Positions 1 through 64,000 of a stretch of 64,000 nucleotides of DNA are shown here, piece by piece. The notes below the pieces were generated by a model. The model did not search any database, had not been told where the DNA came from, and worked only from the letters and a program-made list of their open reading frames with translations. The DNA is taken from IMG/VR virus record IMGVR_UViG_3300030019_000001; one strand, 5' to 3'. The DNA is from a virus. Taxonomy: Duplodnaviria > Heunggongvirae > Uroviricota > Caudoviricetes. The position numbers and the translations under genes were made by a program. The number at the start of each line of letters is the position of its first letter. Positions within the stretch are counted from its first letter, which is position 1.

Positions 1-368
1 GTGTAGATGAAGTTATCAATTTCAATTCTTTGAGTAAAGAAAACATTTGTAGCATTGTTGATGTTGAATGTAAATCTTTAATTTCAAATCTTAAAGAAAA
101 AGGATATGATGTAATTATATCTCAATCACTTAAAGATTATTTATTTGAAAATGGTTATGATGAAAATTATGGTGCAAGACCATTAAAGAGAGTCATTCAG
201 AGTAATATTGAAGATAAACTTACTGATGCTATTATTGATCAAGAAATATCAGTTGGTGATACATTATCATTGATATATGATAAAGAAAGTTCTTCAGTTA
301 AAATCTTTAAAATTTCAAATAACGAAATTAAGAATGGTAACATATTGACAGAAAATACTAAAGTTTAA
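1..368 (+). CDS. Clp/Hsp100 AAA+ chaperone (ClpB/ClpC-like), C-terminal fragment; the gene starts upstream of the window
   Basis: The frame is open from nt 3 (VDEVINFNSLSKENICSIVDVE...YGARPLKRVIQ). This matches the D2 small-domain / C-terminal signature of ClpA/B/C (IDEIVVF.PL..E.L..IV / GARPLRR.IQ). Confidence 0.6.
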   Translation, partial: VDEVINFNSLSKENICSIVDVECKSLISNLKEKGYDVIISQSLKDYLFENGYDENYGARPLKRVIQSNIEDKLTDAIIDQEISVGDTLSLIYDKESSSVKIFKISNNEIKNGNILTENTKV

Positions 369-370
369 TA

Positions 371-676
371 ATGATTACATGGAAAAATTTAAATGTTAAT
401 GATAAAATATTCTATGTTATCTTAAATAAAGATAACATAGAAATATTTCTTAATAGTGAAATGAAAATAGAAGAAATGACAATAATTAACATTATTGACA
501 ATAATAAAAATATTCTATTTAATACTGACATACTTGGTGATGTTGAAATGACATACAATGAATATAATTATGTTAGTTATATTACTTCATATTTAGATGA
601 CTCACTTGTTATAATATCAACAGATCATTCTGGAATAATAACAGAATTAACAAAAATATTAAGAAAATTGAGATAA
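371..676 (+). CDS. hypothetical protein
   Basis: 101 aa ORF immediately after the clp fragment, followed by an intrinsic terminator. Confidence 0.4.
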   Translation: MITWKNLNVNDKIFYVILNKDNIEIFLNSEMKIEEMTIINIIDNNKNILFNTDILGDVEMTYNEYNYVSYITSYLDDSLVIISTDHSGIITELTKILRKLR

Positions 677-691
677 CATATATTTTGATAA

Positions 692-720
692 AAGCCTCTG
701 ATAATCAGAGGCTTTTTTGT
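692..720 (+). terminator. intrinsic terminator
   Basis: Hairpin aagcctctg-ataat-cagaggctt followed by tttttt. Confidence 0.65.
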
Positions 721-796
721 TAAAAAATTAAATGATTTTTTTATATATAATATTTAACATTTATTAAGTAATTATCATAAAAAAATATCAAAAAAT

Positions 797-1900
797 ATGT
801 CAGATGAACATTATAGAATATATTTTCAAAGAAAATTTAAAACCAGTAAAAAATATAATGACTTTTACAATACATTATTAGATTTAGATATCAAAAATTT
901 ATTTGAGGTTTTACATAAGTTAAGATTACCTAATGGTTTTTATAAAGCATCAGTTTCTAACGATTATAGTTATAGTTGGTTGAGAGATAATTTTTTTTGT
1001 TCATTTCCAGAATTGTGGAATGATACAGAAAAATATATTCAAACATATCAAACCTGGTTAGATTATTATAAAAATATTGAAACACAATATGGAAAATTTT
1101 CATCTCTAATCAATAAGAAAAAAATAGATTTTGATTGGGAATTTCCAAATCCAAGAATAAATATAGATTTAACAGAAATTCATTCTGGTTGGAATCATAT
1201 TCAAATTGATCAAATAGGATATTTTCTATATGGAATAGCTATTGGTGAAAAAAATGGGTTAAATATAATTAGAGATAAAACTGACATCGATATTATATCA
1301 ACTGTGATTAAATTATTAGATGCTATTGATTATCATACTGTACCAGAATCTGGTGCATGGGAAGAAGGTAAAGAGGCGCCAAGAGCATCTACTATTGGAG
1401 TGATTGTTGCTGGATTAACATCAATTAAAATGTGTGATAAAATTGACGTCAATATTCCTGAACATTTAATAGAAAATGGTATTGAAACATTGAATGGTAT
1501 ATTACCAAATGAAACACCAACACGAAAATATGATTTAGCTCAATTATTTCTTATCTATCCATTTAATTTATTAACTGTAGAAATGTCAAAAACTATATTA
1601 AAAAATATAGAGGATAATTTATTAGATGAGAATGGAGTATATAGATATTTAGATGATAAATATTATAACACAAATGGCGAAGCAACTTGGTTATTCGGAC
1701 TAAGCTATTTAGGCTTAATATATTGTCAATTAGGGGAAAAAGAGAAAGCAAAATATTTTTATGAAAAAATTGTAAATGAATCTATTGACTATGAAATACC
1801 CGAATTGTATTATCATGGAACAAAAACTCCAAATGATAATAATCCTCTAAGTTGGAGTATAGCAATGACTATTGAATTGGCTCACATGCTTAAAAATTAA
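797..1900 (+). CDS. glycoside hydrolase family 15 (glucoamylase-like) protein
   Basis: SYSWLRDNFF matches the GH15 YTWTRD active-site motif, and ESGAWEEGKE matches the LWEE general-acid region. The length and predicted (alpha/alpha)6 fold are plausible. Confidence 0.5.
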   Translation: MSDEHYRIYFQRKFKTSKKYNDFYNTLLDLDIKNLFEVLHKLRLPNGFYKASVSNDYSYSWLRDNFFCSFPELWNDTEKYIQTYQTWLDYYKNIETQYGKFSSLINKKKIDFDWEFPNPRINIDLTEIHSGWNHIQIDQIGYFLYGIAIGEKNGLNIIRDKTDIDIISTVIKLLDAIDYHTVPESGAWEEGKEAPRASTIGVIVAGLTSIKMCDKIDVNIPEHLIENGIETLNGILPNETPTRKYDLAQLFLIYPFNLLTVEMSKTILKNIEDNLLDENGVYRYLDDKYYNTNGEATWLFGLSYLGLIYCQLGEKEKAKYFYEKIVNESIDYEIPELYYHGTKTPNDNNPLSWSIAMTIELAHMLKN

Positions 1901-1982
1901 ATAAAAAGAAAATATAACCTTATTAGGTTATATTTTCTTTTATAACAAGCCAGTGTTATAAATATTATTTAAGACTAATAGA

Positions 1983-2597
1983 TCATTCTGGTATTATTCT
2001 AATTTTAGGTCTTTCAGTAGTTTTTGTTATTTTATTTTTTAGTATTTCATCATGTTCGTTAAGCTTAATTAATCCGAATATAGCATAATTAATCATATCA
2101 AAATAATTTGCATCTATACCTTCAGAAATTGTAGTTTTTCCATCATTATCTTCAATTTGTTTAGTTCTATAAATCTTCATTAAAATTAAATCTGTGTATG
2201 ATTCCATTCTCATTGTTCTCCAAGCCTCATCATAATCATGATTTTTATTTAGCATCAATTCTTTAGCATTCTGTATATATTTAGTATATAATTCAATACC
2301 TTTATCATATGATAAATCATCTGAATCAGAATATCCAAGTTCTAATTGAATTAGCCCCATTATACCATAATTCACAATTGCTATTAGCTCAGAATTTATT
2401 CCTTCATCAATTTTTTTATCTAATTTAGTTTCTATACTTCTAATTCGTCTCGCTTTTATGAATATTTGATCTGTGACAGATTTTTGTCTTAAAATTCTCC
2501 AAGATGCGCCATAATCTTTCATTTTCTTCATATAAATATTTGAACAAATACTTATTACATTATCAAATTCCTCAATTGTTTTATTTGTATTACTCAT
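1983..2597 (-). CDS. hypothetical protein with internal tandem-duplicated ~90 aa domain
   Basis: Two repeats: DYGASWRILRQKSVTDQIFIKARRIRSIE and HDYDEAWRTMRMESYTDLILMKIYRTKQIE. Confidence 0.5.
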   Translation of the reverse strand: MSNTNKTIEEFDNVISICSNIYMKKMKDYGASWRILRQKSVTDQIFIKARRIRSIETKLDKKIDEGINSELIAIVNYGIMGLIQLELGYSDSDDLSYDKGIELYTKYIQNAKELMLNKNHDYDEAWRTMRMESYTDLILMKIYRTKQIEDNDGKTTISEGIDANYFDMINYAIFGLIKLNEHDEILKNKITKTTERPKIRIIPE

Positions 2598-3315
2598 TGT
2601 TTTTTAATATGTTATTTAGTTTATCTGCTCTTTTTTCTTTTATCGACAGTTTTTCATTTTCATATAATACTTGTTCAAACTTAAAATTAACTTTCAATTT
2701 GCTTAGACTGCAATAACCGTTTTTGAATTTGAAATTGTTTTCAATTTTTGTGAATTGTAAATTTGTATAGTGTAATGTCAATACATCCGAAATTTCTATT
2801 TTAACAGACATTTTAATTTTATCATTTATCAATTCCATTAATTTTTCATATGGCTGAATTCTATTTCCATCCATTTTACAATCAAATATAAAAGAGTTAT
2901 CAGTTATTTCACATAATGATTTAGATAGTGATCCATCATCTAATTCAAAATCAACAATATAACTCATTGATTCCAATTGATTCAATTCTTCTGATGTTTT
3001 CCACATATTAGATGTAAAACTTCCAATATAATTTCCATTATAATTTCCATTATAAATATTTGAATAATATGGATTAGAACTAACACTAGACGTGTCAATT
3101 GATCCATACATATATGAATTAGATAATCCAATTGATGCACTTGATGTAATTAATGAACTTAATTGACATGTCGCTGTTGCTGTAGTTCCATCTATTGGTG
3201 TTTCAAATTCTGAGAAAGACACTTCTTTTTTGCTGTATTTATCTGATGTAGGTGAAGTTGAAGTATGTGAAAGTTCACCTGGTGAGTTATTTAATAATGT
3301 ATTGAATATAGACAT
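2590..3315 (-). CDS. hypothetical protein (S/T-rich N-terminus)
   Basis: 241 aa ORF with a 4-nt overlap to the downstream gene. Confidence 0.45.
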   Translation of the reverse strand: MSIFNTLLNNSPGELSHTSTSPTSDKYSKKEVSFSEFETPIDGTTATATCQLSSLITSSASIGLSNSYMYGSIDTSSVSSNPYYSNIYNGNYNGNYIGSFTSNMWKTSEELNQLESMSYIVDFELDDGSLSKSLCEITDNSFIFDCKMDGNRIQPYEKLMELINDKIKMSVKIEISDVLTLHYTNLQFTKIENNFKFKNGYCSLSKLKVNFKFEQVLYENEKLSIKEKRADKLNNILKNNE

Positions 3316-3395
3316 AAAAATTTTTATTATTTTTATTATTTTTATATTACAAAGTTTATTTTTTTATATATAGAAAAAAATACAATAACGACAAT

Positions 3396-5282
3396 ATGTC
3401 CAGTACTAAGAAAATAATAAAGATTAATCCAAATGTCTTAATGGAATGGACATTTGATAATGAAAATAACGTGACAGAAAATTACAAAGTTATAACAAAT
3501 CTTAATGAAAATAAAAAAAGAAGTTTTATATCTACTTCAAATAATAACAATACAAATAATAACTTATTTTTATTAGATACTGTTTTAAGAAAATATACTC
3601 AGATTGACGTATCAAAGTATAATTTTTTACAATATCAAGATTATAATACTGCTCCTATTCCATATGATAAAGTTAAGTTATATTTACCAACTAATTATAA
3701 TTTTGTTTTAAATGGATATGTTGGATTATATGTTAAAATTTACACATATGATTATTATAATGAAAAAGTGTACGAATTAGCTAACATATTTTTTGATTCA
3801 ACCACAAAATCAACTTCAGGTATGACATTATCTATTCCATTTTTGTATGATGAACAAGAATGGGGTAAATATTATGAATTTCAAATACCGTCAATTGATT
3901 ATGTTTCTAATCAAAGAATAACTTCATTAAAAGAAAATATAGTCTCAAATAATACAATCAATGATAATTTTACTCTTGGTGTAGGATTAAGTCAAACATC
4001 ACCAATTTTTGTGGATTTTAAATATTTAGTTACAAAAGAAACTGTTCTTGGTACAACATATTTTTATTCATCAGAATCTTATAATACATCATTTTCAAAA
4101 AGTGCAGATTACAATACATTAGCTGTAAATATAAATGAATCATTGGAAGGAGATTTCTTTGAAATTAAAGGAACATATGGTAATTCAAGTCAAAATTTGG
4201 ATAATTTCATAAGAGAAATGGAAAATAAAGGTCGTAGAATGCGTATTGAATATGATATTTATCTATTAGAAGAAAATATTCAAACAAATATGCAAACTGT
4301 TGTTGTGTCAGGTAATGGATCAAATGATGATTTCACAAAAACTATATTATATAGACCAATTTTAACTTTCTCAAATACAACTGCTGCAATTAGAGTTGTT
4401 ATGAGAGTTATTGATTTAGTAGATATGAGCACAATTGAAAGAACATCTACATTAGGTTTAGATAACAATATTCAAAAATATGGTAAAAAATTAATCAGTT
4501 TAAATATACAAAATTTAAACAAACTTAAAATATATAATGCAAAACCAGATGAAATTGTTTTGGGAAAAGACTACTTATCTGGTAATATAACAACTGAAAT
4601 TGTGAAGGTTAATTCTCCTCAATTAATAGAAGTTGGAAAATTAATAGTTAATAGTTCATCTAATAGTTCATCAACAGCATTGACTAATAATGATTATAAA
4701 ACTATGGGATTATTAAATATCGTAATCACACCATTTGATAATATTATTCAATTTAGATTAGCATCTCTTCAGTCAACAAATGGTACTACTAACCAATTAG
4801 TTATATATGATTTATCTACTATATTAAATAATTCTGAATTGGTATTGATATTTAAATCTGATTCAGAAACCATAGAAAAATCTATATATAAAGAGGCATC
4901 AAATGATTATGTAAATGGTATAGTGAATTTTAAAATTATAGAAAATGATCTAACAGTATTAAAATCAATTTACAATAAAGGATTTACTAATTTTTATTTG
5001 ACATTGGTATCAAACAATCAATCATCAAATGGCACTAATCAAGTCATTGGAATAGATAAAGTAAGAACATTATTATATTCTGGTACATTTACACTATTTG
5101 AAGATATAACATTTGTTGATAATAATACAAATTATATTTCTGATTCAAGTAGCTCTGTTCCTATATCATCAGGTAGTTCATCTACTAACACTACTACATC
5201 ATCAGAATCTATATGGCCTATGGCAGGCAGAACAGTTATTATTTATACAAAATATAAAGATACATCTTCTACATCAAATTAA
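3396..5282 (+). CDS. large hypothetical protein (possible structural or adhesin)
   Basis: 628 aa N/S/T-rich ORF with no recognisable catalytic motif. Confidence 0.55.
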   Translation: MSSTKKIIKINPNVLMEWTFDNENNVTENYKVITNLNENKKRSFISTSNNNNTNNNLFLLDTVLRKYTQIDVSKYNFLQYQDYNTAPIPYDKVKLYLPTNYNFVLNGYVGLYVKIYTYDYYNEKVYELANIFFDSTTKSTSGMTLSIPFLYDEQEWGKYYEFQIPSIDYVSNQRITSLKENIVSNNTINDNFTLGVGLSQTSPIFVDFKYLVTKETVLGTTYFYSSESYNTSFSKSADYNTLAVNINESLEGDFFEIKGTYGNSSQNLDNFIREMENKGRRMRIEYDIYLLEENIQTNMQTVVVSGNGSNDDFTKTILYRPILTFSNTTAAIRVVMRVIDLVDMSTIERTSTLGLDNNIQKYGKKLISLNIQNLNKLKIYNAKPDEIVLGKDYLSGNITTEIVKVNSPQLIEVGKLIVNSSSNSSSTALTNNDYKTMGLLNIVITPFDNIIQFRLASLQSTNGTTNQLVIYDLSTILNNSELVLIFKSDSETIEKSIYKEASNDYVNGIVNFKIIENDLTVLKSIYNKGFTNFYLTLVSNNQSSNGTNQVIGIDKVRTLLYSGTFTLFEDITFVDNNTNYISDSSSSVPISSGSSSTNTTTSSESIWPMAGRTVIIYTKYKDTSSTSN

Positions 5283-5293
5283 AATAATTAATA

Positions 5294-6568
5294 ATGATAA
5301 CTACAACTACAACTACAACAATATTAAATGGTAAAGTTGATTTACTTAATGTATTAAATATGTCATCTGGTACAACATTAAGTTATAATTCATCAATTGA
5401 GAGTATTATAAATTTACAAGGAGGTACTATTTTATATTCATATGATAATATGATAATAGCATCTGAAATTACAGATTCATTCTATAGTGAATTAATAAAA
5501 AATCCTAATATTGAGTATATAGATTCTTTGCCATTAAAAAAATATGGTGATATAAATTATGACTTAATAAACCAAATTAAAATTGATACAGGTAATAGTT
5601 CTAATTTGAGTTCTAACCCGATTACAAATTCCGGATCAACTATCACTGGCTCAGGTAGTAAATATAATAACGTATTCACAACTGGTATAAATGTAACTGG
5701 TTATACCAATGATATCACGAATTCTATAAATACATTAAATACACTTACCACTACACTACAAGATGGAGTATCAGGAAATTCTAATATTCCAACTAGAACA
5801 ATAATACATCCTATCATCACAAATGAATATTTCGATTTAAGTGTAGAAACAAATAGTAAATTTGATTATCTTATAACTGCAACTGGAACTTCACCTATAA
5901 AATATGAACTCATATCTCCAGGTAATTATACTGGAACAGTAGGAATAAATTTGAACAGAATAAGTGGAGTAACATCATCTGTAAGTGGAGTATATAATTT
6001 TAGATATAGTGCAATAAATTATTACGGATCAGCATCAAAAAATTTAGTTTTAACTGTCATAGATTATGTTAAAATAACTAATACAAATTTAGTAATTAAT
6101 AGCAAATTTGGAACAACTATTACATATCAAATATCATCAAATGGTTATCCTAGTTCATATGATGCAACTCCGTTACCATCAGGATTAAGTATAAATAATT
6201 TAACTGGAGTAATTAATGGAATTTGTTCTGAAACAGGTAGTACGATTGTGAATCTAATAGCATCTGGAATAACAGGGGTTGATTCTAAACAGTTATCTAT
6301 TGGTGTTGGCTACATTCCTATTATTACTAGTTCTGGTTCTGTTTTAGGTAGTTATTATTTTCCTTTTAATTACACAATAGAATCAACAGATATAAATTCA
6401 ACATATAAAATAATAGGTAAATTGCCTAGCGGATTAAATCTTCTGGGTAATATAATAAGTGGTACACCTAATTATCCTGGAATATCAAATATAAAAATAA
6501 AAGCCATTAATGCATTTGGTGATTCAACTAAAGATTTAACAATTACAATTCCGAATTTTAATATATAA
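5294..6568 (+). CDS. surface or structural protein with N-terminal subtilisin-propeptide (I9)-like module and three Ig-like (putative-Ig-domain, He_PIG-type) repeats
   Basis: The N-terminal GGTILYSYDNMIIASEITDSFYSELIKNPNIEYIDSLPLKKY resembles the I9 propeptide fold. Three ~90 aa repeats carry the LPSGLxxxxxTGxIxGTP-like motif. Confidence 0.5.
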   Translation: MITTTTTTTILNGKVDLLNVLNMSSGTTLSYNSSIESIINLQGGTILYSYDNMIIASEITDSFYSELIKNPNIEYIDSLPLKKYGDINYDLINQIKIDTGNSSNLSSNPITNSGSTITGSGSKYNNVFTTGINVTGYTNDITNSINTLNTLTTTLQDGVSGNSNIPTRTIIHPIITNEYFDLSVETNSKFDYLITATGTSPIKYELISPGNYTGTVGINLNRISGVTSSVSGVYNFRYSAINYYGSASKNLVLTVIDYVKITNTNLVINSKFGTTITYQISSNGYPSSYDATPLPSGLSINNLTGVINGICSETGSTIVNLIASGITGVDSKQLSIGVGYIPIITSSGSVLGSYYFPFNYTIESTDINSTYKIIGKLPSGLNLLGNIISGTPNYPGISNIKIKAINAFGDSTKDLTITIPNFNI

Positions 6569-6584
6569 AATAACAACTTAACAA

Positions 6585-6833
6585 ATGGCAACATCAACAC
6601 AAAGTTCACTATTTAAAGGATTAACATATAATGATGACATAACAAATGAAATTATATCAAGTGGAGGTACTATAGTGTTTACTAGGGATAACGTCATAAT
6701 GGCATCTGAAATTTCTGAAGCTGAATATAGATCATTGTTAAATAACCCAAATATATTAAAACTGGAAGTTCTACCATTAAAAAGATATGGAAATGAAGGA
6801 ATTACTTCTACTAGCATAACAACAACTATATAA
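6585..6833 (+). CDS. stand-alone paralog of the I9-like module
   Basis: SSGGTIVFTRDNVIMASEISEAEYRSLLNNPNILKLEVLPLKRYG aligns with the N-terminus of the 5294..6568 product. Confidence 0.4.
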   Translation: MATSTQSSLFKGLTYNDDITNEIISSGGTIVFTRDNVIMASEISEAEYRSLLNNPNILKLEVLPLKRYGNEGITSTSITTTI

Positions 6834-6836
6834 AAT

Positions 6837-7238
6837 ATGAAATATACTATGAATTATTTGAAAACTTTTGAAAAATATGATATATCTGATATAGATGATA
6901 TATTAAATCAAATATCAAATTTTTTAGATTCAAACACAAGAAATCTTTGGATATCTAATGATGAAATAAGTATATATATCAGAAGATCTAAAAGATCATT
7001 TAAAGGTAATGTATATGATTTTTTTGATTTTGCTAGTATAGATGTGACAGAACCAAATAATGGATTATTTACTAAAATACTTAAAAAATTTGAAGAAATA
7101 TATCCAGATAAAAACATTTTTATTGAATCTGTTCTAACTGATAGATTTGCTAATTATATTAAAAATGTTCTGAATTTTGAAGAAGAGTCTCCAAATTATA
7201 GCAACAATTTTTATAAAATAAAACAAATTATAAATTAA
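6837..7238 (+). CDS. hypothetical protein (MKYxxxYLKTFEKY leader family)
   Basis: 133 aa ORF. Confidence 0.45.
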   Translation: MKYTMNYLKTFEKYDISDIDDILNQISNFLDSNTRNLWISNDEISIYIRRSKRSFKGNVYDFFDFASIDVTEPNNGLFTKILKKFEEIYPDKNIFIESVLTDRFANYIKNVLNFEEESPNYSNNFYKIKQIIN

Positions 7239-7494
7239 ATATTTTTTTATTAAATTCAGAATAATCTTTATTTACAATTAAAATGTAAATATATCCCAAT
7301 TTTTTACATTCTTTTTCTTTTTCTATGTTCCTATCTTCATGAAATTTATACCAATATGATGATTTTATTTCAATTATCATATTTAATTTTTCTAAATAAA
7401 AATCTGGAAAATAAATTAAATTATCATTATTTAATTTGTATTTTATAGAAAACCCTCTTTTTATATTTCTTAATATTCCTATTTTTTCACACAA
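7228..7494 (-). CDS. PD-(D/E)XK (Vsr/DUF559-like) nuclease domain fragment; probably the C-terminal part of a split endonuclease gene
   Basis: FPDFYLEKLNMIIEIKSSYW..D..KE..L...GY matches the DFYLPE..LIIE.DG.YWH endonuclease core. The ORF needs a TTG start and lies in a different frame directly after the 7497..8300 ORF. Confidence 0.4.
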   Translation of the reverse strand: MCEKIGILRNIKRGFSIKYKLNNDNLIYFPDFYLEKLNMIIEIKSSYWYKFHEDRNIEKEKECKKLGYIYILIVNKDYSEFNKKIFNL

Positions 7495-7496
7495 TT

Positions 7497-8300
7497 CTAA
7501 AAATTTTTTTCGTATGATCCTTGATAAAATAAATTGGTATCTTTAAATTTTATCATCTTTTTAGAAGTATTTAAAATTTTATTTAAAATTTCTGTACATT
7601 GACTCGAATGATTTACTCCGTATTTAATTAAACATGTAGATTTAGTTTTTTCTTTTTTATCTTCAGATTGTAAATATTTTTCAACATCATATTTTTCTAA
7701 ACATGTTATTTTACTTTTCTCTTTAAATGATTCAGTTTGTACAAAGTACATTCCATTATTATCATTAAATTGTTTTAAAAACATTTTATTTTTTATTTTA
7801 GTATTTTCTAATGCATTTTTGCATCCATATCTTTCAATCATGGTGTTATTAAATTTTGATCTTATTTTTTTCGATTTAGATGGATGATCAACTCCTAAAT
7901 TTTTTAACCATGTAGTTTTAGCTTTATTTTTAAATAATTCACTTTTCATTGCATATTCAACTCCATATTTTTTCTTCATAATTTTTTTAATTTTTTCTGA
8001 AGCGCATTTTTTACAATAATATATATTCTCATGACAATATAAATATGAATTATTAATGCAATATAAATATGTTTTATACATCATACTTTTCTCTTTTCCA
8101 CAAGAATCACATATACCTATTATCATTATTTGATATCCTTTTTGTAAATGTTCAATAGGAATTTCTAATATATCATTAAAATTTACATTATATCCAAGAT
8201 CATTATAAATTTTTATTTTTTTTGTCGATATTTTTATTTTTATGATTTTTTCTTTTATCATTTTTACTATTAGTTTTTTTATATATACAATATACAACAC
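7497..8300 (-). CDS. zinc-ribbon plus repeated KYGV/ERYG motif protein (homing-endonuclease-like DNA-binding module)
   Basis: CDSCGKE...CKKCASE zinc ribbon, then repeats KYGVEYAMKSE / IERYGCKNALEN / LEKYDVEKYLQSE / LIKYGVNHSSQ. Confidence 0.45.
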   Translation of the reverse strand: MLYIVYIKKLIVKMIKEKIIKIKISTKKIKIYNDLGYNVNFNDILEIPIEHLQKGYQIMIIGICDSCGKEKSMMYKTYLYCINNSYLYCHENIYYCKKCASEKIKKIMKKKYGVEYAMKSELFKNKAKTTWLKNLGVDHPSKSKKIRSKFNNTMIERYGCKNALENTKIKNKMFLKQFNDNNGMYFVQTESFKEKSKITCLEKYDVEKYLQSEDKKEKTKSTCLIKYGVNHSSQCTEILNKILNTSKKMIKFKDTNLFYQGSYEKNF

Positions 8301-8362
8301 ATAAAATATATATAATTAAATCATAGTTATATTTAAATTTATATAAAAAATGAAATAAAAAT

Positions 8363-9010
8363 ATGAGAATAAGTTCGCAAAACAATCAGGTACTTTTTCA
8401 ATTGCCAACTGATATTGTGTCCAAAGAAGTTAACGATAGAATGAGTAAATATTTACATAAAAACTGGATACCATATTTAGATCCAATATCATACCTTAAC
8501 TCTACAATAAAAGAAATTGTGTTTCCAAGTATCACATATGAAGGATCTGAACAAGTACTCAAATATGGTAAGAAACTTGAGTATAAGCCATCAACAAATA
8601 TTTATGATACATATAATAATACTTTGGATATTACATTTAGAAGTGTTGATTCACATTCTAATTATTTTATGATGCAACAAATATTCAATGAATATTATAA
8701 CAATACTAGAAAACATTTTTTACCTCATATTAATTTATTTATTTTGGATAAGGATGGAGATTTTCTATATTCTGTAGTATTTAGAACTGCCCTATTTAAA
8801 TCATTATCAGAAGTTAGATTTATGTATCAGGCAATGGATGTATCTGAACAAACTTTCACAGTGCAATTCAAATTTAATTTCATGGATGTTTATTGGGATA
8901 TAACTGAAACACCTGATTATAAACAAGAGAATATATTCACATCTGAAACTTGGGATCACACTAATGAAATTTTACCAATGAAAAGACCTCAGAACAATTA
9001 TAAATTTTAA
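8363..9010 (+). CDS. hypothetical protein
   Basis: 215 aa ORF. Confidence 0.5.
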   Translation: MRISSQNNQVLFQLPTDIVSKEVNDRMSKYLHKNWIPYLDPISYLNSTIKEIVFPSITYEGSEQVLKYGKKLEYKPSTNIYDTYNNTLDITFRSVDSHSNYFMMQQIFNEYYNNTRKHFLPHINLFILDKDGDFLYSVVFRTALFKSLSEVRFMYQAMDVSEQTFTVQFKFNFMDVYWDITETPDYKQENIFTSETWDHTNEILPMKRPQNNYKF

Positions 9011-9062
9011 TATTTTAAACTTTTTATTTTAAATTGATATAATCTATCATAATAATTATATT

Positions 9063-9314
9063 ATGAAAGCTAAAAATAACGGCAAATGGAATATAGAGAA
9101 TTCAACAGAAATTGATAATATATCATATGAATTGTATCTTATTGAATTTAATGAAAAATATTTAAAAGGTTCTCCATATTTAGATCAAAAAACTTTTCGT
9201 ATGTATTATAAAGATGACGATAAATATTATAAAAATGCAAACAGAAAAATTAGGGCAAAAAAAATAAATCAATTAGAAATAAATAAACTTTCTAATAATT
9301 ATATCATACAATAA
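9063..9314 (+). CDS. hypothetical protein
   Basis: 83 aa ORF. Confidence 0.4.
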   Translation: MKAKNNGKWNIENSTEIDNISYELYLIEFNEKYLKGSPYLDQKTFRMYYKDDDKYYKNANRKIRAKKINQLEINKLSNNYIIQ

Positions 9315-9359
9315 AAACAAACAAACAAAATAAATTATTAACTTTTAAAAAAAAATAAA

Positions 9360-10517
9360 ATGAATACAGAATTAATAGTAGGTGTGAATATCGGTAGTTT
9401 ACCTGATCCATTTCCAGAATTGACAAATAATAAAATCAGAAAAGTAAAAAGTTCTGGTGATTTGAATCAAGAATATAGAGATATGTATGAAAAGATGGAA
9501 ATGTCTTTATCAGGTATAAAAGAGATTAAAGAAAATCAAGTTGTTACTGGTACAATATCATCAATCAGTCAAAAAGAAATCTTAATTGATTTTGGATTTA
9601 AAGATTTTATCTACGTAGAAAAACCAAAATTGAATACAGTTATAACAGAATTATTGGTTGGTGATTCAATTGATGTGTTAATTACTTCTGTTTCAGAAAA
9701 ACCTTACCTAATTAAAGGTTCTATCACAGAACTCATTAAGCAAAATGTTCATAATAAAATGAAAGAATATTATGAACAAAGATTACCACTTATCTCAGAA
9801 GTTAAATCAATGATACCAGCAGGTTATATGATGGATATTCTTATGGATAATGTTAGAATTGAAGCATTTATGCCTAATACGTTAGCAGATGTAAATAAAT
9901 TAACAGATTCTGAATCTATATTAGGTATGACATTTGAAGTAATGCTAGAAACATTACAGCAAGAAAAAGGCGTTTATGTAGTATCAAGAAAGAAATATTT
10001 ACAATCATTAATTCCAGATGAAGTACGAAAATTGAAGCATGATATTACATATCAAGGAATTATTACAGGAACAACACCTTTTGGAGTTTTTGTACAATTC
10101 AAAGCTACTGAAAATGGTCCTAATTGTTTAACAGGTATGGTTCACAAAGCTAATATTGGCGAGAAATGGCAAAATAAATGGAATGAAATTTTGCCTGGTA
10201 TGACAATTGAGTTTTATGTCAAAGAAGTTATCAAAAATAATAAAATTATTCTTACTCAAATTTTAAAAGAATCAATGTGGGATAGTATTAAAGTTGGTAA
10301 AATATTAACTGGTAAAATTAGAGATATTAAAAACTTTGGAGCACTTATCACATTAGATGATGAAACGACTGGATTAATCCAGACTGCATATATTAACAGA
10401 AATGAGAAAAAATATAATGTCGGAGATGAAGTTAAAGTTAAAGTCATATCATTAATAAAAGATGATAGAAAAATTTATCTAAACTTTGCTGATGTGAAGA
10501 CAAAAATAGACGAATAA
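9360..10517 (+). CDS. S1 RNA-binding domain protein (3-4 S1 repeats, ribosomal protein S1-like)
   Basis: Repeated G.I.TG.I.....FG.FV.......GL.H.....GD.V.VKV motifs, e.g. GKILTGKIRDIKNFGALITLDDETTGLIQTAY...VGDEVKVKVISL. Confidence 0.6.
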   Translation: MNTELIVGVNIGSLPDPFPELTNNKIRKVKSSGDLNQEYRDMYEKMEMSLSGIKEIKENQVVTGTISSISQKEILIDFGFKDFIYVEKPKLNTVITELLVGDSIDVLITSVSEKPYLIKGSITELIKQNVHNKMKEYYEQRLPLISEVKSMIPAGYMMDILMDNVRIEAFMPNTLADVNKLTDSESILGMTFEVMLETLQQEKGVYVVSRKKYLQSLIPDEVRKLKHDITYQGIITGTTPFGVFVQFKATENGPNCLTGMVHKANIGEKWQNKWNEILPGMTIEFYVKEVIKNNKIILTQILKESMWDSIKVGKILTGKIRDIKNFGALITLDDETTGLIQTAYINRNEKKYNVGDEVKVKVISLIKDDRKIYLNFADVKTKIDE

Positions 10518-10523
10518 TATATT

Positions 10524-10557
10524 AAAAAAAGAGAATCATATGATTCTCTTTTTTTTA
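10524..10557. terminator. bidirectional intrinsic terminator
   Basis: aaaaaaa-agagaatcatatgattctct-ttttttt between convergent genes. Confidence 0.75.
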
Positions 10558-10561
10558 TTAA

Positions 10562-11071
10562 CTATTTTTCAAGAACATAAATTTGTATTTCTTCTTTGAA
10601 TTTATTGTTCCATTTTTCCAAATACTCCTCATATAACGCCTTATATGGTTGAGATGTTTTTATATATGGATAATTATTTCTTAATGTTCTAAATAGTTTT
10701 GTTGATGCTTCAAAATTATAAGGCTTTAATGCTGCAGTCAGCATAGATTTCAATTCTACGATTGATATATAATCTTTCTCTACTGTATAATCGATTTTTT
10801 CAAATGTATTTTCTGGTTCATATAAATCCAATTCTGTTTTAAATTTATCATACCATTTTTTTAAAAACGATGTATATATCTCTTTATATGGTGATTCTGT
10901 TTTTATATAAGGATAATCTGATTTTATACTTCTGAGAAGTTTTATAGAAGCTTCAAAATTGTTTAATTTAATTATAGATTCTAATTGTTCTTCTAATTCA
11001 TCTGTTGATATGTATTCCTTTTGTATGACATTATCAGCAATATTCTCATTGAATGTTTTTAATTTTCTCAT
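10562..11071 (-). CDS. hypothetical protein with internal tandem duplication
   Basis: Two ~80 aa repeats (..NFEASIKLLRSIKSDYPYIKTESPYKEIY.. and ..NFEASTKLFRTLRNNYPYIKTSQPYKALY..). Confidence 0.5.
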   Translation of the reverse strand: MRKLKTFNENIADNVIQKEYISTDELEEQLESIIKLNNFEASIKLLRSIKSDYPYIKTESPYKEIYTSFLKKWYDKFKTELDLYEPENTFEKIDYTVEKDYISIVELKSMLTAALKPYNFEASTKLFRTLRNNYPYIKTSQPYKALYEEYLEKWNNKFKEEIQIYVLEK

Positions 11072-11221
11072 GACTTTTTTCGATGTATATATTTACAATA
11101 TCAATAAAATATATTATCATTTAAACTTAATTAAGATTATTTAACACTTATTATAATAAAAAAACCTTGAAAATTTTTTCAAGGTTTTTTGTTTTAAGCT
11201 TAACATGAATTTAAAAATATA

Positions 11222-11737
11222 TTATTGTTCAATATCTTTTATGAATTGAGAATATGTCAAATCTAAAATTACTTCTCTGTCAAATACATTAACAGATATT
11301 TTAGATTTTTGTTTAGAGTTGTCTAATGTTTTAATGACTCCTTTAAATGTATTAAAAGGTCCATCAATTATTTTTACTCTTTCTTTAATGTAATATGCAT
11401 TTTCATTTACAATAACTTCCTCAGTAGTTTTTTTATCTAATAATCTATCGACTTCAGATTGTCTTAAAGGTTTTTTTAATACACTTTGTACACCACTAAT
11501 ATGTTTAATATATCCTTCAGCATTATCAATTGATTCACATTCAATAAAAATATATCCAGGTATATTTATTTTTTCTACATTAATTTTTTTACCATTTCTT
11601 AACTGTTGTGTTTTTGATGATGGTACTAATATATTAGAAATTATATTTTCAATCGGATTAACTTTCAATTCTGTTTCAATTGATTCTTTAACTTTCTTTT
11701 CTTTGCCATTGGCAACTTTTACAACATAGTATTTCAT
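11222..11737 (-). CDS. NusG-like transcription antitermination factor (NGN + KOW)
   Basis: N-terminal YVVKVANGKEKKV...PGYIFIE matches the NGN domain. C-terminal VKIIDGPFNTFKGVIKTLD...KISVNVFDREV matches the NusG KOW motif. Confidence 0.75.
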   Translation of the reverse strand: MKYYVVKVANGKEKKVKESIETELKVNPIENIISNILVPSSKTQQLRNGKKINVEKINIPGYIFIECESIDNAEGYIKHISGVQSVLKKPLRQSEVDRLLDKKTTEEVIVNENAYYIKERVKIIDGPFNTFKGVIKTLDNSKQKSKISVNVFDREVILDLTYSQFIKDIEQ

Positions 11738-11826
11738 TTTTTAAAATTATTTTTATAATTGTTATATTAACAATTACGTAAAAAGTTCAAATAAAAATTC
11801 CTTATATTTTTATATAAGGAATTTTT

Positions 11827-12297
11827 TTAAAATCTTCTAATGATAGTTTTTCTTTTTTGTGGCTCTATTATTGGTTGTATATAAGGATCAATAGGCTTAT
11901 CATCACTATAATCATCAGTGAATAATTTGTCATTGTCTATATTATGATGTCTTTTTTTAGGTTCAAAAAAAGTGTCATTTGTTTCTACTTTTTCTTCATC
12001 TCTTTTCAACCTTTGATTTATAAATTCTCTAACATAATTATGAGCAGATTTCAAATCATCTTTCTTTTTATTTCTCAATCTTATACTTTCACCATCTTTA
12101 TTTTTCTTGAAAATTTTACAAATAAAAATTCCTCCTTTTTTCTGTATTCTAGCAAAATAATATGGTTCAACGTTTCCTGACTTATATTTAATAATTCCAC
12201 CAAATACAGTTGGATCATATTTAGCTTTACCGCTAGTAAATAATTTATCATCTATTATATTATCTTTCCAGTTTTCAAATGTTTTAATATTTTTCAT
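11827..12297 (-). CDS. hypothetical basic protein
   Basis: 156 aa, K/R-rich. Confidence 0.5.
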   Translation of the reverse strand: MKNIKTFENWKDNIIDDKLFTSGKAKYDPTVFGGIIKYKSGNVEPYYFARIQKKGGIFICKIFKKNKDGESIRLRNKKKDDLKSAHNYVREFINQRLKRDEEKVETNDTFFEPKKRHHNIDNDKLFTDDYSDDKPIDPYIQPIIEPQKRKTIIRRF

Positions 12298-12507
12298 ATA
12301 GTATATATATAAAACTTTTTATATTATTTTTTATATATTATAAAAAATGATTTATATTTAATGGGAAAAACAAGAAAAGTAAAAGTATCAAAAGTCAAGA
12401 GAAATAATCAAAATTATTATAAGAATAAGAAAAGAATGCAATCTAACATTATATTAATTAATGAATTGAAGAAGATTAATGAAATAGAAAAATAATAAAT
12501 TATTAGA

Positions 12508-12783
12508 ATGAAAAATTCTTTCTTAAAATTGAGAATTGATGATGATGAATATCAAAAATTTCAAGATGTGTGCGAAAATAAAGGAAAAACTATGAGTGAA
12601 GTCATGAGAGCATTTATCAAAACATACAATAATGGAAAAAATATCATTCTATTAGATATAGACAATGAAACATTTGACCAAAGTTTAGAAATGTGTAAAA
12701 GTAAAAAAATTAAACTTAATGATGTTGTTAAATATCTATTAAATAAAGCAATTAAAAACAAAGACAAATTAACATTTAAATAA
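12508..12783 (+). CDS. ribbon-helix-helix (CopG/Arc-like) DNA-binding protein
   Basis: LRIDDDEYQKFQDVCENKGKTMSEVMRAFIKTY fits the RHH beta-alpha-alpha pattern. Confidence 0.4.
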   Translation: MKNSFLKLRIDDDEYQKFQDVCENKGKTMSEVMRAFIKTYNNGKNIILLDIDNETFDQSLEMCKSKKIKLNDVVKYLLNKAIKNKDKLTFK

Positions 12784-12817
12784 AAAAGAGTCCTGTAAAA
12801 ACAGGACTCTTTTTTTA
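12782..12817. terminator. bidirectional intrinsic terminator
   Basis: aaaaa-agagtcctgt-aaaa-acaggactct-ttttttt. Confidence 0.8.
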
Positions 12818-13021
12818 TATCCATTCTTCTTCTTCAAGAAGTTCAGGATCATATCTTAAACCAAGTTCATATATTTTATCATAAATATCATTTTTATTTT
12901 TTGTTTCAAAAATCTCATTTACTGTTTCAAACTCACCTTCAATCTGTTTTAATAACAAAACATCTTTTGTTTCAAAATCCCAAACCAATTTCCATACATT
13001 GTCTTTTTCATTTTTTTTCAT
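12815..13021 (-). CDS. hypothetical protein
   Basis: 68 aa ORF. Confidence 0.4.
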   Translation of the reverse strand: MKKNEKDNVWKLVWDFETKDVLLLKQIEGEFETVNEIFETKNKNDIYDKIYELGLRYDPELLEEEEWI

Positions 13022-13233
13022 AGAGAATTTTTTATTTTTTTATTGTTAATTAAGTTAGATATTATCCAACTTTTTAAAATATTTTGATATATAATTATAG
13101 AATTTCTCACTCAAGTATATATTAAATAACATCTATCAGATTTTTTCATTTTACGTATTGTTCTGATAATTAGATGATTATAAGTTGTTGATTAGTAGAG
13201 ATTAAAAAAATAATTAAAAATAATTAAAAATAA

Positions 13234-13830
13234 ATGGCTAAACTTTTTTATAGATATTCAACTATGAATGCTGGAAAATCTATTGATATATTAAGATGTA
13301 ATCATAATTATATTGAAAATGGTAAACGAACAATGTGTTTCACATCAGGTAAAGATGATAGATATGGAGTTGGAAAAATAACATCAAGAATAGGTATTTC
13401 AATTGATGCTACACCAGTTTATGATGATACTGATATATTTGATATAGTAGATAAAGACATCAAAGATAATAATAAGTTAGAAATTTCTTGCATTTTTGTC
13501 GATGAGGTTCAATTTTTAACTAAATCTCATATATTTCAACTATTAGATATAGTAGATGAATTTAATATTCCTGTTATGGCGTATGGTTTGAGGTCAAATT
13601 ATATGTTACAACCCTTTGAAAGTTCAAAATATTTAATGGCGTTATCTGATCAAATTGAAGAGATAAAAACAATTTGTTTCGAATGCAAAACTAAAAAGGC
13701 AATCATTAATACAAAGATAACTGATGGTAAAATTGTTACTGATGGAGAAGAAATTATAATAGGAGGTAATGATAGTTACAAACCGTTATGTAGAAAATGT
13801 TATAAAAAATTATTAAAAGAACAAAAATGA
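13234..13830 (+). CDS. tdk: thymidine kinase
   Basis: P-loop YSTMNAGKS, IFVDEVQF, and C-terminal zinc ribbon CFECKTKKA...CRKCY. Confidence 0.85.
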   Translation: MAKLFYRYSTMNAGKSIDILRCNHNYIENGKRTMCFTSGKDDRYGVGKITSRIGISIDATPVYDDTDIFDIVDKDIKDNNKLEISCIFVDEVQFLTKSHIFQLLDIVDEFNIPVMAYGLRSNYMLQPFESSKYLMALSDQIEEIKTICFECKTKKAIINTKITDGKIVTDGEEIIIGGNDSYKPLCRKCYKKLLKEQK

Positions 13831-14030
13831 AAGATAATTTAGAAAATAAATTAGAAAAAGGACATAAAAGACTTTGTATAGTAAATATGATTTGGTCATC
13901 AATAACTGCTCCATTGGTGTTCTTATTCAGTGAACATGACATTCCAATATTTGTAATTGCGTGGATGATTTGGTGTATTGTTGGAGTATTATCATCACCT
14001 AAAATAACAATGAGAATATGGCGAAAGTAG
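13827..14030 (+). CDS. small hydrophobic membrane protein
   Basis: 67 aa with two hydrophobic segments. ATGA overlap with tdk. Confidence 0.4.
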   Translation: MKDNLENKLEKGHKRLCIVNMIWSSITAPLVFLFSEHDIPIFVIAWMIWCIVGVLSSPKITMRIWRK

Positions 14031-14431
14031 ATTTCATAACACTTGCAAATATTATATTTAAAGATAAAGATAAGTATAAATTTATAACAGATGATGAGAA
14101 AAAAGATGCTTTTTTTGTATTGAATAGAAAGTTTGCTTATAAAGATATAAGAAAGGCTCAATTTTTCAACAATAAAAATATTGACAAATCATCATCTTTG
14201 GATATTTGGTATCAGATTTTTTATGGTACAACAAATGGTACACCTGATTGGTGGTGGAAAACAAAACAACCATCAAAAAATAAAATAAAATCAGAATTTA
14301 ATAATAATGATATAAATTTAATTAAAGATTACTATGAAATAAAAAATAGTGATGTTGAATTTTTAATTAAATATTATAGTAAAGATTTGAAAGATGATAT
14401 TAAAAGACTGAAGAAATTTAAAAATGAATAA
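14018..14431 (+). CDS. hypothetical protein
   Basis: 137 aa ORF. Confidence 0.45.
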   Translation: MAKVDFITLANIIFKDKDKYKFITDDEKKDAFFVLNRKFAYKDIRKAQFFNNKNIDKSSSLDIWYQIFYGTTNGTPDWWWKTKQPSKNKIKSEFNNNDINLIKDYYEIKNSDVEFLIKYYSKDLKDDIKRLKKFKNE

Positions 14432-14463
14432 AAAAGAGTAGATTTAAAAATCTACTCTTTTTC
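14431..14463. terminator. bidirectional intrinsic terminator
   Basis: aaaaa-gagtagattt-aaaa-atctactc-tttttcg. Confidence 0.75.
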
Positions 14464-15303
14464 GTTTACTTGATTTCTTTTATTTGTAATATAATTATTA
14501 CCATCAATTTTTATTTTATCTTTATTATATCCATTTTGTAGTATTATAATATCATATGTGAATTTTTTATTAATACATGTCTCTTTGTATAATACCAGAT
14601 AATGAGTATTAAATGTCATTGATCCATTAGAATTGATTTCAATATTATCACCATTCTCTTTTTTGTGTAAAAATGGTTTTACTTGAACTGTAAATATTTG
14701 ATTATTAAAAGTAAATGATCCATCTATTCCATTAAAATCTTCTTTTGCATTTTTTGGAAAATTAACTTTAATCAAATCTGTTATGTTTTTATTTGGATTT
14801 GTGATGTTGTTTTTTTCATCATCTATATTTTTTAGTTTTTTACATTTGTCATTAATATACAGTTCAAAATTACCTCTTGCATATATTTCAGCTCTTGTTC
14901 CTTTTGTAGAGCACTCTTCAACAGTATGATAATTATTAAAAAACATTTTACCAGAATAATGATATTGATTGAATAATTCTCCATATCTTAAAAATCTAAT
15001 GAATGATTCTTTATCTCTTATATCATTAATCTTCATCATATTCTCATATACTTTTCTATTATTTGTGAATTTATTAATATATTCTGTGTGATAATAAAAA
15101 CCACCAATTTCTAATAATTTATCCTCAATATTATTGCTATATAATGGATTTTTATATCCATGTGTTTGATATACTCTGTAGACATAATGACTAACCATAT
15201 TTTTTATTTTCGTAAATTCATCATACGGAATATTAACCTGTACATATATATTATCATCGTCTTTCCAACAAAATAATATATCACTTTTATCATTTTCAAT
15301 CAT
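14452..15303 (-). CDS. hypothetical protein
   Basis: 283 aa ORF. Confidence 0.55.
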   Translation of the reverse strand: MIENDKSDILFCWKDDDNIYVQVNIPYDEFTKIKNMVSHYVYRVYQTHGYKNPLYSNNIEDKLLEIGGFYYHTEYINKFTNNRKVYENMMKINDIRDKESFIRFLRYGELFNQYHYSGKMFFNNYHTVEECSTKGTRAEIYARGNFELYINDKCKKLKNIDDEKNNITNPNKNITDLIKVNFPKNAKEDFNGIDGSFTFNNQIFTVQVKPFLHKKENGDNIEINSNGSMTFNTHYLVLYKETCINKKFTYDIIILQNGYNKDKIKIDGNNYITNKRNQVNEKE

Positions 15304-15647
15304 CTATTTAAAAATCTTAATTATTATATTTTTTACTATATTTTTTTACTATAACAAATATAATAAAAAAAAGTGAAACAACCTAATGTTTCACCTTCTT
15401 TCTTTGTAAAATTTAAAAAAGAGAGATAGCTCACACACACCTAAGGTAACTTTTATATTACTTAGCCAGGACATTAACCTGGATCTCTCATTTGATATAA
15501 ATACAAAAACCTAGTAAACTTTAAAAAAGTCTCACTAGGTTAGAGCAGTTAATATTTTTTATTATCAGATTTTTAATCATAATTATATGACTTATATATA
15601 AACATTTTTAATTGATTTTTTTCTATTTTAACTCTTAAAATAAAAAA

Positions 15648-16199
15648 TTATTTACACAAACGATCTGATGCAGAACTTGATGCAAAACTATCTGGCTTTC
15701 CCATTACTTTATATTTTTCTCCACATAACCATCCCATAACATCGTTATAAACCTTATTTGATTTGTTATTTGACATTTTTGCACCATTCCTTGTTGTTTT
15801 TTTTTCATTCAAATCCACATGAATTTCTACCAACTTATTTGGAGTTGAGTCATCATAATGATTTTTATTAAATTTATACTTGTAATTATTATCACTTAAT
15901 GTTTCATTAATAGATTCTGCTACATCATGAGCTAACAACGCTTCATTCCACAATTTAGTCACAATATCTTTAACTTTAGGCTCAGTATATGTTGCATAAA
16001 CCACATGAGCACCATTATTTTTTTGATCATTGTAAAAAACAACAGAAATAGCATATTTGGTTCTATGCATATGACTATCTGAATCACAACCAACTATTAC
16101 TTTGGTGTCATTATCAATATTTTTTACATAATTTAATACATAATCATTTATGCTTTCAATTTTTTCACCATTTACTTTTTTCCATGCTAATTTTTTCAT
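15648..16199 (-). CDS. hypothetical protein
   Basis: 183 aa ORF. Confidence 0.55.
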   Translation of the reverse strand: MKKLAWKKVNGEKIESINDYVLNYVKNIDNDTKVIVGCDSDSHMHRTKYAISVVFYNDQKNNGAHVVYATYTEPKVKDIVTKLWNEALLAHDVAESINETLSDNNYKYKFNKNHYDDSTPNKLVEIHVDLNEKKTTRNGAKMSNNKSNKVYNDVMGWLCGEKYKVMGKPDSFASSSASDRLCK

Positions 16200-16297
16200 G
16201 ACTGTTACAATTTTTTATTTTTATATTAAGAACTATGTATTTTTTATTTTCAAATAAGTTTATTATTTATTTTAAATACTATAGTTTTTATGGTTTT

Positions 16298-16328
16298 GCA
16301 TCATTATCATCATCTATGATAATGATGC
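16298..16328. repeat. perfect 13-bp-arm palindrome
   Basis: gcatcattatcat-catct-atgataatgatgc, in the intergenic region upstream of 16447. Confidence 0.7.
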
Positions 16329-16446
16329 AAATTTTTATGATAATAAGGTTCTATAAGCCTTTTATAACGTTATTTAAATTTAATTTCATAAACATTTTAC
16401 TAAAAATAGAGTATGTGTATATATCAATTAAATATACAATAATAAA

Positions 16447-17157
16447 ATGTCTAAGATAAAAATAAATAATGAGTGTGCAATAAGAATAAATCACCCAGAA
16501 TTTGGAATTTTTTATTTTTCATATGGTGGACTCACAGAAAAATATAATACGTTTGTATTCACTAAAGATATATCCAAAGTTCAAACTTGGAAGACAGAAA
16601 AATTCTCAGAAAAACAAATAAATATAATCATATCAAAAATGGAATGCAATAAAGGTAAAATATATTTATCTCTTGGTACAAAAAATGAATATGAATATAC
16701 AGATAATATAATACAATCCAGAAAGAAATATTATTATGTTATTGATTCAATTAAAAATGTTAGATCAAAAATAAATTTAATATCCGCAAACAAAAATATA
16801 GAAACTTTAAATATAACACTAATTGAAGATTCAAAAAATATTCAAAATATATATAATAATATCAAGAACAATTTTTTCATAAATAAAATTTATACCCTTA
16901 ATATTTGTGACGATAATTTTGACGATATATTAAATAAATCAAATGAAACACTAACATCACTAAATACATACAATGAGAAACAAACAGATTTGTTATTTAA
17001 AGTGAACAATTACATAGAAGACATTTCGTTATACAAAAAATATAAAAATATAATAGAAGAATCTAATAATTATTATGGATTATATTTAGATATTATTGAT
17101 GCATCTTATGGATTTAGAAGATTGAAATTAAGTACACTTAAGTCATTAAAAGATTAA
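16447..17157 (+). CDS. hypothetical protein
   Basis: 236 aa ORF. Confidence 0.5.
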   Translation: MSKIKINNECAIRINHPEFGIFYFSYGGLTEKYNTFVFTKDISKVQTWKTEKFSEKQINIIISKMECNKGKIYLSLGTKNEYEYTDNIIQSRKKYYYVIDSIKNVRSKINLISANKNIETLNITLIEDSKNIQNIYNNIKNNFFINKIYTLNICDDNFDDILNKSNETLTSLNTYNEKQTDLLFKVNNYIEDISLYKKYKNIIEESNNYYGLYLDIIDASYGFRRLKLSTLKSLKD

Positions 17158-17291
17158 TAAAATAAGATTAATAAATATTCTTTATATGTTAAATAACTTT
17201 TTTATGATACAATGTAGTTGTTGATTGTGGTAGTTGGAGTCAATGTTGTTGAGTTTGTCATACTATATTTTTAGTTAATTTCAATGTGACA

Positions 17292-17915
17292 TTATATATT
17301 TTTTATTAAATTATTTATTATATCTAATTTACTGATTGGAAAAATCCAACCAGCTCTTTTATCTCCTGTTTTAGGATCAGTTAAAAATTTATTATATCTA
17401 CATCCAATTTCCAACAAATTATCTTTAATATTTCTTGTTTCTTCACCAAAAATTGCATATGCTTTATCAGAATATTTGGTAATTTCTATGCTGCTTACTT
17501 CTTTTTTATCAAATGAAGATATTGATTTTATGTGTTTTAGTTCTGATTTTTCTTTTTCTGATTTTTCTATAATTTCTGGTTTATACATTAATTGAATTTC
17601 AGTTAATAACATTTGATTTCCTTCTTCATCGTTCCAATGTTTAGAAAATTTGTGCTGAGATATTGCATATTTTTTTAATAAAGAATTTACTAAAACCGTA
17701 TCAATTTTAGTGTTCAAATTACCAATATTAACTAATTCCAATTCATTTTTCCACTCACCTTTTCCTAATCCAGATTTTATTTTAATAATAGTCAATTTAA
17801 GATATAAATTATCATCATTCATATCTAATAATATTTTAGCTTCAACAGAATTGTAGTCATATTCCCAAGAATAATACGAAATATTTTTAGCTAGAAATTT
17901 AAGATTTTCCTTCAT
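17292..17915 (-). CDS. hypothetical protein
   Basis: 207 aa ORF. Confidence 0.5.
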   Translation of the reverse strand: MKENLKFLAKNISYYSWEYDYNSVEAKILLDMNDDNLYLKLTIIKIKSGLGKGEWKNELELVNIGNLNTKIDTVLVNSLLKKYAISQHKFSKHWNDEEGNQMLLTEIQLMYKPEIIEKSEKEKSELKHIKSISSFDKKEVSSIEITKYSDKAYAIFGEETRNIKDNLLEIGCRYNKFLTDPKTGDKRAGWIFPISKLDIINNLIKNI

Positions 17916-18003
17916 TTTTTATAAATTATATTTTTCATTGATATATATATATAAATAAAAACTTTTATTATTATTTTAAGTATAATAAATAAATAAAATA
18001 AAT

Positions 18004-18246
18004 ATGATAACATTAGATATAAATATTGGTGTAGGTAATGGAATGAATAAACTTACTATAGATGTAGAATCAATTAAATTATTCAATAGAAAAAAGGTAG
18101 AAATAGAAAATATGATAAGTAGTTATTTTTTTGAATTTGATACAGAAAAAGTCAGAAATGAGATAAGAGAAAATACATATAAAATTCTGAGTACTGATAT
18201 TATAAATATTAGAAGAGATAAACTTAAAAAATTAAATAATATTTAA
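18004..18246 (+). CDS. small protein with RRDKLKKLNNI C-terminal tail
   Basis: Member of the C-terminal-tail family. Confidence 0.4.
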   Translation: MITLDINIGVGNGMNKLTIDVESIKLFNRKKVEIENMISSYFFEFDTEKVRNEIRENTYKILSTDIINIRRDKLKKLNNI

Positions 18247-18264
18247 TTAAATAAATAAATAATT

Positions 18265-18738
18265 ATGCCATTACAACAGTTTCCAGGAAATCATTATCAT
18301 TATCATTATCATTATAATTTTGATGCTATTTATAAAAGTTTATTTGAAGTTAAATTCAATGATGCATATATGCGTGATAATTGTATTTCTATTAAAAATG
18401 ATATCATGATTTTTAATCTTAATCTTTATGAAGAAGATTTGATTCCTTTCAGTTTTATAAATAATATGATTAGTGAAAATGCTGTATTAGATTATTTAGA
18501 AATATCAAATTTTAAAAAGGATGGTACAATTAATTACATTACATTTTTGAAAAAATTCTCATTCGTTGAATTTGTAGGATTTCTTGATTTTGATTTAGAA
18601 ACTTCAATAAAAGGAGAAGAAATTAAGAAGCTATGCGTAAAATTTAAATATGATAAAATGATTGTTGTCACAGCAAAAAATCATAAGAAATTCATAAGAA
18701 AAATTAAACTTTATAATATAAATAAAAAAGATTCATAA
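18265..18738 (+). CDS. hypothetical protein (HYHYHYHY encoded by a (CATTAT)n microsatellite)
   Basis: 157 aa ORF followed by a hairpin+T terminator at 18724-18755. Confidence 0.5.
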   Translation: MPLQQFPGNHYHYHYHYNFDAIYKSLFEVKFNDAYMRDNCISIKNDIMIFNLNLYEEDLIPFSFINNMISENAVLDYLEISNFKKDGTINYITFLKKFSFVEFVGFLDFDLETSIKGEEIKKLCVKFKYDKMIVVTAKNHKKFIRKIKLYNINKKDS

Positions 18739-18758
18739 ATTATGAATCTTTTTTATTA

Positions 18759-19169
18759 TTACTCCTCATCCAAATTTTCAATATCATCTAAAAATTCAAT
18801 CTCATCTTCATCATCAATATTTATCAATTTTATGTCAGCATGATAATCTACGAAACTTTTCAATTCTTCTATCATATCATAAAAATCAGATTCATCTAAA
18901 CTATCAAGAAGATCAGCTAATTCATTTTTTGATGGTTCATAATCATCTTCATCTTTATAACCTTCTAAACTATTGGCACCTTGATTATCTAATATCTCCA
19001 ATACTTGATCAATAGCATCATGCTTATATTCCCAGTATGATTCAGTTTCGTTATTTACCCTTATTTCCCATTTATTTTCAATGTCATCATTATCTGTATT
19101 TTCTATTTCTTCTTCGTCAAATATATTTTCTTTAATATATTCAAACTCATTAAATTTTTTAAGACTCAT
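18759..19169 (-). CDS. highly acidic hypothetical protein
   Basis: 136 aa, D/E-rich. Confidence 0.5.
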   Translation of the reverse strand: MSLKKFNEFEYIKENIFDEEEIENTDNDDIENKWEIRVNNETESYWEYKHDAIDQVLEILDNQGANSLEGYKDEDDYEPSKNELADLLDSLDESDFYDMIEELKSFVDYHADIKLINIDDEDEIEFLDDIENLDEE

Positions 19170-19303
19170 AATATTTTTTATTTGTATATATTAAAATCAA
19201 TATATACAAATAAAATGAAAACTATAAATATTAGATTTTTTTTAAGACCAACTGCTCATTGTTCTAATGGCTGTTAGATATGGGCATATTAATATGCCCT
19301 TTT

Positions 19304-19609
19304 TTAGTCATATTTATTAATTAAAGGCTTAATTAATAAGTAAGTTAAATAACACAAAAAACTACCAATTAATCCATAAATAAATATTATAATAAAACTA
19401 TTTGCTGTTAATTGCTGATAATAAATTAGTAGTAATGTTTTTAATATAGCACCTGAATACATACCGCTGCACTGACAGCACTTTAATAGTTTACCCAATG
19501 ATGGACTCATTTGCTGTGCTTTATCTCTTAAATTCTTAAATATATATGATTGAGTTATTATTAATGTCAATCCAATTGTAGATAATGAGAATATTATAAA
19601 ATCTATCAT
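19304..19609 (-). CDS. small membrane protein
   Basis: 101 aa with hydrophobic helices and CCQCSG. Confidence 0.5.
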   Translation of the reverse strand: MIDFIIFSLSTIGLTLIITQSYIFKNLRDKAQQMSPSLGKLLKCCQCSGMYSGAILKTLLLIYYQQLTANSFIIIFIYGLIGSFLCYLTYLLIKPLINKYD

Positions 19610-19614
19610 TATTT

Positions 19615-20736
19615 TTATTTTTTATTATCAATTTCAGATATTATTTCTTCTAATGTAAATCCTTTTTTCATATATTTATATACATTATATCTCTCATAAC
19701 CAAATGATGAATCATAATGCTTATAAAGTTTGTTTATCATTTTGTTGTAATCTCCTATTTCTTCTAAGTTTTTAAACTCACCAACTTCATAATAAATTGA
19801 TTCGATTGTAATAGTTTCTTTTGGATTGAATATGGCATATGTATTATGCTTTTTTTCTTTTGCAACATAACCAGCAAATCCTAATTTTTCAATTGCGCTA
19901 GAAACAGAATCATTTTCATAATATCTCCATGTGTCATCCAATTTTATTTTTTTTGGTTTTTTGTTCCATGATTTTTTGAGTTTAGACGCATAATCTTTCA
20001 TCATATTTTCTTTTGCTATATCATATAATTCAACTCCTTTTATATACTGTTCATCAGGAATTTCAAATTTTAAATATGTTTTGTGATATTTTTTGTCCAG
20101 AAATATACCAGTCAAATGATCCGATATTCCATAAATTTCCTTTCCTTTAAAAATTTCTTTAATATAATTTCTAAAATCATCAAAGTATTTACGATATTCA
20201 TATCCAAAATGATTATCACCATATCTTATTGAGTCAGCTCCACTTAAATGATAATTAAAATTCTTTTTGTCAATAGTATAAACATTTTCAGAATCAACAT
20301 CAACTACAATTAATTTATCAATTTTATAATATGGGTCATCTACTATATCTCCAACTTTAGCATTTGATATATAATCAATTGGCTCAATTGTATCATCACC
20401 TTTCAATAATTTTAAAATATCCTGTTTTGTATAATCAGCAGGAAAGCAAAAATTACTCATATAGCATGTTATTTTATCTGGTAATATATCATCTAATTTT
20501 TTTAAATGTTCATCTATGTTAGCATCAAATATCTTACCATTTAATTTGCATGTATATATGACTGGTGATTGATCTAATTCATTATCACTAGATTTCTCAC
20601 TAGCATAATCATACGCAAATTGAGAATTATCTGAAAAAAATGTAATTTTATTTTTAAACTCAGAAAATAAGTATGGTGAGCCATGATATAACGTAAAATT
20701 TGACATCATTTTTTCAAAAGTTTTTAAATATTTCAT
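19615..20736 (-). CDS. hypothetical protein (MKYLKTFEKM leader family)
   Basis: 373 aa ORF. Confidence 0.55.
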   Translation of the reverse strand: MKYLKTFEKMMSNFTLYHGSPYLFSEFKNKITFFSDNSQFAYDYASEKSSDNELDQSPVIYTCKLNGKIFDANIDEHLKKLDDILPDKITCYMSNFCFPADYTKQDILKLLKGDDTIEPIDYISNAKVGDIVDDPYYKIDKLIVVDVDSENVYTIDKKNFNYHLSGADSIRYGDNHFGYEYRKYFDDFRNYIKEIFKGKEIYGISDHLTGIFLDKKYHKTYLKFEIPDEQYIKGVELYDIAKENMMKDYASKLKKSWNKKPKKIKLDDTWRYYENDSVSSAIEKLGFAGYVAKEKKHNTYAIFNPKETITIESIYYEVGEFKNLEEIGDYNKMINKLYKHYDSSFGYERYNVYKYMKKGFTLEEIISEIDNKK

Positions 20737-20788
20737 AAATTATTTTTTATTTTATACATTATATATTATTATTCCAAATCTTTTTTGT

Positions 20789-20796
20789 ATCTTTGT
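20789..20796 (+). promoter_or_regulatory. TAnnTTTG -7-like promoter element
   Basis: ttttttgTATCTTTGtaaat, 34 nt upstream of the ATG at 20823. Confidence 0.45.
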
Positions 20797-20822
20797 AAAT
20801 CTAATAATTTAATAAAGTAAAT

Positions 20823-21329
20823 ATGACAACATTTGAAGATACATTTAATGTTTGGATGAACAAAAAAGTAAAACATCAATTAGAAATAATAGACAACATT
20901 TCATCTGAAACTGATATTAATCCTCAAAAATGGTTCACTGAAAATTTCTTACGTAGACAAGTTGATGATTTTACTGGAACTGAATTTGTATCAGTTCTAT
21001 TAGAAAATTATTTATGCTATTTGTCCAATTGTTTTGATAGAATAGTAGGAGATTATTTAGAAAGTACTCATAATAATGTTTATGGTGAGCCAATATTTGA
21101 CATATATATGACATTAGAATATAGCTATGATAAAAATAAACTATTTATCAATGAACAATTTGGAGAAATATCTGATATAGAAAGCGTTATAAAATCAATA
21201 TCTATAGATAATAGATATGAATTAACTAAAAATAAATTATTTTCATATATTATCAATGAAACAAAATTGAATATTTTTTCTAATAAAGAAATAAGAGCAT
21301 TAAAATTGAAATGTTTAAATGAAATATAA
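20823..21329 (+). CDS. hypothetical protein
   Basis: 168 aa ORF. Confidence 0.5.
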   Translation: MTTFEDTFNVWMNKKVKHQLEIIDNISSETDINPQKWFTENFLRRQVDDFTGTEFVSVLLENYLCYLSNCFDRIVGDYLESTHNNVYGEPIFDIYMTLEYSYDKNKLFINEQFGEISDIESVIKSISIDNRYELTKNKLFSYIINETKLNIFSNKEIRALKLKCLNEI

Positions 21330-21543
21330 AGTAGGAGACATTATTTATTTTAAACAAATGTATGATAGTGAATCAATAATATTAGATATTATGATTTATA
21401 CTCACAAAAAACCTCAGTATAAATTTAGATTTCTTGATAATGATGATACACATATCATTACTTATGATTATATAGAAAATCAAACAGAATTGAATATTAA
21501 ATTTATGAGAAAGCAAAAATTGTATAAATTACATGAAATATAA
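21319..21543 (+). CDS. small paralog 1 (MKYKVGDI... / ...RKQKLYKLHEI)
   Basis: Tandem family member with an ATGA stop/start overlap to the next copy. Confidence 0.5.
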   Translation: MKYKVGDIIYFKQMYDSESIILDIMIYTHKKPQYKFRFLDNDDTHIITYDYIENQTELNIKFMRKQKLYKLHEI

Positions 21544-21748
21544 AGCTGGAGATATTGTTATAGGTGATTATTTTAGAATAATGATTTTATCTTATGAATA
21601 TGACGAATATAAATATTGTGTAATAAATTATTTAAATGAAATATCAAAATTTGTACACAACTACAACGCATTAATAATAGACAATGAATCAAAATTAGAT
21701 ATCAAATCTACTAGAAAAGAAAAATTGAAACAATTATATGAAATATAA
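21533..21748 (+). CDS. small paralog 2 (MKYKAGDI... / ...RKEKLKQLYEI)
   Basis: As for paralog 1. Confidence 0.5.
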   Translation: MKYKAGDIVIGDYFRIMILSYEYDEYKYCVINYLNEISKFVHNYNALIIDNESKLDIKSTRKEKLKQLYEI

Positions 21749-21941
21749 AGTTGGTGATATTGTAGACGGAAAGAATAGTAAATTAGTAATATTAAAAATT
21801 TGGGATGGATATTATTATTATGTAGATAATAAAAGTCTGAATTTGTCTAAACGTGTACATTTCGATTATTTAGACTATAATTCTGAATTGGATATTAAAT
21901 CAATGAGAAAACAAAAATTAATAAAATTAAATGAGATATAA
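21738..21941 (+). CDS. small paralog 3 (MKYKVGDI... / ...RKQKLIKLNEI)
   Basis: As for paralog 1. Confidence 0.5.
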   Translation: MKYKVGDIVDGKNSKLVILKIWDGYYYYVDNKSLNLSKRVHFDYLDYNSELDIKSMRKQKLIKLNEI

Positions 21942-22176
21942 AGTTGGAGCTGTTGTTGTTGGTACAAAAGGTATGGTATTTAAAATAGTAATATTAAAAA
22001 TTTTAAATGATAATTATGTATATAGTCATGATATACCAGCAAATAAATCAGTTCATACAGTAAGGAAAAAATCTATTGAATCTAAATATTTAGATGAATA
22101 TTCAGAATTAGATAAACAATATACAAGAAAACAAAAATTAATTCAATTGAATGATACTTCAGCAGTGGTTAAATAA
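21931..22176 (+). CDS. small paralog 4 (MRYKVGAV... / ...RKQKLIQLND...)
   Basis: As for paralog 1. Confidence 0.5.
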   Translation: MRYKVGAVVVGTKGMVFKIVILKILNDNYVYSHDIPANKSVHTVRKKSIESKYLDEYSELDKQYTRKQKLIQLNDTSAVVK

Positions 22177-22729
22177 TCCTGATTTTTTAGAAAAGAATCA
22201 ATTTGATAAAAGAAAAATATTAAAAAGATCCATATTATCTGATAAATATTGCGTAATAGGAAAAACATACATATGTTTTGATAACGAAAACTACTGCTCA
22301 GATATTAGATATTATAATTCATCTAGTCATTGTGATTTAACAATTGGTAAATCATATGAAATATTAGATCATAAAAAAGGCAAAATTAAAATTTTAAATG
22401 ACGGAAATAAAAAAATTTGGAGCACGATAAATAGATTTATGTATTCAATAAAATATGAGAGAAGAGATAAATTAAAAAATATAGTCAAATCATCAGATGA
22501 TATTTTTGTTGATGAGCCAGAAAAAAAATTAATTTGCGTTCTATGTGGACAAGATTGGGGTATTGAGAATAAGTTTACAAATACTTGTGAAAATAATGAA
22601 TGTAATGGATTCTGTACATGGGGCTATTATTCCATGAAACCAGAAAGTTTCACAATTGATGATGACGGCTTTTGGCATTTGATACCTATTCCTAAAGATT
22701 TAAAAGAATTATATAATCCTAAAAAATAA
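22151..22729 (+). CDS. Cys-rich hypothetical protein (putative zinc-binding)
   Basis: CVLCGQDWG...CENNECNGFC. Confidence 0.5.
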   Translation: MILQQWLNNPDFLEKNQFDKRKILKRSILSDKYCVIGKTYICFDNENYCSDIRYYNSSSHCDLTIGKSYEILDHKKGKIKILNDGNKKIWSTINRFMYSIKYERRDKLKNIVKSSDDIFVDEPEKKLICVLCGQDWGIENKFTNTCENNECNGFCTWGYYSMKPESFTIDDDGFWHLIPIPKDLKELYNPKK

Positions 22730-22735
22730 ATAAGT

Positions 22736-23125
22736 ATGTTAGATAAAAAATCAACTCAGTGTATTAAAGAACATATCATTCACACGGCGACAAAAATAAA
22801 CGTTAAAAGTGGTAGATGTAGATATAATTTCAGATGTCAAATGAATGCTGTTAATGACGCACTAAGTAGCAATCAACCAACTGTTGGTATGTGTGTTTGT
22901 ATTAATAGTGATAATTGTATTATACATTTTGTTAACATATCAAAAAACAACACGTTCATTGATAATACTTTAGGACAATGGTCAGTTAAATATGATTACT
23001 ATTTAGTTAAAATTATTGAAAAAAAGGATTTTTTAAATATAAATAATATTTTTATTAAATATAGAAAAGAATTACACCAAAAATTGCCATTATATTTAAG
23101 AATGGTAAATACAGTTGAATTTTAA
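22736..23125 (+). CDS. hypothetical protein
   Basis: 129 aa ORF. Confidence 0.45.
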   Translation: MLDKKSTQCIKEHIIHTATKINVKSGRCRYNFRCQMNAVNDALSSNQPTVGMCVCINSDNCIIHFVNISKNNTFIDNTLGQWSVKYDYYLVKIIEKKDFLNINNIFIKYRKELHQKLPLYLRMVNTVEF

Positions 23126-23389
23126 ATGAAAATAGATAAAGGTTGGGGCTGCTGGGATTTGATAAATCCAACAAGACTTGATGACATTGCATATTATCTT
23201 TTGGTCCAAGATTATGTGAAAGATTATAAAGATTCTATACCATTTCTACCAAATATGGATTATGAGCCACCTAATCAAAGTTGGATTAATTATAAATATT
23301 TTAGTGAACTCAAATATTCTAAATATTATAATAATGCAAATAATATATTAAGAAAAGAAAAACTAGTTAAATTAAAAGAAATACAATAA
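23126..23389 (+). CDS. small protein with RKEKLVKLKEIQ tail
   Basis: C-terminal-tail family member. Confidence 0.45.
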   Translation: MKIDKGWGCWDLINPTRLDDIAYYLLVQDYVKDYKDSIPFLPNMDYEPPNQSWINYKYFSELKYSKYYNNANNILRKEKLVKLKEIQ

Positions 23390-23393
23390 TATT

Positions 23394-24071
23394 ATGAAAA
23401 AGAAAATAGTAGTATTTACTGGTGCTGGAATAAGTGCAGAAAGCGGAATTCAAACTTTCAGGGATTCTGACGGACTTTGGGAGCAATATGATGTTAAAGA
23501 CGTCGCAACGATTGATGGTTGGAGGAAAGATAGAAAATTGGTATTAAAATTTTACAATGAAAGGCATAAACAATTAGATACAGTAGAACCTAATTCTGCA
23601 CATTACTTTCTTGCTGAATTAGAACAGAAATATGATGTTCAGATAGTGACGCAAAATGTGGACGATTTACATGAGAGAGCAGGCAGTACAAATGTGTTAC
23701 ATCTCCATGGACAATTAACAAAGATGAGAGCATTTAACAATAATACTGTTTATGATTGGCCAAAAGACTTTGATATTCAAACAGATAGTGTAGATGAAAA
23801 TGGTGATACATTACGACCACATATTGTTTGGTTCGGTGAAGATGTACCAAATATGGGTAAAGCTGAAAAATTAACAAAAGAAGCAGATATTCTTATTGTA
23901 ATTGGAACATCATTACAAGTTTATCCTGCAGCAAATTTGTTATATAAAGTAAATTTCAGAACACACACATATTATATTGATCCATCTGATTCTGATGTTG
24001 GTATTGATATTCGAAATTTCACTCATATTAAAGAAACAGCAACAAAAGGAGTCAAAAAATTAAAATTATAA
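23394..24071 (+). CDS. Sir2-family NAD-dependent protein deacylase/sirtuin (CobB-like), lacking the zinc-ribbon cysteines
   Basis: GAGISAESGIQTFRDSDGLW, QNVDDLHERAGS and LHLHG motifs are present. There are no Cys residues where the 4-Cys Zn module normally sits. Confidence 0.8.
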   Translation: MKKKIVVFTGAGISAESGIQTFRDSDGLWEQYDVKDVATIDGWRKDRKLVLKFYNERHKQLDTVEPNSAHYFLAELEQKYDVQIVTQNVDDLHERAGSTNVLHLHGQLTKMRAFNNNTVYDWPKDFDIQTDSVDENGDTLRPHIVWFGEDVPNMGKAEKLTKEADILIVIGTSLQVYPAANLLYKVNFRTHTYYIDPSDSDVGIDIRNFTHIKETATKGVKKLKL

Positions 24072-24073
24072 AT

Positions 24074-24394
24074 ATGATAATAGAACATAAAAGTGAAAAA
24101 TATGGAATATATTATGGAGAATTAGTTGAGTTTGACTACACTACACATATGATATATTCAGATTGGAGTGAGAGAGAGACTTCAATTTTTTGTGAACAGC
24201 TTGAAGAATACGGTGTATCAGAAATTGTTTTTGATGTTGAAGATGGAGAAAATGAAAATAAATTCTCGTCAACATTATATATTGAAACAACAGATAACAC
24301 AAATTACAAAAAACTTCTGTTGTTAATTTTATCAAAACATCCTGATGAGTTTTCAGAAGAAACAAATAACCACTTTAGAATGTGGTTTGATTAA
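24074..24394 (+). CDS. hypothetical protein
   Basis: 106 aa ORF. Confidence 0.45.
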   Translation: MIIEHKSEKYGIYYGELVEFDYTTHMIYSDWSERETSIFCEQLEEYGVSEIVFDVEDGENENKFSSTLYIETTDNTNYKKLLLLILSKHPDEFSEETNNHFRMWFD

Positions 24395-24412
24395 CAAATA
24401 AATTATAATATT

Positions 24413-24853
24413 ATGTCAAGTGTTACAGAGAAAATGAGCGAATATTTAGAGTTTTTAAAAACTCCTGAGGGAGAAGAAAGTATTCGTGAATTTAAAGCAA
24501 AATTACAATTAGAAGTAGATATTAAGGATAATAACATTGAAAGAATTAAAAAAATGTTTAATGATCAAGAAACTTTTGATTCTTTAGTTAATAGAATAAT
24601 ATGTAAAAATGGTGATGAATGGAGAGACAAATGCTGGAAAAATGGTTGTATGCCATATCCAACTAATCTATTAAACTCATTATTTGATTTAGCAGAACAA
24701 GAAGGAGTTGAAATTACTGAAACTATTGATGATTTCACAGAACATTTTCAGTCTGATATATGTGAATATAAAGGATGGCAATTTGCTATGACATATGGAC
24801 AAGGAACCTGTGGTAGTATATACTACAATAAAAAATTAATGTATAGAGATTGA
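24413..24853 (+). CDS. hypothetical protein
   Basis: 146 aa ORF. Confidence 0.5.
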   Translation: MSSVTEKMSEYLEFLKTPEGEESIREFKAKLQLEVDIKDNNIERIKKMFNDQETFDSLVNRIICKNGDEWRDKCWKNGCMPYPTNLLNSLFDLAEQEGVEITETIDDFTEHFQSDICEYKGWQFAMTYGQGTCGSIYYNKKLMYRD

Positions 24854-25116
24854 ATTCATTAAAAACAGTAAAATCAAGATATAGTGTATCTAAAATATCA
24901 CCAAATTGTTATAGTAATATTTCAGTAAGTGCGAATACAAATAGTGTTGTTTCTGGTTCAACAGGATCATTAGAACAAGGATATATTTTTGTTCCTTATA
25001 TAATGATGTCTACAACAATATCAGATCTTATAGAATCAAGAGAAAATAAGATCGCAAGATTAAAAGAAGAAAGAATAGAAAAACTCAACAAATTAAAAAA
25101 TATTAAAAATGAATAA
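24850..25116 (+). CDS. hypothetical protein
   Basis: 88 aa ORF with a 4-nt overlap. Confidence 0.4.
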   Translation: MNSLKTVKSRYSVSKISPNCYSNISVSANTNSVVSGSTGSLEQGYIFVPYIMMSTTISDLIESRENKIARLKEERIEKLNKLKNIKNE

Positions 25117-25825
25117 TTTTTTTCAACATCACTTAGATTTTAAAAAAGAATCAGCGGAATTAGAAAGTAAACACAATAAAGAAAATTTAGATTTATCTTT
25201 AAAATTTGAAGATTTGGATTATTCTTTTATAAAGAAATATATTCAACAAAATATTACTCATAGAAATACCAATTTTCTAAGCGATGAAGATAAATTATCT
25301 GCTTCTGAAATAAAGAGTTCTATTATAACATCATATAGAAATAAAGGTTGCTATAATTCACCATCAGATTTGATTTGTGTAGGGTATAATGATTTAAATG
25401 AAGAAGAGAAAAAAGATATTAATGATGGCTATTATGAATATCTAAAATCAAGTAATCATATAAATATAATATTGGATAAAAAATATACATTTGGTACATT
25501 ATGTGATCGTAATGATATTTTTATAGAAAAAATTGATTTTGAAAATGATGTAGTCTATATTATATTGAGAACAATGTTTAAGTCAGGAATGACAAAAGAA
25601 TATTTTAGTGAAGATAATTATTACTTTAAAATGTCATTATCTGAATTAGATTTTTTTCATAAAAATAATTTAGATTTCAATTTAAATAAAGAATTACCGA
25701 TATATTTACAATATCCTGAATTAGATATGTATCTTGGTAGTATAACTACTCCAGGTTCAATAAAAGCGTCAGAATTGCTTATAAATTATTTGAGTGAAGA
25801 TAGAAAAAAATTGGTAGATAAATAA
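25109..25825 (+). CDS. hypothetical protein
   Basis: 238 aa ORF. Confidence 0.5.
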   Translation: MNNFFQHHLDFKKESAELESKHNKENLDLSLKFEDLDYSFIKKYIQQNITHRNTNFLSDEDKLSASEIKSSIITSYRNKGCYNSPSDLICVGYNDLNEEEKKDINDGYYEYLKSSNHINIILDKKYTFGTLCDRNDIFIEKIDFENDVVYIILRTMFKSGMTKEYFSEDNYYFKMSLSELDFFHKNNLDFNLNKELPIYLQYPELDMYLGSITTPGSIKASELLINYLSEDRKKLVDK

Positions 25826-25845
25826 CCTTAAAAAATTAGGTTTGA

Positions 25846-26118
25846 ATGAATAACACAAATTATAAAAAAGGAGATAAAGTTATTTGTATTAGAAATGATG
25901 GAGGATATGAAAATTCATTAACAATTGGAGAATCTTATAAAGTTATGTATATTGATAAAATAGATGGTGCTTATCATGTTCAAGTAAAATCAGATGATTT
26001 TGATGAAGGACGAGTTACTGTTTTTTTAAGTAGATTTATATCAACTACTGAATATAAAAAAATTCAAAGAAAAGAAAAATTAGAAAATATAAATAATTTA
26101 TTATCAAATGAATTTTAA
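25846..26118 (+). CDS. small paralog (KKGDKVICIRNDGGYE... / ...RKEKLENINN...)
   Basis: Family with a shared N-terminal beta-rich domain and the C-terminal tail. Confidence 0.5.
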   Translation: MNNTNYKKGDKVICIRNDGGYENSLTIGESYKVMYIDKIDGAYHVQVKSDDFDEGRVTVFLSRFISTTEYKKIQRKEKLENINNLLSNEF

Positions 26119-26362
26119 AAAAAGAGATGAAGTTGTGTGTATTGATAATACAGGAGGATATGAAAAATATTTAACAATTGGTAAAACATATGAAATTTGT
26201 TGTATTTACAAAGGAAAAATAACTAACTTAGATCATTTTAGAATATTATCTGACGCAAAACATGTATTATTTGTAAATCCATTAGGAACAATGTTTTTGT
26301 CACCCAATGAATTTGAAAGAAAAGAAAGAAAAGACAAACTAAATAGATTAAATTTAGTATAA
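26108..26362 (+). CDS. small paralog (KKRDEVVCIDNTGGYE... / ...RKDKLNRLNLV)
   Basis: As for 25846..26118. Confidence 0.5.
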   Translation: MNFKKRDEVVCIDNTGGYEKYLTIGKTYEICCIYKGKITNLDHFRILSDAKHVLFVNPLGTMFLSPNEFERKERKDKLNRLNLV

Positions 26363-26390
26363 CATATAAATAATAAAAATAAAATAGGAT

Positions 26391-26612
26391 ATGAAAATTT
26401 TAAGAAAAAAAGACACCTTTAAGAAATTACCTGATGCTAGTATAAATGATGTTGTATCAATAAAATCTTACATTGAACAAGGATGGAAATATTGTTCAAA
26501 AAAAGAATATAAGGATTTTTTCAAATCAGAAACATCTGAGAAATTAGAAGAAAAGACGATTGAGAAATCTGAAATTAAAGAAAAGAAGAAAGAAAAGAAG
26601 CACGGTAAATGA
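26391..26612 (+). CDS. K/E-rich small protein
   Basis: 73 aa ORF. Confidence 0.35.
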   Translation: MKILRKKDTFKKLPDASINDVVSIKSYIEQGWKYCSKKEYKDFFKSETSEKLEEKTIEKSEIKEKKKEKKHGK

Positions 26613-27043
26613 TTTTAGATATAATTAAATATGATGATTTAAACTCAGGAAAATTAAGAAAAATAAACGTGAACGTAAAAAAGGAGAATCCATTTCTACT
26701 TTCCTTAATCAAAAACATGTTTGAAACTCTTAATTATCACAAATTTGAATTTGGATTGTCTGCTCCTCAAGTTGGACACAATTTAAATTTATTTATAATT
26801 GATAATCCTGATTTAAAGGAAGTATTTATTAATCCAGAAATATATCTTGATGGACTTTTTATTCAAAATAAGGAGAGATGTCTAAGTTTACCTAATTTGG
26901 AATTTCCTATTAATAGAAGGTCAATTGTTATGATTAAATATTATGATATAAATTGGAATTATAAATTGTTGACATTAAAAGATTTGAACTCAATAGCTGT
27001 TCAACATCAATTTGATCATATCAATGGTAAATTGATAATATGA
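26609..27043 (+). CDS. peptide deformylase-like protein with HQxDH in place of HExxH
   Basis: Motif 1 is GLSAPQVG, motif 2 is ERCLSLP, and motif 3 is QHQFDHINGKL. The catalytic Glu codon reads CAA (Gln). Confidence 0.7.
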   Translation: MILDIIKYDDLNSGKLRKINVNVKKENPFLLSLIKNMFETLNYHKFEFGLSAPQVGHNLNLFIIDNPDLKEVFINPEIYLDGLFIQNKERCLSLPNLEFPINRRSIVMIKYYDINWNYKLLTLKDLNSIAVQHQFDHINGKLII

Positions 27044-27058
27044 AAATAATAGTAAAAA

Positions 27059-27301
27059 ATGTTAGAAGAAATTATAAACAATTATCCAGATGAAGGAATA
27101 TTATCTGCTGATGGTTTGGATGATGCAGTAATTGGTTTAGAAATGAATTCAATGAGATTAATTTACTCAGTATCAAAATGTATAGAAATATTTATTACTG
27201 ATGGTATGACAGAAGAAGAAGCATTAGAATTCTTTGAATTCAATACCGCTGGTGCTTATATGGGAGAACACACACCAATTTGGTGTTATGATGAATTTTA
27301 A
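27059..27301 (+). CDS. hypothetical protein
   Basis: 80 aa ORF. Confidence 0.4.
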   Translation: MLEEIINNYPDEGILSADGLDDAVIGLEMNSMRLIYSVSKCIEIFITDGMTEEEALEFFEFNTAGAYMGEHTPIWCYDEF

Positions 27302-27312
27302 TTTTATAAATT

Positions 27313-27675
27313 ATGAAAAAATGGACAGATTTATTGGTAGGAGAGCCAATATATATTTTAGAATATTATAATGATAATATAAATAGTTTTATTAAAACAA
27401 AATGTATAGGTTTTGATAATATAGGATATGCAGTAGCAATTGGTTATTATGTTGAAAGATTAGCAAATGATAAAGATTTTGAAGGTACTGGATTATGTTT
27501 TCCATTAAATAAAACAGAGTTCAAAAACTCAAAAATAGAACACAACAATAAATATTTCTTCTGCGATATAGATGCTGTTATAGATGAAATGAATGAATAC
27601 GAAAAAGATTTAAATGATTTGAAATCTAAATTTAACAAATTATTTAATACAATAATTGATATAAAAAATAAATAA
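27313..27675 (+). CDS. hypothetical protein
   Basis: 120 aa ORF. Confidence 0.45.
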   Translation: MKKWTDLLVGEPIYILEYYNDNINSFIKTKCIGFDNIGYAVAIGYYVERLANDKDFEGTGLCFPLNKTEFKNSKIEHNNKYFFCDIDAVIDEMNEYEKDLNDLKSKFNKLFNTIIDIKNK

Positions 27676-27693
27676 TTTTTTTATATCAATTTT

Positions 27694-27918
27694 TTGTTGT
27701 ATATTTGTGAAATAATATACTTGAATATGAAAGATAATGAAATATATTCTAACTGGGTTAAAGAATCAAATATAAAAAATTTGACAGGTAATCAATCTAA
27801 GTTAGTTAAAATGATAATTGAGAATAGAAAAGTAATATGTGAAATTGGTAGTTTTTATAAAATATTCGGAAGTATCTATAAATATCTAAAAAATAATAGA
27901 GAAAAACTAGAATATTAA
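27694..27918 (+). CDS. hypothetical protein
   Basis: 74 aa ORF. Confidence 0.35.
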   Translation: MLYICEIIYLNMKDNEIYSNWVKESNIKNLTGNQSKLVKMIIENRKVICEIGSFYKIFGSIYKYLKNNREKLEY

Positions 27919-27920
27919 AT

Positions 27921-28184
27921 ATGAAATCAATTCAATATAAAAAAGGTGAAAAATTTGTTTGCATTGATAATACATCAAAATACACTGGAGCGGAATTAGG
28001 CTACTGCTCTTTAAGATTATTAAAAATTGGTAATATTTATACATTTAATAACATAAATAGTTATGGAGAAATTGCTTTATTTGAAATACCAGGATTTAGT
28101 TTTCGAAAGCAAAGATTTATAAAATATTCTGAATTAAGAAAATTCAAATTGAAAGAATTAAACAATATAAATAAAGAATTATGA
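27921..28184 (+). CDS. small paralog (KKGEKFVCIDN... / ...RKFKLKELNNINKEL)
   Basis: Family member. Confidence 0.45.
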   Translation: MKSIQYKKGEKFVCIDNTSKYTGAELGYCSLRLLKIGNIYTFNNINSYGEIALFEIPGFSFRKQRFIKYSELRKFKLKELNNINKEL

Positions 28185-29026
28185 GTTTAAAAGCATATGA
28201 TGGCATGATGACCAGAAATGGTTTAGCATATATACAAGAAGAAATTTTGAAAAGATTTGATAGATTTGAAGGAGCATCACAAAATGAATTAGCAAAGTGT
28301 TATGCTAGAAATATTATATTACATGTTGATGAAAAATGTAATATTATTCATCAAATGGAATATTCAGCTATCAATGAAATCAATTCAATAAAAAATGAAA
28401 TAAAAAACATCTCAATTGAAGATAACACAACAGTAATTTCTTATTTATTTCAAGCTGGTAACATATTATCAAAAGGACAATACAAAAATGAATTTATGGT
28501 TGATCTTAGTTTATCAATTGATTGTAAAAATGATAAAATATTAGTGTTTCCTAATATTAATGTAGGAGAGCATAGAAAAATTCTTTTAGAATTTCTAACA
28601 GATTGGTATTGTCAAAATCAATGTGATGCAGATGAAAATGTATCAGAAGATGAATGGAACGAAAGAGAAAAAGATTGGTATGCATTTAATAATAATAAAG
28701 GTTTATCAATGAAGATTATGATATTCGATCCAACACATTATTACAATAACTTTAATGAGTATTTCAGAGGAGATATCTTGTATCAAAAGATACTAGAAAA
28801 TATTCCTTCAGACGAAAAAAGAAAAAGAAAAATTGTAACTAACCTTTTAATTTCTGAGAAATCAAAAGGTGATAATGATTATTCGAATGTTTGGAATATA
28901 ATGGGAGAATTAAAAAAAGAAGGTAACACTGAAATTGATGATTATATAAACTCACATGATATTCAATTAGTTAAAATTGATGAAGAATTTATTAAAACAA
29001 AATTATTGAAAAATCCATCTGTTTAA
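28181..29026 (+). CDS. hypothetical protein
   Basis: 281 aa ORF. Confidence 0.5.
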   Translation: MSLKAYDGMMTRNGLAYIQEEILKRFDRFEGASQNELAKCYARNIILHVDEKCNIIHQMEYSAINEINSIKNEIKNISIEDNTTVISYLFQAGNILSKGQYKNEFMVDLSLSIDCKNDKILVFPNINVGEHRKILLEFLTDWYCQNQCDADENVSEDEWNEREKDWYAFNNNKGLSMKIMIFDPTHYYNNFNEYFRGDILYQKILENIPSDEKRKRKIVTNLLISEKSKGDNDYSNVWNIMGELKKEGNTEIDDYINSHDIQLVKIDEEFIKTKLLKNPSV

Positions 29027-29074
29027 GATGGATTTTTATTTTTATATATACATTAAATAAAAATAAATTATTAA

Positions 29075-29401
29075 ATGACAGTATATAGTTTTGGCGAATA
29101 TTATTCAAAGAAAATTCAATTAGATCGATATTATGATAATATGATGAGAGTTGTTGATGATTATGTAAATACAAATGATGAATTTAGAAAAAATCACGGA
29201 TTTCAAAATTCACCTGATTTTATTATAAAATCAGACAGCATATATAAAAGTTCACTTAAACCAGGCGGTTATAAAATATCTTTTGCCTTGAAAAATTATC
29301 AAAAAGGTACAATATCTATAACAGACGAAGAATATAATGATATAGTTGAATATATGAAAGATACAGAATTGTATAAATCTACAAAAAAATTTAATTTATA
29401 A
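29075..29401 (+). CDS. hypothetical protein
   Basis: 108 aa ORF. Confidence 0.45.
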   Translation: MTVYSFGEYYSKKIQLDRYYDNMMRVVDDYVNTNDEFRKNHGFQNSPDFIIKSDSIYKSSLKPGGYKISFALKNYQKGTISITDEEYNDIVEYMKDTELYKSTKKFNL

Positions 29402-30201
29402 TGAGCAAAATAGTCAAAGATTGGAATTCATTTATTTTAGAGCAACAAAGTGTAGGTAATTCACAATATTCTATATTTGATATTGATGATAATTTGCTTA
29501 TCATGAATACTCCTTTACACTTTCAACATTTTGAAAATGACAAATGGATAAATAAAGACATATCAATACAAGATTTTTCTAAAATACGTGAAAAATATCC
29601 AGATAATTATATAGATAATAATGAATGGAAAGCTGATACTAAATATACTTTTTCAGAATTTGTAGACAGCGGAGCAAGAGGAGATAATTCACTACTTGAT
29701 GATATCAAAAAAGCAATAAAAAATAAAGACTTCGGACCATCATGGAAATCATTACTATCAACTTTAAAAGAAGGAAGATTATTTGCGATTATTACAACAA
29801 GAGGACATGAACCAACTACAATTCGTTCTTCAGTTAGATATATAATTGATAATGTACTAGATTCTGATGATAAAAATATAATGTTGACAAATATTCAAAA
29901 ATATAATCAATTATTTAAATTTGAATCAACTGATCAAATAGAAAATTATTTAGATTGCTGTTATTTTATTGGATTAATGTCTCAAGCATTTAAAGATGAG
30001 TTTTATTTTACACCTACAATGAAAACAAGACAATTAGCTATACAGGATGCTACTAATAAATTTTCAAATTACGTTAAAGATATTTCTCCTGGCACGATAG
30101 ATTCATTTGTTAGTATGGAAAAATCATTAGACTTTCCTGAATTTTATAGCATATCTAATGCAATTAATAGGAACACAGAACAGGTAAAAGTTAAAATATA
30201 A
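29401..30201 (+). CDS. hypothetical protein (weak HAD-like DIDDNL / IITTRG motifs)
   Basis: 266 aa. The motifs are degenerate, so the call is low confidence. Confidence 0.45.
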   Translation: MSKIVKDWNSFILEQQSVGNSQYSIFDIDDNLLIMNTPLHFQHFENDKWINKDISIQDFSKIREKYPDNYIDNNEWKADTKYTFSEFVDSGARGDNSLLDDIKKAIKNKDFGPSWKSLLSTLKEGRLFAIITTRGHEPTTIRSSVRYIIDNVLDSDDKNIMLTNIQKYNQLFKFESTDQIENYLDCCYFIGLMSQAFKDEFYFTPTMKTRQLAIQDATNKFSNYVKDISPGTIDSFVSMEKSLDFPEFYSISNAINRNTEQVKVKI

Positions 30202-30261
30202 TAAATTTCATATATTTCATAAATATATCTTGAATAATTTTTTTATTCAAGATATATTTTT

Positions 30262-30269
30262 TATCTTTG
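30262..30269 (+). promoter_or_regulatory. TAnnTTTG -7-like promoter element
   Basis: ttttttTATCTTTGtact, 42 nt upstream of the ligA ATG. Confidence 0.5.
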
Positions 30270-30303
30270 TACTTCATAAACAAAAAATATAAAACAAAAA
30301 AAT

Positions 30304-32187
30304 ATGGAATTATCAGAAATTTATCGATTATTAGAATACGGTATGTTTGAGTCTGCAGCAGTTGAAGTCAAAAAACTAAATAAGAAATATCGTGACGGAG
30401 AACCTGAAATCAGTGATCCTGAATATGATAAAGTAATTTCTACATTTCAAAAATTAGACCCAGATAATGAAATATTTGAATCTGGCGTTATTGAAGATAG
30501 CGAAGATGTCAATCCAGACAGAAAAGAAAATTTAAAATTTCCAATGTATTCATTGGATAAATATCACACAATTGTAGAAATTCACAAATGGTTGAAAAAT
30601 AAAGGGTTACCATTAGAAACAGAATTGGTTTGTACATCAAAATATGATGGTATGTCAATTCTTAAAGATGAATATAAACAACTTGCTTGGTCAAGAGGAA
30701 ATGGCATCACTGGCGAAACTATGCATTTGCACTACAAAAAGTTGAATGATGATAGTAAAAATATTAATTTGTTTACTATTGGAGAAATGATTTTTCCAAA
30801 ACAAGTTTTTAATAGTAGAGTATTTTATAGAGATAATGGTAAGCCATTTAAGAATGCTCGTAATATGATTGCTGGACTTAAAAATTCTGATACTCCATCC
30901 GAAGATTTGAAATTTGCTAAACATATTCGTTATGGTTATGCAAGCGAAGATTTCACTCAAGATAAATCTGAACAATTAGATTTCATCAGTACTAATTTAT
31001 CTAATGTACCATACAAAATATTCAAAGCAAAAGATTTGAATTTTGATGAGCTAAATGATATTTTTATTGAATGGGGTAAAGATTATGATATTGATGGACT
31101 TGTTTTTGATATAAATGACAAAGACATCAGAAAAAAACTTGGTCGTGAAACTAACAATAATCCATCATACGCAAGAGCATATAAGAATCCTGAATGGGCA
31201 GAATCAGCAGAAACAACCATACTTGAAATTGTAAAAGAAGTTTCGAAAAACGGATTACTTAAGCCAGTTGGGCGAATAATTCCAGTGAATATTGATGGTG
31301 CTACAGTATCACGTGTCACCTTAAATAACTATAAATTTGTAAAAAAACATGATTTAGGAGTTGGAAGTATTGTAAAAATAATTCGGTCAGGTTTGGTAAT
31401 ACCAAAGATTGTTCAAATTGTTTCTGCAACTGGATTTGAAATGCCAACTTTTGGTAGTTCAAAAGTTTTCTGGAATGAAAATGAAGTAGAATTAATGGTT
31501 GAAGGAACTGAAGAACAAGAAATTAAGAAATTGATATCTTTCTTTGAAATACTTGAAGCTGATAATGTATCAGAAGGTATTATCAATCAGTTATATAACT
31601 CTGGATATAAGACTGTTAAACAAATATTGGAATTAACACAATCAGAATTAGAATCATTAGATAGATTTGGTGAGAGAAGGGCTGAAATTATATATAATAG
31701 TATTCAATCTTCTATAAAAAATGTCAAATTATCTAAATTAATGCATTCTTCAAATTTCTTTGTGAATCTTGGTAGTAAAAAAATTGAATTACTAATGCAT
31801 TTTGAAGGTAAACCATCACTTGACGAAATTCTATCAATTAAAGGATTCTCAGATAAATCTGCACATGCATATCTTGATGCTTATGATACATTTTATGAAT
31901 GGTTACAAGATAAACCTCAAATAACAATTGAAACAAAAAAAGAAAATATTATTATGGTAACAAACGAATTAGAAAATGTGTCTTTTTGTTTTACTGGAAT
32001 ACGACGAAAAGATTTAGAAGAAATCATAATTTCAAAATCAGGTAAAGTTGCATCTGGTGTATCTAAAAATTTAACATACTTAGTTATGAAAGATAAAAAT
32101 TCTTTATCAAGCAAGGCAGTTAAAGCAGAAGAGATTGGAGTGAAATTGTTAAGTGTTGAAGATTTAGAAAAAATGTTGAACAATTAA
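30304..32187 (+). CDS. ligA: NAD+-dependent DNA ligase
   Basis: Adenylation KxDG motif (TSKYDGMSI), OB fold, HhH region, and a C-terminal BRCT-like segment (FCFTGIRRKDLEEII...TYLVM). Confidence 0.85.
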   Translation: MELSEIYRLLEYGMFESAAVEVKKLNKKYRDGEPEISDPEYDKVISTFQKLDPDNEIFESGVIEDSEDVNPDRKENLKFPMYSLDKYHTIVEIHKWLKNKGLPLETELVCTSKYDGMSILKDEYKQLAWSRGNGITGETMHLHYKKLNDDSKNINLFTIGEMIFPKQVFNSRVFYRDNGKPFKNARNMIAGLKNSDTPSEDLKFAKHIRYGYASEDFTQDKSEQLDFISTNLSNVPYKIFKAKDLNFDELNDIFIEWGKDYDIDGLVFDINDKDIRKKLGRETNNNPSYARAYKNPEWAESAETTILEIVKEVSKNGLLKPVGRIIPVNIDGATVSRVTLNNYKFVKKHDLGVGSIVKIIRSGLVIPKIVQIVSATGFEMPTFGSSKVFWNENEVELMVEGTEEQEIKKLISFFEILEADNVSEGIINQLYNSGYKTVKQILELTQSELESLDRFGERRAEIIYNSIQSSIKNVKLSKLMHSSNFFVNLGSKKIELLMHFEGKPSLDEILSIKGFSDKSAHAYLDAYDTFYEWLQDKPQITIETKKENIIMVTNELENVSFCFTGIRRKDLEEIIISKSGKVASGVSKNLTYLVMKDKNSLSSKAVKAEEIGVKLLSVEDLEKMLNN

Positions 32188-32239
32188 TTTGGTAATTACA
32201 AATAAATATATTATCTTTATAAGATAAGATTAAATATAA

Positions 32240-32950
32240 ATGACATCATTAGAAGTATATAATATTTTAAGAAATTCAGGAAAATTTCCAAATTTGATTT
32301 TTGGGGAAACAAATTCAAATGTTAGATATTCTTCATTTGCAGAAATAAAATATATTATAAATGAATCAGAATATATTATATCTGTCACTGATGATTATAA
32401 GTTCTCCTTTTTTAACTGTCATCCATTTTCAGATATTAAAGAGTTAGAATTTACTATTATTAATGATTTTTGTGTAGAAAAAAAAATCATATCTAGTTTC
32501 AAAACATTTTTAAAAAAGATTATAAAATTAGATATTTATATACAAAAAAGAGAAATTGATAAAATAGGTATAAAAGATACAATAAATAATTATATTAAAA
32601 AAACATATAATCATTATGATGATTTAAAGTATAATGATTTTTCAGTTAGAGGATTTCATTCTGATTATATAACTATTCAATTTTCATCAAAAAATAGTAT
32701 ATTAAGAATAAATAGCAAAAAAACATATAATGATAAATTATTTGACACATCATTAGAACATTATTCAAGATATAATATTTCAGTATTTTTAAATAATAAT
32801 AATTCAAATATATTATTACAGTTATATTATGATGGAGAGTCAAAAAAATTAGCATTAATTTCAAAAATTGAAACAAACAAGACGTTTAGCAATGATATAA
32901 CTAAAATAATAAGAAAAGAAAAACTTATTAAACTGATGACTGATGACTGA
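32240..32950 (+). CDS. hypothetical protein with IRKEKLIKLMTDD tail
   Basis: 236 aa. A TATCTTTA variant motif sits at 32212. Confidence 0.5.
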   Translation: MTSLEVYNILRNSGKFPNLIFGETNSNVRYSSFAEIKYIINESEYIISVTDDYKFSFFNCHPFSDIKELEFTIINDFCVEKKIISSFKTFLKKIIKLDIYIQKREIDKIGIKDTINNYIKKTYNHYDDLKYNDFSVRGFHSDYITIQFSSKNSILRINSKKTYNDKLFDTSLEHYSRYNISVFLNNNNSNILLQLYYDGESKKLALISKIETNKTFSNDITKIIRKEKLIKLMTDD

Positions 32951-33491
32951 CACAGAGACTATAAAAAAAATAGAAGAATATATATTCAAAAAGAATTTTG
33001 ATGTTGAATTTGTAGGTTGTCATGAAAAAAAAATATCATTTTTTTATAATTCAAATAACTTAGATTATATTATTAATATTTTAATTGAAAAAAAAAATAA
33101 TCAATCAGTAGTAAAATATTATTCAAATCGTGATATTCCAAATATCAAAAGATTAAAAACATCAATATCAAGTAAAAATTATTTACGCAGTATTTATAAA
33201 AATTTGAATTATATAAAACACGAACTGAATATTATTTCAACTTTGGAAAAAGAAATATGTGACAACAATAAAAAATATTGTACTGAATTAGAAAGTCATT
33301 ATAAGAGAATTCACAATTATATTAGAATTGACGCTATTTTCACTATTGATGATATTGTTGTAATTGCAATAATTGGATATGATGATAATAAAACAACCAA
33401 TTATAATATAACTTATACAAAAAATAAATATTATATTAATTCAATAGAAGAAAAATATACACCAAATATAATAATAAACGTAGACATATGA
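32943..33491 (+). CDS. hypothetical protein
   Basis: 182 aa ORF. Confidence 0.45.
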   Translation: MTDTETIKKIEEYIFKKNFDVEFVGCHEKKISFFYNSNNLDYIINILIEKKNNQSVVKYYSNRDIPNIKRLKTSISSKNYLRSIYKNLNYIKHELNIISTLEKEICDNNKKYCTELESHYKRIHNYIRIDAIFTIDDIVVIAIIGYDDNKTTNYNITYTKNKYYINSIEEKYTPNIIINVDI

Positions 33492-33736
33492 AAGCATTAC
33501 ACATCACACCAGAAACTAATGGTTACGAAGAAATTGAACTTATTGCAAATAGGGTATCAAGAACAAATGGATTAGCTGTAATTGAGAAAAATGGAGAACA
33601 GTTTATAACTGGTGGATTTTTAATTCAAGATACACCAGAGATTAGAATTATATTGGATAATACACCAAAAAATAAACAATATGATTTAATAAAATCAATA
33701 AAGAATGACCCATTTGCTGCATTCTATTATGAATAA
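33488..33736 (+). CDS. hypothetical protein
   Basis: 82 aa ORF. Confidence 0.4.
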   Translation: MKALHITPETNGYEEIELIANRVSRTNGLAVIEKNGEQFITGGFLIQDTPEIRIILDNTPKNKQYDLIKSIKNDPFAAFYYE

Positions 33737-33741
33737 TAATT

Positions 33742-34056
33742 ATGAAATTTAACGATAAAAAATACTCACATTTAGAAGATGTTGATGGTAATAAAAAATA
33801 TAATATTAATTTTTATCCATATCAATTAGGATTTGATAGTTCTTATGATGATATTTTATTAGAATTAACAATAAATTTTGATAATACAATGGATTTAGAT
33901 TTTGACAATAACACATTGATGGAATTTAATAATACAACAAATAATAATTTTCCAATTTGTAAAACAAAGCAAGATAGTATGTTGAAAATATTCAAAAGAC
34001 AATTATTGAAGCATCCTTACCCAAATGATGAATTAACTCTAATATTCAATAAATAA
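33742..34056 (+). CDS. hypothetical protein
   Basis: 104 aa ORF. Confidence 0.4.
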   Translation: MKFNDKKYSHLEDVDGNKKYNINFYPYQLGFDSSYDDILLELTINFDNTMDLDFDNNTLMEFNNTTNNNFPICKTKQDSMLKIFKRQLLKHPYPNDELTLIFNK

Positions 34057-34103
34057 TATAAACTTATTTATTTTATTATAGTATATAAGAAAAAATTAAA
34101 TCT

Positions 34104-34307
34104 ATGAATTATAATATAATTGTAAATCTTGAAGATAATACAGTAATTACTATACCTGCAGAATATGAGAATGAATATAGTTTAAAACAAAATGTAACAG
34201 CAATAGGAAATAATGGTGTTTGGCAACACATAGGAGAGAATTATACATTCACTCCTTCACATAAGATAAGAAATATTTATGTATTAGAAGATAATAAAAT
34301 AAAATAA
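34104..34307 (+). CDS. hypothetical protein
   Basis: 67 aa ORF. Confidence 0.35.
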   Translation: MNYNIIVNLEDNTVITIPAEYENEYSLKQNVTAIGNNGVWQHIGENYTFTPSHKIRNIYVLEDNKIK

Positions 34308-34322
34308 AAACAAAAACAAAAT

Positions 34323-34565
34323 ATGAAAATAAAAGAATACAAAATTCAATTGACATTATCAATAGAATCAGAAGAAGCTGATTATGAGAGAGTAGAACAA
34401 TTTGCACAAGAACTGGCAGAGAGTCTTATTCAAGATAATCCCGTACCATATGATGATATTGAAATAGTAGAGGTGGTAGCAAATGACATTCAAGATCTTA
34501 ATGATTATGATGATTTTAGAAACTTAGATAAAGATGGAGCAGAAATTGAGGAAGAAGAATATTAA
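34323..34565 (+). CDS. acidic small protein
   Basis: 80 aa, D/E-rich. Confidence 0.4.
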   Translation: MKIKEYKIQLTLSIESEEADYERVEQFAQELAESLIQDNPVPYDDIEIVEVVANDIQDLNDYDDFRNLDKDGAEIEEEEY

Positions 34566-34618
34566 TTAAATTATAATATTAAAATTAAACAACAAACAAA
34601 TTAATTAAATAAAAAATT

Positions 34619-34963
34619 ATGAATATTACAGAAAAATTGTCAGAAATGGTTAATCCATCAACTGAAGAACAGAAAACATTTCTAAATGAGGTTAAAGAAA
34701 TTAAAATCTTTGATCTTAATGAGACTGAAAAGTTAGCTTTACTTGATTTTATTTGCGAAAAAGCTGATCAAGATTTAGCTATTGACTATCTTTATCATGT
34801 ATTAGATAATGAAATTTCATATCCAATTGATGATGAAAAAGTGAAATCACTTTTTGCTGACGAAAGGATGCAAAAAATGAAAGATTTGATGATAGCACAA
34901 CTCAATGATGATGAAGAAAATTCTGATGATTCAATTAGCACAGATGAACCAGTAGAAGATTAA
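34619..34963 (+). CDS. acidic hypothetical protein
   Basis: 114 aa ORF. Confidence 0.45.
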   Translation: MNITEKLSEMVNPSTEEQKTFLNEVKEIKIFDLNETEKLALLDFICEKADQDLAIDYLYHVLDNEISYPIDDEKVKSLFADERMQKMKDLMIAQLNDDEENSDDSISTDEPVED

Positions 34964-34978
34964 ATCTGAATCAACTTT

Positions 34979-35040
34979 ATAATAAACCTATAATCGTACA
35001 ATAAATCATATCAGTTTATTATTCAATTATAGGTTTATTT
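34979..35040. repeat. long inverted repeat (14-15 bp arms, ~30 nt spacer)
   Basis: ataataaacctataat ... attataggtttatt, sited between the end of the 34619..34963 ORF and the clpP promoter motif. Confidence 0.5.
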
Positions 35041-35085
35041 ATATAAATAATAATGATTTTCCTTTGGTAAATCAAAAAATTTCCT

Positions 35086-35093
35086 TATCTTTG
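35086..35093 (+). promoter_or_regulatory. TAnnTTTG -7-like promoter element
   Basis: ttccTTATCTTTGcatt, 45 nt upstream of the clpP ATG. Confidence 0.5.
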
Positions 35094-35130
35094 CATTCAA
35101 TCAATCAATTAATAATTAAAATATTAAATT

Positions 35131-35886
35131 ATGCACAAAAATGAATTTAAAAAGTTTGCTACCAAACATTTAGGAATGAGTTCTACATTAGTAGATGATG
35201 CAACAAAATATCAAGCTGAAAATTATGGCTTATCTCCTCATGTTTTAGAAGAACGACAATTGAATGTAACTCAACTATCTGTGTTTGATAGACTTATGAT
35301 GGATAGAATTTTATGGGTGTCTGGTGACGTTGATGATACAATGTCTGATATTATTCAAGCACAATTATTATATTTAGAAGATTCTGATCCTCAAAAGGAC
35401 ATTACAATGCAAATTAATACAGGAGGCGGTAGTGTGACTCATGGGTTAGGAATCATAGATGTTATGAACTATATTAAACCTAATGTAGCCACAGTCAATT
35501 TAGGAATGTGCGCTTCAATGGGTAGTGTACTTCTATCATCTGGAGCAAAAGGTAAGCGTTCATCATTAATTAATTCAACAGTTATGCTACATCACGTTGC
35601 AGCAGGAACTAGTGGCAAAGTAGATGATACTCGTATTAGTCAAATGGAAACTGAAAAATACAATTTTTTACTATTCAAAATTCTTGCTCTTAATACTGAC
35701 AAGTCATTTGAAGAAATTCATGATTTTTGTCAAAGAGATATGTGGTTAAATTCTGATGAAGCTTTGAATTATGGTTTGATAGATAATGTCATTGGATTAG
35801 CTGATAATAAATCCAATTCAATTACAACTATGATGGATGGTTTTGATGAATATTATATGAAATATGTATTTAAACAAGTAAAATAA
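35131..35886 (+). CDS. clpP: ATP-dependent Clp protease proteolytic subunit
   Basis: DRLMMDRILWVSGDVDD...INTGGGSVTHGLGIIDVMNYIKPNVATVNLGMCASMGSVLL (catalytic Ser), MLHHVAAG (His) and the conserved C-terminal region align across the ClpP core. Confidence 0.85.
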   Translation: MHKNEFKKFATKHLGMSSTLVDDATKYQAENYGLSPHVLEERQLNVTQLSVFDRLMMDRILWVSGDVDDTMSDIIQAQLLYLEDSDPQKDITMQINTGGGSVTHGLGIIDVMNYIKPNVATVNLGMCASMGSVLLSSGAKGKRSSLINSTVMLHHVAAGTSGKVDDTRISQMETEKYNFLLFKILALNTDKSFEEIHDFCQRDMWLNSDEALNYGLIDNVIGLADNKSNSITTMMDGFDEYYMKYVFKQVK

Positions 35887-35887
35887 T

Positions 35888-36406
35888 ATGACTGAAAATT
35901 TAGATAGCTATTTAGTTGAAAAATATCCTAAAATTTTTGTAAATCGGTATGAAAATATGACCAAGACTGCAATGTGTTGGGGGTTTGAACATGGTGATGG
36001 ATGGTTTTGGTTATTAGATCAACTATGCTATTCTATTCAAAGTTATATAGATACTAATAATAAGTTTTTATCTGATGATGAAAAAATTCCGCAAGTTGTA
36101 GCATCACAAGTAAAAGAAAAATTTGGAATTCTTTGTTTCTATTATTATGGAGGCAATTCACAGATTGATGGTATGATAAGTATGACAGAAAATATGTCTG
36201 GTAGTGTTTGTGAGTTTTGTGGTTCTACTGAAGATATTGGTTCAACAAAAGGTTGGATTTCTATTATATGCAAATCATGCTATGACAATTCAGGAGATAA
36301 TATTAAAAATAGAGTTTGGACTGAACGTAAAAACAATCTTTCATATAGTGATACTATAAAAGAAGTCAGAAAAATTAAACTTGATAAATTAAATAGAGAT
36401 TTATAA
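35888..36406 (+). CDS. Cys-rich hypothetical protein with RKIKLDKLNRDL tail
   Basis: CEFCG...CKSCY, plus the C-terminal tail family. Confidence 0.5.
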   Translation: MTENLDSYLVEKYPKIFVNRYENMTKTAMCWGFEHGDGWFWLLDQLCYSIQSYIDTNNKFLSDDEKIPQVVASQVKEKFGILCFYYYGGNSQIDGMISMTENMSGSVCEFCGSTEDIGSTKGWISIICKSCYDNSGDNIKNRVWTERKNNLSYSDTIKEVRKIKLDKLNRDL

Positions 36407-36433
36407 TAAAAAATATATTAAATAGAGATTTAT

Positions 36434-36470
36434 AAAAAAATAGTTAGATTTTTATCTAACTATTTTTTTA
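36434..36470 (+). terminator. intrinsic terminator
   Basis: atagttagattt-tt-atctaactat followed by ttttttt. Confidence 0.7.
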
Positions 36471-36511
36471 TGTGAAATATATTCCTTATATTCGTTATTC
36501 AACAATTAAAT

Positions 36512-37006
36512 ATGGTATATAAAGATTTAATAAATAATATAAAAAGATATGAAGGACAAAAAATAACATTCATAATGGATTCAAATGCTAATAATAAATG
36601 GTTCTTGATGATGATCAAAGAAGATTTATTAAAAATGAAATATAAAATAAAAACTATAAATTATATTAGTAGTTTTGAAAAATTACAAAGTATAACAAAC
36701 CAAATACGTGAAAAAACTGTTATTTTTATTGAGGATATGACAAAATCTATTTTTGATTATTCTTTTGTAGATTCTAATTCAAATTGTACTGTTATTTTTT
36801 TGTGTAAATATTTCAAAAACGATAATTCATTTAATATATTTAACGGCATATCAAACCAAAGATTAATATTTATTTCATCTTTTATAGTTTCAGTAATATC
36901 AGATAAAGTAGCAATAGAAAAATCAAGAGTTGAAAGAATTGATTATGATAATTATTTTTATACCTATACGTCATTAAGAAAATTTAAATTAAAAATTATA
37001 AAATAG
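36512..37006 (+). CDS. hypothetical protein (..LRKFKLKIIK tail)
   Basis: 164 aa ORF. Confidence 0.45.
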   Translation: MVYKDLINNIKRYEGQKITFIMDSNANNKWFLMMIKEDLLKMKYKIKTINYISSFEKLQSITNQIREKTVIFIEDMTKSIFDYSFVDSNSNCTVIFLCKYFKNDNSFNIFNGISNQRLIFISSFIVSVISDKVAIEKSRVERIDYDNYFYTYTSLRKFKLKIIK

Positions 37007-37019
37007 AAAATAATATAAT

Positions 37020-37409
37020 ATGAAAAATGTAAAAGAATTTGTAGAACAATTAGTTAAAATTGAATTAATTGAAAGTGAAGATTGTTATGGACATTATCCA
37101 TTTCAATTATTTGTAGAAACAAATGATGGTAAATTCGAAATGAATTCATTAGCATTGGGAGGTGATGTTGAATCATGCTATAAAATGGCAAAACAATATT
37201 TAGATGACGGAGCTAAGAAAATTTTCATGTCATTGGATTTTCCTGCATCACTAGACATTGAAAATGATTTTGTGTGTATTTATTCAATTGTTGATGAAGT
37301 TTTTGATGTATATGCAATACCATATAACACAGAAACTGGACATATATATGACGAGATTCACAGTGGTGAAATGATAGATAAAATACTGGAAGATTTTAAA
37401 AGTATATAA
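37020..37409 (+). CDS. hypothetical protein
   Basis: 129 aa ORF. Confidence 0.45.
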   Translation: MKNVKEFVEQLVKIELIESEDCYGHYPFQLFVETNDGKFEMNSLALGGDVESCYKMAKQYLDDGAKKIFMSLDFPASLDIENDFVCIYSIVDEVFDVYAIPYNTETGHIYDEIHSGEMIDKILEDFKSI

Positions 37410-37429
37410 TCAAATAAAAATACCTGAAA

Positions 37430-38221
37430 CTATAATATTTCAGGTATTTCTCTTTTTAGTACATTATATATGTGATAATGCTTAATTCTCATCATAGCAA
37501 TTGTTTTTAATTCTTTTTTCCAATTTGTAGTTGATAGAACTTCAATTATTCTGCTTTTTAATTTTTCATTATGTATAAAAATTTTATATTCTCCAGCATA
37601 TCTCTTATCATCTTTTGTTAATATCCTTCCTGCACATCCTGACCCCCAATAAACCATTCTCAAATCAAAATTGTCAATATCATTATATCCTTTGTATGTC
37701 TCTCTAAATATAGTCAAATCTTTCATTTTAAAATCAGGCTTCGAATTTAATCCAATATCAGGTCTTTTATAAATATTTAAAACACAATGAATTTTTCTAT
37801 CTGTATAATATTGTAAACCTAAATCTTCACTATACACCAAATTAAATTCATATAAACTTGCCACATTATCTAATTGAGAAATTGGTAATATGAAAGATAT
37901 ATAATCACCAATCTCAATTGATTTTTTGAAAAATTTAATTACCAAGTGCATCTTAGTACCATACGGAGGATTTCCTATAATCAATCTGCCTTTCTTATAT
38001 GGTATGTTTAATTGTAAATAATCTTGTTTAATGATATTTTCAGATTCTGGTTCAATATCATATGATGTACATATTAATTGATTTGAAAATGACCCGTTAC
38101 CAGCACTTGGCTCAATAATATCTGTAATATTCTGATTATCAATAATTTCTAAAGTTTTGTCTATACAATATTTAGAAATTTCTATTGGTGTGTAATACTT
38201 ATCATTTTCTATTTTAGCCAT
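37430..38221 (-). CDS. N6-adenine DNA methyltransferase (gamma-class motif order)
   Basis: Motif I IIEPSAGNGSF sits upstream of motif IV IIGNPPYG. Confidence 0.7.
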   Translation of the reverse strand: MAKIENDKYYTPIEISKYCIDKTLEIIDNQNITDIIEPSAGNGSFSNQLICTSYDIEPESENIIKQDYLQLNIPYKKGRLIIGNPPYGTKMHLVIKFFKKSIEIGDYISFILPISQLDNVASLYEFNLVYSEDLGLQYYTDRKIHCVLNIYKRPDIGLNSKPDFKMKDLTIFRETYKGYNDIDNFDLRMVYWGSGCAGRILTKDDKRYAGEYKIFIHNEKLKSRIIEVLSTTNWKKELKTIAMMRIKHYHIYNVLKREIPEIL

Positions 38222-38351
38222 TTAATATGTTTATTTTGTTTATTATATAAAATAATCATAAATAAGTTTGGTAAATTCAAATAAACGAAGTATCTTTGTA
38301 TCTCAATTAAAAACAAAATTAATTATTATTAAAAACAAAAACAAAAAAAGT

Positions 38352-39311
38352 ATGAAAAAACAATTGATTTTAGTATGTGTGCTCGTAGTAGCATTGATGT
38401 CATCTTGTATGAAACCTTATCAGGTACAAAAGTACCAAGAGATTAAACCTAATGAATCTGTTTATGTGATCCCATTGGAAAATGGCACACAAGTCAATCA
38501 AACTAAATTGAAATCACAAGCTTATCTTGAACAAAACAAAGTAATTGCAAAACGTATTTACATTCCAACTCAATGGCACAAAACAGGCAGGATGTCAAAT
38601 AGTGGTGAATGGATTCCATCAGTTAGAGTTATTACTGTTGACCGTACTCCTGTTACACGTGAATGGAATGGTTCAGGAAGTGGTTCAAATAAAACATCAA
38701 ATGAAGCAATTGAAGTAGAGTCAAAAGAATCAATTGGATTTTCAGTTTGTATAACAGCAACAGCTTCAATTCCAGATGATTGGACATCACTATTTTTATA
38801 TTCATATAGTGGAAGAACGTTAGCAGATTTGATGGATACTGATGTTAGGGGATACGTCCAAAAATGTTTAACTACCCAATTTGGTGATAGAAATTTAACA
38901 CAAGGACAGAATGATAGAAGTGCTATTTTCTCTCAAATGTCAAAAGACGTAACAGAACATTTTGCATTATATGGTATAAAAATTATGAACATTGGTTCTG
39001 CTGGACAATTTACATATTCTAATCCTAGTATTCAAAGTGCAATAAATGAAAAATATTCGTCTGAAATGAATATTAAAACTGCTGAGAATAAGGTAATTGC
39101 AGCTAATAAATTTGCCAAAGCAAAAGCTTCCATTGAAGCACAGAGTCACCTTGATGCAGATATCGCAATAAAATTAGCATTTGCTGAAGCAGTAAAAAAT
39201 GGTAAGCTTCAAGTACCTGATAATCTTACTATTGCAGGTGGAAATTTTTCAATGCTTGAATTATATGGCTTGAAAAGTATGAACACTAGCACAACAAAAG
39301 CAAAACGATAA
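38352..39311 (+). CDS. lipoprotein, possibly SPFH/band-7-like
   Basis: Signal peptide plus lipobox MKKQLILVCVLVVALMSSC. The C-terminal half carries an alanine/lysine-rich helical region of band-7 type. The annotated upstream extension (38268) is unlikely to be real. Confidence 0.5.
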   Translation: MKKQLILVCVLVVALMSSCMKPYQVQKYQEIKPNESVYVIPLENGTQVNQTKLKSQAYLEQNKVIAKRIYIPTQWHKTGRMSNSGEWIPSVRVITVDRTPVTREWNGSGSGSNKTSNEAIEVESKESIGFSVCITATASIPDDWTSLFLYSYSGRTLADLMDTDVRGYVQKCLTTQFGDRNLTQGQNDRSAIFSQMSKDVTEHFALYGIKIMNIGSAGQFTYSNPSIQSAINEKYSSEMNIKTAENKVIAANKFAKAKASIEAQSHLDADIAIKLAFAEAVKNGKLQVPDNLTIAGGNFSMLELYGLKSMNTSTTKAKR

Positions 39312-39646
39312 TGAAAAGTAAAATATTAAAATCATTATTAGTTTTCATTCTTTTGATTTGCCTTGGAGCATCATACAAATTGGTAATCAATAAGAATACA
39401 CAAGACTATTCAAAAATAGCAGCACAGCAATTCACTGATGACAACGCAATTTATGAATTAAAAACTCAAAATTCAGCAGTTGATATTATTAATGTGATAT
39501 ATTTCTTTTCTGTTATTGCAGCTTCAAGTCTCTTCTATTTTATTTGGAAACCAAAAAAACTAGTTAAACTAGATAATATCATGGAAGATGGTTCAACTGA
39601 AACAAAAGAAACTGACATAAAAGAAGATGACACAAAAGAAGTCTAA
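39311..39646 (+). CDS. small membrane protein (2 TM)
   Basis: 111 aa with an ATGA overlap to the lipoprotein gene. Confidence 0.45.
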   Translation: MKSKILKSLLVFILLICLGASYKLVINKNTQDYSKIAAQQFTDDNAIYELKTQNSAVDIINVIYFFSVIAASSLFYFIWKPKKLVKLDNIMEDGSTETKETDIKEDDTKEV

Positions 39647-39664
39647 TAATAATATATAAATAAA

Positions 39665-39699
39665 TTAAAAATCCTTGCTTATGTGAGGATTTTTTTTTA
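39665..39699 (+). terminator. intrinsic terminator
   Basis: aaaa-atccttgcttatgtgaggat-ttttttttt. Confidence 0.65.
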
Positions 39700-39705
39700 T
39701 CTTTG
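39698..39705 (+). promoter_or_regulatory. TAnnTTTG -7-like promoter element
   Basis: tttttttTATCTTTGtattt, 44 nt upstream of the small ORF at 39742. Confidence 0.5.
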
Positions 39706-39741
39706 TATTTAATATAAACAATCAATTAAAATAAACAAATC

Positions 39742-39918
39742 ATGGAAGGACCAAATTATGTGTATATCGGATTTTTTGTTATTTTTATCATTGTGTTATT
39801 AATAGCTCAAATATTAAAAATTTCAAATGATGGCAAAAAGGATATGCTTAATGAAATTTTCAACAACGGAGACATTTCAACAGAAGCATATAAAAAATAC
39901 AAAAAGAAACTTGATTAA
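39742..39918 (+). CDS. 58 aa small membrane protein (below the ORF-track length cutoff)
   Basis: MEGPNYVYIGFFVIFIIVLLIAQIL...; ATG at 39742 and TAA at 39916. Preceded by a promoter motif. Confidence 0.35.
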   Translation: MEGPNYVYIGFFVIFIIVLLIAQILKISNDGKKDMLNEIFNNGDISTEAYKKYKKKLD

Positions 39919-40056
39919 ACATGAAAATACTATTTAGATTTCTGTTTGTAATTGGAATTACTACTATACTACCAGCAGTAATTTGGTGAATAATCACTGG
40001 TTTAGATTTTTATGAAACATTAGATTTTTATAAATAAATATTAAAAATTAAAAAAA

Positions 40057-40281
40057 ATGAGCAAATATAATATAACACCTGAATTATTAGATAAAGTAAA
40101 ATTACTTTACCCTGATTGTGATGTTTTTAAATCTAGAATTAAATCTAATTATATCGGTATTCGTAGATATCTTGGTAAATCAAAATACTACGGAGATGAT
40201 AAAAAATCATTTGAATGTGATATGACATCTGTTGAATATCTACATGTAGCAGAAGCTATATTAGAAACTAATACCTTGTAA
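40057..40281 (+). CDS. hypothetical protein
   Basis: 74 aa ORF. Confidence 0.4.
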   Translation: MSKYNITPELLDKVKLLYPDCDVFKSRIKSNYIGIRRYLGKSKYYGDDKKSFECDMTSVEYLHVAEAILETNTL

Positions 40282-40282
40282 C

Positions 40283-40624
40283 ATGATAGTCAAAAAACTC
40301 AACAATAAAACCTTTATCTTCAAAGAATATAAAGAGCCAAATTATAAAGAAATTGTATATGATGGTAAAACATATAAATATAATCAAATAGAAGATGAAT
40401 ATGGCTATAAAACACTATTTTACTACGGTACTGAATATTTTACTCATCGTAAATATTTACTATTTGGAGATGTTATTATAACAACCATTCCTAAATTACT
40501 ATTTAAACTAACTGGACATATTGAATCAGAAATATTCACTAAGAATAAAGTAAGAATGGCTATTAAAGAAAAAGTAGATTTGATAAATAGACGAGCAGAA
40601 ATCAAAAGAGGAGAAATAATTTGA
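40283..40624 (+). CDS. hypothetical protein
   Basis: 113 aa ORF. Confidence 0.45.
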   Translation: MIVKKLNNKTFIFKEYKEPNYKEIVYDGKTYKYNQIEDEYGYKTLFYYGTEYFTHRKYLLFGDVIITTIPKLLFKLTGHIESEIFTKNKVRMAIKEKVDLINRRAEIKRGEII

Positions 40625-40653
40625 CATGAATAAATTAAATAAACTCAGATAAC

Positions 40654-40899
40654 ATGACATCAAAAGATATTTACAATAGAATATTATTTATAGAAAATAG
40701 AATATTTGGTTTGAAGTTAAAGGTAAATAGAATATTTGGTTTGGAGTTAAAGGTAAATAGCCACTACATAAGTAACTCTGAATATATAGACACTATAAAT
40801 AGTAGAGCTGAGTTGAACAAGGAATTAACTATTTTAAAAAAAAAATTAAAATTGAATAATATAAGAAAAGAAAAATTACAAAATTTAAATAATATATGA
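40654..40899 (+). CDS. small protein with internal 30-bp tandem duplication and RKEKLQNLNNI tail
   Basis: NRIFGLKLKVNRIFGLELKV is encoded by the direct repeat at 40696-40760. Confidence 0.45.
   Translation: MTSKDIYNRILFIENRIFGLKLKVNRIFGLELKVNSHYISNSEYIDTINSRAELNKELTILKKKLKLNNIRKEKLQNLNNI
40696..40760 (+). repeat. 30-bp direct tandem repeat (2 copies) within a CDS
   Basis: aatagaatatttggtttg(a/g)agttaaaggta x2. Confidence 0.8.
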
Positions 40900-41252
40900 T
40901 TGATTATACCAAAGATGTAATATCATCTAGCAAAATAAAAACAGTACACGAACAACAGCACGAAAAATTATATGAAAATATAAGATTACTTTGTAACGTA
41001 GAAACAAGACAAAAACAAATATATGTCACATTATTTAATTCTAATTATTTTAGTTATGAATTTCCATATTTTGATGATCATGATGTTATATACAAAGTTG
41101 ATAATGATGATTTCTATAAAAATTTCAAAAAAACAAGAAAAATAAAAGGAGATTATAATAACTCTTATAAACCAATAAAATTTAAAACTGAATTCGAATG
41201 CTTAAGTTATTTGAAAACAATTGGAATTGAAGAAGTTGGCCCAAATAATTAA
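40896..41252 (+). CDS. hypothetical protein
   Basis: 118 aa ORF with a 4-nt overlap. Confidence 0.45.
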   Translation: MIDYTKDVISSSKIKTVHEQQHEKLYENIRLLCNVETRQKQIYVTLFNSNYFSYEFPYFDDHDVIYKVDNDDFYKNFKKTRKIKGDYNNSYKPIKFKTEFECLSYLKTIGIEEVGPNN

Positions 41253-41520
41253 AAAAATGAGCATAGAGAAAAAAATATTAAATGCATTGTGTGATATACC
41301 TCTCATTAAAGATGGTAAATTAGGAATTGTTGAATTACAAAGTTTTCATTCAGATGTTAAAATGCTACATAAAATGAAAAATATGATGAATTTGTTTCCT
41401 GAGAATAATAAGTTATATTTAAAGGAATGGAAAAATTATATAAAACTTAGAAATGATGAAAATTTTATTTCTCATAGTGAAAGTAAAAACGATTATAATT
41501 CATTTTTTGAAAACAATTAA
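41221..41520 (+). CDS. hypothetical protein
   Basis: 99 aa ORF. Confidence 0.4.
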   Translation: MELKKLAQIIKKMSIEKKILNALCDIPLIKDGKLGIVELQSFHSDVKMLHKMKNMMNLFPENNKLYLKEWKNYIKLRNDENFISHSESKNDYNSFFENN

Positions 41521-41524
41521 AAAT

Positions 41525-41743
41525 ATGAAAGAAAAAATTTTAGAAATACTAGGTAACAATCATACAACACCTTGTGTGTTCACAAGTAAACAAGATGTTG
41601 AAGCTATTTATACATATAAAAATGATATATATTGTATAGACTTGGGCTTAGATTTTCCATTTGATGCTCTTTATGAAAATGAACAAAAAAATATACTTGA
41701 TGCTATTATAAATAAAGAATATAAAAAAGATGAAACTTTTTAA
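41525..41743 (+). CDS. hypothetical protein (start trimmed to MKEKILEILG)
   Basis: The ATG at 41525 avoids overlap with the preceding ORF. Confidence 0.4.
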   Translation: MKEKILEILGNNHTTPCVFTSKQDVEAIYTYKNDIYCIDLGLDFPFDALYENEQKNILDAIINKEYKKDETF

Positions 41744-41953
41744 TAAAAAGTTTGGTAGATTGAAAACTTTTTTGTACTTTTGTACTACATAATAAAAATA
41801 GAAAAAAATCACATTTTTAAGATAATATATACTGATATGAAAAACTACAATAACATAATGAACTTGCTACTCTTAAACCTATTATTACAGAATAATCGGA
41901 CTGAGAATATTATGTCATATCTATTGTAACAAATAATATAAGCATATTAAAAA

Positions 41954-41990
41954 TACCTCAGTCATTTATTTGACTGAGGTTTTTTCTTTT
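41954..41990 (+). terminator. intrinsic terminator
   Basis: acctcagtca-tttatt-tgactgaggt followed by tttttcttt. Confidence 0.75.
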
Positions 41991-42000
41991 ATAATAAAAT

Positions 42001-42080
42001 GCTCCTATGGTGGAATTGGTATACACGCATCACTTAAGATGATGTCCATTTGGATGAGGTTTCGAATACCTCTAGGAGTA
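42001..42080 (+). tRNA. tRNA-Leu (anticodon UAA), class II
   Basis: Acceptor GCTCCTA/TAGGAGT, 3-bp D stem GTG/CAC, anticodon stem CATCA/TGATG, loop CTTAAGA, variable hairpin TCCATTTGGA, T arm GAGGT-TTCGAAT-ACCTC. Confidence 0.7.
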
Positions 42081-42088
42081 CAAAATAT

Positions 42089-42175
42089 GCCGATGTGATG
42101 GAATCTTGGTAGACATTCAAAACTTAAAATTTTGCAAGCTATATGCTTATACGGGTTCAAGTCCCGTCATCGGTA
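42089..42175 (+). tRNA. tRNA-Leu (anticodon UAA), class II with long variable arm
   Basis: Acceptor GCCGATG/CATCGGT, anticodon stem CAAAA/TTTTG, loop CTTAAAA, T arm ACGGG-TTCAAGT-CCCGT. Confidence 0.6.
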
Positions 42176-42184
42176 CAAAAAATC

Positions 42185-42272
42185 GCTCCTGTGATGGAAT
42201 GGTAGACATCCATGTTTTAGAAACATGTGCTGAACAATAGTAGGCGTGTCGGTTCAAGTCCGACCAGGAGTA
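42185..42272 (+). tRNA. tRNA-Leu (anticodon UAG), class II
   Basis: Acceptor GCTCCTG/CAGGAGT, anticodon stem CATGT/ACATG, loop TTTAGAA, T arm GTCGG-TTCAAGT-CCGAC. Confidence 0.65.
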
Positions 42273-42376
42273 CAATATATTCAATGATTAATCATTATGA
42301 TACAATTTATTTAAAAATATGTTCAATTTTTATTCTTTTTGTCATAGAATTTTTTATATATAAAATAAAAAATAAT

Positions 42377-43474
42377 ATGACATATAGAGTATATGAAGTT
42401 AGTGAAATCATAAAAATAATAGAAGAATATAATAATGGATCAAAACAGTCAGAATTAAGTAAAAAATATAATATACCAAGAAGTAATATTAGATATTGGT
42501 TAAATAACAATGAAAAATTCAATCAATATAATAAATTAGAAAATCAAAAAAAATTAAAAAATAATTGTGATATTAATAATTATTTATCTGATAAAAAATT
42601 AGAATATAATTATATATTAGGATTATATTTAGGAGATGGTCATATAATAAAAACAAAAAGATCATCATATCAAATTCGAATATTTTTAGATAGTAAGTAT
42701 TATAATATAGTAACTGAATGTGAAAATAATTTAAAAATATTATTTCCATTTAATAAAATAAATATTCATAAAACTAAATATAATATGTTTATTGTTTCAG
42801 TATATTCCAACTCTTTAAAATATTTATTTCCTCAAATAGGAAAAGGAGTAAAGCACAAAAGAAAAATAATACTAGAAGATTTTCAAATAAAAAATATAAA
42901 TCACAAAAACATAATACGTGGATTGTTTCATTCAGATGGTTGCTTATATAAAAATACAATAATTAAAAAAGAAGGAAAAAAATATTTCGGTTATTATTAT
43001 AATTTTTCTAATATGTCTAAAGATATAGTAGATATTTATTGTAACTCACTTGATATTATAAATATTCATTATACTATACAAATAAGTAAAGATAACTGTT
43101 ATAGAATAAACGTAAATAGAAGAGTAGATTTCAAAAAAATGTATGAGTTTCTTGGTGTTAAAAATTTAAATATCAAAAGTGAAGTTGATGAATATTATTA
43201 TAATATAATTAGAAATGATAGAATAAAAAAATTAAAATCAGGTAAAAAAGAAATTAAAATAAACAATAATTTAATAAAAAATTATTGTGCATGTGGAAAA
43301 GAAATTAAACACAATTCTAAACAATGTTATGACTGCTACAGATTATCTGAAAGAAAAGTAAAGAACAGACCAACAAAAGATGAGTTAAGATTAATGATAT
43401 CTGATACAAGTTTAGAAGCTGTTGGTAGAGTTTATGGAGTAACTGGTAAAGCAGTTAAGAAGTGGTTAAAATAA
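42377..43474 (+). mobile_element. LAGLIDADG homing endonuclease (two-motif) with C-terminal Cys4 zinc ribbon and HTH DNA-binding module
   Basis: Motif 1 is YILGLYLGDGHI, and motif 2 is IRGLFHSDGCLY. CACGKE...CYDCY and RPTKDELRLMISDTSLEAVGRVYGVTGKAVKKWL form the HTH. The ORF-track start (42227) lies inside tRNA-Leu(UAG), so the likely start is the ATG at 42377 (or 42284). Confidence 0.6.
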
Positions 43475-43475
43475 T

Positions 43476-43548
43476 GGCTTGGTATCCCAACGGCAGAGGA
43501 CGGCGTTTCAAATGCGTTTCAGTGAGGGTTCGAATCCCTCTCAAGCTA
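43476..43548 (+). tRNA. tRNA, class I, anticodon uncertain (best fold gives CAA)
   Basis: Acceptor GGCTTGG/TCAAGCT and a clear T arm GAGGG-TTCGAAT-CCCTC. The anticodon stem is weak (GGCGT/GCGTT with G-U pairs). Confidence 0.5.
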
Positions 43549-44091
43549 CACATTAAATTTCTTTGATGCTATAATTGATTTCATATCATTTATATCGCTT
43601 GACCAATATTTCATTGAATCATCATCAGTTTGAACAATTCCTGTGCCATCGTGAGGACCAGGATTCATTTTTTTAACCTTATAATCAATTGAAGCCCATC
43701 TAAAATTTTCAACTCTTTCTTTCTTTATTACTTTACACAATTCCGTATTATCCCAACCAAGCAGACAATAATCTCCAACAGATGGCAGATTTTCCAGATC
43801 TTCAATTTTTTTAGAATAGCTTTTTATTTGTTCACGTTTAACTAAAAAATTATTATTCCACAATTCATATTTATCAAATTTAACGTTATAGTGTTCTGTA
43901 TGTTCATTATATCCAATTATTTTACCTATTCTATATTTATAGTCTGTGTCATTTTCTCTAGGTATAAAATATTCAGGTATTTTAGATTCATAGAAATCTT
44001 CATCAAGTCTAACGTAATCATTTATTTCTGGTTCTGAATCACGTGTAAATTCTTTGGTATCGTAGAATTCGAATTTTTTAATATGTATCAT
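43546..44091 (-). CDS. array A member (MIHIKKFEF... / ...ASKKFNV)
   Basis: 181 aa ORF with a 4-nt overlap to the upstream member. Confidence 0.5.
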   Translation of the reverse strand: MIHIKKFEFYDTKEFTRDSEPEINDYVRLDEDFYESKIPEYFIPRENDTDYKYRIGKIIGYNEHTEHYNVKFDKYELWNNNFLVKREQIKSYSKKIEDLENLPSVGDYCLLGWDNTELCKVIKKERVENFRWASIDYKVKKMNPGPHDGTGIVQTDDDSMKYWSSDINDMKSIIASKKFNV

Positions 44092-44462
44092 ATGTTAAAT
44101 TTTTTTGCGTATATTCTATATTGAATATTATCATATATATCATCAAATGGTATAACTAAAAAATTATCTATTGATAGCATATTTTGCATATAATCAATAT
44201 TATTACCCCATCCTCGTGTGGAAACAGCAATTATAAATATATGTGTATTATTTGGATAATTTGACACATCAACAATTATTGAATAAAAACCTTGTATTTT
44301 TACATCATTTCTTATAGTGTGTTCATCACTTTGACTTAGATTATATTTTTTGAGTTTATCAATAACTTGATCTGTTTGTTCATCTGTTATGCCTTTAATA
44401 TTTATTGCAAACCTGAATTTAGTTTTAGAACTTTCATTAATGAATTGATTATATTTTTTCAT
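44088..44462 (-). CDS. array A member (MKKYNQFINE... / ...YAKKFNI)
   Basis: Bounded by the conserved junction repeats. Confidence 0.5.
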   Translation of the reverse strand: MKKYNQFINESSKTKFRFAINIKGITDEQTDQVIDKLKKYNLSQSDEHTIRNDVKIQGFYSIIVDVSNYPNNTHIFIIAVSTRGWGNNIDYMQNMLSIDNFLVIPFDDIYDNIQYRIYAKKFNI

Positions 44463-44875
44463 ATGTTAAATTTTTTTGCATGTATTTTATATTGATAATC
44501 TTTCATTTCTTCGTCTGTTAGGTGTCTAACATATCCTGTTGGTACCCATCCTAAGAAATCATTATCTTCTATATCAGATAGTGAATTTCTTAATACATAC
44601 CCATAATACCATACATAATCAACTAGAACATATTCTTTACTATAATCATTATCAGTAAATTTGTCAGTCGTCTTTTTTTCATTATGTCTATTATATAATA
44701 CAGAGTCTAATTTTTCAATATATTCTTTATCTAATTTAACTATATCTCCATCATACACTCCAGTCTTAAATCCTGGTCTTTTTATGTAAAAAATAGGACC
44801 ATATGTTTCATCTTTTGTTGATTCTCTTTGCCATATATCTTTTGATTCATTAATGAATTGATTATATTTTTTCAT
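44459..44875 (-). CDS. array A member (MKKYNQFINE... / ...HAKKFNI)
   Basis: Bounded by the conserved junction repeats. Confidence 0.5.
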   Translation of the reverse strand: MKKYNQFINESKDIWQRESTKDETYGPIFYIKRPGFKTGVYDGDIVKLDKEYIEKLDSVLYNRHNEKKTTDKFTDNDYSKEYVLVDYVWYYGYVLRNSLSDIEDNDFLGWVPTGYVRHLTDEEMKDYQYKIHAKKFNI

Positions 44876-45237
44876 ATATTAAATTTATTTGTATTATTTC
44901 TTGCTTCAAGATATTCTACAATATCTTTAATTCCATTTGATCTAGCATTTAACAATTCTTCAGGTTTAATAATATTTATAATATAATCTTCATCATAACC
45001 CCAATCAGGTGTTGTAATACACCAAGTAGTTATTTTATTGTTACTTATATCTAAAACCAATGTATGAGGTTTATTACTATATGACGCATATTGACTTATA
45101 ATATCATAAATGTCAAAATATTTTTTGAATATTTCATTGAGCTTATATAAATCGTCATCTGTGATATTTTTAATATCTATTGAAACTTTAAATACATCAG
45201 AATTTTTTTCATTAATGAATTGGTTATATTTTTTCAT
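44872..45237 (-). CDS. array A member (MKKYNQFINE... / ...NTNKFNI)
   Basis: Bounded by the conserved junction repeats. Confidence 0.5.
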   Translation of the reverse strand: MKKYNQFINEKNSDVFKVSIDIKNITDDDLYKLNEIFKKYFDIYDIISQYASYSNKPHTLVLDISNNKITTWCITTPDWGYDEDYIINIIKPEELLNARSNGIKDIVEYLEARNNTNKFNI

Positions 45238-45665
45238 ATATTAAATTTATTTGCATCTTTTTTTACTTTATAAAGAGTTTCAACTCCTTTCAATCCAATT
45301 TTAATAAATTCATCTAATGAAATAATTAAATTATCACTACTACGAAGATCAGTAGATCTCATTTTAAAGAAATCAATTGTATCTCTTGGTATTCGTACAT
45401 TACCCCAACTCTCATATACATTAATATACCAAAGCCATTCAATTTCTGTATTTTTAAAATCATCAATATTTGATTTAGTTATTAATAAATTTTTTATATT
45501 ATGTGATTCTAAATTTACATATTTATTAAATTCTTCAAATGCTTTACTTTGGTTTTCTTCTGTCGCATTTTCTAATAATATAAAAAAATTAAAATTAAAA
45601 TCATTGGTTTTATTATCTTTACCGTATGCTCTATTTTCATTAATGAATTGATTATATTTTTTCAT
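45234..45665 (-). CDS. array A member (MKKYNQFINE... / ...DANKFNI)
   Basis: Bounded by the conserved junction repeats. Confidence 0.5.
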   Translation of the reverse strand: MKKYNQFINENRAYGKDNKTNDFNFNFFILLENATEENQSKAFEEFNKYVNLESHNIKNLLITKSNIDDFKNTEIEWLWYINVYESWGNVRIPRDTIDFFKMRSTDLRSSDNLIISLDEFIKIGLKGVETLYKVKKDANKFNI

Positions 45666-46129
45666 AAATTAAATTTTTCGGATTTTTTTATAGTTAGATA
45701 TTTTTGATATTGTTCTGGATATTCTTCAATTATATTAATCTTATTAATTGGTAGTAAATACGTCAAAAAATCATTACCCAAATTATCTTTTAAGTTCCAA
45801 TTAGCATTAGCTTCTATTAAAAATCTTACTATATCATTGTTTTCTCTTAATGTAGCATAATTTAATGCTGTTCTATTATAGATATCTTGATAGTTTATAT
45901 CAGCTCCTTTTCCTATTAAATACTTCACCACATCTATCCTATTGTTATCTGCTGCTAGTATTAATAGTGTATATCCATATTTATCTATATTATTCACATC
46001 ACCTTTTTCAACTTCTATATATTCTTGTACAACTTCTAAATCTCCTCTTCTACAAGCTTCAAATACACTATCATCACTATTAAAAAAGATATCAGAATAT
46101 CTATCTTCAAATTTTTTTATAAATTTCAT
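45662..46129 (-). CDS. ankyrin-repeat protein (MKFIKKFED... / ...KSEKFNL)
   Basis: GYTLLILAADNNRIDVVKYLIGKGADINYQD...TALNYA...NDIVRFLIEANAN. Confidence 0.6.
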   Translation of the reverse strand: MKFIKKFEDRYSDIFFNSDDSVFEACRRGDLEVVQEYIEVEKGDVNNIDKYGYTLLILAADNNRIDVVKYLIGKGADINYQDIYNRTALNYATLRENNDIVRFLIEANANWNLKDNLGNDFLTYLLPINKINIIEEYPEQYQKYLTIKKSEKFNL

Positions 46130-46743
46130 ACAGTAGTTTTATTTTTAAGTTTAGATATAGCTTTCTGAATTATATCAATTGTTAGATTATTAATTTCAAG
46201 AATATTAAAATCTCCTTCAATTTCTGTATTATGAGGGTGTTCAATTTTAATTGATACTTTACTTAATGGTTTACTTCCAATAACTTTTTGAGAATCATCT
46301 ATTAATATATCAGCATATTTCCATTTATCCATTGATGAATTAGCAAAAATGATGTCATCGTATTTAAATCCATAATGGTCTAACCATTTCTTAGCAGATT
46401 CTTTAGATTCTTCAGTAGGTTGTTTAGTTACTATGTTTAATTTGAAACCATGAGTTTTTATAAAATCATATATATTGTTTATAGTATCAACAGCACCTTT
46501 ATATGGTTGAGCAATATCAAAAACTTCAGATTTTTTATTATTAAACCATGTTTTTGATGATTCACCATTATAGTCCATTGTTTCATACCAATGCCAATTT
46601 TGATCCTGATTTATTTCTTTATCAGGAAAGTATCTTTTATATAGTGTATTGTATGCATTAACGAAATCACATATCGTACCATCAATATCTATTCCTATTG
46701 TAATTTTATTTGTAAATGTTTCAAACATTTTTATGTGTTTCAT
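46126..46743 (-). CDS. HAD-superfamily 5'(3')-deoxyribonucleotidase-like hydrolase
   Basis: N-terminal ITIGIDIDGTICDF is a DxDGT motif I. Embedded in array A with an MKHIKMFETF leader. Confidence 0.5.
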   Translation of the reverse strand: MKHIKMFETFTNKITIGIDIDGTICDFVNAYNTLYKRYFPDKEINQDQNWHWYETMDYNGESSKTWFNNKKSEVFDIAQPYKGAVDTINNIYDFIKTHGFKLNIVTKQPTEESKESAKKWLDHYGFKYDDIIFANSSMDKWKYADILIDDSQKVIGSKPLSKVSIKIEHPHNTEIEGDFNILEINNLTIDIIQKAISKLKNKTTV

Positions 46744-47009
46744 ATATTAAATTTATCTGTATTTTTTTTTAGTTTAACATATTGTTGTAATTTTCTTTTG
46801 TTATCTGAAAAATCTAATAGATAAGATTTATTTATATTAAGTCCTAGATTTGTTTCATATGAATCCCAATATATATTTATAATTTTATGAACTGTATAAT
46901 TGTATAGATTATTCATTTTTACATCATATGACATAGGACAGTCAAAAATTACATAATCACCTACTTTTGGTTCATCTTTTTTATTTTCAAATTTTTTTAT
47001 ATATTTCAA
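46740..47009 (-). CDS. array A member (MKYIKKFEN... / ...NTDKFNI)
   Basis: First gene of the minus-strand array. Confidence 0.5.
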   Translation of the reverse strand: MKYIKKFENKKDEPKVGDYVIFDCPMSYDVKMNNLYNYTVHKIINIYWDSYETNLGLNINKSYLLDFSDNKRKLQQYVKLKKNTDKFNI

Positions 47010-47117
47010 GATTTTAAATTATTTTATATATTATATATAAATTATTGAGATATTATTTATAAAAAAAGTAAATTATATTTTTTTTATATATAAACAATAA
47101 AAAACAATTTAAAAATA

Positions 47118-47312
47118 ATGAAAACAAAACTAGAAAACTTATTAAGTTTTACTGACTTCACTGGTAATTATAACCCACAGCAAGCAAATAAGACAAAAAG
47201 AACAGACACAGGAATTGATGTCATTAAAGAAAATCTTGAAGATAAAGAACCAGAAGAAGAACCAGAAAAAGATTATTCTCATGAATTTGACTCAGAAGTT
47301 GATAAAGATTAA
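47118..47312 (+). CDS. acidic small protein
   Basis: 64 aa, followed by a hairpin+T terminator at 47323-47349. Confidence 0.4.
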   Translation: MKTKLENLLSFTDFTGNYNPQQANKTKRTDTGIDVIKENLEDKEPEEEPEKDYSHEFDSEVDKD

Positions 47313-47491
47313 AATAAAAAATAGAATCAATATTGATTCTATTTTTTATATAATTCACAGATAGATATACCAGTTATCTCATCATAATATATTATTTCAC
47401 CTATAATATTAGACGATTCATCTTCTGATACAAGTGTACCTACAACATCTTCGACTATCAAGTCTTTTTCTAACTGGATTCTTATGTCCAT

Positions 47492-47686
47492 TTATTTATT
47501 GCTTTCTAATTTTTTCAATTTAATTTTTCTCAATTCAGATTTATCATAATAAAAAAATGTAATAGTTATATATTCGTTATGTTGAGTTTGTACAAAATTA
47601 AATATTTCAACTGTTTCTGTACTCAACCAATCATTTATTTTCTCTTCTAATGTATTTTTATTTGAATTTATAACTTTACATTTCAT
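47492..47686 (-). CDS. small protein with LRKIKLKKLESNK tail
   Basis: C-terminal-tail family member on the minus strand. Confidence 0.4.
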   Translation of the reverse strand: MKCKVINSNKNTLEEKINDWLSTETVEIFNFVQTQHNEYITITFFYYDKSELRKIKLKKLESNK

Positions 47687-47809
47687 AAATAAAACATTTT
47701 TTATAATCTATATATTATATATTATTGAGTCAAACAAAAAATTTATAAATAATAATATTTTATCGTAATAAAAAATTATATATAATAAAAAATCATACAA
47801 AGTTTTATA

Positions 47810-48028
47810 ATGGCTAAAAATAAAATAGTGTTAAAATCTAAATCTAATAATACTAGTAAATATTATATCAATTTCTCAAAAACATCTGGCAAATTAGAGT
47901 TAGAATTAAATGTAACTGAAAATCATATGCTATCAGAAAATGGAAACTTTTTAATGATGGAAAATGGTAGTTATGAGTATAGAGAAAATATAATAAATAC
48001 AACAACAACAACATTGAATATAGCATAA
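47810..48028 (+). CDS. hypothetical protein
   Basis: 72 aa ORF. Confidence 0.4.
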   Translation: MAKNKIVLKSKSNNTSKYYINFSKTSGKLELELNVTENHMLSENGNFLMMENGSYEYRENIINTTTTTLNIA

Positions 48029-48099
48029 ATTGTTATTGAATAAGATGTGTTGATATTTTATTTATTTATTTTTATATATAATAAAAAACAATTTAGAAT

Positions 48100-48531
48100 A
48101 TGAATAATGTTGAAAAACAAGCTAAGGTTTGGATAAATAATAATTGGATAAATTTTAAAATTAAAACTGGTTCTCACACTAATATTATAACATTTTTAGA
48201 TAATAGCAAATTATCTTTTATTAAAGAATTTCCTATAGATTTTAATAAAATTCCAATTCCAATAAGAGGAAATGGTAAAAGTCAAAATTTGTTGGAATAT
48301 TTATCGAATAATAGCAGCAATATGAATTTGATACAATCATTTTTGCTATATTTCATATATTTGTTAGATTTTAGATATATTGATGATGCTAAAATTAAAA
48401 TTAAAATTAAAAACAATTTAAATTGGAAAATATCCAATATAATAGTAGAAACTAAGTCTAGAGCATCAATAACGGTAGATACTACATTAATAACAGCAGA
48501 TACTACATTAATAACAGCAGATACCTTTTAA
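48100..48531 (+). CDS. hypothetical protein with C-terminal 7-aa tandem repeat
   Basis: VDTTLITADTTLITADTF, encoded by the 21-bp tandem repeat at 48475-48527. Confidence 0.45.
   Translation: MNNVEKQAKVWINNNWINFKIKTGSHTNIITFLDNSKLSFIKEFPIDFNKIPIPIRGNGKSQNLLEYLSNNSSNMNLIQSFLLYFIYLLDFRYIDDAKIKIKIKNNLNWKISNIIVETKSRASITVDTTLITADTTLITADTF
48475..48527 (+). repeat. 21-bp tandem repeat (~2.5 copies) at the 3' end of a CDS
   Basis: gcagatactacattaataaca repeated. Confidence 0.8.
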
Positions 48532-48565
48532 TTTATATTAACATAAAAAAATAAATCAAATAAAT

Positions 48566-50377
48566 ATGAGCAAACAATTAATTAATATTGGCTCATCTCC
48601 AAACGATGGAACTGGAGATAATTTAAGAGAATCATTCATTAAAATAAATTCCAATTTTAATGATGTTTATTCTTTTACAGGATATACAGGTACTTCTGGA
48701 ACATCAGGAATAAACGGAACTAATGGCACATCAGGAATAAACGGAACTACAGGTACTTCTGGAACTTCAGGTTTAAATGGATCTTCAGGAGGAGCATCAG
48801 TAACTAATGTTACATATAGTGAATTATTAGATTTGATAAATACTTTATCATTAACTATTGGTACACAATATTTAATTACTGATTATAGTACAGTACATAT
48901 AATTCCATATACTAGTGATTTAAATTCAGGTATAACTGAACCATTATTAGTTACCGCAATTGGATTAGATAAATTGAAACCAGAAGCTCATTCTTATTTA
49001 TATTCACAAGATGTAATTTATTATAATTTTAATAATAATCAAACAGTTGTACCAGGATGCACAACTGGCTATATTTACAGAAGAATTGATACAATACAAA
49101 ATAACGATTTTCCTTTTGATTTTAGAAATGTTAAATTTAGAAGATGGCAAATTAATGTTACAAATATATGGAATTCAGGAACAACATACAATTCCAAAGA
49201 TGTTGTATTATTTTCTGAAACCAATCAAATTTATATTTGCATAAAAAATAATACAACAAATATAAATCCAAATAATAATGATGATTCAAATGGTATTTGG
49301 CAGTTATTTGAGTATTATAATCTATCTTATATAAGTTGTACTGAATATAATCTAATTTTTGGTGATATAACCATGCCATGTTCAACAGGATATACTGATA
49401 GTTATATGTGGAGTGATTTTGACTACTATTATTCAACATCATATTCAAATATAATTAATATATCTGAATTAAACTCAAATATAATAAATGGATCAAATAA
49501 TGTTATATTAGGTGTCAATTTCAGAGATAATAATATAAATGTGAATTTCTATAACAATACTATTGGTAATGATTTTAATAACAATACTATTGGTCGTAAT
49601 TTTATTGGTAATAGTATTAGTGATAATTTTAAAAACAATTTAATTGATGATAATTTTAAAAACAATTCTATTGGAGATACATTTCAGGCTAATTCTATTG
49701 GATATGAGTTTAAATATAACTCTATTGGTTCTGCTGGCTCATATAATAAAATTGGTAGAATATGTAATAATAACATTATTAGTACAGAATTCACTGGAAA
49801 TAATATAGGTGATAGATTCTATAATAATATGATTTGTAAATCTTTTTCTAGTAATACACTTGGTGATGACTGTTATAATAACGTTATCGATAGCAATTTT
49901 AATGCTAATGTCATTGGAAACAATTTCAACATTAATATTATAAATACAGAATTTACCCGTAATTCTATTGGAAATACGTTTCAGATTAATTCTATTGGAA
50001 TACAATTTTTATATAATAATATAGGAGATTTTTTTACAAATAATATAATTGCTGATCATTTCACGTCAAATAGTATAAATTCATCTTTCTCTAGTAATAA
50101 CATTTCCAATTTATTTACTTCAAATAACATAGGTAGTACATTTGATTCAAATATAGTAGGTATTGGATTTACAAATAATAGTATTGGAAATTCTTTTAGA
50201 ATAAATACAATTTCTGATTATTTTCAAATGAATAGTGTTTGTGATAATTTTGGAGGATTAGATTTTACATTAGCAAGTTACGTATATTTACCTTATACAA
50301 AAGAATTGTATGTTGATGATACAAATACTAAAAAATTACAATATAATAGAATGATAATTGTAGATGCAAATGCATAA
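48566..50377 (+). CDS. collagen-like (G-X-Y) plus nonapeptide beta-helix repeat protein; tail-fibre-like
   Basis: GTSGTSGINGTNGTSGINGTTGTSGTSGLNGSSGG triple-helix repeats, then ~25 copies of an xxNxIGxxF 9-residue repeat. Confidence 0.55.
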   Translation: MSKQLINIGSSPNDGTGDNLRESFIKINSNFNDVYSFTGYTGTSGTSGINGTNGTSGINGTTGTSGTSGLNGSSGGASVTNVTYSELLDLINTLSLTIGTQYLITDYSTVHIIPYTSDLNSGITEPLLVTAIGLDKLKPEAHSYLYSQDVIYYNFNNNQTVVPGCTTGYIYRRIDTIQNNDFPFDFRNVKFRRWQINVTNIWNSGTTYNSKDVVLFSETNQIYICIKNNTTNINPNNNDDSNGIWQLFEYYNLSYISCTEYNLIFGDITMPCSTGYTDSYMWSDFDYYYSTSYSNIINISELNSNIINGSNNVILGVNFRDNNINVNFYNNTIGNDFNNNTIGRNFIGNSISDNFKNNLIDDNFKNNSIGDTFQANSIGYEFKYNSIGSAGSYNKIGRICNNNIISTEFTGNNIGDRFYNNMICKSFSSNTLGDDCYNNVIDSNFNANVIGNNFNINIINTEFTRNSIGNTFQINSIGIQFLYNNIGDFFTNNIIADHFTSNSINSSFSSNNISNLFTSNNIGSTFDSNIVGIGFTNNSIGNSFRINTISDYFQMNSVCDNFGGLDFTLASYVYLPYTKELYVDDTNTKKLQYNRMIIVDANA

Positions 50378-50412
50378 AAAAATAGCAGATTAACAATCTG
50401 CTATTTTTTTAT
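50376..50412. terminator. bidirectional intrinsic terminator
   Basis: aaaaaa-atagcagatt-aaca-atctgctat-ttttttt. Confidence 0.8.
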
Positions 50413-50999
50413 AAATTAAATTTTTTAGAATCTCTATACAACGGGTCATATTCAGTTCTAATTTTATCATACTCACTTAAAGTTGTTTGCCATATATATT
50501 CAAAATTTTCAACATATTCAAATGTCATAGCCATGTTAATAAATACATCATGATCGTTTATACATTTTTTTATAAATAGTTTTCCTTTGCCAATAACTGA
50601 GCTTATCAAATCTGAATAACCGTCATCTGATGGCATAAAAATATTATATTTCTCATCTAGCCAAATTGGTTTAAAATAATTAAAAAGTTCTTTATACAAT
50701 TTTTCATATTCATCATAAAAACTCATAATAGTATCATATTCAAAATTTTTAAATACTCTTATTTTCAACTTGAAATTTTCTGTTTTATTCTTCTGTCCAA
50801 TATTATTTCTACTCTTAATAATTTTATTCCAATCAGAAATTTTTATAAATTTCCAAAAAACTTCACTATAATTATTAACATCAGGTTTAATAAATCTAAT
50901 ATATTCGCCATTATCATTCATTGATATCAGAGAATTGTTTTTATCATAATAATATGAGTTATTATCTGAGCCTTCAAAAATTTTAAAATTTGTTATCAT
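50409..50999 (-). CDS. array B member (MITNFKIFEG... / ...DSKKFNL)
   Basis: 196 aa ORF. Confidence 0.5.
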   Translation of the reverse strand: MITNFKIFEGSDNNSYYYDKNNSLISMNDNGEYIRFIKPDVNNYSEVFWKFIKISDWNKIIKSRNNIGQKNKTENFKLKIRVFKNFEYDTIMSFYDEYEKLYKELFNYFKPIWLDEKYNIFMPSDDGYSDLISSVIGKGKLFIKKCINDHDVFINMAMTFEYVENFEYIWQTTLSEYDKIRTEYDPLYRDSKKFNL

Positions 51000-51001
51000 G
51001 T

Positions 51002-52159
51002 TTACATATTAAATTTATCAGAATCTACAATAAACATATATTTATTGAATTCTTCTTTTATTTGTGAATCTAACCTAAAATTAGAGTTTAAGATATTTAA
51101 AGATTCAGCTATCAAATCACCTTTTTCATCTTCTGTGTCATCTTCATATCCATTTTCCTTTATATATTCTTCTATATATCTTTTTTGAAAATCATATTCA
51201 TCTGAAATATCATCATTGTGAGTTCTTTTTTCTTCAAATAGTTCAAATAATAACAACGTTAGATTATCGGAGTCACCTGAATTATCCATTAGGTAATGTT
51301 GTATTTCTATACTATTTCCAATTTGTGATTCTACCCAACCATATTTTGAAACAGTATCTGTATTTCTTTTATAATATTCAACAAGTTTATTCTCATCTAT
51401 ATATACACTATAATTGTTATAAAAACCATTTGGTGTAAAATTATCAATCAATTCAACATAACTATCTACTCCTGTTTTTTCTGACATAACCTCAATGAAA
51501 GTGAGATATTCATATCTTTTGGTAATAGTTTCTTCTATAAATTCACCTTCTTCTGATTCATCTGTTATAATCTCTTGTAATTGATCTGAATCTAAATCAT
51601 CTAACATATCAGAATCATATTTCAATTCATCATTTTTTGCAATAATAGAGTTGGAACTAATTTCATCTCCATCTTCAACTACAACTGTAAAGTTATCAGG
51701 AATAATATATTCCTCCTTAGAATTATCCTCAGCTATTATAATTTTTTTGATGTTATCTTCCTCAATAATTGATACAATACCGTCATATTCAGATTTTATA
51801 ATCATATCATCATCATCATTATTATCATAATAAGATTCTATTATCTTATTTTCTTTAACTGATGTTAAATGATTATTAATATATTCTTTATATTCATAAT
51901 CATAAAAATCTCCAATATTTAGTTCTTTGACAGTTGAGTTAATGATATCTTGTATGTATTTATTATTATCAAAAACACTAGAAATTAAATTTGGATCATA
52001 AGTTAATATTTCTACAATATCAGATTCTGTTGGATTATCTAAATAATGTTCATCATAATAAGCTGATATATATTCGTCATCTAAAAAGTCATGTGACAAA
52101 TCATGTTTTGCGCTATCTGAACTTTCAAACATTTTAAATTTTTTGAAATTTGTTATCAT
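51002..52159 (-). CDS. array B member, acidic (MITNFKKFKMFESSD... / ...DSDKFNM)
   Basis: 385 aa, D/E-rich. Confidence 0.5.
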   Translation of the reverse strand: MITNFKKFKMFESSDSAKHDLSHDFLDDEYISAYYDEHYLDNPTESDIVEILTYDPNLISSVFDNNKYIQDIINSTVKELNIGDFYDYEYKEYINNHLTSVKENKIIESYYDNNDDDDMIIKSEYDGIVSIIEEDNIKKIIIAEDNSKEEYIIPDNFTVVVEDGDEISSNSIIAKNDELKYDSDMLDDLDSDQLQEIITDESEEGEFIEETITKRYEYLTFIEVMSEKTGVDSYVELIDNFTPNGFYNNYSVYIDENKLVEYYKRNTDTVSKYGWVESQIGNSIEIQHYLMDNSGDSDNLTLLLFELFEEKRTHNDDISDEYDFQKRYIEEYIKENGYEDDTEDEKGDLIAESLNILNSNFRLDSQIKEEFNKYMFIVDSDKFNM

Positions 52160-52267
52160 ACTATTTGTTTTATTTTGCTATTTTTTGCTGTTTTAATGAC
52201 ATCTAATGTCATAAATTATATCATTCAATTGATTTATCAGTTATATTATTAAATCTATAAAAACTCA

Positions 52268-53089
52268 TTACAAATTGAATTTATTGGTGTCATTAATAAT
52301 TTTCCAATTATTATAATAATCATCACTTAATACATTTGAATATTTATCTAATATTTCATAAATACCGTCTATATCTATTTGACTACTTTCACCTAAATTA
52401 TTAATAGTAGAATTTCTATCATATAAAAAATCTAAATTTTTATCTTTATCAATATTTGGAGTATAATAAGCATCAAAAATGTCAGTATCAAAATGAATAG
52501 AATATGTCAATTTTTTAGTTTTTAAATTGTAATATTGATGTATCTTTAATATCCAAGCTAATTTATCATTGTTAATATTGAATTTATTAAAATTATATAC
52601 AATAGTATCAATGTGAAAATTTCTATCTAGTTCATAATATAAATTACCTGGATTTTTTAATAATTTATCAAAATCATTATTATATTTCATTTTTACTACA
52701 ATATCATTAAAATATTTTGATATATTTTCATCTTTATTGATGTGTGAATTTATATCATACAATTTAGAAAAATAAAGAATTTTTTCTATTTCAGATATTT
52801 CTGATTCGAATTTTTTTAATATTCTAATATTCTCTTCTTTTTTGAATTTTTCACGACCTATTTTTTTGATATGTCTTTTTAGTTCTTTTTCTTTTTCTTC
52901 TAATCTTTTTCTATTTTCAGGATCATAATCTTGATATTTTTCTTTTGCAACATCAAGTCCTTTATTACCAATCAAATTCAAAAATTTAGTATATAAATCT
53001 GAATTCTCTTTTTTTACGTTATCTAAAAACTTGGCATTTTCTTTGTCTTGTAATATATCAAACACTTTAAATTCAAATATCTTTCTCAT
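52268..53089 (-). CDS. array B member (MRKIFEFKVFD... / ...DTNKFNL)
   Basis: 273 aa ORF. Confidence 0.5.
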   Translation of the reverse strand: MRKIFEFKVFDILQDKENAKFLDNVKKENSDLYTKFLNLIGNKGLDVAKEKYQDYDPENRKRLEEKEKELKRHIKKIGREKFKKEENIRILKKFESEISEIEKILYFSKLYDINSHINKDENISKYFNDIVVKMKYNNDFDKLLKNPGNLYYELDRNFHIDTIVYNFNKFNINNDKLAWILKIHQYYNLKTKKLTYSIHFDTDIFDAYYTPNIDKDKNLDFLYDRNSTINNLGESSQIDIDGIYEILDKYSNVLSDDYYNNWKIINDTNKFNL

Positions 53090-53092
53090 TCA

Positions 53093-53443
53093 TTATATAT
53101 TATATTTGTGTGTGTCATTTGTAAATTCTGGAACATAAAAATAATCTAGAAAATTTGGCAACTCATTGTAATTATTATTAATGTCAAATTCTTGCATTTT
53201 TTTAGTATCATCAAAAAACATAATAACTTTATTCATACATTCAATAGGCAAATAATTATTTATATTATATTTTTCAATTGATTTTTCAGCATCACCATAA
53301 AATCCAGCTACCTTATAACTATTTCCTTTTTTAAAAATTACATTTCTATCTTTATATTTCTTGTGATAATTTTTTATACACATCACATAATCATCAATCA
53401 TTCTTAAATCTGGATTTTTATATGCTTCAAATATTGTTATCAT
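53093..53443 (-). CDS. array B member (MITIFEAYKNPD... / ...DTHKYNI)
   Basis: 116 aa ORF. Confidence 0.5.
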   Translation of the reverse strand: MITIFEAYKNPDLRMIDDYVMCIKNYHKKYKDRNVIFKKGNSYKVAGFYGDAEKSIEKYNINNYLPIECMNKVIMFFDDTKKMQEFDINNNYNELPNFLDYFYVPEFTNDTHKYNI

Positions 53444-53445
53444 AA

Positions 53446-53811
53446 TTAATTGTCTTTATTATTTATAGTTTCTATTTTATTAATAGTGTAATTGATTAAT
53501 TCTTCATTTGATTTAAATTCAATAAATGCCATTGGCTCATCTTTTATGTTGAAATTTTTAATTTTTATTATCCATTCATCATAATTCAATCCTATAAAAT
53601 TATAAATATTTTTTATACTTACAATTATATCATTAGATATTAAATTAAAGCAAACATAAAATATTGCTTGCCTATCTTGATATTCATATTCTATTACTAT
53701 ACTATCAAATTCATCATTCTCAGTAAAAAACATTTCTACTAAATAATTACTTAATATTTTAGCTCTAGATTGAAGTTTAGAAATATTACAATTAAATTCA
53801 TCAATATTCAT
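53446..53811 (-). CDS. array B member (MNIDEFNCNIS...)
   Basis: 121 aa ORF with a TAATG overlap to the upstream gene. Confidence 0.45.
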   Translation of the reverse strand: MNIDEFNCNISKLQSRAKILSNYLVEMFFTENDEFDSIVIEYEYQDRQAIFYVCFNLISNDIIVSIKNIYNFIGLNYDEWIIKIKNFNIKDEPMAFIEFKSNEELINYTINKIETINNKDN

Positions 53812-54152
53812 TACACATTAAATTTATTTGTATCTAAATATAAACTATATGCATTTTTTGCAGCTTCAATAGTATCATAAGATGATATAACATAAACCTC
53901 ATTAATAGTTAATATATCAGTAGATTTAATATCGAAATGAAATTCTTTTACATCCCATATATAAAAATCAAGATCAACACGATTAAGATCATTTATATTA
54001 TTAAATTTTGCAAGATAAAAATCTTTTTGATATCTAAATATTACAAATTTACCATAATATTTTTTATAATCTAATTTTTTATCAATCATATTTTTGTTGA
54101 TTTTTTTTATAGAATCTTCAATAGCATTTTCAAAATTTTTAATGTATTTCAT
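53811..54152 (-). CDS. array B member (MKYIKNFENAIED... / ...DTNKFNV)
   Basis: 113 aa ORF. Confidence 0.5.
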   Translation of the reverse strand: MKYIKNFENAIEDSIKKINKNMIDKKLDYKKYYGKFVIFRYQKDFYLAKFNNINDLNRVDLDFYIWDVKEFHFDIKSTDILTINEVYVISSYDTIEAAKNAYSLYLDTNKFNV

Positions 54153-54230
54153 TTAATATAGATATTTTCAATATATATAAAATAATAATTATAAAAACTT
54201 TTCTTGCTATTTTTTATATAAAAATAAAAA

Positions 54231-54485
54231 ATGCAAACATTAGTATTCAACACAACAGATAAAACCACAAATTTATATGATGGAATATCAATAGAAGACG
54301 GAATTATAATATCAGAATATTCTTTTGATGATGTTAGTACAGTCTCTGTAAGAGAAGGCTATTATGAGATTATGAAAATGTATGAAATTAACACTAGAAC
54401 CAAAGGTAAAATTGTTACCATTCCTGTTGCAAGATTTCCTATTTCTCAAACTAATATGATAATTATAAACAAAAAAAATATATAA
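54231..54485 (+). CDS. hypothetical protein
   Basis: 84 aa ORF. Confidence 0.4.
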   Translation: MQTLVFNTTDKTTNLYDGISIEDGIIISEYSFDDVSTVSVREGYYEIMKMYEINTRTKGKIVTIPVARFPISQTNMIIINKKNI

Positions 54486-54624
54486 TATTGTTATATGTTG
54501 AATTTTTCTGTTGAATTAAGAATATCTATATCTTTTTTATTTTTACTTTTCTAACTATCATAAACTAATATAGTATCTTATCTGCTTATATTATTTGATT
54601 CAAAATATTTAAAATATATCATAA

Positions 54625-55209
54625 TTAAACATTAAATTTACTTATATCAATTCTCAAGTCTGAATTTTCCTTATATTTTGGAAATTTGTTAGTTACATAT
54701 TTTTCTATCTCATCTATATAATCATCTTTGTGACTATTAAATTTCTTAAAATCTAATAAACAATCATAGAAATTTTCACCATCACTATTTTTAATATCAA
54801 GATCTAATCCAGCTTTTAAAAATTTTTCTAATAACATAATAAATGTACCAGCATCATAGAAATAAGATAGATATTTTATTATAGCTGTTTCTCCGTTTAT
54901 ATCTTGAATATTCACATCAGCCTTTGCATTTAACAATTTGTTAATTACTATTGGAGTTGAAGCCATCATCAATGCTGTATTTTTATTCTTGTCTGTTTCA
55001 TTAACATCAGCGTCGCCTTCTATTAAAGCATCGACAACAAATGGAAATTTAATAGCGTGCATCAATGCTGTTTTACCATCAGAGTCTTTCATATTAACAT
55101 CAACTCCTTCTTTTATCGCTTGTTTTACTACACTAGTACTTCCTCTTTTTGCAGATGATATAAATGGTGGTTCCTTTACTGATCTTTCAAATAATCTTAA
55201 ATATTTCAT
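54625..55209 (-). CDS. ankyrin-repeat protein (MKYLRLFERSVKE... / ...DISKFNV)
   Basis: GKTALMHAIKF...VVDALIEGDADVNETDKNKNTALMMA...LLNAKADVNIQDINGETAI. Confidence 0.6.
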   Translation of the reverse strand: MKYLRLFERSVKEPPFISSAKRGSTSVVKQAIKEGVDVNMKDSDGKTALMHAIKFPFVVDALIEGDADVNETDKNKNTALMMASTPIVINKLLNAKADVNIQDINGETAIIKYLSYFYDAGTFIMLLEKFLKAGLDLDIKNSDGENFYDCLLDFKKFNSHKDDYIDEIEKYVTNKFPKYKENSDLRIDISKFNV

Positions 55210-55279
55210 ATTAAACTGTTAAATTTTTATTATAAGTGTATATATAAATTTTCACAATTATAAAATAATATATACTATC

Positions 55280-55816
55280 ATGAAATATTTAAAGCAATAC
55301 GAAGCATACATTGAGATGTATTTAGATGATGATGATCAATTAACATTAATGAAAGAATATCTTGATAATGAAGATTTATCAAAAATAAATAAAATATTAA
55401 ATAGTGGATTTGATCCTAATACAAAATATGGAATTCATCCTGTAATATACGATCTTCAAGATAAAAATAAGGACAAATCAAATTCTAATATATTAAAATC
55501 ATTTATTGAACATGGACTAGATAATAAAATCATTACAATTTTTTTATATAATGAATTAAATTGGACTAGATATGCAGTAGATAAATTAAATCTATTAGAA
55601 ATATCTAAAATTTGTATTAAGTCTGGAGCAGATTTATTTTATGATTATGGTTTGTATAGTGATTTTTTTGATATGATCGAAAAAAAGAAAACAACATTTA
55701 AATCATTATTCACAGAAAAATTTGTGAATGATTTAATGAGTATCATTAAAGAAGAAGCTTCAGAGCAATATGACAAATATATAATACAAAAAAACTCAAA
55801 AAAATTTAACATATGA
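55280..55816 (+). CDS. ankyrin-like protein (MKYLKQYEAYIEMY... / ...NSKKFNI)
   Basis: Paralog of 55813..56361. Confidence 0.5.
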   Translation: MKYLKQYEAYIEMYLDDDDQLTLMKEYLDNEDLSKINKILNSGFDPNTKYGIHPVIYDLQDKNKDKSNSNILKSFIEHGLDNKIITIFLYNELNWTRYAVDKLNLLEISKICIKSGADLFYDYGLYSDFFDMIEKKKTTFKSLFTEKFVNDLMSIIKEEASEQYDKYIIQKNSKKFNI

Positions 55817-56361
55817 AATATTTAAAAACCTATGAAAAAATGATGACATTAGAGTTAGATATTGATGATCAAGAAGAATTGATGACAAAAGCATTAGAAT
55901 ATAATAAAATTAATCTAGTAAAAGGACTTCTTGATAATGGATTTGACCCAAATTATATTGTAACACACTATGGTGTACCTCTATTACTTTATCAATTATC
56001 TGATAACACAACAAAATTGGATATTGATATATTAAAATTATTAATAGACAAAGGAGCCGATGTTAATCTTATGATAAATGGATCACCTTTAATCTCTGGT
56101 GCAATAACTTTATATCACAGAAAAAGTACAGATAAAGAATATAGAGATAAATATTTAGAAGCTATCAGATTATTTATTAAATCTGGCGCAGATTTAACAG
56201 CAAGAGACGATGAAAAAGAAAATTCATTTGATACAATTCAAAATATGATAGATTATGGATATTTTAAACCTATTTTTACAAAAAGATTATTGAAGATTAT
56301 TGAAGAAGAAGCACCAGAACAATATGGAATTTACATAACATCTAAAAAGTATAATATATAA
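55813..56361 (+). CDS. ankyrin-repeat protein (MKYLKTYEKMMTLE... / ...TSKKYNI)
   Basis: LVKGLLDNGFDPNY...LLIDKGADVNLMINGSPLISGAI. ATATGA overlap with the previous gene. Confidence 0.55.
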   Translation: MKYLKTYEKMMTLELDIDDQEELMTKALEYNKINLVKGLLDNGFDPNYIVTHYGVPLLLYQLSDNTTKLDIDILKLLIDKGADVNLMINGSPLISGAITLYHRKSTDKEYRDKYLEAIRLFIKSGADLTARDDEKENSFDTIQNMIDYGYFKPIFTKRLLKIIEEEAPEQYGIYITSKKYNI

Positions 56362-56395
56362 AAAAAAATCCTGATTTCTCAGGATTTTTTTTATT
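56360..56395. terminator. bidirectional intrinsic terminator
   Basis: aaaaaaaa-atcctga-tttc-tcaggat-tttttttt. Confidence 0.8.
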
Positions 56396-57857
56396 TATCG
56401 ATAAATAACTTATTATCAGGGGGCCAATGTATATGTGGCGCTTCCATTGTGTCAGTAATTACCCACAATATTTTTTCAAAGTATTTAGGAATACCATATT
56501 TAAATTTGTCTGGTACTGTACCTGCTGCATCTGTAAAATATATTACAAACGAAGGAATAGTTCCTTTTTGTATTAGATTCTTTTCAATCCATTGGAAAGG
56601 TGGAACAAAACTTGTACCTCCACCACCTTTTGCTTTGAAGTGTCTACCAAGAATTTCCTTAAATTTACCTTCATTCATTGAATCTCCGCTCTTTGTTCTA
56701 AGATTAATTCTTTCTATTCCTTTCACTTCATCATCACACCATATAATTATAGCTTCTTCAATTTTCTTTGAACCAAAAATACCATAAATTTCAGATGCAA
56801 ATCTACCAAGTGTTTCATCTCCAATTGATCCTGATGTATCAATACACAAAACTATTGTTCTGAATCCACTATCTTTAGGATATTTCAATCCTGGTAAATA
56901 CAATGGATCATCTTGTCCAATAAATCTTTTATTAAAATAACCATATTTAGGATTACTTGAAAAACATTTATTCATAAATTTAACTAATGATGCTTTCCAA
57001 TTGACTTTTGGTTTTCCAATTTTGTTAAACCATCTATTCAATGATTGAGATCCAGTTCCTTGATTATTACTTTTTGCATTATTTAATATTTCTCCCCATT
57101 TTTTTGCTAAATCTTCTGGACTTTCCATTTTGCTTAATTCATCACTACCATCGAATAATGTTGCACCTTTTTTATCATTTAAACTACCTGGAGCACACAA
57201 ATCACCTGCACCTGGAATTGAACTACCTGGCTTTCCTTGACCCTGCCCTGGTTTACCTTGTCCTGGTTTACCCTGACCTTCACCTTCTCCATCACCTTCT
57301 CCATCACCTTCTCCTTTTTTCTTTGGTTTCGCTTGCTCTTCTTTTTCAAGAATTACATAGATTTGCTCTGCACTCATATCACGATATTTTTCATCTAATA
57401 GAATATTTGTTGGTACTCTTAATATATCAGGTTTACTTGTTGCACCGTCAGGAGTTTCTTTACTCATATCAGATATTTGAAGATTAATTGCATAATCTGC
57501 TGCTTGATTCCATAAATCATGATTTCTGTTACCTTGTCTCATAAAGTGAAGATTTGCATTGTGCATAACTTCGTGTATCAAAACAAATGCTACTTCCTCT
57601 GTGTTTTTTAATACATTGTTAACAAATTCAGGATTATATAAAATATTTTGCCCATCAGTAGCCATAGTATTTATACCACTTCCTGGTGATGCTTCTGCAA
57701 TATTTAATTGAAAGAACAAATCTGCAAAGAAATTATAGTAAGCCATAACAGATGTTAAAGCTGCTCTTACTTTACCTTTAGCCATTTTGTTTAATTTTGG
57801 ATCAGTAAAATCTTCATTTATACCCAAAAAACTAAATGTATTGAATTTTTTTATCAT
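56391..57857 (-). CDS. VWA-domain protein with N-terminal HExxH metallopeptidase-like domain (MoxR-associated, DUF2201-like)
   Basis: FVLIHEVMHNANLHF carries HExxH. MIDAS motif IVLCIDTSGSIGDE. A low-complexity GEGDGEGDGEGEGQGKPGQGKPG linker separates the two. Confidence 0.65.
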   Translation of the reverse strand: MIKKFNTFSFLGINEDFTDPKLNKMAKGKVRAALTSVMAYYNFFADLFFQLNIAEASPGSGINTMATDGQNILYNPEFVNNVLKNTEEVAFVLIHEVMHNANLHFMRQGNRNHDLWNQAADYAINLQISDMSKETPDGATSKPDILRVPTNILLDEKYRDMSAEQIYVILEKEEQAKPKKKGEGDGEGDGEGEGQGKPGQGKPGQGQGKPGSSIPGAGDLCAPGSLNDKKGATLFDGSDELSKMESPEDLAKKWGEILNNAKSNNQGTGSQSLNRWFNKIGKPKVNWKASLVKFMNKCFSSNPKYGYFNKRFIGQDDPLYLPGLKYPKDSGFRTIVLCIDTSGSIGDETLGRFASEIYGIFGSKKIEEAIIIWCDDEVKGIERINLRTKSGDSMNEGKFKEILGRHFKAKGGGGTSFVPPFQWIEKNLIQKGTIPSFVIYFTDAAGTVPDKFKYGIPKYFEKILWVITDTMEAPHIHWPPDNKLFIDK

Positions 57858-57879
57858 TTTTATTTTTTATTTTTATTAA

Positions 57880-59415
57880 TTATTCTCCTGCCATAGTTTT
57901 TTGTAATACTACATGCCATTTTTTAGCAAAATCTAACCATACATCTTGATATTCAGTTTTAATATATGGATGTGCTTTTACAAAATAAGATGCAATAGCA
58001 ACAATTGCTTCATTTTCTTTACCTCTTGTAGCAAAATCATATACATTTTTAACTTCTTCCTTAGAAATATGTTTACCTTGTTTAAAAGTAGCAATAGCAA
58101 TTGAGCAAGCTCTAATTTGATCTTGTCTAGTTGGCCATTTTACATTTTTAGATTTTTCATTACCATCATAAATATCTTGTATATCTTGTTCACTAAAGAA
58201 CTCCTGTAATTTCATATAATTAACAAAATCCATAGCTGATTCTAATCCTACATATTTAGTGTATATTCTTTGAATTTCTGGATATGTTAATTTATTTGTC
58301 CAATCTTCATCTCTCTCATTGAATTCATCCTGTGATGCCATTTCCCATGTTCTTGGTGATGCCCAACCTGGACTTTTAGATTCTTTATCCAATCTATGAA
58401 AGTAATTAGGATGATACTGTAAATATGAAATAAGAAATGGATCAATGTCTTTTCTTGTTAATGCATATTTAACCCAATCTTCAACTGATGGTGAATAATT
58501 CACATGAGCAAAACGATTCCACAAAATAGGATCATCTGTCAAATCAGTAGTATCAATATCTTCTTTTCTATTGCCTGCTGCAATAATAATCCATCTTGGA
58601 GGTAAATCATAATCACCATGTTTACCACTTAATGCTAATGCCAATGATGCACTAAGAACCATTTGTGGTGCTCTGTTCATTTCATCAAAAAACATAATAC
58701 CACCTTTACCATTTCCATCACTAGTTGGAAATATCGCTGGTAATTTAGAAACAGTTTTATCATTTTCAATTTTAGGTACTCCTCTAAAGTCTGTAGGCTC
58801 AATTTGAGATAAATGCCATTCTTGAACAACAATATCTAAATCCTTTGCTACTTGATGTAATATTTCTGTTTTACCAATACCAGGAGCACCCCAAATAAAT
58901 AATGCATGTGTTTTTTTTCTAGCAAATTCTGAACCTTTATCATAGTTCTCTTGTTCATGTTGACCTGCTCTATGTAAATTCATATTATAAACTCTCTTTA
59001 TTCTTTCTTTAAGTTTCTCTACATTAACATTTCTCATTACTTCTTCATCTCCACTTGGATAATTCAACGTTACCATTGCTTCATCTACACTAGTTTCATT
59101 TTCAATTCTATCACCTTTTTCATTAAATCTTGAACGTATTTCAGATTCAATTTCTTCTGCTGTAGGCGTTTTAGCACCTTTCATATTATCAAGATAACCA
59201 TCAGGAATAATTACTTCTACAACATCCCTAGTTTTGCCATTCTCATCTACATAAGTTGGTATTTCTCCTTTATCTTTTAAATATTTTGAATAATATAGCC
59301 ATGCATTTTTACCAAATTTTGTTTTGAAAAAACCATATAACTTATTCCACGCATTTTTTAATAGATTTTCATTTAATTTATATTCTTCAGAATAACTATC
59401 ATATTTCTTTATCAT
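57880..59415 (-). CDS. MoxR-like AAA+ ATPase, paralog 1
   Basis: Walker A IWGAPGIGKTEI, Walker B GIMFFDEMNRA, sensor IIAAGNR. Confidence 0.7.
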   Translation of the reverse strand: MIKKYDSYSEEYKLNENLLKNAWNKLYGFFKTKFGKNAWLYYSKYLKDKGEIPTYVDENGKTRDVVEVIIPDGYLDNMKGAKTPTAEEIESEIRSRFNEKGDRIENETSVDEAMVTLNYPSGDEEVMRNVNVEKLKERIKRVYNMNLHRAGQHEQENYDKGSEFARKKTHALFIWGAPGIGKTEILHQVAKDLDIVVQEWHLSQIEPTDFRGVPKIENDKTVSKLPAIFPTSDGNGKGGIMFFDEMNRAPQMVLSASLALALSGKHGDYDLPPRWIIIAAGNRKEDIDTTDLTDDPILWNRFAHVNYSPSVEDWVKYALTRKDIDPFLISYLQYHPNYFHRLDKESKSPGWASPRTWEMASQDEFNERDEDWTNKLTYPEIQRIYTKYVGLESAMDFVNYMKLQEFFSEQDIQDIYDGNEKSKNVKWPTRQDQIRACSIAIATFKQGKHISKEEVKNVYDFATRGKENEAIVAIASYFVKAHPYIKTEYQDVWLDFAKKWHVVLQKTMAGE

Positions 59416-59447
59416 CTTATTATATTTTATTTTTATTATATATATTT

Positions 59448-60872
59448 TTAAATATTATCACCTCTTCTAAGTTTACCATCTTTACCTTCTTTCTTTCTTT
59501 CTTCTTCACGTTCCTTTTCGTCTAATTTCATAAGAAAGTTTACAAATGCAGTTGCACTAGCATATCCAACAAAATCTTCATATATATCTTTTACTTCATT
59601 ATATGACAATTTGTTTTTCCAATCAAATCCTCTTTCAAAATAATCTTCTTCTGATGCCATTTCCCATGTTCTTGGTGATGTCCAATTTGGTGCTTGATTA
59701 ACAGTTTTTAATCTATGATAATATTCTGGATTTTCTTTAATAAATTGTATAAGTTTAGGATTAATTGATTTTATATTTTTTGCATATCCAATCCAATCAG
59801 ATGGTTTTGGGGCAAAATTGATATGTTGAAATCTATTCCACAAAATCTTATCTTCTGTTAAATCTCCTGTACTTAAATCTGAACCTCTATTACCTGCTGC
59901 AATAACTATCCAATATTGAGGCAATTCATAACTACCATGTTTACCACTTAATGCTAATGATAATGATGCATCAAGAACCATTTGTGGTGCTCTATTCATT
60001 TCATCAAAAAACATTATACCACCTTTTCCGTTTTTACCATTGCTGGTAGGAAATATTGATGGTAATTTCCAAACAGTTCTTTCATCTTTTGAATCATCAG
60101 AGCCCATAATATTTTCAATTCTAGGAATACCTCTAAAGTCAGTAGGCTCAATTTGTGATAAATGCCATTCAATTACAGCAATTTCCAATTCTCTAGCTAC
60201 TTGATGCAAGATTTCTGTTTTTCCAATTCCAGGAGCACCCCAAATAAATATTGCATTTGTTTTTCTTCTAGAATATTCTCTACCATTTTCTCCTTCTTCT
60301 TGATGCCTACCTGCTCTAAGTGCATTCATTTTGTAAAGCTTAATTACTTCTTTTTTTAATTCTGCAACATCATCATTAAGAACTGTTGGATCTGGATGCT
60401 CTAAACTTACAAATTCATCATTATCATCTAAAACGCTTTCATTCAAAAATAAATTCATCAAACTTTCTTTAACTTTCTCCAATTCTTCTATTTCATCATT
60501 TACTACTTTTTCTTCTTCATCATTATCACCAACAGTTTCATCTGATCCGTCGATGCCAGGAATTTCTTTTTCCTTTTCATCTTCTACTGTTTCATCATCT
60601 GGTTGAATTTCAGATGCTTCTATTTCTTCATCAGAAGGCAAGTCAGACGTTTTAGCATATCCTGGAGGACATATAAAATCTATACCTCTTGGTAATTTAC
60701 CCTTTTTCTGTAAATACAATGCATAATATACCCATGCATGTTTTCCAAAATGTTGTTTAAAGAAACCAATAATCTTGTTTAAAATATCAGAAAATACATT
60801 TTCATTTATTTTTACACTTTCATTTTCTCTATACTCTTTAGAAAAATGATCATAATTTTTTAATGTTTTCAT
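59448..60872 (-). CDS. MoxR-like AAA+ ATPase, paralog 2 (with acidic N-terminal insert)
   Basis: Same motifs as paralog 1 (IWGAPGIGKTEI, GIMFFDEMNRA, VIAAGNR), plus a D/E-rich insert. Confidence 0.7.
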   Translation of the reverse strand: MKTLKNYDHFSKEYRENESVKINENVFSDILNKIIGFFKQHFGKHAWVYYALYLQKKGKLPRGIDFICPPGYAKTSDLPSDEEIEASEIQPDDETVEDEKEKEIPGIDGSDETVGDNDEEEKVVNDEIEELEKVKESLMNLFLNESVLDDNDEFVSLEHPDPTVLNDDVAELKKEVIKLYKMNALRAGRHQEEGENGREYSRRKTNAIFIWGAPGIGKTEILHQVARELEIAVIEWHLSQIEPTDFRGIPRIENIMGSDDSKDERTVWKLPSIFPTSNGKNGKGGIMFFDEMNRAPQMVLDASLSLALSGKHGSYELPQYWIVIAAGNRGSDLSTGDLTEDKILWNRFQHINFAPKPSDWIGYAKNIKSINPKLIQFIKENPEYYHRLKTVNQAPNWTSPRTWEMASEEDYFERGFDWKNKLSYNEVKDIYEDFVGYASATAFVNFLMKLDEKEREEERKKEGKDGKLRRGDNI

Positions 60873-60945
60873 TCTACGAAATTATTTTTGTTTTTATATA
60901 TAAAAATTTATATTTCCTTTTTTAATAAAAATGAATAAATTTTAA

Positions 60946-61605
60946 TTATCTATTATAATGCTTACACTCAGATGAATATTTTGCTTGTCTCCATCTAATA
61001 TCATTCATTGTACCCCATGCTGTTTTACTCGATCCACCTTGAATTTGTGGACGACTACCTGAAGATATTTTTTCTGCTTTTTCTTTTGCATTCATTAAAT
61101 GCCATAATTTTTCTCTATCTGATACATTTTCAGATCCTGAATATTGTTCAATAGGAATTAACTCTTCTAAATCAAAATCAATATCAGAATTATAATAATT
61201 ATCAACATCCTCACTATATTCAGTTTTCATTATTTCTCCATTTTTTCTAACAACTTCTATTTTCCAGCCATTATTAAAAATTTTAATATTTAATTCATTC
61301 TCAATTTTTTTAATAATAGATTTAAATAATAATATGTTAGGATATGTCCAAAATGATATTATCTTATTATTAGTCCATAATCTACCAGGATAACATGGAT
61401 TATCTATTTCATGCCCAGCATTATAATGAGAATCAGTAAAATCTCCAAAATATACATTTATAACATTTGTGTGATTATCATTCACATCACAATAAAAAGG
61501 TTTAGAATCAGAATCATCCATATCACACAACTTATCACCATTCTTATCTCGTACATAACTTGGATTTTCTTTTAATAGTTTAAAATTTTCAAATTTTTTA
61601 ATCAT
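60946..61605 (-). CDS. hypothetical protein (MIKKFENFKLLKE leader)
   Basis: 219 aa, directly upstream of the MoxR pair. Confidence 0.5.
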   Translation of the reverse strand: MIKKFENFKLLKENPSYVRDKNGDKLCDMDDSDSKPFYCDVNDNHTNVINVYFGDFTDSHYNAGHEIDNPCYPGRLWTNNKIISFWTYPNILLFKSIIKKIENELNIKIFNNGWKIEVVRKNGEIMKTEYSEDVDNYYNSDIDFDLEELIPIEQYSGSENVSDREKLWHLMNAKEKAEKISSGSRPQIQGGSSKTAWGTMNDIRWRQAKYSSECKHYNR

Positions 61606-61621
61606 AATAGTTTTTTATTTA

Positions 61622-61837
61622 TTATACTTTAGTAGGCTTATTATATTTAACTGTTCTTGGATCAAAACTTGTATAAACACCACATGGATAATACTCCTGA
61701 ACAAAAAATGTTAACGCCTGTAATAGAGCATACTTACTTTTTACATAAGTATATAAAACTGGCGCAACGCCTTTTTCACCATGTTTAGAATCAACTGGAT
61801 TTGAATAAATAAAATTTACATTAGTATATTTCCACAT
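61622..61837 (-). CDS. hypothetical protein
   Basis: 71 aa ORF. Confidence 0.4.
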   Translation of the reverse strand: MWKYTNVNFIYSNPVDSKHGEKGVAPVLYTYVKSKYALLQALTFFVQEYYPCGVYTSFDPRTVKYNKPTKV

Positions 61838-61934
61838 GATAAAATAGAATTGTTTTTTCTATATATAATTTTATGAAATATTTTTTTATTTCAAATATTA
61901 TAATTATCTTTATAATAATAAACAAATAAGTATT

Positions 61935-62132
61935 ATGAAAATTTTAAAGCAAGAACTACTCAACAAAAATAATAATTTTTCGGAAGAAATTAAAATAGAA
62001 GAATATGATGATATGATAGAATATTATAATAATGAAGATTTCATTGATGAATATTTTACAGAAGAAGATTTCATTGAAGATTATATACCTGATGAATTTA
62101 AAACTGACGATACAACATTTTTGAAAATTTAA
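61935..62132 (+). CDS. acidic small protein
   Basis: 65 aa ORF. Confidence 0.35.
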   Translation: MKILKQELLNKNNNFSEEIKIEEYDDMIEYYNNEDFIDEYFTEEDFIEDYIPDEFKTDDTTFLKI

Positions 62133-62252
62133 CATTATTGTAACATAAAAATCCTTTTAAAAATATTTTAACAGAAGTTTTTTTAATATATAAAGTCTCA
62201 ATATATTTTAAACTATTAAAATAGTTTTTAATACAAAAAATAAAAAAACAAT

Positions 62253-62588
62253 ATGATAGAACATTTGACATTAGAAACATTCAAGGAAAAAATTATGGAC
62301 TTTGACACAAAAACATTTAAAAACGATAAAGCTATTGCCTTGAAATTCAGTGCATTGTGGTGTGGACCGTGCAAATCTTACACTCCAATATTTGAAAATG
62401 TTTCAAATGAAATTAAAGATATGACATTTTATTCAGTAGATGTAGAAGATGAAATTGAAATTTCAGAATTTTTTTCAATAAAAAGTATACCAACTACTGT
62501 CATTATAAATACAAAAGGAGAAAAAGTATCTTTTTCTGGTATGACACAAAAAAGCAAATTAATTGAGCAAATAAACAACAATTTGTAA
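62253..62588 (+). CDS. trx: thioredoxin
   Basis: WCGPCK active site within a thioredoxin-fold-length ORF. Confidence 0.8.
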   Translation: MIEHLTLETFKEKIMDFDTKTFKNDKAIALKFSALWCGPCKSYTPIFENVSNEIKDMTFYSVDVEDEIEISEFFSIKSIPTTVIINTKGEKVSFSGMTQKSKLIEQINNNL

Positions 62589-62604
62589 TATTTATTTTAA
62601 AAAT

Positions 62605-62648
62605 CAAAAAAAAGTTAAAAGATTGTATTATTACAATCTTTTTTTTTA
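62605..62648 (+). terminator. intrinsic terminator
   Basis: aaaaaaaa-gttaaaagattgta-ttat-tacaatctt-ttttttttt. Confidence 0.75.
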
Positions 62649-62654
62649 TCTTTG
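62647..62654 (+). promoter_or_regulatory. TAnnTTTG -7-like promoter element
   Basis: ttttttTATCTTTGtactc, 32 nt upstream of the ATG at 62679. Confidence 0.5.
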
Positions 62655-62678
62655 TACTCTAATTAAAACATAAACAAT

Positions 62679-63299
62679 ATGACTAATATTATTTCATGTA
62701 AAAAAGATGTTGATTATAAAATTGATATCTTTACTATTAAAGAATCAAGTGATTTTTATAGAAATTTTATTAAGAAAAATGACTATTATGAATATGAAGA
62801 TGGTTATGAAAGATATAACTTAAAGAAAAAAATTCATTATTTTGATTATAATGATATTCAGTCTTCTTATGGATCTTCAGATGTTTATAATAAAACATGT
62901 AGATTAATTATAGCTCATAATGAAAAAGAAATACTAGGAATATGTAAATTTGCATATTGGGGTTCAAGTGAGTCATATGCTATAAGTTATTTATCAACCA
63001 ATAACGAATTTTTTGGAATTGGAATATCAAAAAAATTACTAGAAAAAATGTTTGAATACTTTTCAAATACTTATCCAAATGACATTTTATCATTTTCTGG
63101 TTATTCTGTAGAAGGCTGGAAATATTTAAGAAAAAACATTTTATCATTTTCCAATAAATACAAAGTTAAGATAACGGAAAAAAGCATACAATATCCAGGT
63201 ATCAGTGGTATCTTCTCAGATGAAGATAGAGAACTAATGTATAAAAGTATGGATGAAATTAAAAATTTATACGGGATTAAAGATTATTGTGATTATTAA
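62679..63299 (+). CDS. GNAT-like N-acetyltransferase (tentative)
   Basis: FFGIGISKKLLEKMFEYF resembles GNAT motif A (Q/RxxGxG/A). Confidence 0.4.
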   Translation: MTNIISCKKDVDYKIDIFTIKESSDFYRNFIKKNDYYEYEDGYERYNLKKKIHYFDYNDIQSSYGSSDVYNKTCRLIIAHNEKEILGICKFAYWGSSESYAISYLSTNNEFFGIGISKKLLEKMFEYFSNTYPNDILSFSGYSVEGWKYLRKNILSFSNKYKVKITEKSIQYPGISGIFSDEDRELMYKSMDEIKNLYGIKDYCDY

Positions 63300-63394
63300 T
63301 ATTTATTATAAAGTATTATATCATGATCTTGCATCATTTTAAATCATTTATTGAAAAATAAGTGATTTTTTTTGTTTATATCAAAAATTAATAT

Positions 63395-63402
63395 TATCTT
63401 TG
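63395..63402 (+). promoter_or_regulatory. TAnnTTTG -7-like promoter element
   Basis: taatatTATCTTTGataaa, 31 nt upstream of the ATG at 63426. Confidence 0.45.
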
Positions 63403-63425
63403 ATAAAATTATTTATAATATACAT

Positions 63426-64000
63426 ATGAGAATAAAAGATTTTATATCAATAAGAATTCAAAAGTATCCAAGTCTATATAAATGTGACAATTACTACGAT
63501 TCAAAACTTAAAGTATTATGTCAAATTTTTTTTACAATTGGTAATGGATATGAAATTGCAGAAACTGAAATACCTGAAGAAGGTGGTTATGTAGTTGAGC
63601 CAAAATATAAGCACATAAAAAAAGATGATGAGTGGATCAGAATTAAAGATAAGCCATATGGTAAGGGTAAATATAAAGAACTACCAGCAGATTATTTTGA
63701 ATCCTTTATATATGAAGTTTCTGGTTCTCCTATTGAAACAATACTACACAATGATGGTACTACATATTATAGATATAATAAAAAACTTGAAGATATCGTG
63801 TATTATAATAGGCCAACTCTACGTGAAATTCGTAGTCAATCTCCATTTAGCCCATATCCATTTAGTGAAAATTTTTCACTCATTTGTGATATGTACTATA
63901 AAAATGAATTCATGCAACCAGATTGGGTAGAAGAATCAATTATATTATGTAAAGAAACATTGAAATATTTTTACAATGAAGATTTATATAAAAAAGATTC
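63426..64000 (+). CDS. hypothetical protein, 5' part; runs off the window end
   Basis: A continuous open frame of >190 codons from ATG 63426 (MRIKDFISIRIQKYPSLYKCDNYYD...). It is absent from the ORF track because no stop codon falls inside the window. Confidence 0.5.
   Translation, partial: MRIKDFISIRIQKYPSLYKCDNYYDSKLKVLCQIFFTIGNGYEIAETEIPEEGGYVVEPKYKHIKKDDEWIRIKDKPYGKGKYKELPADYFESFIYEVSGSPIETILHNDGTTYYRYNKKLEDIVYYNRPTLREIRSQSPFSPYPFSENFSLICDMYYKNEFMQPDWVEESIILCKETLKYFYNEDLYKKD

Follow-up and report, generated by a model that had tools for sequence, protein, structure and literature searches.

A conserved clade of huge-phage peptide deformylase homologs with glutamine in place of the catalytic glutamate

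Among the auxiliary genes of viral metagenomes, those for peptide deformylase (PDF) are some of the most abundant, and the phage-encoded proteins are assumed to boost deformylation during infection. Huge phages carry PDF together with other translation genes (PMC7162821), and the smallest active type 1B PDF is itself a phage protein, the 137-aa enzyme of Vibrio phage Vp16 (PDB 5MTC; Grzela et al. 2017, PMC5591237), whose terminal Ile holds it locked in the active conformation; of the truncated viral PDFs, some do not complement (PMC5591237). In PDF catalysis, Glu133 (E. coli numbering) hydrogen-bonds and polarises the metal-bound water and relays a proton to the leaving amide (PMC4264029), a role for which Rajagopalan et al. 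2000 is cited. The E133A substitution inactivates Bacillus subtilis DefA and is used as its catalytically dead form (PMC11194573). Substitutions of the first Gly of motif 1 are also costly: in AtPDF1B, kcat/Km falls about 1000-fold with G41Q or G41M because the enzyme is unable to close on its ligand (PMC3101196). Type 3 and accessory PDFs, including the second PDFs of S. aureus and of S. pneumoniae as well as archaeal and trypanosomatid homologs, have weak or no activity in some cases (PMC5591237, PMC12690207). A literature search for E133Q or for a phage PDF pseudo-enzyme returned no report of a conserved, selected clade of phage PDFs that lack the catalytic Glu. Here we describe a clade of this kind.

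The homolog lies in a 64,000-nt stretch of the IMG/VR virus record IMGVR_UViG_3300030019_000001 (Caudoviricetes), hereafter the window, the features of which are collected in Table 1. The encoded protein (the window protein) matches the Pfam profile PF01327 (Pep_deformylase) over residues 4–144 of its 144 residues with E=1.5e-30 and 106.3 bits, the curated cut-off being 22.8 bits, and PHROG 2890 (peptide deformylase) matches as well. Searching PDB chains with phmmer, we found 80 PDF sequences. In the best alignments, to the P. falciparum (1RL4/1RQC) and T. maritima (1LME) enzymes, QHQFDHINGKLII stands opposite QHEFDHLNG.L.I with no gaps, and the segment AVQHQFDHINGKLII of the window protein is likewise gapless opposite FQHEFDHLNGTLFI in both of these enzymes. 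An alignment to E. coli PDF by BLASTP put motif 3 in the same register. An AlphaFold2 model built on 58 homologs had a mean pLDDT of 95 and a pTM of 0.89, and Foldseek matched this predicted structure to many solved PDFs with TM scores of 0.87–0.92 and rmsd values of 1.3–2.3 Å.

Table 1. Features annotated in the 64,000-nt window
Feature	Position	Strand	Basis or remark
Glycoside hydrolase family 15-like protein	797..1900	+	E=5e-15
DUF1599 'nucleotide modification associated' protein	1983..2597	-	E=1.4e-56
S1 RNA-binding domain protein, 385 aa	9360..10517	+	PF00575, E=5.6e-22
Thymidine kinase	13234..13830		Pfam
RNase H-like protein	15648..16199		Pfam
SIR2-family NAD-dependent deacetylase homolog	23394..24071	+	
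Three paralogous ORFs, 84-90 aa, flanking PDF	25846..26118, 26108..26362, 27921..28184	+	
Upstream ORF, 73 aa, lysine-rich	26391..26612	+	overlaps PDF start by 4 nt (ATGA, 26609..26612)
PDF homolog, complete ORF, ATG to TGA, 144 aa	26609..27043	+	minimal, type 1B-like, without C-terminal helix
Motif 1, EFGLSAPQ, residues 47-54	26747..26770	+	E. coli PDF alignment and family comparison
Motif 2, ERCLS, residues 89-93	26873..26887	+	E. coli PDF alignment and clade alleles
Motif 3, QHQFDHING, residues 132-140	27002..27028	+	PDB and E. coli PDF alignments
Codon CAA, Gln134, site of catalytic Glu (E. coli Glu133)	27008..27010	+	gapless alignments
Stop codon, one codon earlier than in relatives	27041..27043	+	protein ends ...GKLII
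NAD-dependent DNA ligase	30304..32187	+	Pfam
ClpP protease	35131..35886	+	PF00574, E=1.7e-54
Four tRNA-Leu genes, anticodons TAA, TAA, TAG, CAA	42001..43549	+	
T4 gp9/10-like N-terminal domain protein	48566..50377		Pfam; collagen/tail-fibre-like matches
Two AAA ATPases and DUF2201 putative metallopeptidase/VWA protein, operon-like trio	56391..60872	-	Pfam

A sequence-only reading of this DNA had proposed that the catalytic Glu of HEXXH is replaced by Gln (motif 3 QHQFDH), and the gapless alignments to both the PDB enzymes and E. coli PDF confirm it: Gln134 occupies the Glu133 site, a mis-registered motif 3 is ruled out, and the metal ligands His133 and His137 (E. coli His132 and His136) are kept. 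The codon itself had been placed at 27010–27012, two nucleotides too far downstream of its position at 27008–27010, and Glu would be restored by C-to-G at 27008, not G-to-C as had been written. Alternative genetic codes leave CAA unaffected. The same reading described motifs 1 and 2 as conserved. This stands for their key residues, the transition-state-stabilising Gln54 (E. coli Gln50) and the metal ligand Cys91 (E. coli Cys90), but both motifs are non-canonical, with Glu47 and Arg90 replacing Gly. Set against the motif 1 consensus G-phi-G-phi-A-A-x-Q (updated to phi-G-phi-A-A-x-Q), the window protein has Glu47 for the first Gly (E. coli Gly43, AtPDF1B Gly41) and Phe48 for Ile/Val (E. coli Ile44), retains the second Gly, and has Ser for the first Ala of the AA pair; Vibrio Def2 is reported to tolerate Ala-to-Ser at the second Ala (PMC12690207). 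Motif 2 keeps the Leu and Ser of EGCLS, and Arg90 occupies its Gly position (E. coli Gly89), which is Arg or Lys in all of the closest alleles described below (EKCLS in some). At the C terminus Ile143 takes the E. coli Phe142 position, one residue follows and the chain ends; the Asp found here in relatives (E. coli Asp144) is missing. Of the residues expected of a competent PDF (EC 3.5.1.88), the three metal ligands are therefore present and the catalytic Glu is absent.

We found the identical protein (P0001) on at least 20 contigs, the longest of 711,471 bp, and coding DNA identical to that of the window at 8 loci in 8 different JGI and ENA assemblies, that is, in at least 8 independent samples. 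The protein occurs as at least nine alleles, 87–100% identical and located on contigs of up to 711 kb, all of which contain HQFDH and end in ...GKLII. P0002, P0003 and P0004 are 90, 88 and 87% identical to the window protein, and P0386–P0389 and an L024-type variant are further alleles. The sources of the diverged alleles were other samples and viral contigs of IMG/VR that are 58–235 kb long; in the protein collection their contigs reached 243 kb. CAA is the codon in all alleles for which DNA was examined, and frameshifts or internal stops were found in none of the at least nine. We refer to these sequences as the Gln clade.

Among the homologs listed with their motif, HE was present in 113 of 117, and HQ was confined to the four closest. 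All 84 short-type relatives (140–152 aa) have the Glu and 83 have the terminal Asp, so that the combination of Gln and a lost C-terminal Asp is unique to the Gln clade in this comparison. Cys91, His133, His137 and Gln54 do not vary among any of the sequences compared, nor do Gly49 and Leu50. In a neighbour-joining tree of 36 sequences with 200 bootstrap replicates, the Gln clade was monophyletic (200/200) and sister to the Glu-bearing proteins P0005–P0007 (197/200); it is nested among Glu-bearing huge-phage PDFs, and the nearest cellular relatives are type 1B-like PDFs of Flavobacteriales. The PDF loci are syntenic, with genes for an RNase H-like protein, SIR2, small ORFs, PDF and NAD-dependent ligase. 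Synteny and monophyly together indicate that the Gln-clade and Glu-bearing loci are orthologs and that Glu-to-Gln happened once, in the ancestor of the clade. The distribution of substitutions indicates that the active site was altered in two steps: the first, common to the Glu-bearing sisters P0005–P0007, comprises Gly43 to Glu, Val/Ile to Phe48, Ile to Ala130 and Leu to Asn127, with Gly89 also replaced in the sisters examined (by Arg in P0005 and Glu in P0006), and the second, found only in the Gln clade, replaced Glu133 by Gln and removed the terminal Asp. The related loci examined, from Gln and Glu clades alike, mostly have a small upstream ORF that either shares 4 nt with the PDF start or abuts it, and this conserved arrangement suggests that translation of the two is coupled. 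Several Gln-clade relatives have an extra gene of 121–124 aa 3' of the PDF stop, which is absent from the window.

To judge how often phage PDFs lack the Glu, we scanned 2.9 million viral contigs with the pattern QHQxDH(L/I/V/M/F)xGx(L/I/V/M/F). Ten of the 56 DNA matches were PDFs, and they fell into two lineages, the clade of the window (7 contigs) and the unrelated L046, L067 and L069. Both Glu patterns gave at least 120 matches each, with 217 true PDFs among the matches listed. Of 145 representatives of the nearest 50%-identity clusters, 138 had HE, one had HQ (P0321) and one had HN (P0326). By these counts loss of the Glu is rare, but other cases exist. L046 (IMGVR_UViG_3300025652_005534), L067, L069 and the protein P0121 are 164–169 aa long and have lost both the Glu (QHQMDH) and the Cys (EETSFSFP versus EGCLS.P); their nearest relatives, at most 61% identical, are canonical, and one relative, P0134, has Cys-to-Ser with HE intact. 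These losses suggest that catalytic residues disappear sporadically from phage PDFs. The metagenomic protein P0321 combines ETCLN with QHQYDH, and the metagenomic P0326 and P0390 combine ENRCLS with QHNIDH, with an Arg directly before the Cys as in the window protein. We also note a distinct, long-type PDF of 182 aa, with a C-terminal helix and canonical motifs, in L029 (IMGVR_UViG_3300037067_007156, 640 kb) and on a 422-kb contig (P0396). It is closest to PDFs of Flavobacteriia and Bacteroidales, and its presence in other huge phages suggests that such phages acquired PDFs at least twice.

Coding sequences of the Gln clade differ at many synonymous sites and few nonsynonymous ones (Nei–Gojobori; dS 0.53–0.89, dN 0.04–0.07), giving dN/dS of 0.05–0.13 with a median of 0.083 over 14 pairs. 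Such low ratios at high dS indicate that the protein is functional. The Glu-type loci retrieved from the viral-contig pattern scan contained no short LIID-type genes, and three extra Glu-bearing orthologs were added for a matched comparison. The resulting seven Glu-bearing orthologs had dN/dS of 0.095–0.41 (median 0.22) at similar dS, so that the ratio is lower in the Gln clade than among the Glu-bearing relatives sampled. The Gln-clade PDF is under strong purifying selection, and constraint was not relaxed after the Glu was lost. We conclude that the window protein is a genuine member of the PDF superfamily, folded and selectively maintained. Strong purifying selection is evidence of function, not of which function.

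The window has a G+C content of 23%. Its membership of IMG/VR and the related contigs of up to 711 kb indicate a huge tailed phage with a genome of up to about 0.7 Mb; the assignment to phages draws on the IMG/VR relatives, the T4 gp9/10-like protein, ORFans and tRNAs, the window containing no capsid or terminase gene. The host is probably a member of the Bacteroidota, judged solely from the nearest cellular PDFs. A tblastn search with five PDFs found no second PDF in the 64-kb window, and a query with the long-type L029 PDF matched no protein on the 711,471-bp or the 243,438-bp contig; direct reading covered 64 kb of the ~0.7 Mb. Several neighbouring genes deserve mention. The S1-domain protein resembles homologs of ribosomal protein S1 that have been described from huge phages, and the ClpP gene lies 8 kb downstream of PDF in the same long plus-strand gene block. 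SIR2 and the NAD-dependent ligase bracket the PDF region; both occur in most of the longer related loci, in an order relative to PDF that varies. The three paralogs that flank PDF are 29–40% identical (E=1e-4 to 1e-17) and form a small multi-copy family whose number varies between related phages. The trio of AAA ATPases and DUF2201 protein occupies the segment of highest G+C (0.30 versus about 0.23). A 415-aa ORF with a GTG start (42227..43474) shares sequence with the third tRNA-Leu gene (42185..42273) and directly adjoins the fourth (43476..43549); on these grounds the ORF is probably spurious, at any rate in its 5' part. Many further ORFs of the window had no family match.

Loss of the Glu, two further deviations from the canonical active site, retention of the metal ligands and purifying selection together favour a pseudo-enzyme. 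Our preferred reading, held with moderate confidence, is that the protein is a PDF crippled in catalysis and retained because its active-site cleft serves in binding. From what is known of PDF enzymology, without Glu133 the metal-bound water would not be deprotonated and no proton would pass to the leaving amide, and a bulky residue at the Gly43 position would block full closure on the substrate; turnover would be expected to fall several orders of magnitude below that of a normal PDF. The cleft would still bind metal and ligand, with hardly any hydrolysis. The protein would then not be a deformylase but a binding module or natural 'substrate-trap' that might hold N-formyl-methionyl termini, for instance, and deformylation would be supplied by the host's own essential PDF.

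The alternative that survives best, although we consider it unlikely, is that the protein is still a working deformylase, through a mechanism that does not depend on Glu133 and is slow but sufficient at high expression, or through another general base. Glu47 of motif 1 could conceivably be that base, a water chain is a second candidate, and substrate preference may have shifted with a remodelled S1' pocket. Glu-to-Gln mutants of other HEXXH metalloproteases do retain a small residual activity. All metal ligands and Gln54 are kept under strong selection, and the changes of the first step that are common to the Glu-keeping sisters (G43E, V/I to F48, I to A130, G89R/E) look like remodelling rather than decay; sisters that combine G43E and G89R/E with an intact Glu indicate that the family may tolerate unusual active sites. 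Type 3 PDFs with altered, non-canonical motifs can be active, those of T. brucei being the case cited in PMC12690207. Weighing against activity, the Glu is present in 84/84 close relatives and in 138/145 of the nearest cluster representatives, the accepted mechanism assigns it the proton relay (PMC4264029), and its replacement in E133A abolishes activity (PMC11194573). When the bulky replacement of Gly43 is added, which alone costs about 1000-fold (PMC3101196), a very large loss is expected.

Less probable again is a non-catalytic moonlighting role exerted by a surface outside the cleft, with Glu-to-Gln merely tolerated. The precedent is B. subtilis DefA, which inhibits the kinase PtkA and, as E133A, retains this inhibition in full (PMC11194573), so PDF folds can have roles that are independent of activity; purifying selection over the whole protein would fit such a role. 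The metal ligands and Gln54 are, however, invariant in all Gln alleles, which is unexpected if the cleft is irrelevant, although a structural metal could explain it, and the strict retention of the Glu in all other relatives indicates that catalysis matters in the rest of the family. We give a still slimmer chance to one specific form of the preferred binding role, a phage 'substrate-trap' deformylase that reads or shields N-formyl-methionine termini. Such a protein might preserve the formyl group on selected nascent proteins, titrate those host proteins that are formylated or deliver them to a protease such as the phage ClpP.

That the gene is a decaying or neutral relic, its activity dispensable and the gene heading for loss, is very unlikely. 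The host has an essential PDF, which makes a phage copy dispensable in principle, and sporadically degenerate phage PDFs do exist, such as L046, L067 and L069 without Cys and Glu, but the dN/dS of the Gln clade, at near-saturated synonymous divergence, is below that of its catalytically intact relatives, its at least nine alleles have intact reading frames, and both the gene order and the overlap with the upstream ORF have been retained. The sequence-only reading had also raised a sequencing error or recent mutation; that the codon is a mistake of sequencing or assembly, or a recent change private to one genome, can practically be dismissed: although a single nucleotide change would restore the Glu, the same codon is found in at least 20 independent JGI, ENA and Logan assemblies and at least 8 independent samples, and CAA persists in at least nine alleles, among which up to 13% of residues and about half of the synonymous sites are different (dS 0.5–0.9).

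A Glu-less clade that is under selection at least as strong as its intact relatives argues that some phage PDFs are kept for a role other than turnover, and cautions that not every phage match to PF01327 is an active deformylase. The Gln clade and its Glu-bearing sisters, at 70–74% identity, form matched natural pairs that could show what a PDF fold does when it does not deformylate, and whether a Glu133-independent mechanism exists. If true, the substrate trap would add a new way in which a virus interferes with N-terminal protein maturation, and no dedicated fMet-binding pseudo-enzyme would have been described before it.

Among known systems, the Vp16 PDF is like the window protein in being phage encoded and minimal, in ending right after motif 3 without the eta3/alpha3 ribosome-binding C-domain, and in having Ile where E. 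coli PDF has Phe142 (the window protein reads GKLII, the Vp16 protein VTI). The similarity is distant (E=1.3e-10), and unlike those of the window protein the motifs of the Vp16 enzyme are canonical, HEXXH included; its activity has been shown in vivo and in vitro. The PDF of cyanophage S-SSM7 (PDB 3UWA) and other marine phage PDFs, which count as auxiliary metabolic genes, are also phage borne with a shortened C terminus, but they are equally set apart by canonical motifs and measured deformylase activity, and are distant in sequence (E=2e-7). Much closer are the Glu-bearing huge-phage orthologs P0005–P0083, which at 145 aa and with a ...LIID end belong to the same length class, are 54–74% identical to the window protein, share its neighbourhood of SIR2, small ORFs and NAD-dependent ligase, and are the direct evolutionary source of the Gln clade; they differ in having HE[FY]DH (84/84), the terminal Asp (83/84) and, in most, GVGLAAPQ and EGCLS.

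Type 3 and inactive accessory PDFs resemble the window protein as natural homologs with substitutions in conserved motifs. They are cellular paralogs that are described as altered in motifs I and II and make up a phylogenetic type of their own, whereas the window protein is a type 1B-like phage PDF that appears to have lost the motif III Glu recently, and it is set apart from type 3 by its nesting among short huge-phage PDFs, in a tree built without type 3 references. The engineered E133A forms of the E. coli and B. subtilis enzymes lack the same residue and are dead but folded, and DefA in this form keeps its non-enzymatic function (PMC11194573). Those are laboratory mutants, whereas Gln134 is natural, fixed in its clade and maintained by selection.

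Follow-up and report, generated by a model that had tools for sequence, protein, structure and literature searches.

A probable cassette operon in a megaphage of about 711 kb, with gene bodies flanked by two terminal peptide tags

A cluster of eight small open reading frames (ORFs) was identified on the minus strand of a viral DNA stretch of 64,000 nucleotides (IMGVR_UViG_3300030019_000001), which is referred to here as the window. The window comes from a megaphage contig of 711 kb and 24% GC, and the exact protein encoded by cassette D was found on a contig of 711,471 bp. A T4 gp9/10-like baseplate domain is encoded in the window, and its NAD ligase is closest to those of uncultured phages of 635-642 kb. 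The cluster spans positions 43546-47009, its first ORF begins at 47009, and consecutive ORFs overlap by the four nucleotides ATGA at all seven boundaries (Table 1). An earlier sequence-only reading had described eight co-oriented small ORFs including a HAD nucleotidase and an ankyrin protein; the arrangement was borne out, and both proteins matched Pfam families above the gathering scores. The nucleotidase scored 47.0 bits to PF06941 against a cut-off of 24.8, and Ank families were matched above the gathering score by three genes of the window (45662-46129, 54625-55209 and 55813-56361).

Table 1. Positions of the array genes, their junctions and other features of the window
Feature	Position	Strand	Description
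Cassette o1	46740-47009	-	89 aa; TTG start; first gene of the operon; N-tag MKYIKKFE, small PKVGDYVI domain, C-tag DKFNI
HAD (NT5C)	46126-46743	-	205 aa; NT5C/HAD 5'-deoxynucleotidase; PF06941, E 3.4e-12
Ank	45662-46129	-	155 aa; ankyrin repeats, Pfam Ank families, E 1e-15 to 1e-19; N-tag MKFIKKFE, C-tag EKFNL
Cassette A	45234-45665	-	143 aa; WG family; leader MKKYNQFINE, C-tag NKFNI
Cassette B	44872-45237	-	121 aa; WG-family paralogue
Cassette C	44459-44875	-	138 aa; non-WG body; leader and C-tag shared with WG cassettes
Cassette D	44088-44462	-	124 aa; WG-family paralogue
Cassette E	43546-44091	-	181 aa; last gene of the operon, convergent with tRNA-Leu(caa); N-tag MIHIKKFE; C-tag KKFNV, then TAG stop
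Junction o1/HAD (half)	46740-46755	-	C-tag codons AAATTTAATATA and TGA, overlapping ATG of HAD gene
Junction HAD/Ank	46126-46129		Only ATGA and the second leader type (MK-x-[I/L]-K-x-[F/Y]-E kind) shared
Junction Ank/A (full)	45636-45676	-	One mismatch; C-tag codons, ATGA, leader codons
Junction A/B (full)	45208-45248	-	Left breakpoint of cassette B indel
Junction B/C (full)	44846-44886	-	Right breakpoint of cassette B indel
Junction C/D (full)	44433-44473	-
Junction D/E (half)	44088-44103	-	AAATTTAACATA and TGA, overlapping ATG of E
Second tagged set	50409-55209	-	All six tagged genes end K[FY]N[ILVM]
Tagged gene	54625-55209	-	Second set; ankyrin
Tagged gene	53811-54152	-	Second set
Untagged ORF	53446-53811		Within second set; inserted at junction relative to relative R
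Tagged gene	53093-53443	-	Second set
Tagged gene	52268-53089	-	Second set
Tagged gene	51002-52159	-	Second set
Tagged gene	50409-50999	-	Second set
Tagged pair	55280-56361	+	Two genes with ATGA overlap
Tagged gene	55280-55816	+	Ends KKFNI
Tagged gene	55813-56361	+	Ankyrin protein; ends KKYNI
Isolated C-tagged gene	29075-29401	+	KKFNL end; far from array
ClpP-type protease	35131-35886		PF00574; phrog_94
AAA ATPases and partner	56391-60872		Two AAA ATPases with DUF2201/VWA partner

The bodies of the eight proteins had been read as unrelated or only weakly related, which holds for C, E, o1, HAD and Ank. Profiles of the bodies, built without A, B and D, gave these five no link to the WG family (E >= 0.0076), whereas A, B and D, with their termini stripped, are paralogues. 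The structure of cassette A was modelled by AF2 (pLDDT 85, pTM 0.81) and the model matches no known fold. Cassette C has orthologues in relative S1 and in T, which is a distant relative. The o1 orthologue in S1 (L005 7735-8004) starts with ATG and the array copy with TTG; o1 is missing from relative R. The NT5C gene is the conserved anchor of the locus, present in T and in every relative that was fetched by NT5C anchoring. Its N-terminal sequence MKHIKMFE belongs to an add-on of 12 residues, the PF06941 match beginning at residue 13, and it has no C-terminal tag.

A 41-nt repeat is complete at four of the seven junctions, half present at two and absent from one. Four occurrences of the 41-mer with zero or one mismatch were found against none expected (100 shuffles), so the similarity exceeds what AT-rich composition gives. 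The earlier claim of near-identical DNA at every boundary stands for four junctions and fails for the other three, and the coordinates given for the junctions were off by about 8-10 nt. At o1/HAD and D/E only the upstream half, AAATTTAAYATATGA, is common to the full repeat, and the leaders that follow are different (MKHIKMFE and MIHIKKFE, respectively). The repeat of about 40 bp consists of the codons of a C-terminal tag, the stop/start overlap and the codons of an N-terminal tag, tagged genes abutting one another via ATGA. Much of the nucleotide identity among junctions results from peptide identity together with extreme codon bias.

The C-tag is K-[F/Y]-N-[I/L/V/M] at the C-terminus, with a fuller consensus of roughly phi-E-phi-x-phi-x-[A/T/S]-[N/K]-K-[F/Y]-N-[I/L]-COOH. 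The N-tag is either the leader MKKYNQFINE (variant MKKY-x-QFINE) or MK-x-[I/L]-K-x-[F/Y]-E, for which M-K-[Y/H]-[I/L]-K-x-[F/Y]-E also serves as consensus. The WG-family cassettes share the leader MKKYNQFINE with cassette C, to which they are unrelated, and the second type is borne by ankyrin, NT5C, SH3-like and orphan bodies. Both types close with a conserved glutamate (E10, invariant in the WG family; E8, in 71%). The leader ends in I-N-E in four of the eight array proteins; the commoner tag ends in [FY]-E and has no L or I at P3. The C-tag ends 16 of the 110 ORFs in the window, where 0.03 would be expected; these ORFs occupy both strands and include genes that close operons. The same motif is found internally nine times against five expected. 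Thirteen of these 16 ORFs also carry the N-tag (Fisher p 5e-10), and about 15% of the window genes are tagged. Starts resembling the N-tag are also seen on the NT5C enzyme, the AAA ATPases and the DUF2201 protein.

Junctions and tags were detected well beyond the array, in the window and in a scan of IMG/VR. At least 117 tagged stretches, with up to nine junctions each, and at least 415 distinct tagged proteins were obtained from IMG/VR; these stretches were chosen by the junction pattern, which inflates the tag frequencies among them. In 596 Gb of prokaryotic genomes, two matches to the degenerate junction pattern were found and were judged to be due to chance. The two-ended tags are virus-specific and run through a clade of phages of about 700 kb. 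Of 257 ORFs picked solely for their N-tag, 221 (86%) also end in the C-tag. Clustering of 406 tagged proteins by body gave 170 clusters, 130 of them singletons; ankyrin and leucine-rich repeat (LRR) families were recognised, the others including orphan domains. The aromatic residue of the C-tag is lineage-specific: 38 loci have at least 80% KFN, 11 have at most 20% KFN and six are mixed, which points to one shared reader or to concerted evolution.

Different sets of cassettes were found at the locus in relatives whose NT5C genes are 94%, 88% and about 61% identical, and in another relative that was recognised by its homologue of cassette D (50% identity); content differs among the window, S1, R, T, L013 and L015. 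This agrees with the earlier proposal that the ORFs behave as cassettes with breakpoints at the junctions, and strictly conserved gene content, which would speak against it, was not seen. In a three-way alignment, S1 lacks cassette B exactly between two junction repeats and retains one chimeric repeat; the window and S1 are colinear down to 45208 and resume at 44891, with an overlap of 46 bp. A different paralogue takes the place of cassette B in R, and cassette E is split or decayed in R and missing from S1. One clean indel and the differences in content thus support the view that the junctions behave as recombination breakpoints, as judged from sequence comparison. A caveat is that, where genes overlap as they do here, the loss or gain of a whole gene can be viable only if it begins and ends at gene boundaries. 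Unequal homologous recombination at the repeats would delete, duplicate or replace whole in-frame cassettes, as is shown for B and is likely for the others. Orthologous leaders in relatives read MKKYKEFINE or MKSFDQYINE, whereas the four in the window are identical; leaders that are uniform within this genome and different in its relatives suggest concerted evolution. The four near-identical junctions belong to three old paralogues (A, B and D) and the unrelated C, whose leaders would have been homogenised in this way.

Translational coupling at the junctions, proposed earlier, is plausible. A Shine-Dalgarno-like motif precedes one of 107 genes, upstream regions contain 55-73% A, and the junction RNA is unstructured (z-scores -0.8 to +1.4; minimum free energies -1 to -8 kcal/mol, none significant). 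With ATGA at every boundary, no independent ribosome-binding site and open junction RNA, the array has the features of a coupled overlapping operon. An unstructured junction composed of A and U would permit ribosomes to stop at UGA and begin again at the AUG that overlaps it.

Taken as a whole, the locus is probably a coupled operon of accessory cassettes in a megaphage of about 711 kb, its bodies flanked by two terminal tags and recombining at the junctions. Each cassette would belong to a clade-specific superfamily defined by the tags and not by the body, the tags having been attached to bodies that arose independently (ankyrin, LRR, small SH3-like and orphan domains, and NT5C with the N-tag only). 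Most likely the tags would serve as addresses recognised by a single trans-acting component of the phage, since the F/Y variant of the C-tag switches together for all the tagged proteins of a lineage. The preferred fate, conjectured by analogy with the T4 internal proteins, is that tagged proteins enter the prohead and are later ejected into host cells. Several observations count against packaging. No T4 gp21-type protease was found in the 64-kb window, where the sole protease found is of the ClpP type. Most of the tagged proteins are acidic or neutral (median pI 5.9, n = 415; array proteins 4.8-9.2), unlike the basic T4 internal proteins. A tagged share of about 15% of window genes is large for virion cargo, and N-tag-like starts occur on NT5C, AAA ATPase and DUF2201 proteins. 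Residues 7-14 of the leader are placed, with low confidence (pLDDT 56), within a beta-strand of the fold in the AF2 model, which would also disfavour packaging. The likeness of MKKYNQFINE to the T4 leader could arise by chance in a proteome rich in K, N, I, Y and F.

A less likely fate is proteolysis. The tags would then be degrons, or would dock the proteins on a protease or AAA+ machine, which could be the phage ClpP-like protein with AAA ATPases or the ClpXP of the host. Early accessory proteins would in that case be turned over at set times, or ankyrin and LRR proteins would deliver host targets for degradation. The ClpP-family protease and the two AAA ATPases with their DUF2201/VWA partner fit this idea, as do bodies composed of protein-binding repeats, acidic proteins that suit DNA-associated cargo poorly, and lineage-wide F/Y switching, which suits a single reader. 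The tag C-terminus, basic and then hydrophobic, may loosely resemble ClpX C-motif-2. The ClpP-like protein is placed by PHROGs among head-maturation proteases, and no ClpX-like unfoldase or adaptor was identified in the window, both of which speak against degrons.

It is rather improbable that the junction is purely a DNA or RNA module for recombination and termination-reinitiation, with a functionless peptide and conserved termini that hitch-hike. Such a module would account for the junction-bounded indel of cassette B, for the ATGA overlap of 52% of C-tagged ORFs with the next gene and for the need of a phage without Shine-Dalgarno sites for A/U-rich upstream sequence. The four full copies differ by about 1.0 synonymous change per pair, fewer than the approximately 3.6 expected from codon usage, and all four contain the rare TTC codon (17% usage). 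AAC makes up about 40% of codons at the tag asparagine, position -3 of the next start, against 13% usage, which indicates some selection on RNA or DNA as well. Across the clade, however, the tag codons vary (TTT/TTC/TAT, AAT/AAC, ATA/TTA/CTA) while the residues are kept or replaced conservatively (F/Y, I/L/V/M), and the constraint therefore acts on the protein. The tag is also retained before TAA or TAG, which end 42% of tagged ORFs, at operon ends or before gaps of more than 60 nt (at least 84 of 404), and on isolated genes of both strands. A-richness alone would yield K and N codons and not a fixed K-[FY]-N-[IL], and one distant megaphage is rich in N-tags yet has no C-tag. The junction had been regarded as a fixed module bounding the cassettes. 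The dispersal of the tags does not support its being primarily a DNA module local to this array; it appears instead to be the DNA image of two protein-level tags that meet.

Descent of all eight ORFs from one tandemly duplicated gene, the ends being the slowest-evolving parts, is very unlikely: A, B and D are true paralogues and about 30 C-terminal residues can be aligned within their family, but the NT5C, ankyrin and LRR bodies are of recognisable independent origin, the body-only profiles leave five cassettes outside the family, and most body clusters are singletons. An origin in AT-rich composition or repeat mis-assembly is refuted, even though the window is AT-rich and A/U-only codons encode every tag residue, by the shuffles, by the excess of viral stretches over chance prokaryotic matches and by the recurrence of the identical array on 20 contigs that come from separate samples and different assemblers, so that it is not an assembly artefact.

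The address-label reading may extend, tentatively, to a clade of megaphages of about 0.3-0.7 Mb in which a genome-wide, two-ended address code would commit more than 10% of the proteome to one fate through one co-evolving reader, the code doubling at the DNA level as a joint for recombination and coupling. If so, the code would mark ankyrin, LRR and hundreds of orphan-domain proteins either for targeted proteolysis or as effectors that are packed into the capsid in bulk and then ejected. The joint would allow the in-frame insertion, duplication or removal of any body.

Among known systems, the T4 internal-protein loci are the closest analogue, closer than the PeSL regions of T4-like phages. 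The T4 leader MKTYQEFIAE and its cleavage have been described (PMC8442874), and the internal proteins, alike in the leader alone, are injected anti-restriction factors encoded at a genomic hotspot (PMC12373910, PMC3012670). The conserved leader region is proposed to mediate shuffling (PMC8442874, PMC12373910, PMC3012670; Repoila et al. 1994 as cited in PMC12373910). Both systems place an N-terminal leader of about 10 residues on otherwise unrelated small proteins, at a hotspot where the number and identity of genes vary among related phages. The four-fold array leader matches the T4 leader at six of ten positions and ends in I-x-E, as does the T4 cleavage site, the gp21 site being (L/I)-x-E. 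Unlike the T4 loci, the array has a second, C-terminal tag and overlapping genes free of intergenic promoter blocks, and its tags extend to hundreds of genes across the clade and to some 15% of the window. The T4 proteins are highly basic and DNA-associated, whereas basicity is not a trait of the tagged proteins. An (L/I)-x-E site is missing from the more frequent N-tag, MKYIKxFE, and no gp21-type protease was seen in the window.

PeSL repeats likewise flank ORFans, and recombination between two repeats drops an ORF and leaves one chimeric repeat, as for ORFan192 in RB49 compared with phi1 (PMC2839356); the difference between the window and S1 at cassette B corresponds to it exactly. The comparison with PeSL made earlier fails on their defining parts. 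PeSLs are non-coding elements of about 100 bp with a sigma-70 promoter and a terminator hairpin, whereas the array repeat is entirely coding: a scan of the array found no terminators, sigma-70-like promoter sites are not in excess there (36 against 46.8 expected), and folding of the junction RNA revealed no hairpin potential. Integron-type cassettes, which were also considered, were rejected for the same lack of hairpins, as attC inverted repeats would be expected to form them.

Poxvirus ankyrin-PRANC/F-box proteins are a multigene family in which a variable binding domain is joined to a conserved terminal adaptor, and ANK-PRANC proteins deliver bound host targets for degradation. The likeness to the array is conceptual: an ankyrin or LRR body, a short conserved terminal element and massive expansion within the genome of a giant virus. 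The tags differ from the poxvirus element in comprising just 8-12 residues or so, in occupying both ends and in lacking an established partner. The coupled genes of the Bacteroidota type, which do without Shine-Dalgarno sites, resemble the array in the 4-nt stop/start overlap, the A-rich, G-poor upstream sequence and the unstructured RNA. Ordinary coupled operons have no position-specific peptide conserved on both sides of the overlap in unrelated genes, whereas the array has one.

The array is read from position 47009 to 43546 on the minus strand and contains eight ORFs (o1, HAD, Ank, A, B, C, D and E, in transcription order), each overlapping the next through ATGA. The HAD nucleotidase and the ankyrin protein that the sequence-only reading had recognized were both confirmed by Pfam; Pfam and PHROGs gave no match for o1, A, B, C, D or E. 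When the array was searched at the nucleotide level against 50,697 GenBank phages, a tRNA-Leu was the sole match, and no annotated close relative emerged. The junction repeat, a 41-mer composed of the last codons of one gene, the overlap and the first codons of the next, is present in four copies with 0-1 mismatch (0 expected), located at Ank/A, A/B, B/C and C/D, and junction similarity is therefore above chance. The statement that every boundary carries nearly the same DNA holds at these four junctions. Junctions o1/HAD and D/E retain only AAATTTAAYATATGA, after which comes another start (MKHIKMFE, MIHIKKFE), and HAD/Ank retains only the overlap and this second, MKHIKMFE-like type of start, so the observation was real but overstated.

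Coordinates and properties of the features described (in the window unless a related locus is named)
Feature	Position	Strand	Description
o1		minus	89 aa, TTG start; first ORF of array
NT5C/HAD nucleotidase		minus	205 aa; Pfam match; second ORF of array
Ankyrin protein (Ank)		minus	155 aa; Pfam match; third ORF of array
A, B, C, D, E		minus	143, 121, 138, 124 and 181 aa, respectively; ORFs 4-8 of array
Paralogue array of a second kind	21319-22176	plus	four MKYKVGD(I/V)V paralogues, 67-81 aa, 11-nt overlaps
Small ORFs similar to the paralogue array	L149 10948-11199		
ORFs with ...KL..LNEI-like tails	23126-23389; 26108-26362; 40654-40899		
ClpP-family protease	35131-35886	plus	PF00574; phrog_94 'head maturation protease', E 7.6e-35
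tRNA-Leu cluster	42001-43549; L005 9965-10417; L009 12303-12756; L013 11625-13034		
LAGLIDADG homing-endonuclease ORF	42227/42284-43474		between two tRNA-Leu copies
Repeat protein	48566-50377	plus	603 aa; T4 gp9/10-like N-terminal domain, short collagen-like G-T-S-G run, long run of ~11-residue N-x-I-G-x-x-F repeats
Second tagged set	50409-55209		
Long tagged ORFs	51002-52159; 52268-53089	minus	385 and 273 aa, respectively
Untagged ORF	53446-53811	minus	121 aa; no family match; between two tagged genes
Cassette matched by 52268-53089	53811-54152		
Block with N-tag-like starts	56391-61605	minus	DUF2201 metallopeptidase/VWA protein, two AAA (MoxR-like) ATPases, 219-aa ORF

The two halves of the junction are found well outside the array. 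A listing of all window ORFs revealed that the C-terminal motif K-[F/Y]-N-[I/L/V/M] (C-tag) ends 16 of 110 ORFs, located on both strands, where composition predicts 0.03, and hence extends beyond the array. Internal occurrences of the motif in window proteins show no enrichment (9 observed, 5 expected). A start of the type MK-x-[I/L]-K-x-[F/Y]-E or MKKYNQFINE (N-tag) occurs in 13 of the 16 C-tagged ORFs (Fisher p 5e-10). IMG/VR was scanned with a degenerate pattern of C-tag, ATGA and N-tag, which was found in at least 117 stretches, with up to 9 junctions per array and contigs of up to 330 kb among the matches listed. A junction scan of 185,579 prokaryotic species genomes (596 Gb) for a host gave only two chance matches, in one MAG each from Flavobacteriales and Promethearchaeota, and both lie away from ORF junctions.

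Among the matches listed, the C-tag is carried by 415 distinct ORFs in viral loci, whose N-terminal consensus is M-K-Y-I-K-K/T-F-E and whose C-terminal consensus spans about 12 residues, [L/Y]-E-[L/I]-x-[I/L/K]-x-[A/T/S]-[N/K]-K-[F/Y]-N-[I/L]. When ORFs were chosen by the N-tag alone, 221 of the 257 listed (86%) had the C-tag. The 406 listed proteins stripped of their tags fall into 170 clusters, including 130 singletons; the recognizable body families among tagged proteins are ankyrin and LRR. In the NT5C enzyme the N-tag is an add-on, since the Pfam domain of this protein does not begin until residue 13. The repeat had been read as a local recombination module; it is instead where a two-ended tag system that spans the clade becomes visible, and it also serves as a cassette joint. 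The original finding is thus genuine and more interesting than stated, for another reason. No description of these tags was found in the literature, and searches with the tag sequences returned nothing.

N-tag-like starts (MKHLKKFN, MKYIKTFEN, MIKLKTYEEF and MSIKKFENFE) also occur on at least 9 of the 74 ORFs in positions 335000-384999 of LR756502.1 (L149), a distant 642-kb megaphage of 31% GC. C-termini of the form K[FY]N[IL] are absent among these 74 ORFs, which makes the N-tag the older and more widespread of the two tags. All ORFs of the window block at 56391-61605 have N-tag-like starts (MIKKFNTF, MIKKYDSY, MKTLKNYDHF and MIKKFENF) and none has the C-tag.

Several results indicate that the constraint on the tags acts at the protein level: the codons of the C-tag vary across the clade (TTT/TTC/TAT; AAT/AAC; ATA/TTA/CTA) with the residues retained, 42% of tagged ORFs among the matches listed stop at TAA/TAG and not at an ATGA overlap, and a convergent gene or a gap of more than 60 nt lies downstream of no fewer than 84 of 404 tagged ORFs. 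Nucleotide-level effects are also present. The tag Asn codon is AAC in about 40% of cases in IMG/VR loci L032-L148 versus 13% genome-wide (about threefold), the junction RNA is unstructured, and the four local junction copies show about 1 synonymous difference per pair versus about 3.6 predicted by codon usage, all four using the rare codon TTC. AAC at the tag Asn places C at -3 of the overlapping start codon and makes CATATG.

The cassette bodies were compared by profiles built from database homologues only, with the termini stripped. The D-subfamily profile matched B at 1.6e-10, and the profile of the subfamily from relative T matched A at 2.9e-8 and D at 4.2e-8; no link to C, E, o1, Ank or HAD was obtained. 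The earlier description of the bodies as unrelated or weakly related is thus half right: A, B and D are paralogues, and the other five are unrelated to their family. For the family of A, B and D (WG), 27 members were found in the databases, every one of them from this phage group. The family's AF2 model is confident (pLDDT 85, pTM 0.81) but matched no fold among solved and viral predicted structures. For the ankyrin cassette, the AF2 model built from a single sequence (pLDDT 55) is too poor to place the tags.

Cassette turnover was followed with the NT5C gene as anchor, which retrieved relatives at 94% (S1, locus L005), 88% (R, which includes L004) and 61% (L013 and L015) NT5C identity; a further relative, T, was found via a homologue 50% identical to cassette D. 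The cassette order is o1-HAD-Ank-A-B-C-D-E in the window, o1-HAD-Ank-A-C in S1, HAD-Ank-A-X-Y(decayed)-D-E(split) in R, and three SH3-like genes-HAD-three WG paralogues-LRR-C in T; L013 and L015 carry other small tagged genes around HAD. Cassette gain and loss between strains is thus borne out. The window and S1 align colinearly as far as 45208 and again from 44891 onward, with 46 bp in common, and a three-way alignment showed that S1 has a single junction with the A-end on one flank and the C-start on the other. The same topology has been described for RB49 and phi1, in which PeSLs mediate the excision (PMC2839356). Comparison of the second tagged set with R showed an untagged ORF inserted exactly at a junction; in R (L004 798-801) a simple ATGA overlap connects the two flanking genes. 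Cassette X of R was considered as a D/A chimera and rejected, its A-like tail being the family's ancestral C-terminus. Within the two long tagged ORFs are stretches that match other cassettes at their N-tag-bearing starts (residues 88-206 of the 52268-53089 product align with the start of 53811-54152), and the two ORFs may be fusions of former cassettes.

Within a locus, nearly all C-tags share the same F/Y variant: among the matches listed, 38 loci have at least 80% F, 11 have at most 20% F and 6 are mixed. Orthologous cassettes end in KFNI in the window and KYNL in T, and all four MKKYNQFINE-type leaders are identical in the window, with MKKYKEFINE or MKSFDQYINE in the relatives' orthologues. 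One trans-acting partner may co-evolve with all tags, gene conversion may homogenize the junctions, or both may apply; the lineage-wide KFN/KYN switch predicts one reader protein, for which covariation could be the means of discovery. A structural clasp between the two tags is not supported, since the association of F/Y at N-tag position 7 with C-tag position -3 (odds ratio 2, p 0.02) is probably a lineage effect and no I/L covariation was found between N- and C-tags within proteins.

The window has 24% GC and encodes a T4 gp9/10-like baseplate domain, a NAD ligase, a ClpP-type protease and AAA ATPases with a DUF2201/VWA partner. The NAD ligase is nearest to those of uncultured 635-642-kb phages (42% identity). 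A 711,471-bp contig encodes protein D without any change, and the entire array was found on 20 contigs that come from independent assemblies (JGI and ENA); therefore the source is a megaphage and the array is no assembly artefact. A Shine-Dalgarno-like 4-mer precedes only 1 of 107 window genes. Upstream regions are 55-73% A; over the span from -20 to -2 the share of A is 44-73% and that of G 1-9%, and 80% of the genes have A at +4. A scarcity of Shine-Dalgarno sites with A-rich upstream regions is typical of Bacteroidota-type initiation. The pattern points to Shine-Dalgarno-independent initiation and, as judged from these start sites, hints at a Bacteroidota host.

Several neighbouring features were also observed. 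The tRNA-Leu cluster of S1, R and L015 consists of five genes in a row, with anticodons tag, caa, aag, taa and taa; only four tRNAs were called in the window. An HNH-like ORF lies between the cluster and the array in R and has the same C-terminal DNA-binding tail (...RPTKDELRLMISDTSLEAVGRVYGVTG...KKWLK) as the window LAGLIDADG ORF, and an endonuclease-like ORF lies inside the cluster of L013. In the paralogue array at 21319-22176, the upstream C-terminus (...L-x-E-I stop) and the next MKYK start share the same bases. The counterpart of the 603-aa repeat protein is longer in L004 (686 aa) and of near-equal length in S1 (601 aa).

At the ATGA junction, ribosomes would terminate and then reinitiate. 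Programmed frameshifting or a polyprotein is improbable, as no in-frame slippery heptamer was seen on reading the junction sequence. The junctions would also permit unequal homologous recombination and gene conversion. One coding repeat would then perform three jobs, those of address label, Shine-Dalgarno-less ribosome restart site and in-frame recombination joint. Huge phages have hundreds of orphan genes of unknown organization and fate, and the rule of a conserved 8-10-residue start with a 4-12-residue end selects a large, fast-turning-over subset of them, enriched in protein-binding repeats, and offers direct access to candidate effectors of host manipulation or anti-defence.

That the tags are address labels is a conjecture. 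Against a capsid label, the protease seen in the window is of the ClpP type, the tagged proteins are not basic and are very many, and N-tags are found on enzymes too. A degron or docking signal is a serious rival, and the identity of the 35131-35886 product, prohead protease or degradative ClpP, bears on the role of the tags. If the tags do load capsids, they could be used as a portable packaging signal for engineering. The best analogue for address labels is the T4 internal-protein leader MKTYQEFIAE, which targets injected anti-restriction proteins, otherwise unrelated to one another, to the prohead and is then cleaved off (PMC8442874, PMC12373910, PMC3012670). MKKYNQFINE is the same at 6/10 positions and both end in I-x-E. 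The architecture widens the ideas of the T4 Ip locus and of PeSLs to a much larger scale.

Follow-up and report, generated by a model that had tools for sequence, protein, structure and literature searches.

Paired terminal tags on unrelated proteins encoded by a tandem gene array of a very large T4-related phage: candidate head-packaged cargo

Array B and its surroundings

The 64-kb stretch of DNA analysed here (hereafter, the window) derives from a phage known from metagenomes only and carries on its minus strand six tandem ORFs, designated array B (Table 1), five of which end in K-[FY]-N-[ILVM] (the C-tag) and start with a leader of the MITxF or MKYIKxFE type (the N-tag). Coordinates, strand and termini of these ORFs agree with a preliminary description of the locus, which, however, had ascribed common termini to all six, while 53446-53811 carries neither tag. 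The intergenic distances, in ascending coordinates, are 2 nt, 108 nt, 3 nt and 2 nt, followed by a TAATG overlap. No Pfam or PHROG match was found for the untagged ORF, and its orthologue is absent from two related loci (L007 and L011), where the other five genes stand in the same order and those flanking its position abut; judged by this comparison, it is a lineage-specific insertion into array B.

Table 1. Features of array B and of the tagged genes near it (positions within the window; strand "." denotes both)
Feature	Position	Strand	Description
Array A	43546-47009	-	Eight overlapping genes, seven with both tags
Predicted bidirectional intrinsic terminator	50376-50410	.	A-tract, 9-bp core hairpin, U-tract
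Tagged candidate cargo 1	50409-50999	-	196 aa, DUF4240-like helical; MITNFKIFE ... DSKKFNL
Tagged candidate cargo 2	51002-52159	-	385 aa, very acidic; MITNFKKFKMFE ... DSDKFNM
Gap, the only sizeable one in array B	52160-52267	-	Palindrome 52196-52212 and conserved TATAAT(T) box
Tagged candidate cargo 3	52268-53089	-	273 aa; MRKIFEFKVFD ... DTNKFNL
Tagged candidate cargo 4	53093-53443	-	116 aa; MITIFEAYK ... DTHKYNI
Untagged ORF	53446-53811	-	121 aa; starts MNIDEFN, ends NNKDN
Tagged candidate cargo 5, first gene of the operon	53811-54152	-	113 aa; MKYIKNFE ... DTNKFNV
Candidate array B promoter region	54153-54230	-	Phage-type motif TTATATATA at 54172-54180
Double-tagged ankyrin-block protein	54625-55209	-	
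Double-tagged ankyrin-block protein	55280-55816	+	
Double-tagged ankyrin-block protein	55813-56361	+	
N-tag-only proteins	56391-61605	-	DUF2201/VWA, two AAA+ ATPases, 219-aa ORF

The protein of 50409-50999 matches DUF4240 over residues 46-160 at E = 6.6e-4, which is below the Pfam cut-off. That of 51002-52159, which had already been singled out as very acidic, has a pI of 4.05 and a D+E content of 25%, and its orthologues in L007 and L011 retain both tags; orthologues of 52268-53089 end in KYNI and KFNI. The product of 53093-53443 can be loosely aligned with a ~105-aa "VGDYV" family, and its AF2 model was of unusable quality.

The palindrome ATGACAT-CTA-ATGTCAT is indeed present in the gap, but its suggested function as an operator or terminator was not borne out, as it lacks a U-tract, has no conserved counterpart in relatives and lies in a gap that folds no better than shuffled sequence (z = 0.02); the window contains 31 hairpins with 7-bp arms, and shuffled versions about 20. 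A three-way alignment places the conserved block of the gap in the TATAAT(T) box, not in the palindrome, and this box might be an internal promoter. The hairpin at 50376-50410 (minus strand, dG -16.2 kcal/mol at z = -5.2; plus strand, -16.7 kcal/mol at z = -6.8) is predicted to close array B as well as gene 48566-50377, which converges on it; this hairpin had been overlooked by a simple terminator scan. At the other end, the TTATATATA motif is located 20-28 nt upstream of the ATG of the first gene. Motifs of this type were found 30 times versus 12.6 expected, are common to the arrays and the operon of the baseplate-like gene 48566-50377, and also precede the genes for portal, protease and capsid protein in relatives, whereas the ligase and ClpP genes have a host-type TAnnTTTG box in their place, these promoter classes being assigned from motifs in DNA of 77% A+T.

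Array B follows the same logic as array A, as had been described, and shares its termini with the ankyrin genes at 54625-56361 as well, the three blocks summing to about 8.9 kb (~9 kb in the preliminary description). Four of the double-tagged array A genes start with MKKYNQFINE, and the NT5C nucleotidase encoded there (46126-46743) has the N-tag only. Within the ankyrin block, which ends with a terminator after 56361, the proteins of 54625-55209 and 55813-56361 have Pfam ankyrin matches; that of 55280-55816 has none, yet is 35% identical to the latter. The N-tag-only proteins further on start with MIKKFNTF (DUF2201 metallopeptidase/VWA), MIKKYDSY and MKTLKNYD (AAA+) and MIKKFENF (219-aa ORF), and the tagged share of all window ORFs is 14-23%.

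Modular tags on unrelated proteins

The motif K[FY]N[ILVM] ends 16 of the 115 window ORFs, whereas 0.031 would be expected (Poisson P = 3e-38) from a composition-based chance of 2.7e-4 at one fixed position, and 16 of its 25 occurrences anywhere in the window proteins are C-terminal. The N-leader pattern, which was drafted post hoc with the data already in view, fits 26 of the 115 N-termini versus 2.9 +/- 1.6 in random internal segments. Conservation of the termini thus goes beyond K/N/F/I composition, as had been proposed, which is also seen in 13 homologues of 50409-50999 with identities down to 38%, where M1, I2, F5, F8 and the penultimate Asn are all invariant. What did not stand is the treatment of the array B ORFs as one family: with the termini trimmed, all-against-all BLASTP found no core similarity except among the ankyrins and in one array A pair. 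As the cores are unrelated, and the tagged proteins form 93 clusters, a tandemly duplicated paralogous family was rejected in favour of modular tags on diverse cargo.

A set of 1,061 distinct ORFs was drawn from the window and from related loci (the related viral contigs amounting to ~790 kb in all): both tags are present in 212 of them, only the N-tag in 111, only the C-tag in 58 and no tag in 680. By BLAST, the 212 with both tags group into the 93 unrelated clusters, and the types of cargo include DUF4240-like, very acidic, SH3-like and ankyrin proteins, so that a pair of modular terminal tags is carried by unrelated cargo. A profile search with the DUF4240-like family found about 25 full-length members bearing both tags, among which the two N-tag types interchange; remoter homologues align over the core only, some having the N-tag alone and some being untagged. 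The consensus of the N-tag is M-K-[YH]-[IL]-K-[KT]-[FY]-E (or, in a looser form, any residue at position 6), with MITxFKxFE and MKKYNQFINE as variants, and that of the C-tag is [TAS]-x-K-[FY]-N-[ILVM]-COOH with an invariant penultimate Asn. No known counterpart of the C-tag was found, and it appears to be new.

Both tags are under selection at the protein level: array B orthologues exchange F with Y and I, L, V and M with one another at C-tag positions, and codon choice at most tag positions equals the background. In the AF2 model of 50409-50999 (pLDDT of 84 overall), the N-tag is predicted to be disordered (residues 1-14 below 50), the rest of the model is confident, and a helix (186-193) is placed just before the C-tag.

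Likeness to T4 capsid targeting and the head genes of the clade

Internal proteins IPII and IPIII of T4 start with MKTYQEFIAE, and IPI with MKTFKEF. In this capsid targeting sequence (CTS), targeting depends on residues 4 and 7, and processing on residues 8 and 10 (review of mutational data, PMC9026906). The targeting residues are hydrophobic or aromatic (Y4 and F7 in IPIII), and so are their N-tag counterparts, position 4 being I or L in 76 and position 7 F or Y in 79 of the 93 cluster representatives, with Glu at position 8 in 75. The array A leader MKKYNQFINE has Y4, F7, I8 and E10, while MITNFKIFE and MITIFE of array B show the 4/7 pattern shifted by one residue. Just as the T4 internal proteins are otherwise unrelated small proteins with a leader of ~10 residues closed by Glu, the extreme N-terminal leader here is shared by unrelated mature parts (the 93 clusters, and a DUF4240-like core occurring with or without it), and the genes are clustered and variable between close relatives, as are the polymorphic internal-protein genes of T-even phages. 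Prohead proteases of the T4/phiKZ type cut after Glu (PMC5694885). The candidate (L/I)-x-E sites are I-N-E in array A and, among the five array B leaders, I-F-E in three, which fits the cleavage motif, the others having M-F-E and N-F-E; unlike in T4 internal proteins, P3 in most N-tags is K or T rather than L/I, and N-tag cleavage is putative.

There are further differences. T4 has about 3-6 internal-protein genes, whereas here there are hundreds of genes from >90 families, and T4 internal proteins are described as basic, whereas the tagged proteins are mostly acidic (pI <7 in 76%). Furthermore, T4 internal proteins have no C-terminal motif; therefore, the second conserved motif seen here at the extreme C-terminus is not explained by the T4 analogy.

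The clade consists of very large T4-related phages with a GC content of about 23%, contigs as long as 711 kb and a probable Bacteroidota host. The window itself contains no head gene, and its link to a T4-type head is made via tag-bearing clade relatives, which encode T4-type head genes: a portal (Portal_T4 match, 3.8e-61), a capsid protein (Gp23 match, 7e-25) and a 790-aa protease-scaffold protein with Peptidase_S80/S77 matches and gp21 catalytic motifs, a Glu-specific prohead protease being common to the clade and T4. Two of these loci (L152 and L118) contain homologues of genes from the window as well. Within the head modules, tagged genes are found between or beside the portal and protease genes in four loci (L090, L119, L153 and L118); in L118, a tagged homologue of the acidic 51002-52159 protein is encoded 3 kb from the portal gene, and in L152, homologues of the AAA/VWA pair lie 5 kb from it. 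A PHROG search gave no "internal head protein" match for the six array B proteins, its sole match being the array A protein of 44088-44462 (PHROG 2667, residues 1-67, E = 5.8e-5).

Ejection and inner-body proteins of giant phages (phiKZ, 201phi2-1, SPN3US) are likewise many different proteins packed with the DNA of large phages. Their propeptides are removed after Glu at x-x-E motifs by S80 prohead proteases, the family matched by the clade protease, and SPN3US gp53 and gp54 are paralogues with identical N-termini (PMC5694885). These propeptides, however, are mostly >100 residues long and have neither a shared short tag nor a C-terminal motif, and the lineage considered here, unlike phiKZ-type giants, has T4-like portal and capsid proteins. 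The C-tag, being short, conserved, located at the extreme C-terminus and borne by unrelated cargo, resembles by position, with no likeness in sequence expected, other signals: the C-terminal targeting signal of the HK97 protease and encapsulin cargo-loading peptides, by which a short C-terminal peptide directs proteins to an HK97-fold shell. Unlike these, it co-occurs with an N-terminal tag, and shell or scaffold binding is only proposed here.

Possible roles of the tags

No function had been assigned to the arrays in the preliminary description. Taken together, sequence comparison points to the tags as modular targeting tags related to the T4 CTS. As the N-tag resembles a T4 head-loading signal, the tagged proteins would probably be injected cargo, and we give even chances to array B being an operon of head-packaged, injected cargo proteins in a ~0.7 Mb, 23% GC T4-related phage. 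We infer that the tagged proteins would be loaded into the capsid, cleaved and injected as follows: the N-tag, as the counterpart of the T4 CTS, would be a disordered or amphipathic leader docking the protein onto the prohead scaffolding core; a T4/phiKZ-type prohead protease would remove it after the conserved Glu; and the mature cargo would stay in the head with the DNA, to be injected at the next infection, where the diverse cores (very acidic, ankyrin repeats, nucleotidase, SH3-like) may act on the host, e.g., against defence systems. Any specific role we infer for the C-tag would be that of a second, lineage-specific determinant for the same assembly machinery, either an extra anchor or a retention/ejection signal. 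Against loading into capsids speak the N-tags on NT5C, MoxR-type AAA and VWA enzymes, which one would not obviously look for in a head, and a number of tagged genes far above the handful of CTS proteins in T4.

That same abundance, and the tags on NT5C, AAA and VWA enzymes, would be readily accommodated if the tags were docking handles for a non-capsid partner (such as a hub protein, a site on the membrane or nucleoid, or one another through homo- or hetero-oligomerisation via N- and C-terminal amphipathic helices) gathering effectors in the infected cell. An amphipathic-helix pattern in both tags, the modelled helix preceding the C-tag and the KK[FY]N core common to both tags are all compatible with such handles, but no covariation links N-tag type with C-tag variant, and therefore nothing suggests direct N-C pairing, while the match to the functional CTS positions, the conserved Glu and the head-module placement would be left unexplained; we consider docking, in either variant, unlikely, albeit the least so of the alternatives. 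Still less probable is recognition of the tags, whether as degrons or as adaptor-tethering peptides, by an AAA+ protease centred on the phage ClpP, whose full-length gene (35131-35886; PF00574, E = 1.7e-54) has the host-type promoter box; the tagged proteins, or host targets bound to them, would thereby be removed at a set time. Signals read by ClpX (ssrA LAA, MuA RRKKAI, SspB XB) are likewise short N- or C-terminal peptides for one machine, one class consisting of a basic stretch and then a hydrophobic C-terminus (MuA), and the adaptor SspB tethers through its own C-terminal peptide; the tags are terminal and accessible, the N-tag being predicted disordered, and cores of a binding type, ankyrins included, would be apt for adaptors. 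However, the window encodes no ClpX/ClpA-type unfoldase (its two AAA proteins match general AAA and dynein-related AAA_5 families and are paired with a VWA protein), the motif is unlike the LAA and RRKKAI classes, an invariant Asn with an aromatic residue occurs in no Clp signal known to us, we know of no precedent for >90 families being tagged for destruction, and neither the CTS-like positions nor the head-module linkage would be accounted for.

Conservation could also reside in the nucleic acid, the KFNI-stop/M-K junction serving translational coupling or initiation on SD-less Bacteroidota ribosomes, or else recombination that shuffles gene cassettes, with the peptides as by-products. In line with this, an ATGA overlap with the next start is seen in 139 of 269 C-tagged genes, the last codon is NTA in 90%, as such an overlap requires, the penultimate Asn is encoded by AAC in 47% versus 11% in the background, and one untagged gene is inserted exactly at a junction. 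Yet the AAC bias is independent of the downstream gene, the C-tag is found at terminator-bounded operon ends (50409 and 56361) and in 60 genes without a nearby downstream ATG, and in array B the spacing to the next start ranges from an overlap to 3 nt; moreover, the F/Y and I/L/V/M changes are conservative in amino acid but alter first codon positions, and N-tag variants differ widely in DNA while keeping the hydrophobic pattern, all of which makes this explanation highly improbable.

Returning to head loading, a broader proposition, which we advance tentatively and hold to be less likely than the cargo operon itself, is that the ~0.2-0.7 Mb T4-related clade marks a large share of its genes, from >90 families, with a two-part address for capsid loading and co-delivery with DNA, made up of a CTS-like leader and a previously undescribed K-[FY]-N-hydrophobic-COOH signal with an invariant Asn. 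The invariant Asn and the AAC preference could reflect a chemical step (cleavage or cross-linking) and not mere binding.

Were the tags to prove loading signals, one could list the proteins injected by uncultivated megaphages directly from their sequences and so obtain hundreds of candidates for effectors of host takeover or anti-defence, among them acidic proteins that may be DNA mimics, ankyrins and a nucleotidase; the T4 capsid-targeting principle would then be extended from a few proteins to genome scale. Should the two-part address be real, it would amount to by far the largest injected-effector arsenal known in any phage, and phage heads could be loaded with foreign proteins by a new means, a short C-terminal peptide with an invariant Asn. 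Should capsids turn out not to be involved, two short motifs on >90 unrelated families within one viral clade only would point to one reading machine worth finding.

Shared termini on unrelated cores

As the preliminary description had it, array B consists of six tightly packed minus-strand ORFs (separated by 2, 108, 3 and 2 nt, with a single TAATG overlap), one of which is very acidic, whereas the termini said to be common to all six are shared by five only. These share the ending D-[ST]-x-K-[FY]-N-[LMIV] and open with MITNFKxF, MRKIFEF, MITIFE or MKYIKNFE (hereafter the C-tag, K-[FY]-N-[ILVM] at the extreme C-terminus, and the N-tag, a short leader); the ORF at 53446-53811 carries neither motif, and has no counterpart in the relatives L007 and L011 and no database match. 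That such termini might merely reflect compositional bias, a doubt already raised in that description, was ruled out by the counts, as the C-terminal motif was observed 16 times versus 0.031 expected among the 115 C-termini of the window (P = 3e-38), with 16 of its 25 occurrences anywhere in the proteins being C-terminal, and the leader pattern, which was composed after the data were seen, matched 26 of 115 N-termini versus 2.9 +/- 1.6 in controls.

A census covering the window together with related loci (1,061 distinct ORFs in all) found both tags in 212, the N-tag only in 111, the C-tag only in 58 and neither in 680, the respective consensuses being M-K-[YH]-[IL]-K-[KT]-[FY]-E and [TAS]-[NKD]-K-[FY]-N-[IL]-COOH. 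The double-tagged proteins are small (median 120 aa), mostly acidic and fall into 93 BLAST clusters, and the array members, once 12 N-terminal and 8 C-terminal residues had been removed, showed no mutual similarity apart from the ankyrin proteins and one array A pair; unrelated cores and many separate clusters thus rule out a paralogous family. Pfam domains found between the tags include ankyrin repeats and NT5C (residues 13-178 of the 46126-46743 product), and the comparison of array B proteins with Pfam and PHROGs returned only a sub-threshold Pfam DUF4240 match to residues 46-160 of the 50409-50999 product.

For the small proteins, hardly any candidates came from a word-indexed protein search; a profile of the 50409-50999 family, run against 1.84 billion representative proteins, gave 347 matches, about 25 of them full-length with both tags, while in the remoter ones the core alone aligns, some having the N-tag only and some being untagged. 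The occurrence of all three states in one family, within which the leader also alternates between MITxFExF and MK[HY]LKxFE, shows that the tags are modular add-ons to unrelated proteins. M1, I2, F5, F8 and the penultimate Asn are invariant in 13 homologues, down to 38% identity. In the AlphaFold model of this protein (pLDDT 84, pTM 0.80), residues 1-14 are the best-conserved part of the alignment and yet have pLDDT < 50, a pattern that, as modelled, marks a linear motif and not a fold element. A PDB fold search with this good model found no match, and the model of the 53093-53443 product (pLDDT 48) was unusable.

Distribution of the tags and the level of selection

The preliminary description asked whether the family is restricted to its lineage. 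In IMG/VR contigs (20-32% GC, the longest 501 kb), 94 stretches of DNA encode MKYIKKFE; bacterial genomes totalling 596 Gb yielded just 7, and no C-tag accompanies any of these, so that a cellular origin of the tag was rejected. Two bacterial MAG contigs carry this leader, one labelled Cellvibrionaceae (L171) and one from a Dependentiae MAG of Lac Pavin (L176); the former is probably a mis-binned phage fragment, since it has 26% GC and N-tag-like starts in 6 of its 12 ORFs. In metagenomes of fens and bogs, a protein of the window is present on contigs as long as 711 kb. Searches of 50,697 phage records with the region and the 44088-44462 product (blastn, tblastn) gave no useful match, the only distant relative being LR756500.1, a 462-kb unannotated record. 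In the remoter relatives L015 and L090 the N-tag is kept and the C-tag is absent, making the C-tag the younger of the two and lineage-restricted. The window also contains a second family of tandemly arranged small genes (MKYKVGDI...), with a conserved C-terminus of its own.

Orthologues exchange F/Y and I/L/V/M within the tags, and codon use at the tag K, F, Y and E equals the background. The last codon of the C-tag is NTA in 90% of cases, a requirement of the frequent ATGA overlap, and AAC codes for the invariant penultimate Asn in 47% of C-tags versus 11% of the other Asn residues of these genes (p = 2e-34; C-tags of the 212 double-tagged genes of the window and loci L007-L096), irrespective of a following or overlapping gene; this may reflect accuracy selection on a critical residue, an RNA-level constraint being possible as well. 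That the tags are the by-product of a translation-initiation or junction element is very improbable as the main cause, as 60 genes with no start close downstream also carry the C-tag, which is found at the ends of operons too. Stop-codon recoding or a polyprotein is opposed by the normal use of all three stops and the failure to find a suppressor tRNA, and direct pairing specificity between the tags is ruled out by the lack of covariation between N-tag type and C-tag variant.

Transcription signals, host and neighbourhood

The array B operon is preceded by a TTATATATA motif and closed by a strong bidirectional terminator; a simple scan overlooked the genuine terminators, owing to the pairing of their A and U tracts. 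The palindrome previously proposed as an operator or terminator is present but ordinary (31 such hairpins in the window, unconserved, z = 0.02), the conserved element of the 52160-52267 gap being a TATAAT(T) box instead. Many operons, among them every tagged one and that of the baseplate-like gene, have TTATATATA 20-38 nt upstream of their start; it is enriched in the window (30 found versus 12.6 expected), and a similar motif precedes the portal, protease and capsid genes of relatives (L119, L153). TTATATATA is a candidate phage-specific, possibly late, promoter. In its place, the ligase and ClpP genes have the Bacteroidota sigma-A box TAnnTTTG, the -7 consensus which the TATCTTTG boxes fit. 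As such boxes are accompanied by no visible Shine-Dalgarno sequences upstream of starts in the window, the host is probably a member of the Bacteroidota, and the S1-domain protein may be relevant to translation in a host that does without Shine-Dalgarno sequences.

Homologues of the 7497-8300 ORF occur in 21 of the portal-centred head-gene loci of relatives (L112-L169; among them L116, L130, L131 and L141), and in L090, L118 and L119 large endonuclease-like ORFs intervene between the portal and protease genes. The T4 ipI gene likewise adjoins a tRNA cluster.

Features of the window and their coordinates
Coordinates	Feature	Remarks
7497-8300	Homing-endonuclease-like ORF	PHROG 12131 and 3339
9360-10517	385-aa protein	S1 RNA-binding domains (E = 5.6e-22)
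18004-18246, 23126-23389, 40654-40899	A few other small ORFs	C-terminus like that of the MKYKVGDI... family
20788-20795, 30262-30269, 35086-35093, 39698-39705, 62647-62654	TATCTTTG boxes	30-45 nt upstream of plus-strand starts (NAD ligase, ClpP, others); often directly after a terminator hairpin
21319-22176	MKYKVGDI... genes	11-nt overlaps; C-terminus K-x-K-L-x-x-L-N/H-E-I
35131-35886	Full-length ClpP	PF00574, E = 1.7e-54; 48-residue N-terminal extension; host-type promoter box upstream; not in head-gene context
42001-43549	Four tRNA-Leu genes (taa, taa, tag, caa)	Around the following ORF; fourth abuts array A end
42227-43474	LAGLIDADG/HTH homing-endonuclease-like ORF	415 aa; overlaps third tRNA
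47031-47040, 48072-48081, 54172-54180, 55239-55247, 60894-60903	TTATATATA examples	54172-54180 precedes array B
48566-50377	Probable baseplate or fibre protein	603 aa; T4 gp9/10-like N-terminus; collagen-like G-T-S-G run; ~20 degenerate repeats, N-N-x-I-G-x-x-F
50376-50410	Terminator of array B	dG -16.2 kcal/mol, z = -5.2
50409-54152	Array B	
51002-52159	Acidic array B ORF	pI 4.05
53446-53811	121-aa ORF	Exactly at an array B gene junction
56391-60872	DUF2201 metallopeptidase/VWA protein, two AAA+ ATPases	All with N-tag-like leaders; G/E/D/K/P/Q low-complexity insert in VWA protein

Putative cargo of the phage head

In the capsid targeting sequence (CTS) of T4, residues 4 and 7 serve targeting and residues 8 and 10 processing (PMC9026906), the internal proteins beginning with MKTYQEFIAE (IPII and IPIII) or MKTFKEF (IPI). 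The MKKYNQFINE leader of array A has all four functional residues, and the main leader is hydrophobic at position 4, has F or Y at 7 and a closing Glu; I-F-E occurs within three of the five array B leaders, and S77/S80-type prohead proteases cleave after Glu (PMC5694885). One array A protein (44088-44462) matches, starting at residue 1, the "internal head protein" family of PHROGs. A T4 gp9/10-like gene is also present in the window; its product evolves faster than the neighbouring ones, with 42-50% identity in relatives where these have 65-80%. On loci fetched via the tag or the portal, clade relatives encode Portal_T4 (E = 3.8e-61), Gp23 (E = 7e-25, with a T4-like KWKP(V/L)LE motif near the N-terminus) and a 790-aa protease-scaffold with Peptidase_S80/S77 matches and the gp21 motifs GEFDHP and VSSRAAG. 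Tagged genes lie inside these head modules, a tagged homologue of the acidic array B protein being 3 kb from a portal gene. In one relative (L152, 1378-4467), the genes for portal, protease and capsid follow 5 kb downstream of homologues of the AAA/VWA pair, which hints at a role of the pair in head assembly.

Given the CTS-like leaders, the T4-type head genes of the clade, the placement in head modules and the common upstream motif, we give roughly even chances to array B encoding cargo proteins that are packaged in the head and injected, a reading in which the C-tag would act as a second determinant beside the N-tag; packaging and cleavage of the tagged proteins are putative, by analogy. Unlike in T4, the tagged genes are numerous, their products are acidic, the P3 residue is non-canonical, and N-tags also occur on NT5C, AAA and VWA proteins. 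A docking handle for some partner other than the capsid is an unlikely role for the tags, and their being signals for a ClpP-based protease, in favour of which the window does encode ClpP, is less likely still. Baseplate and portal genes of the T4 type, together with terminators and promoters of bacterial type, exclude a giant eukaryotic virus. The N-terminal principle is already known from T4; as a full-text literature search with the motif strings and DUF4240 returned nothing relevant, three features appear to be new: its scale, its coupling with a K-[FY]-N-hydrophobic motif at the C-terminus, and its presence in megaphages.
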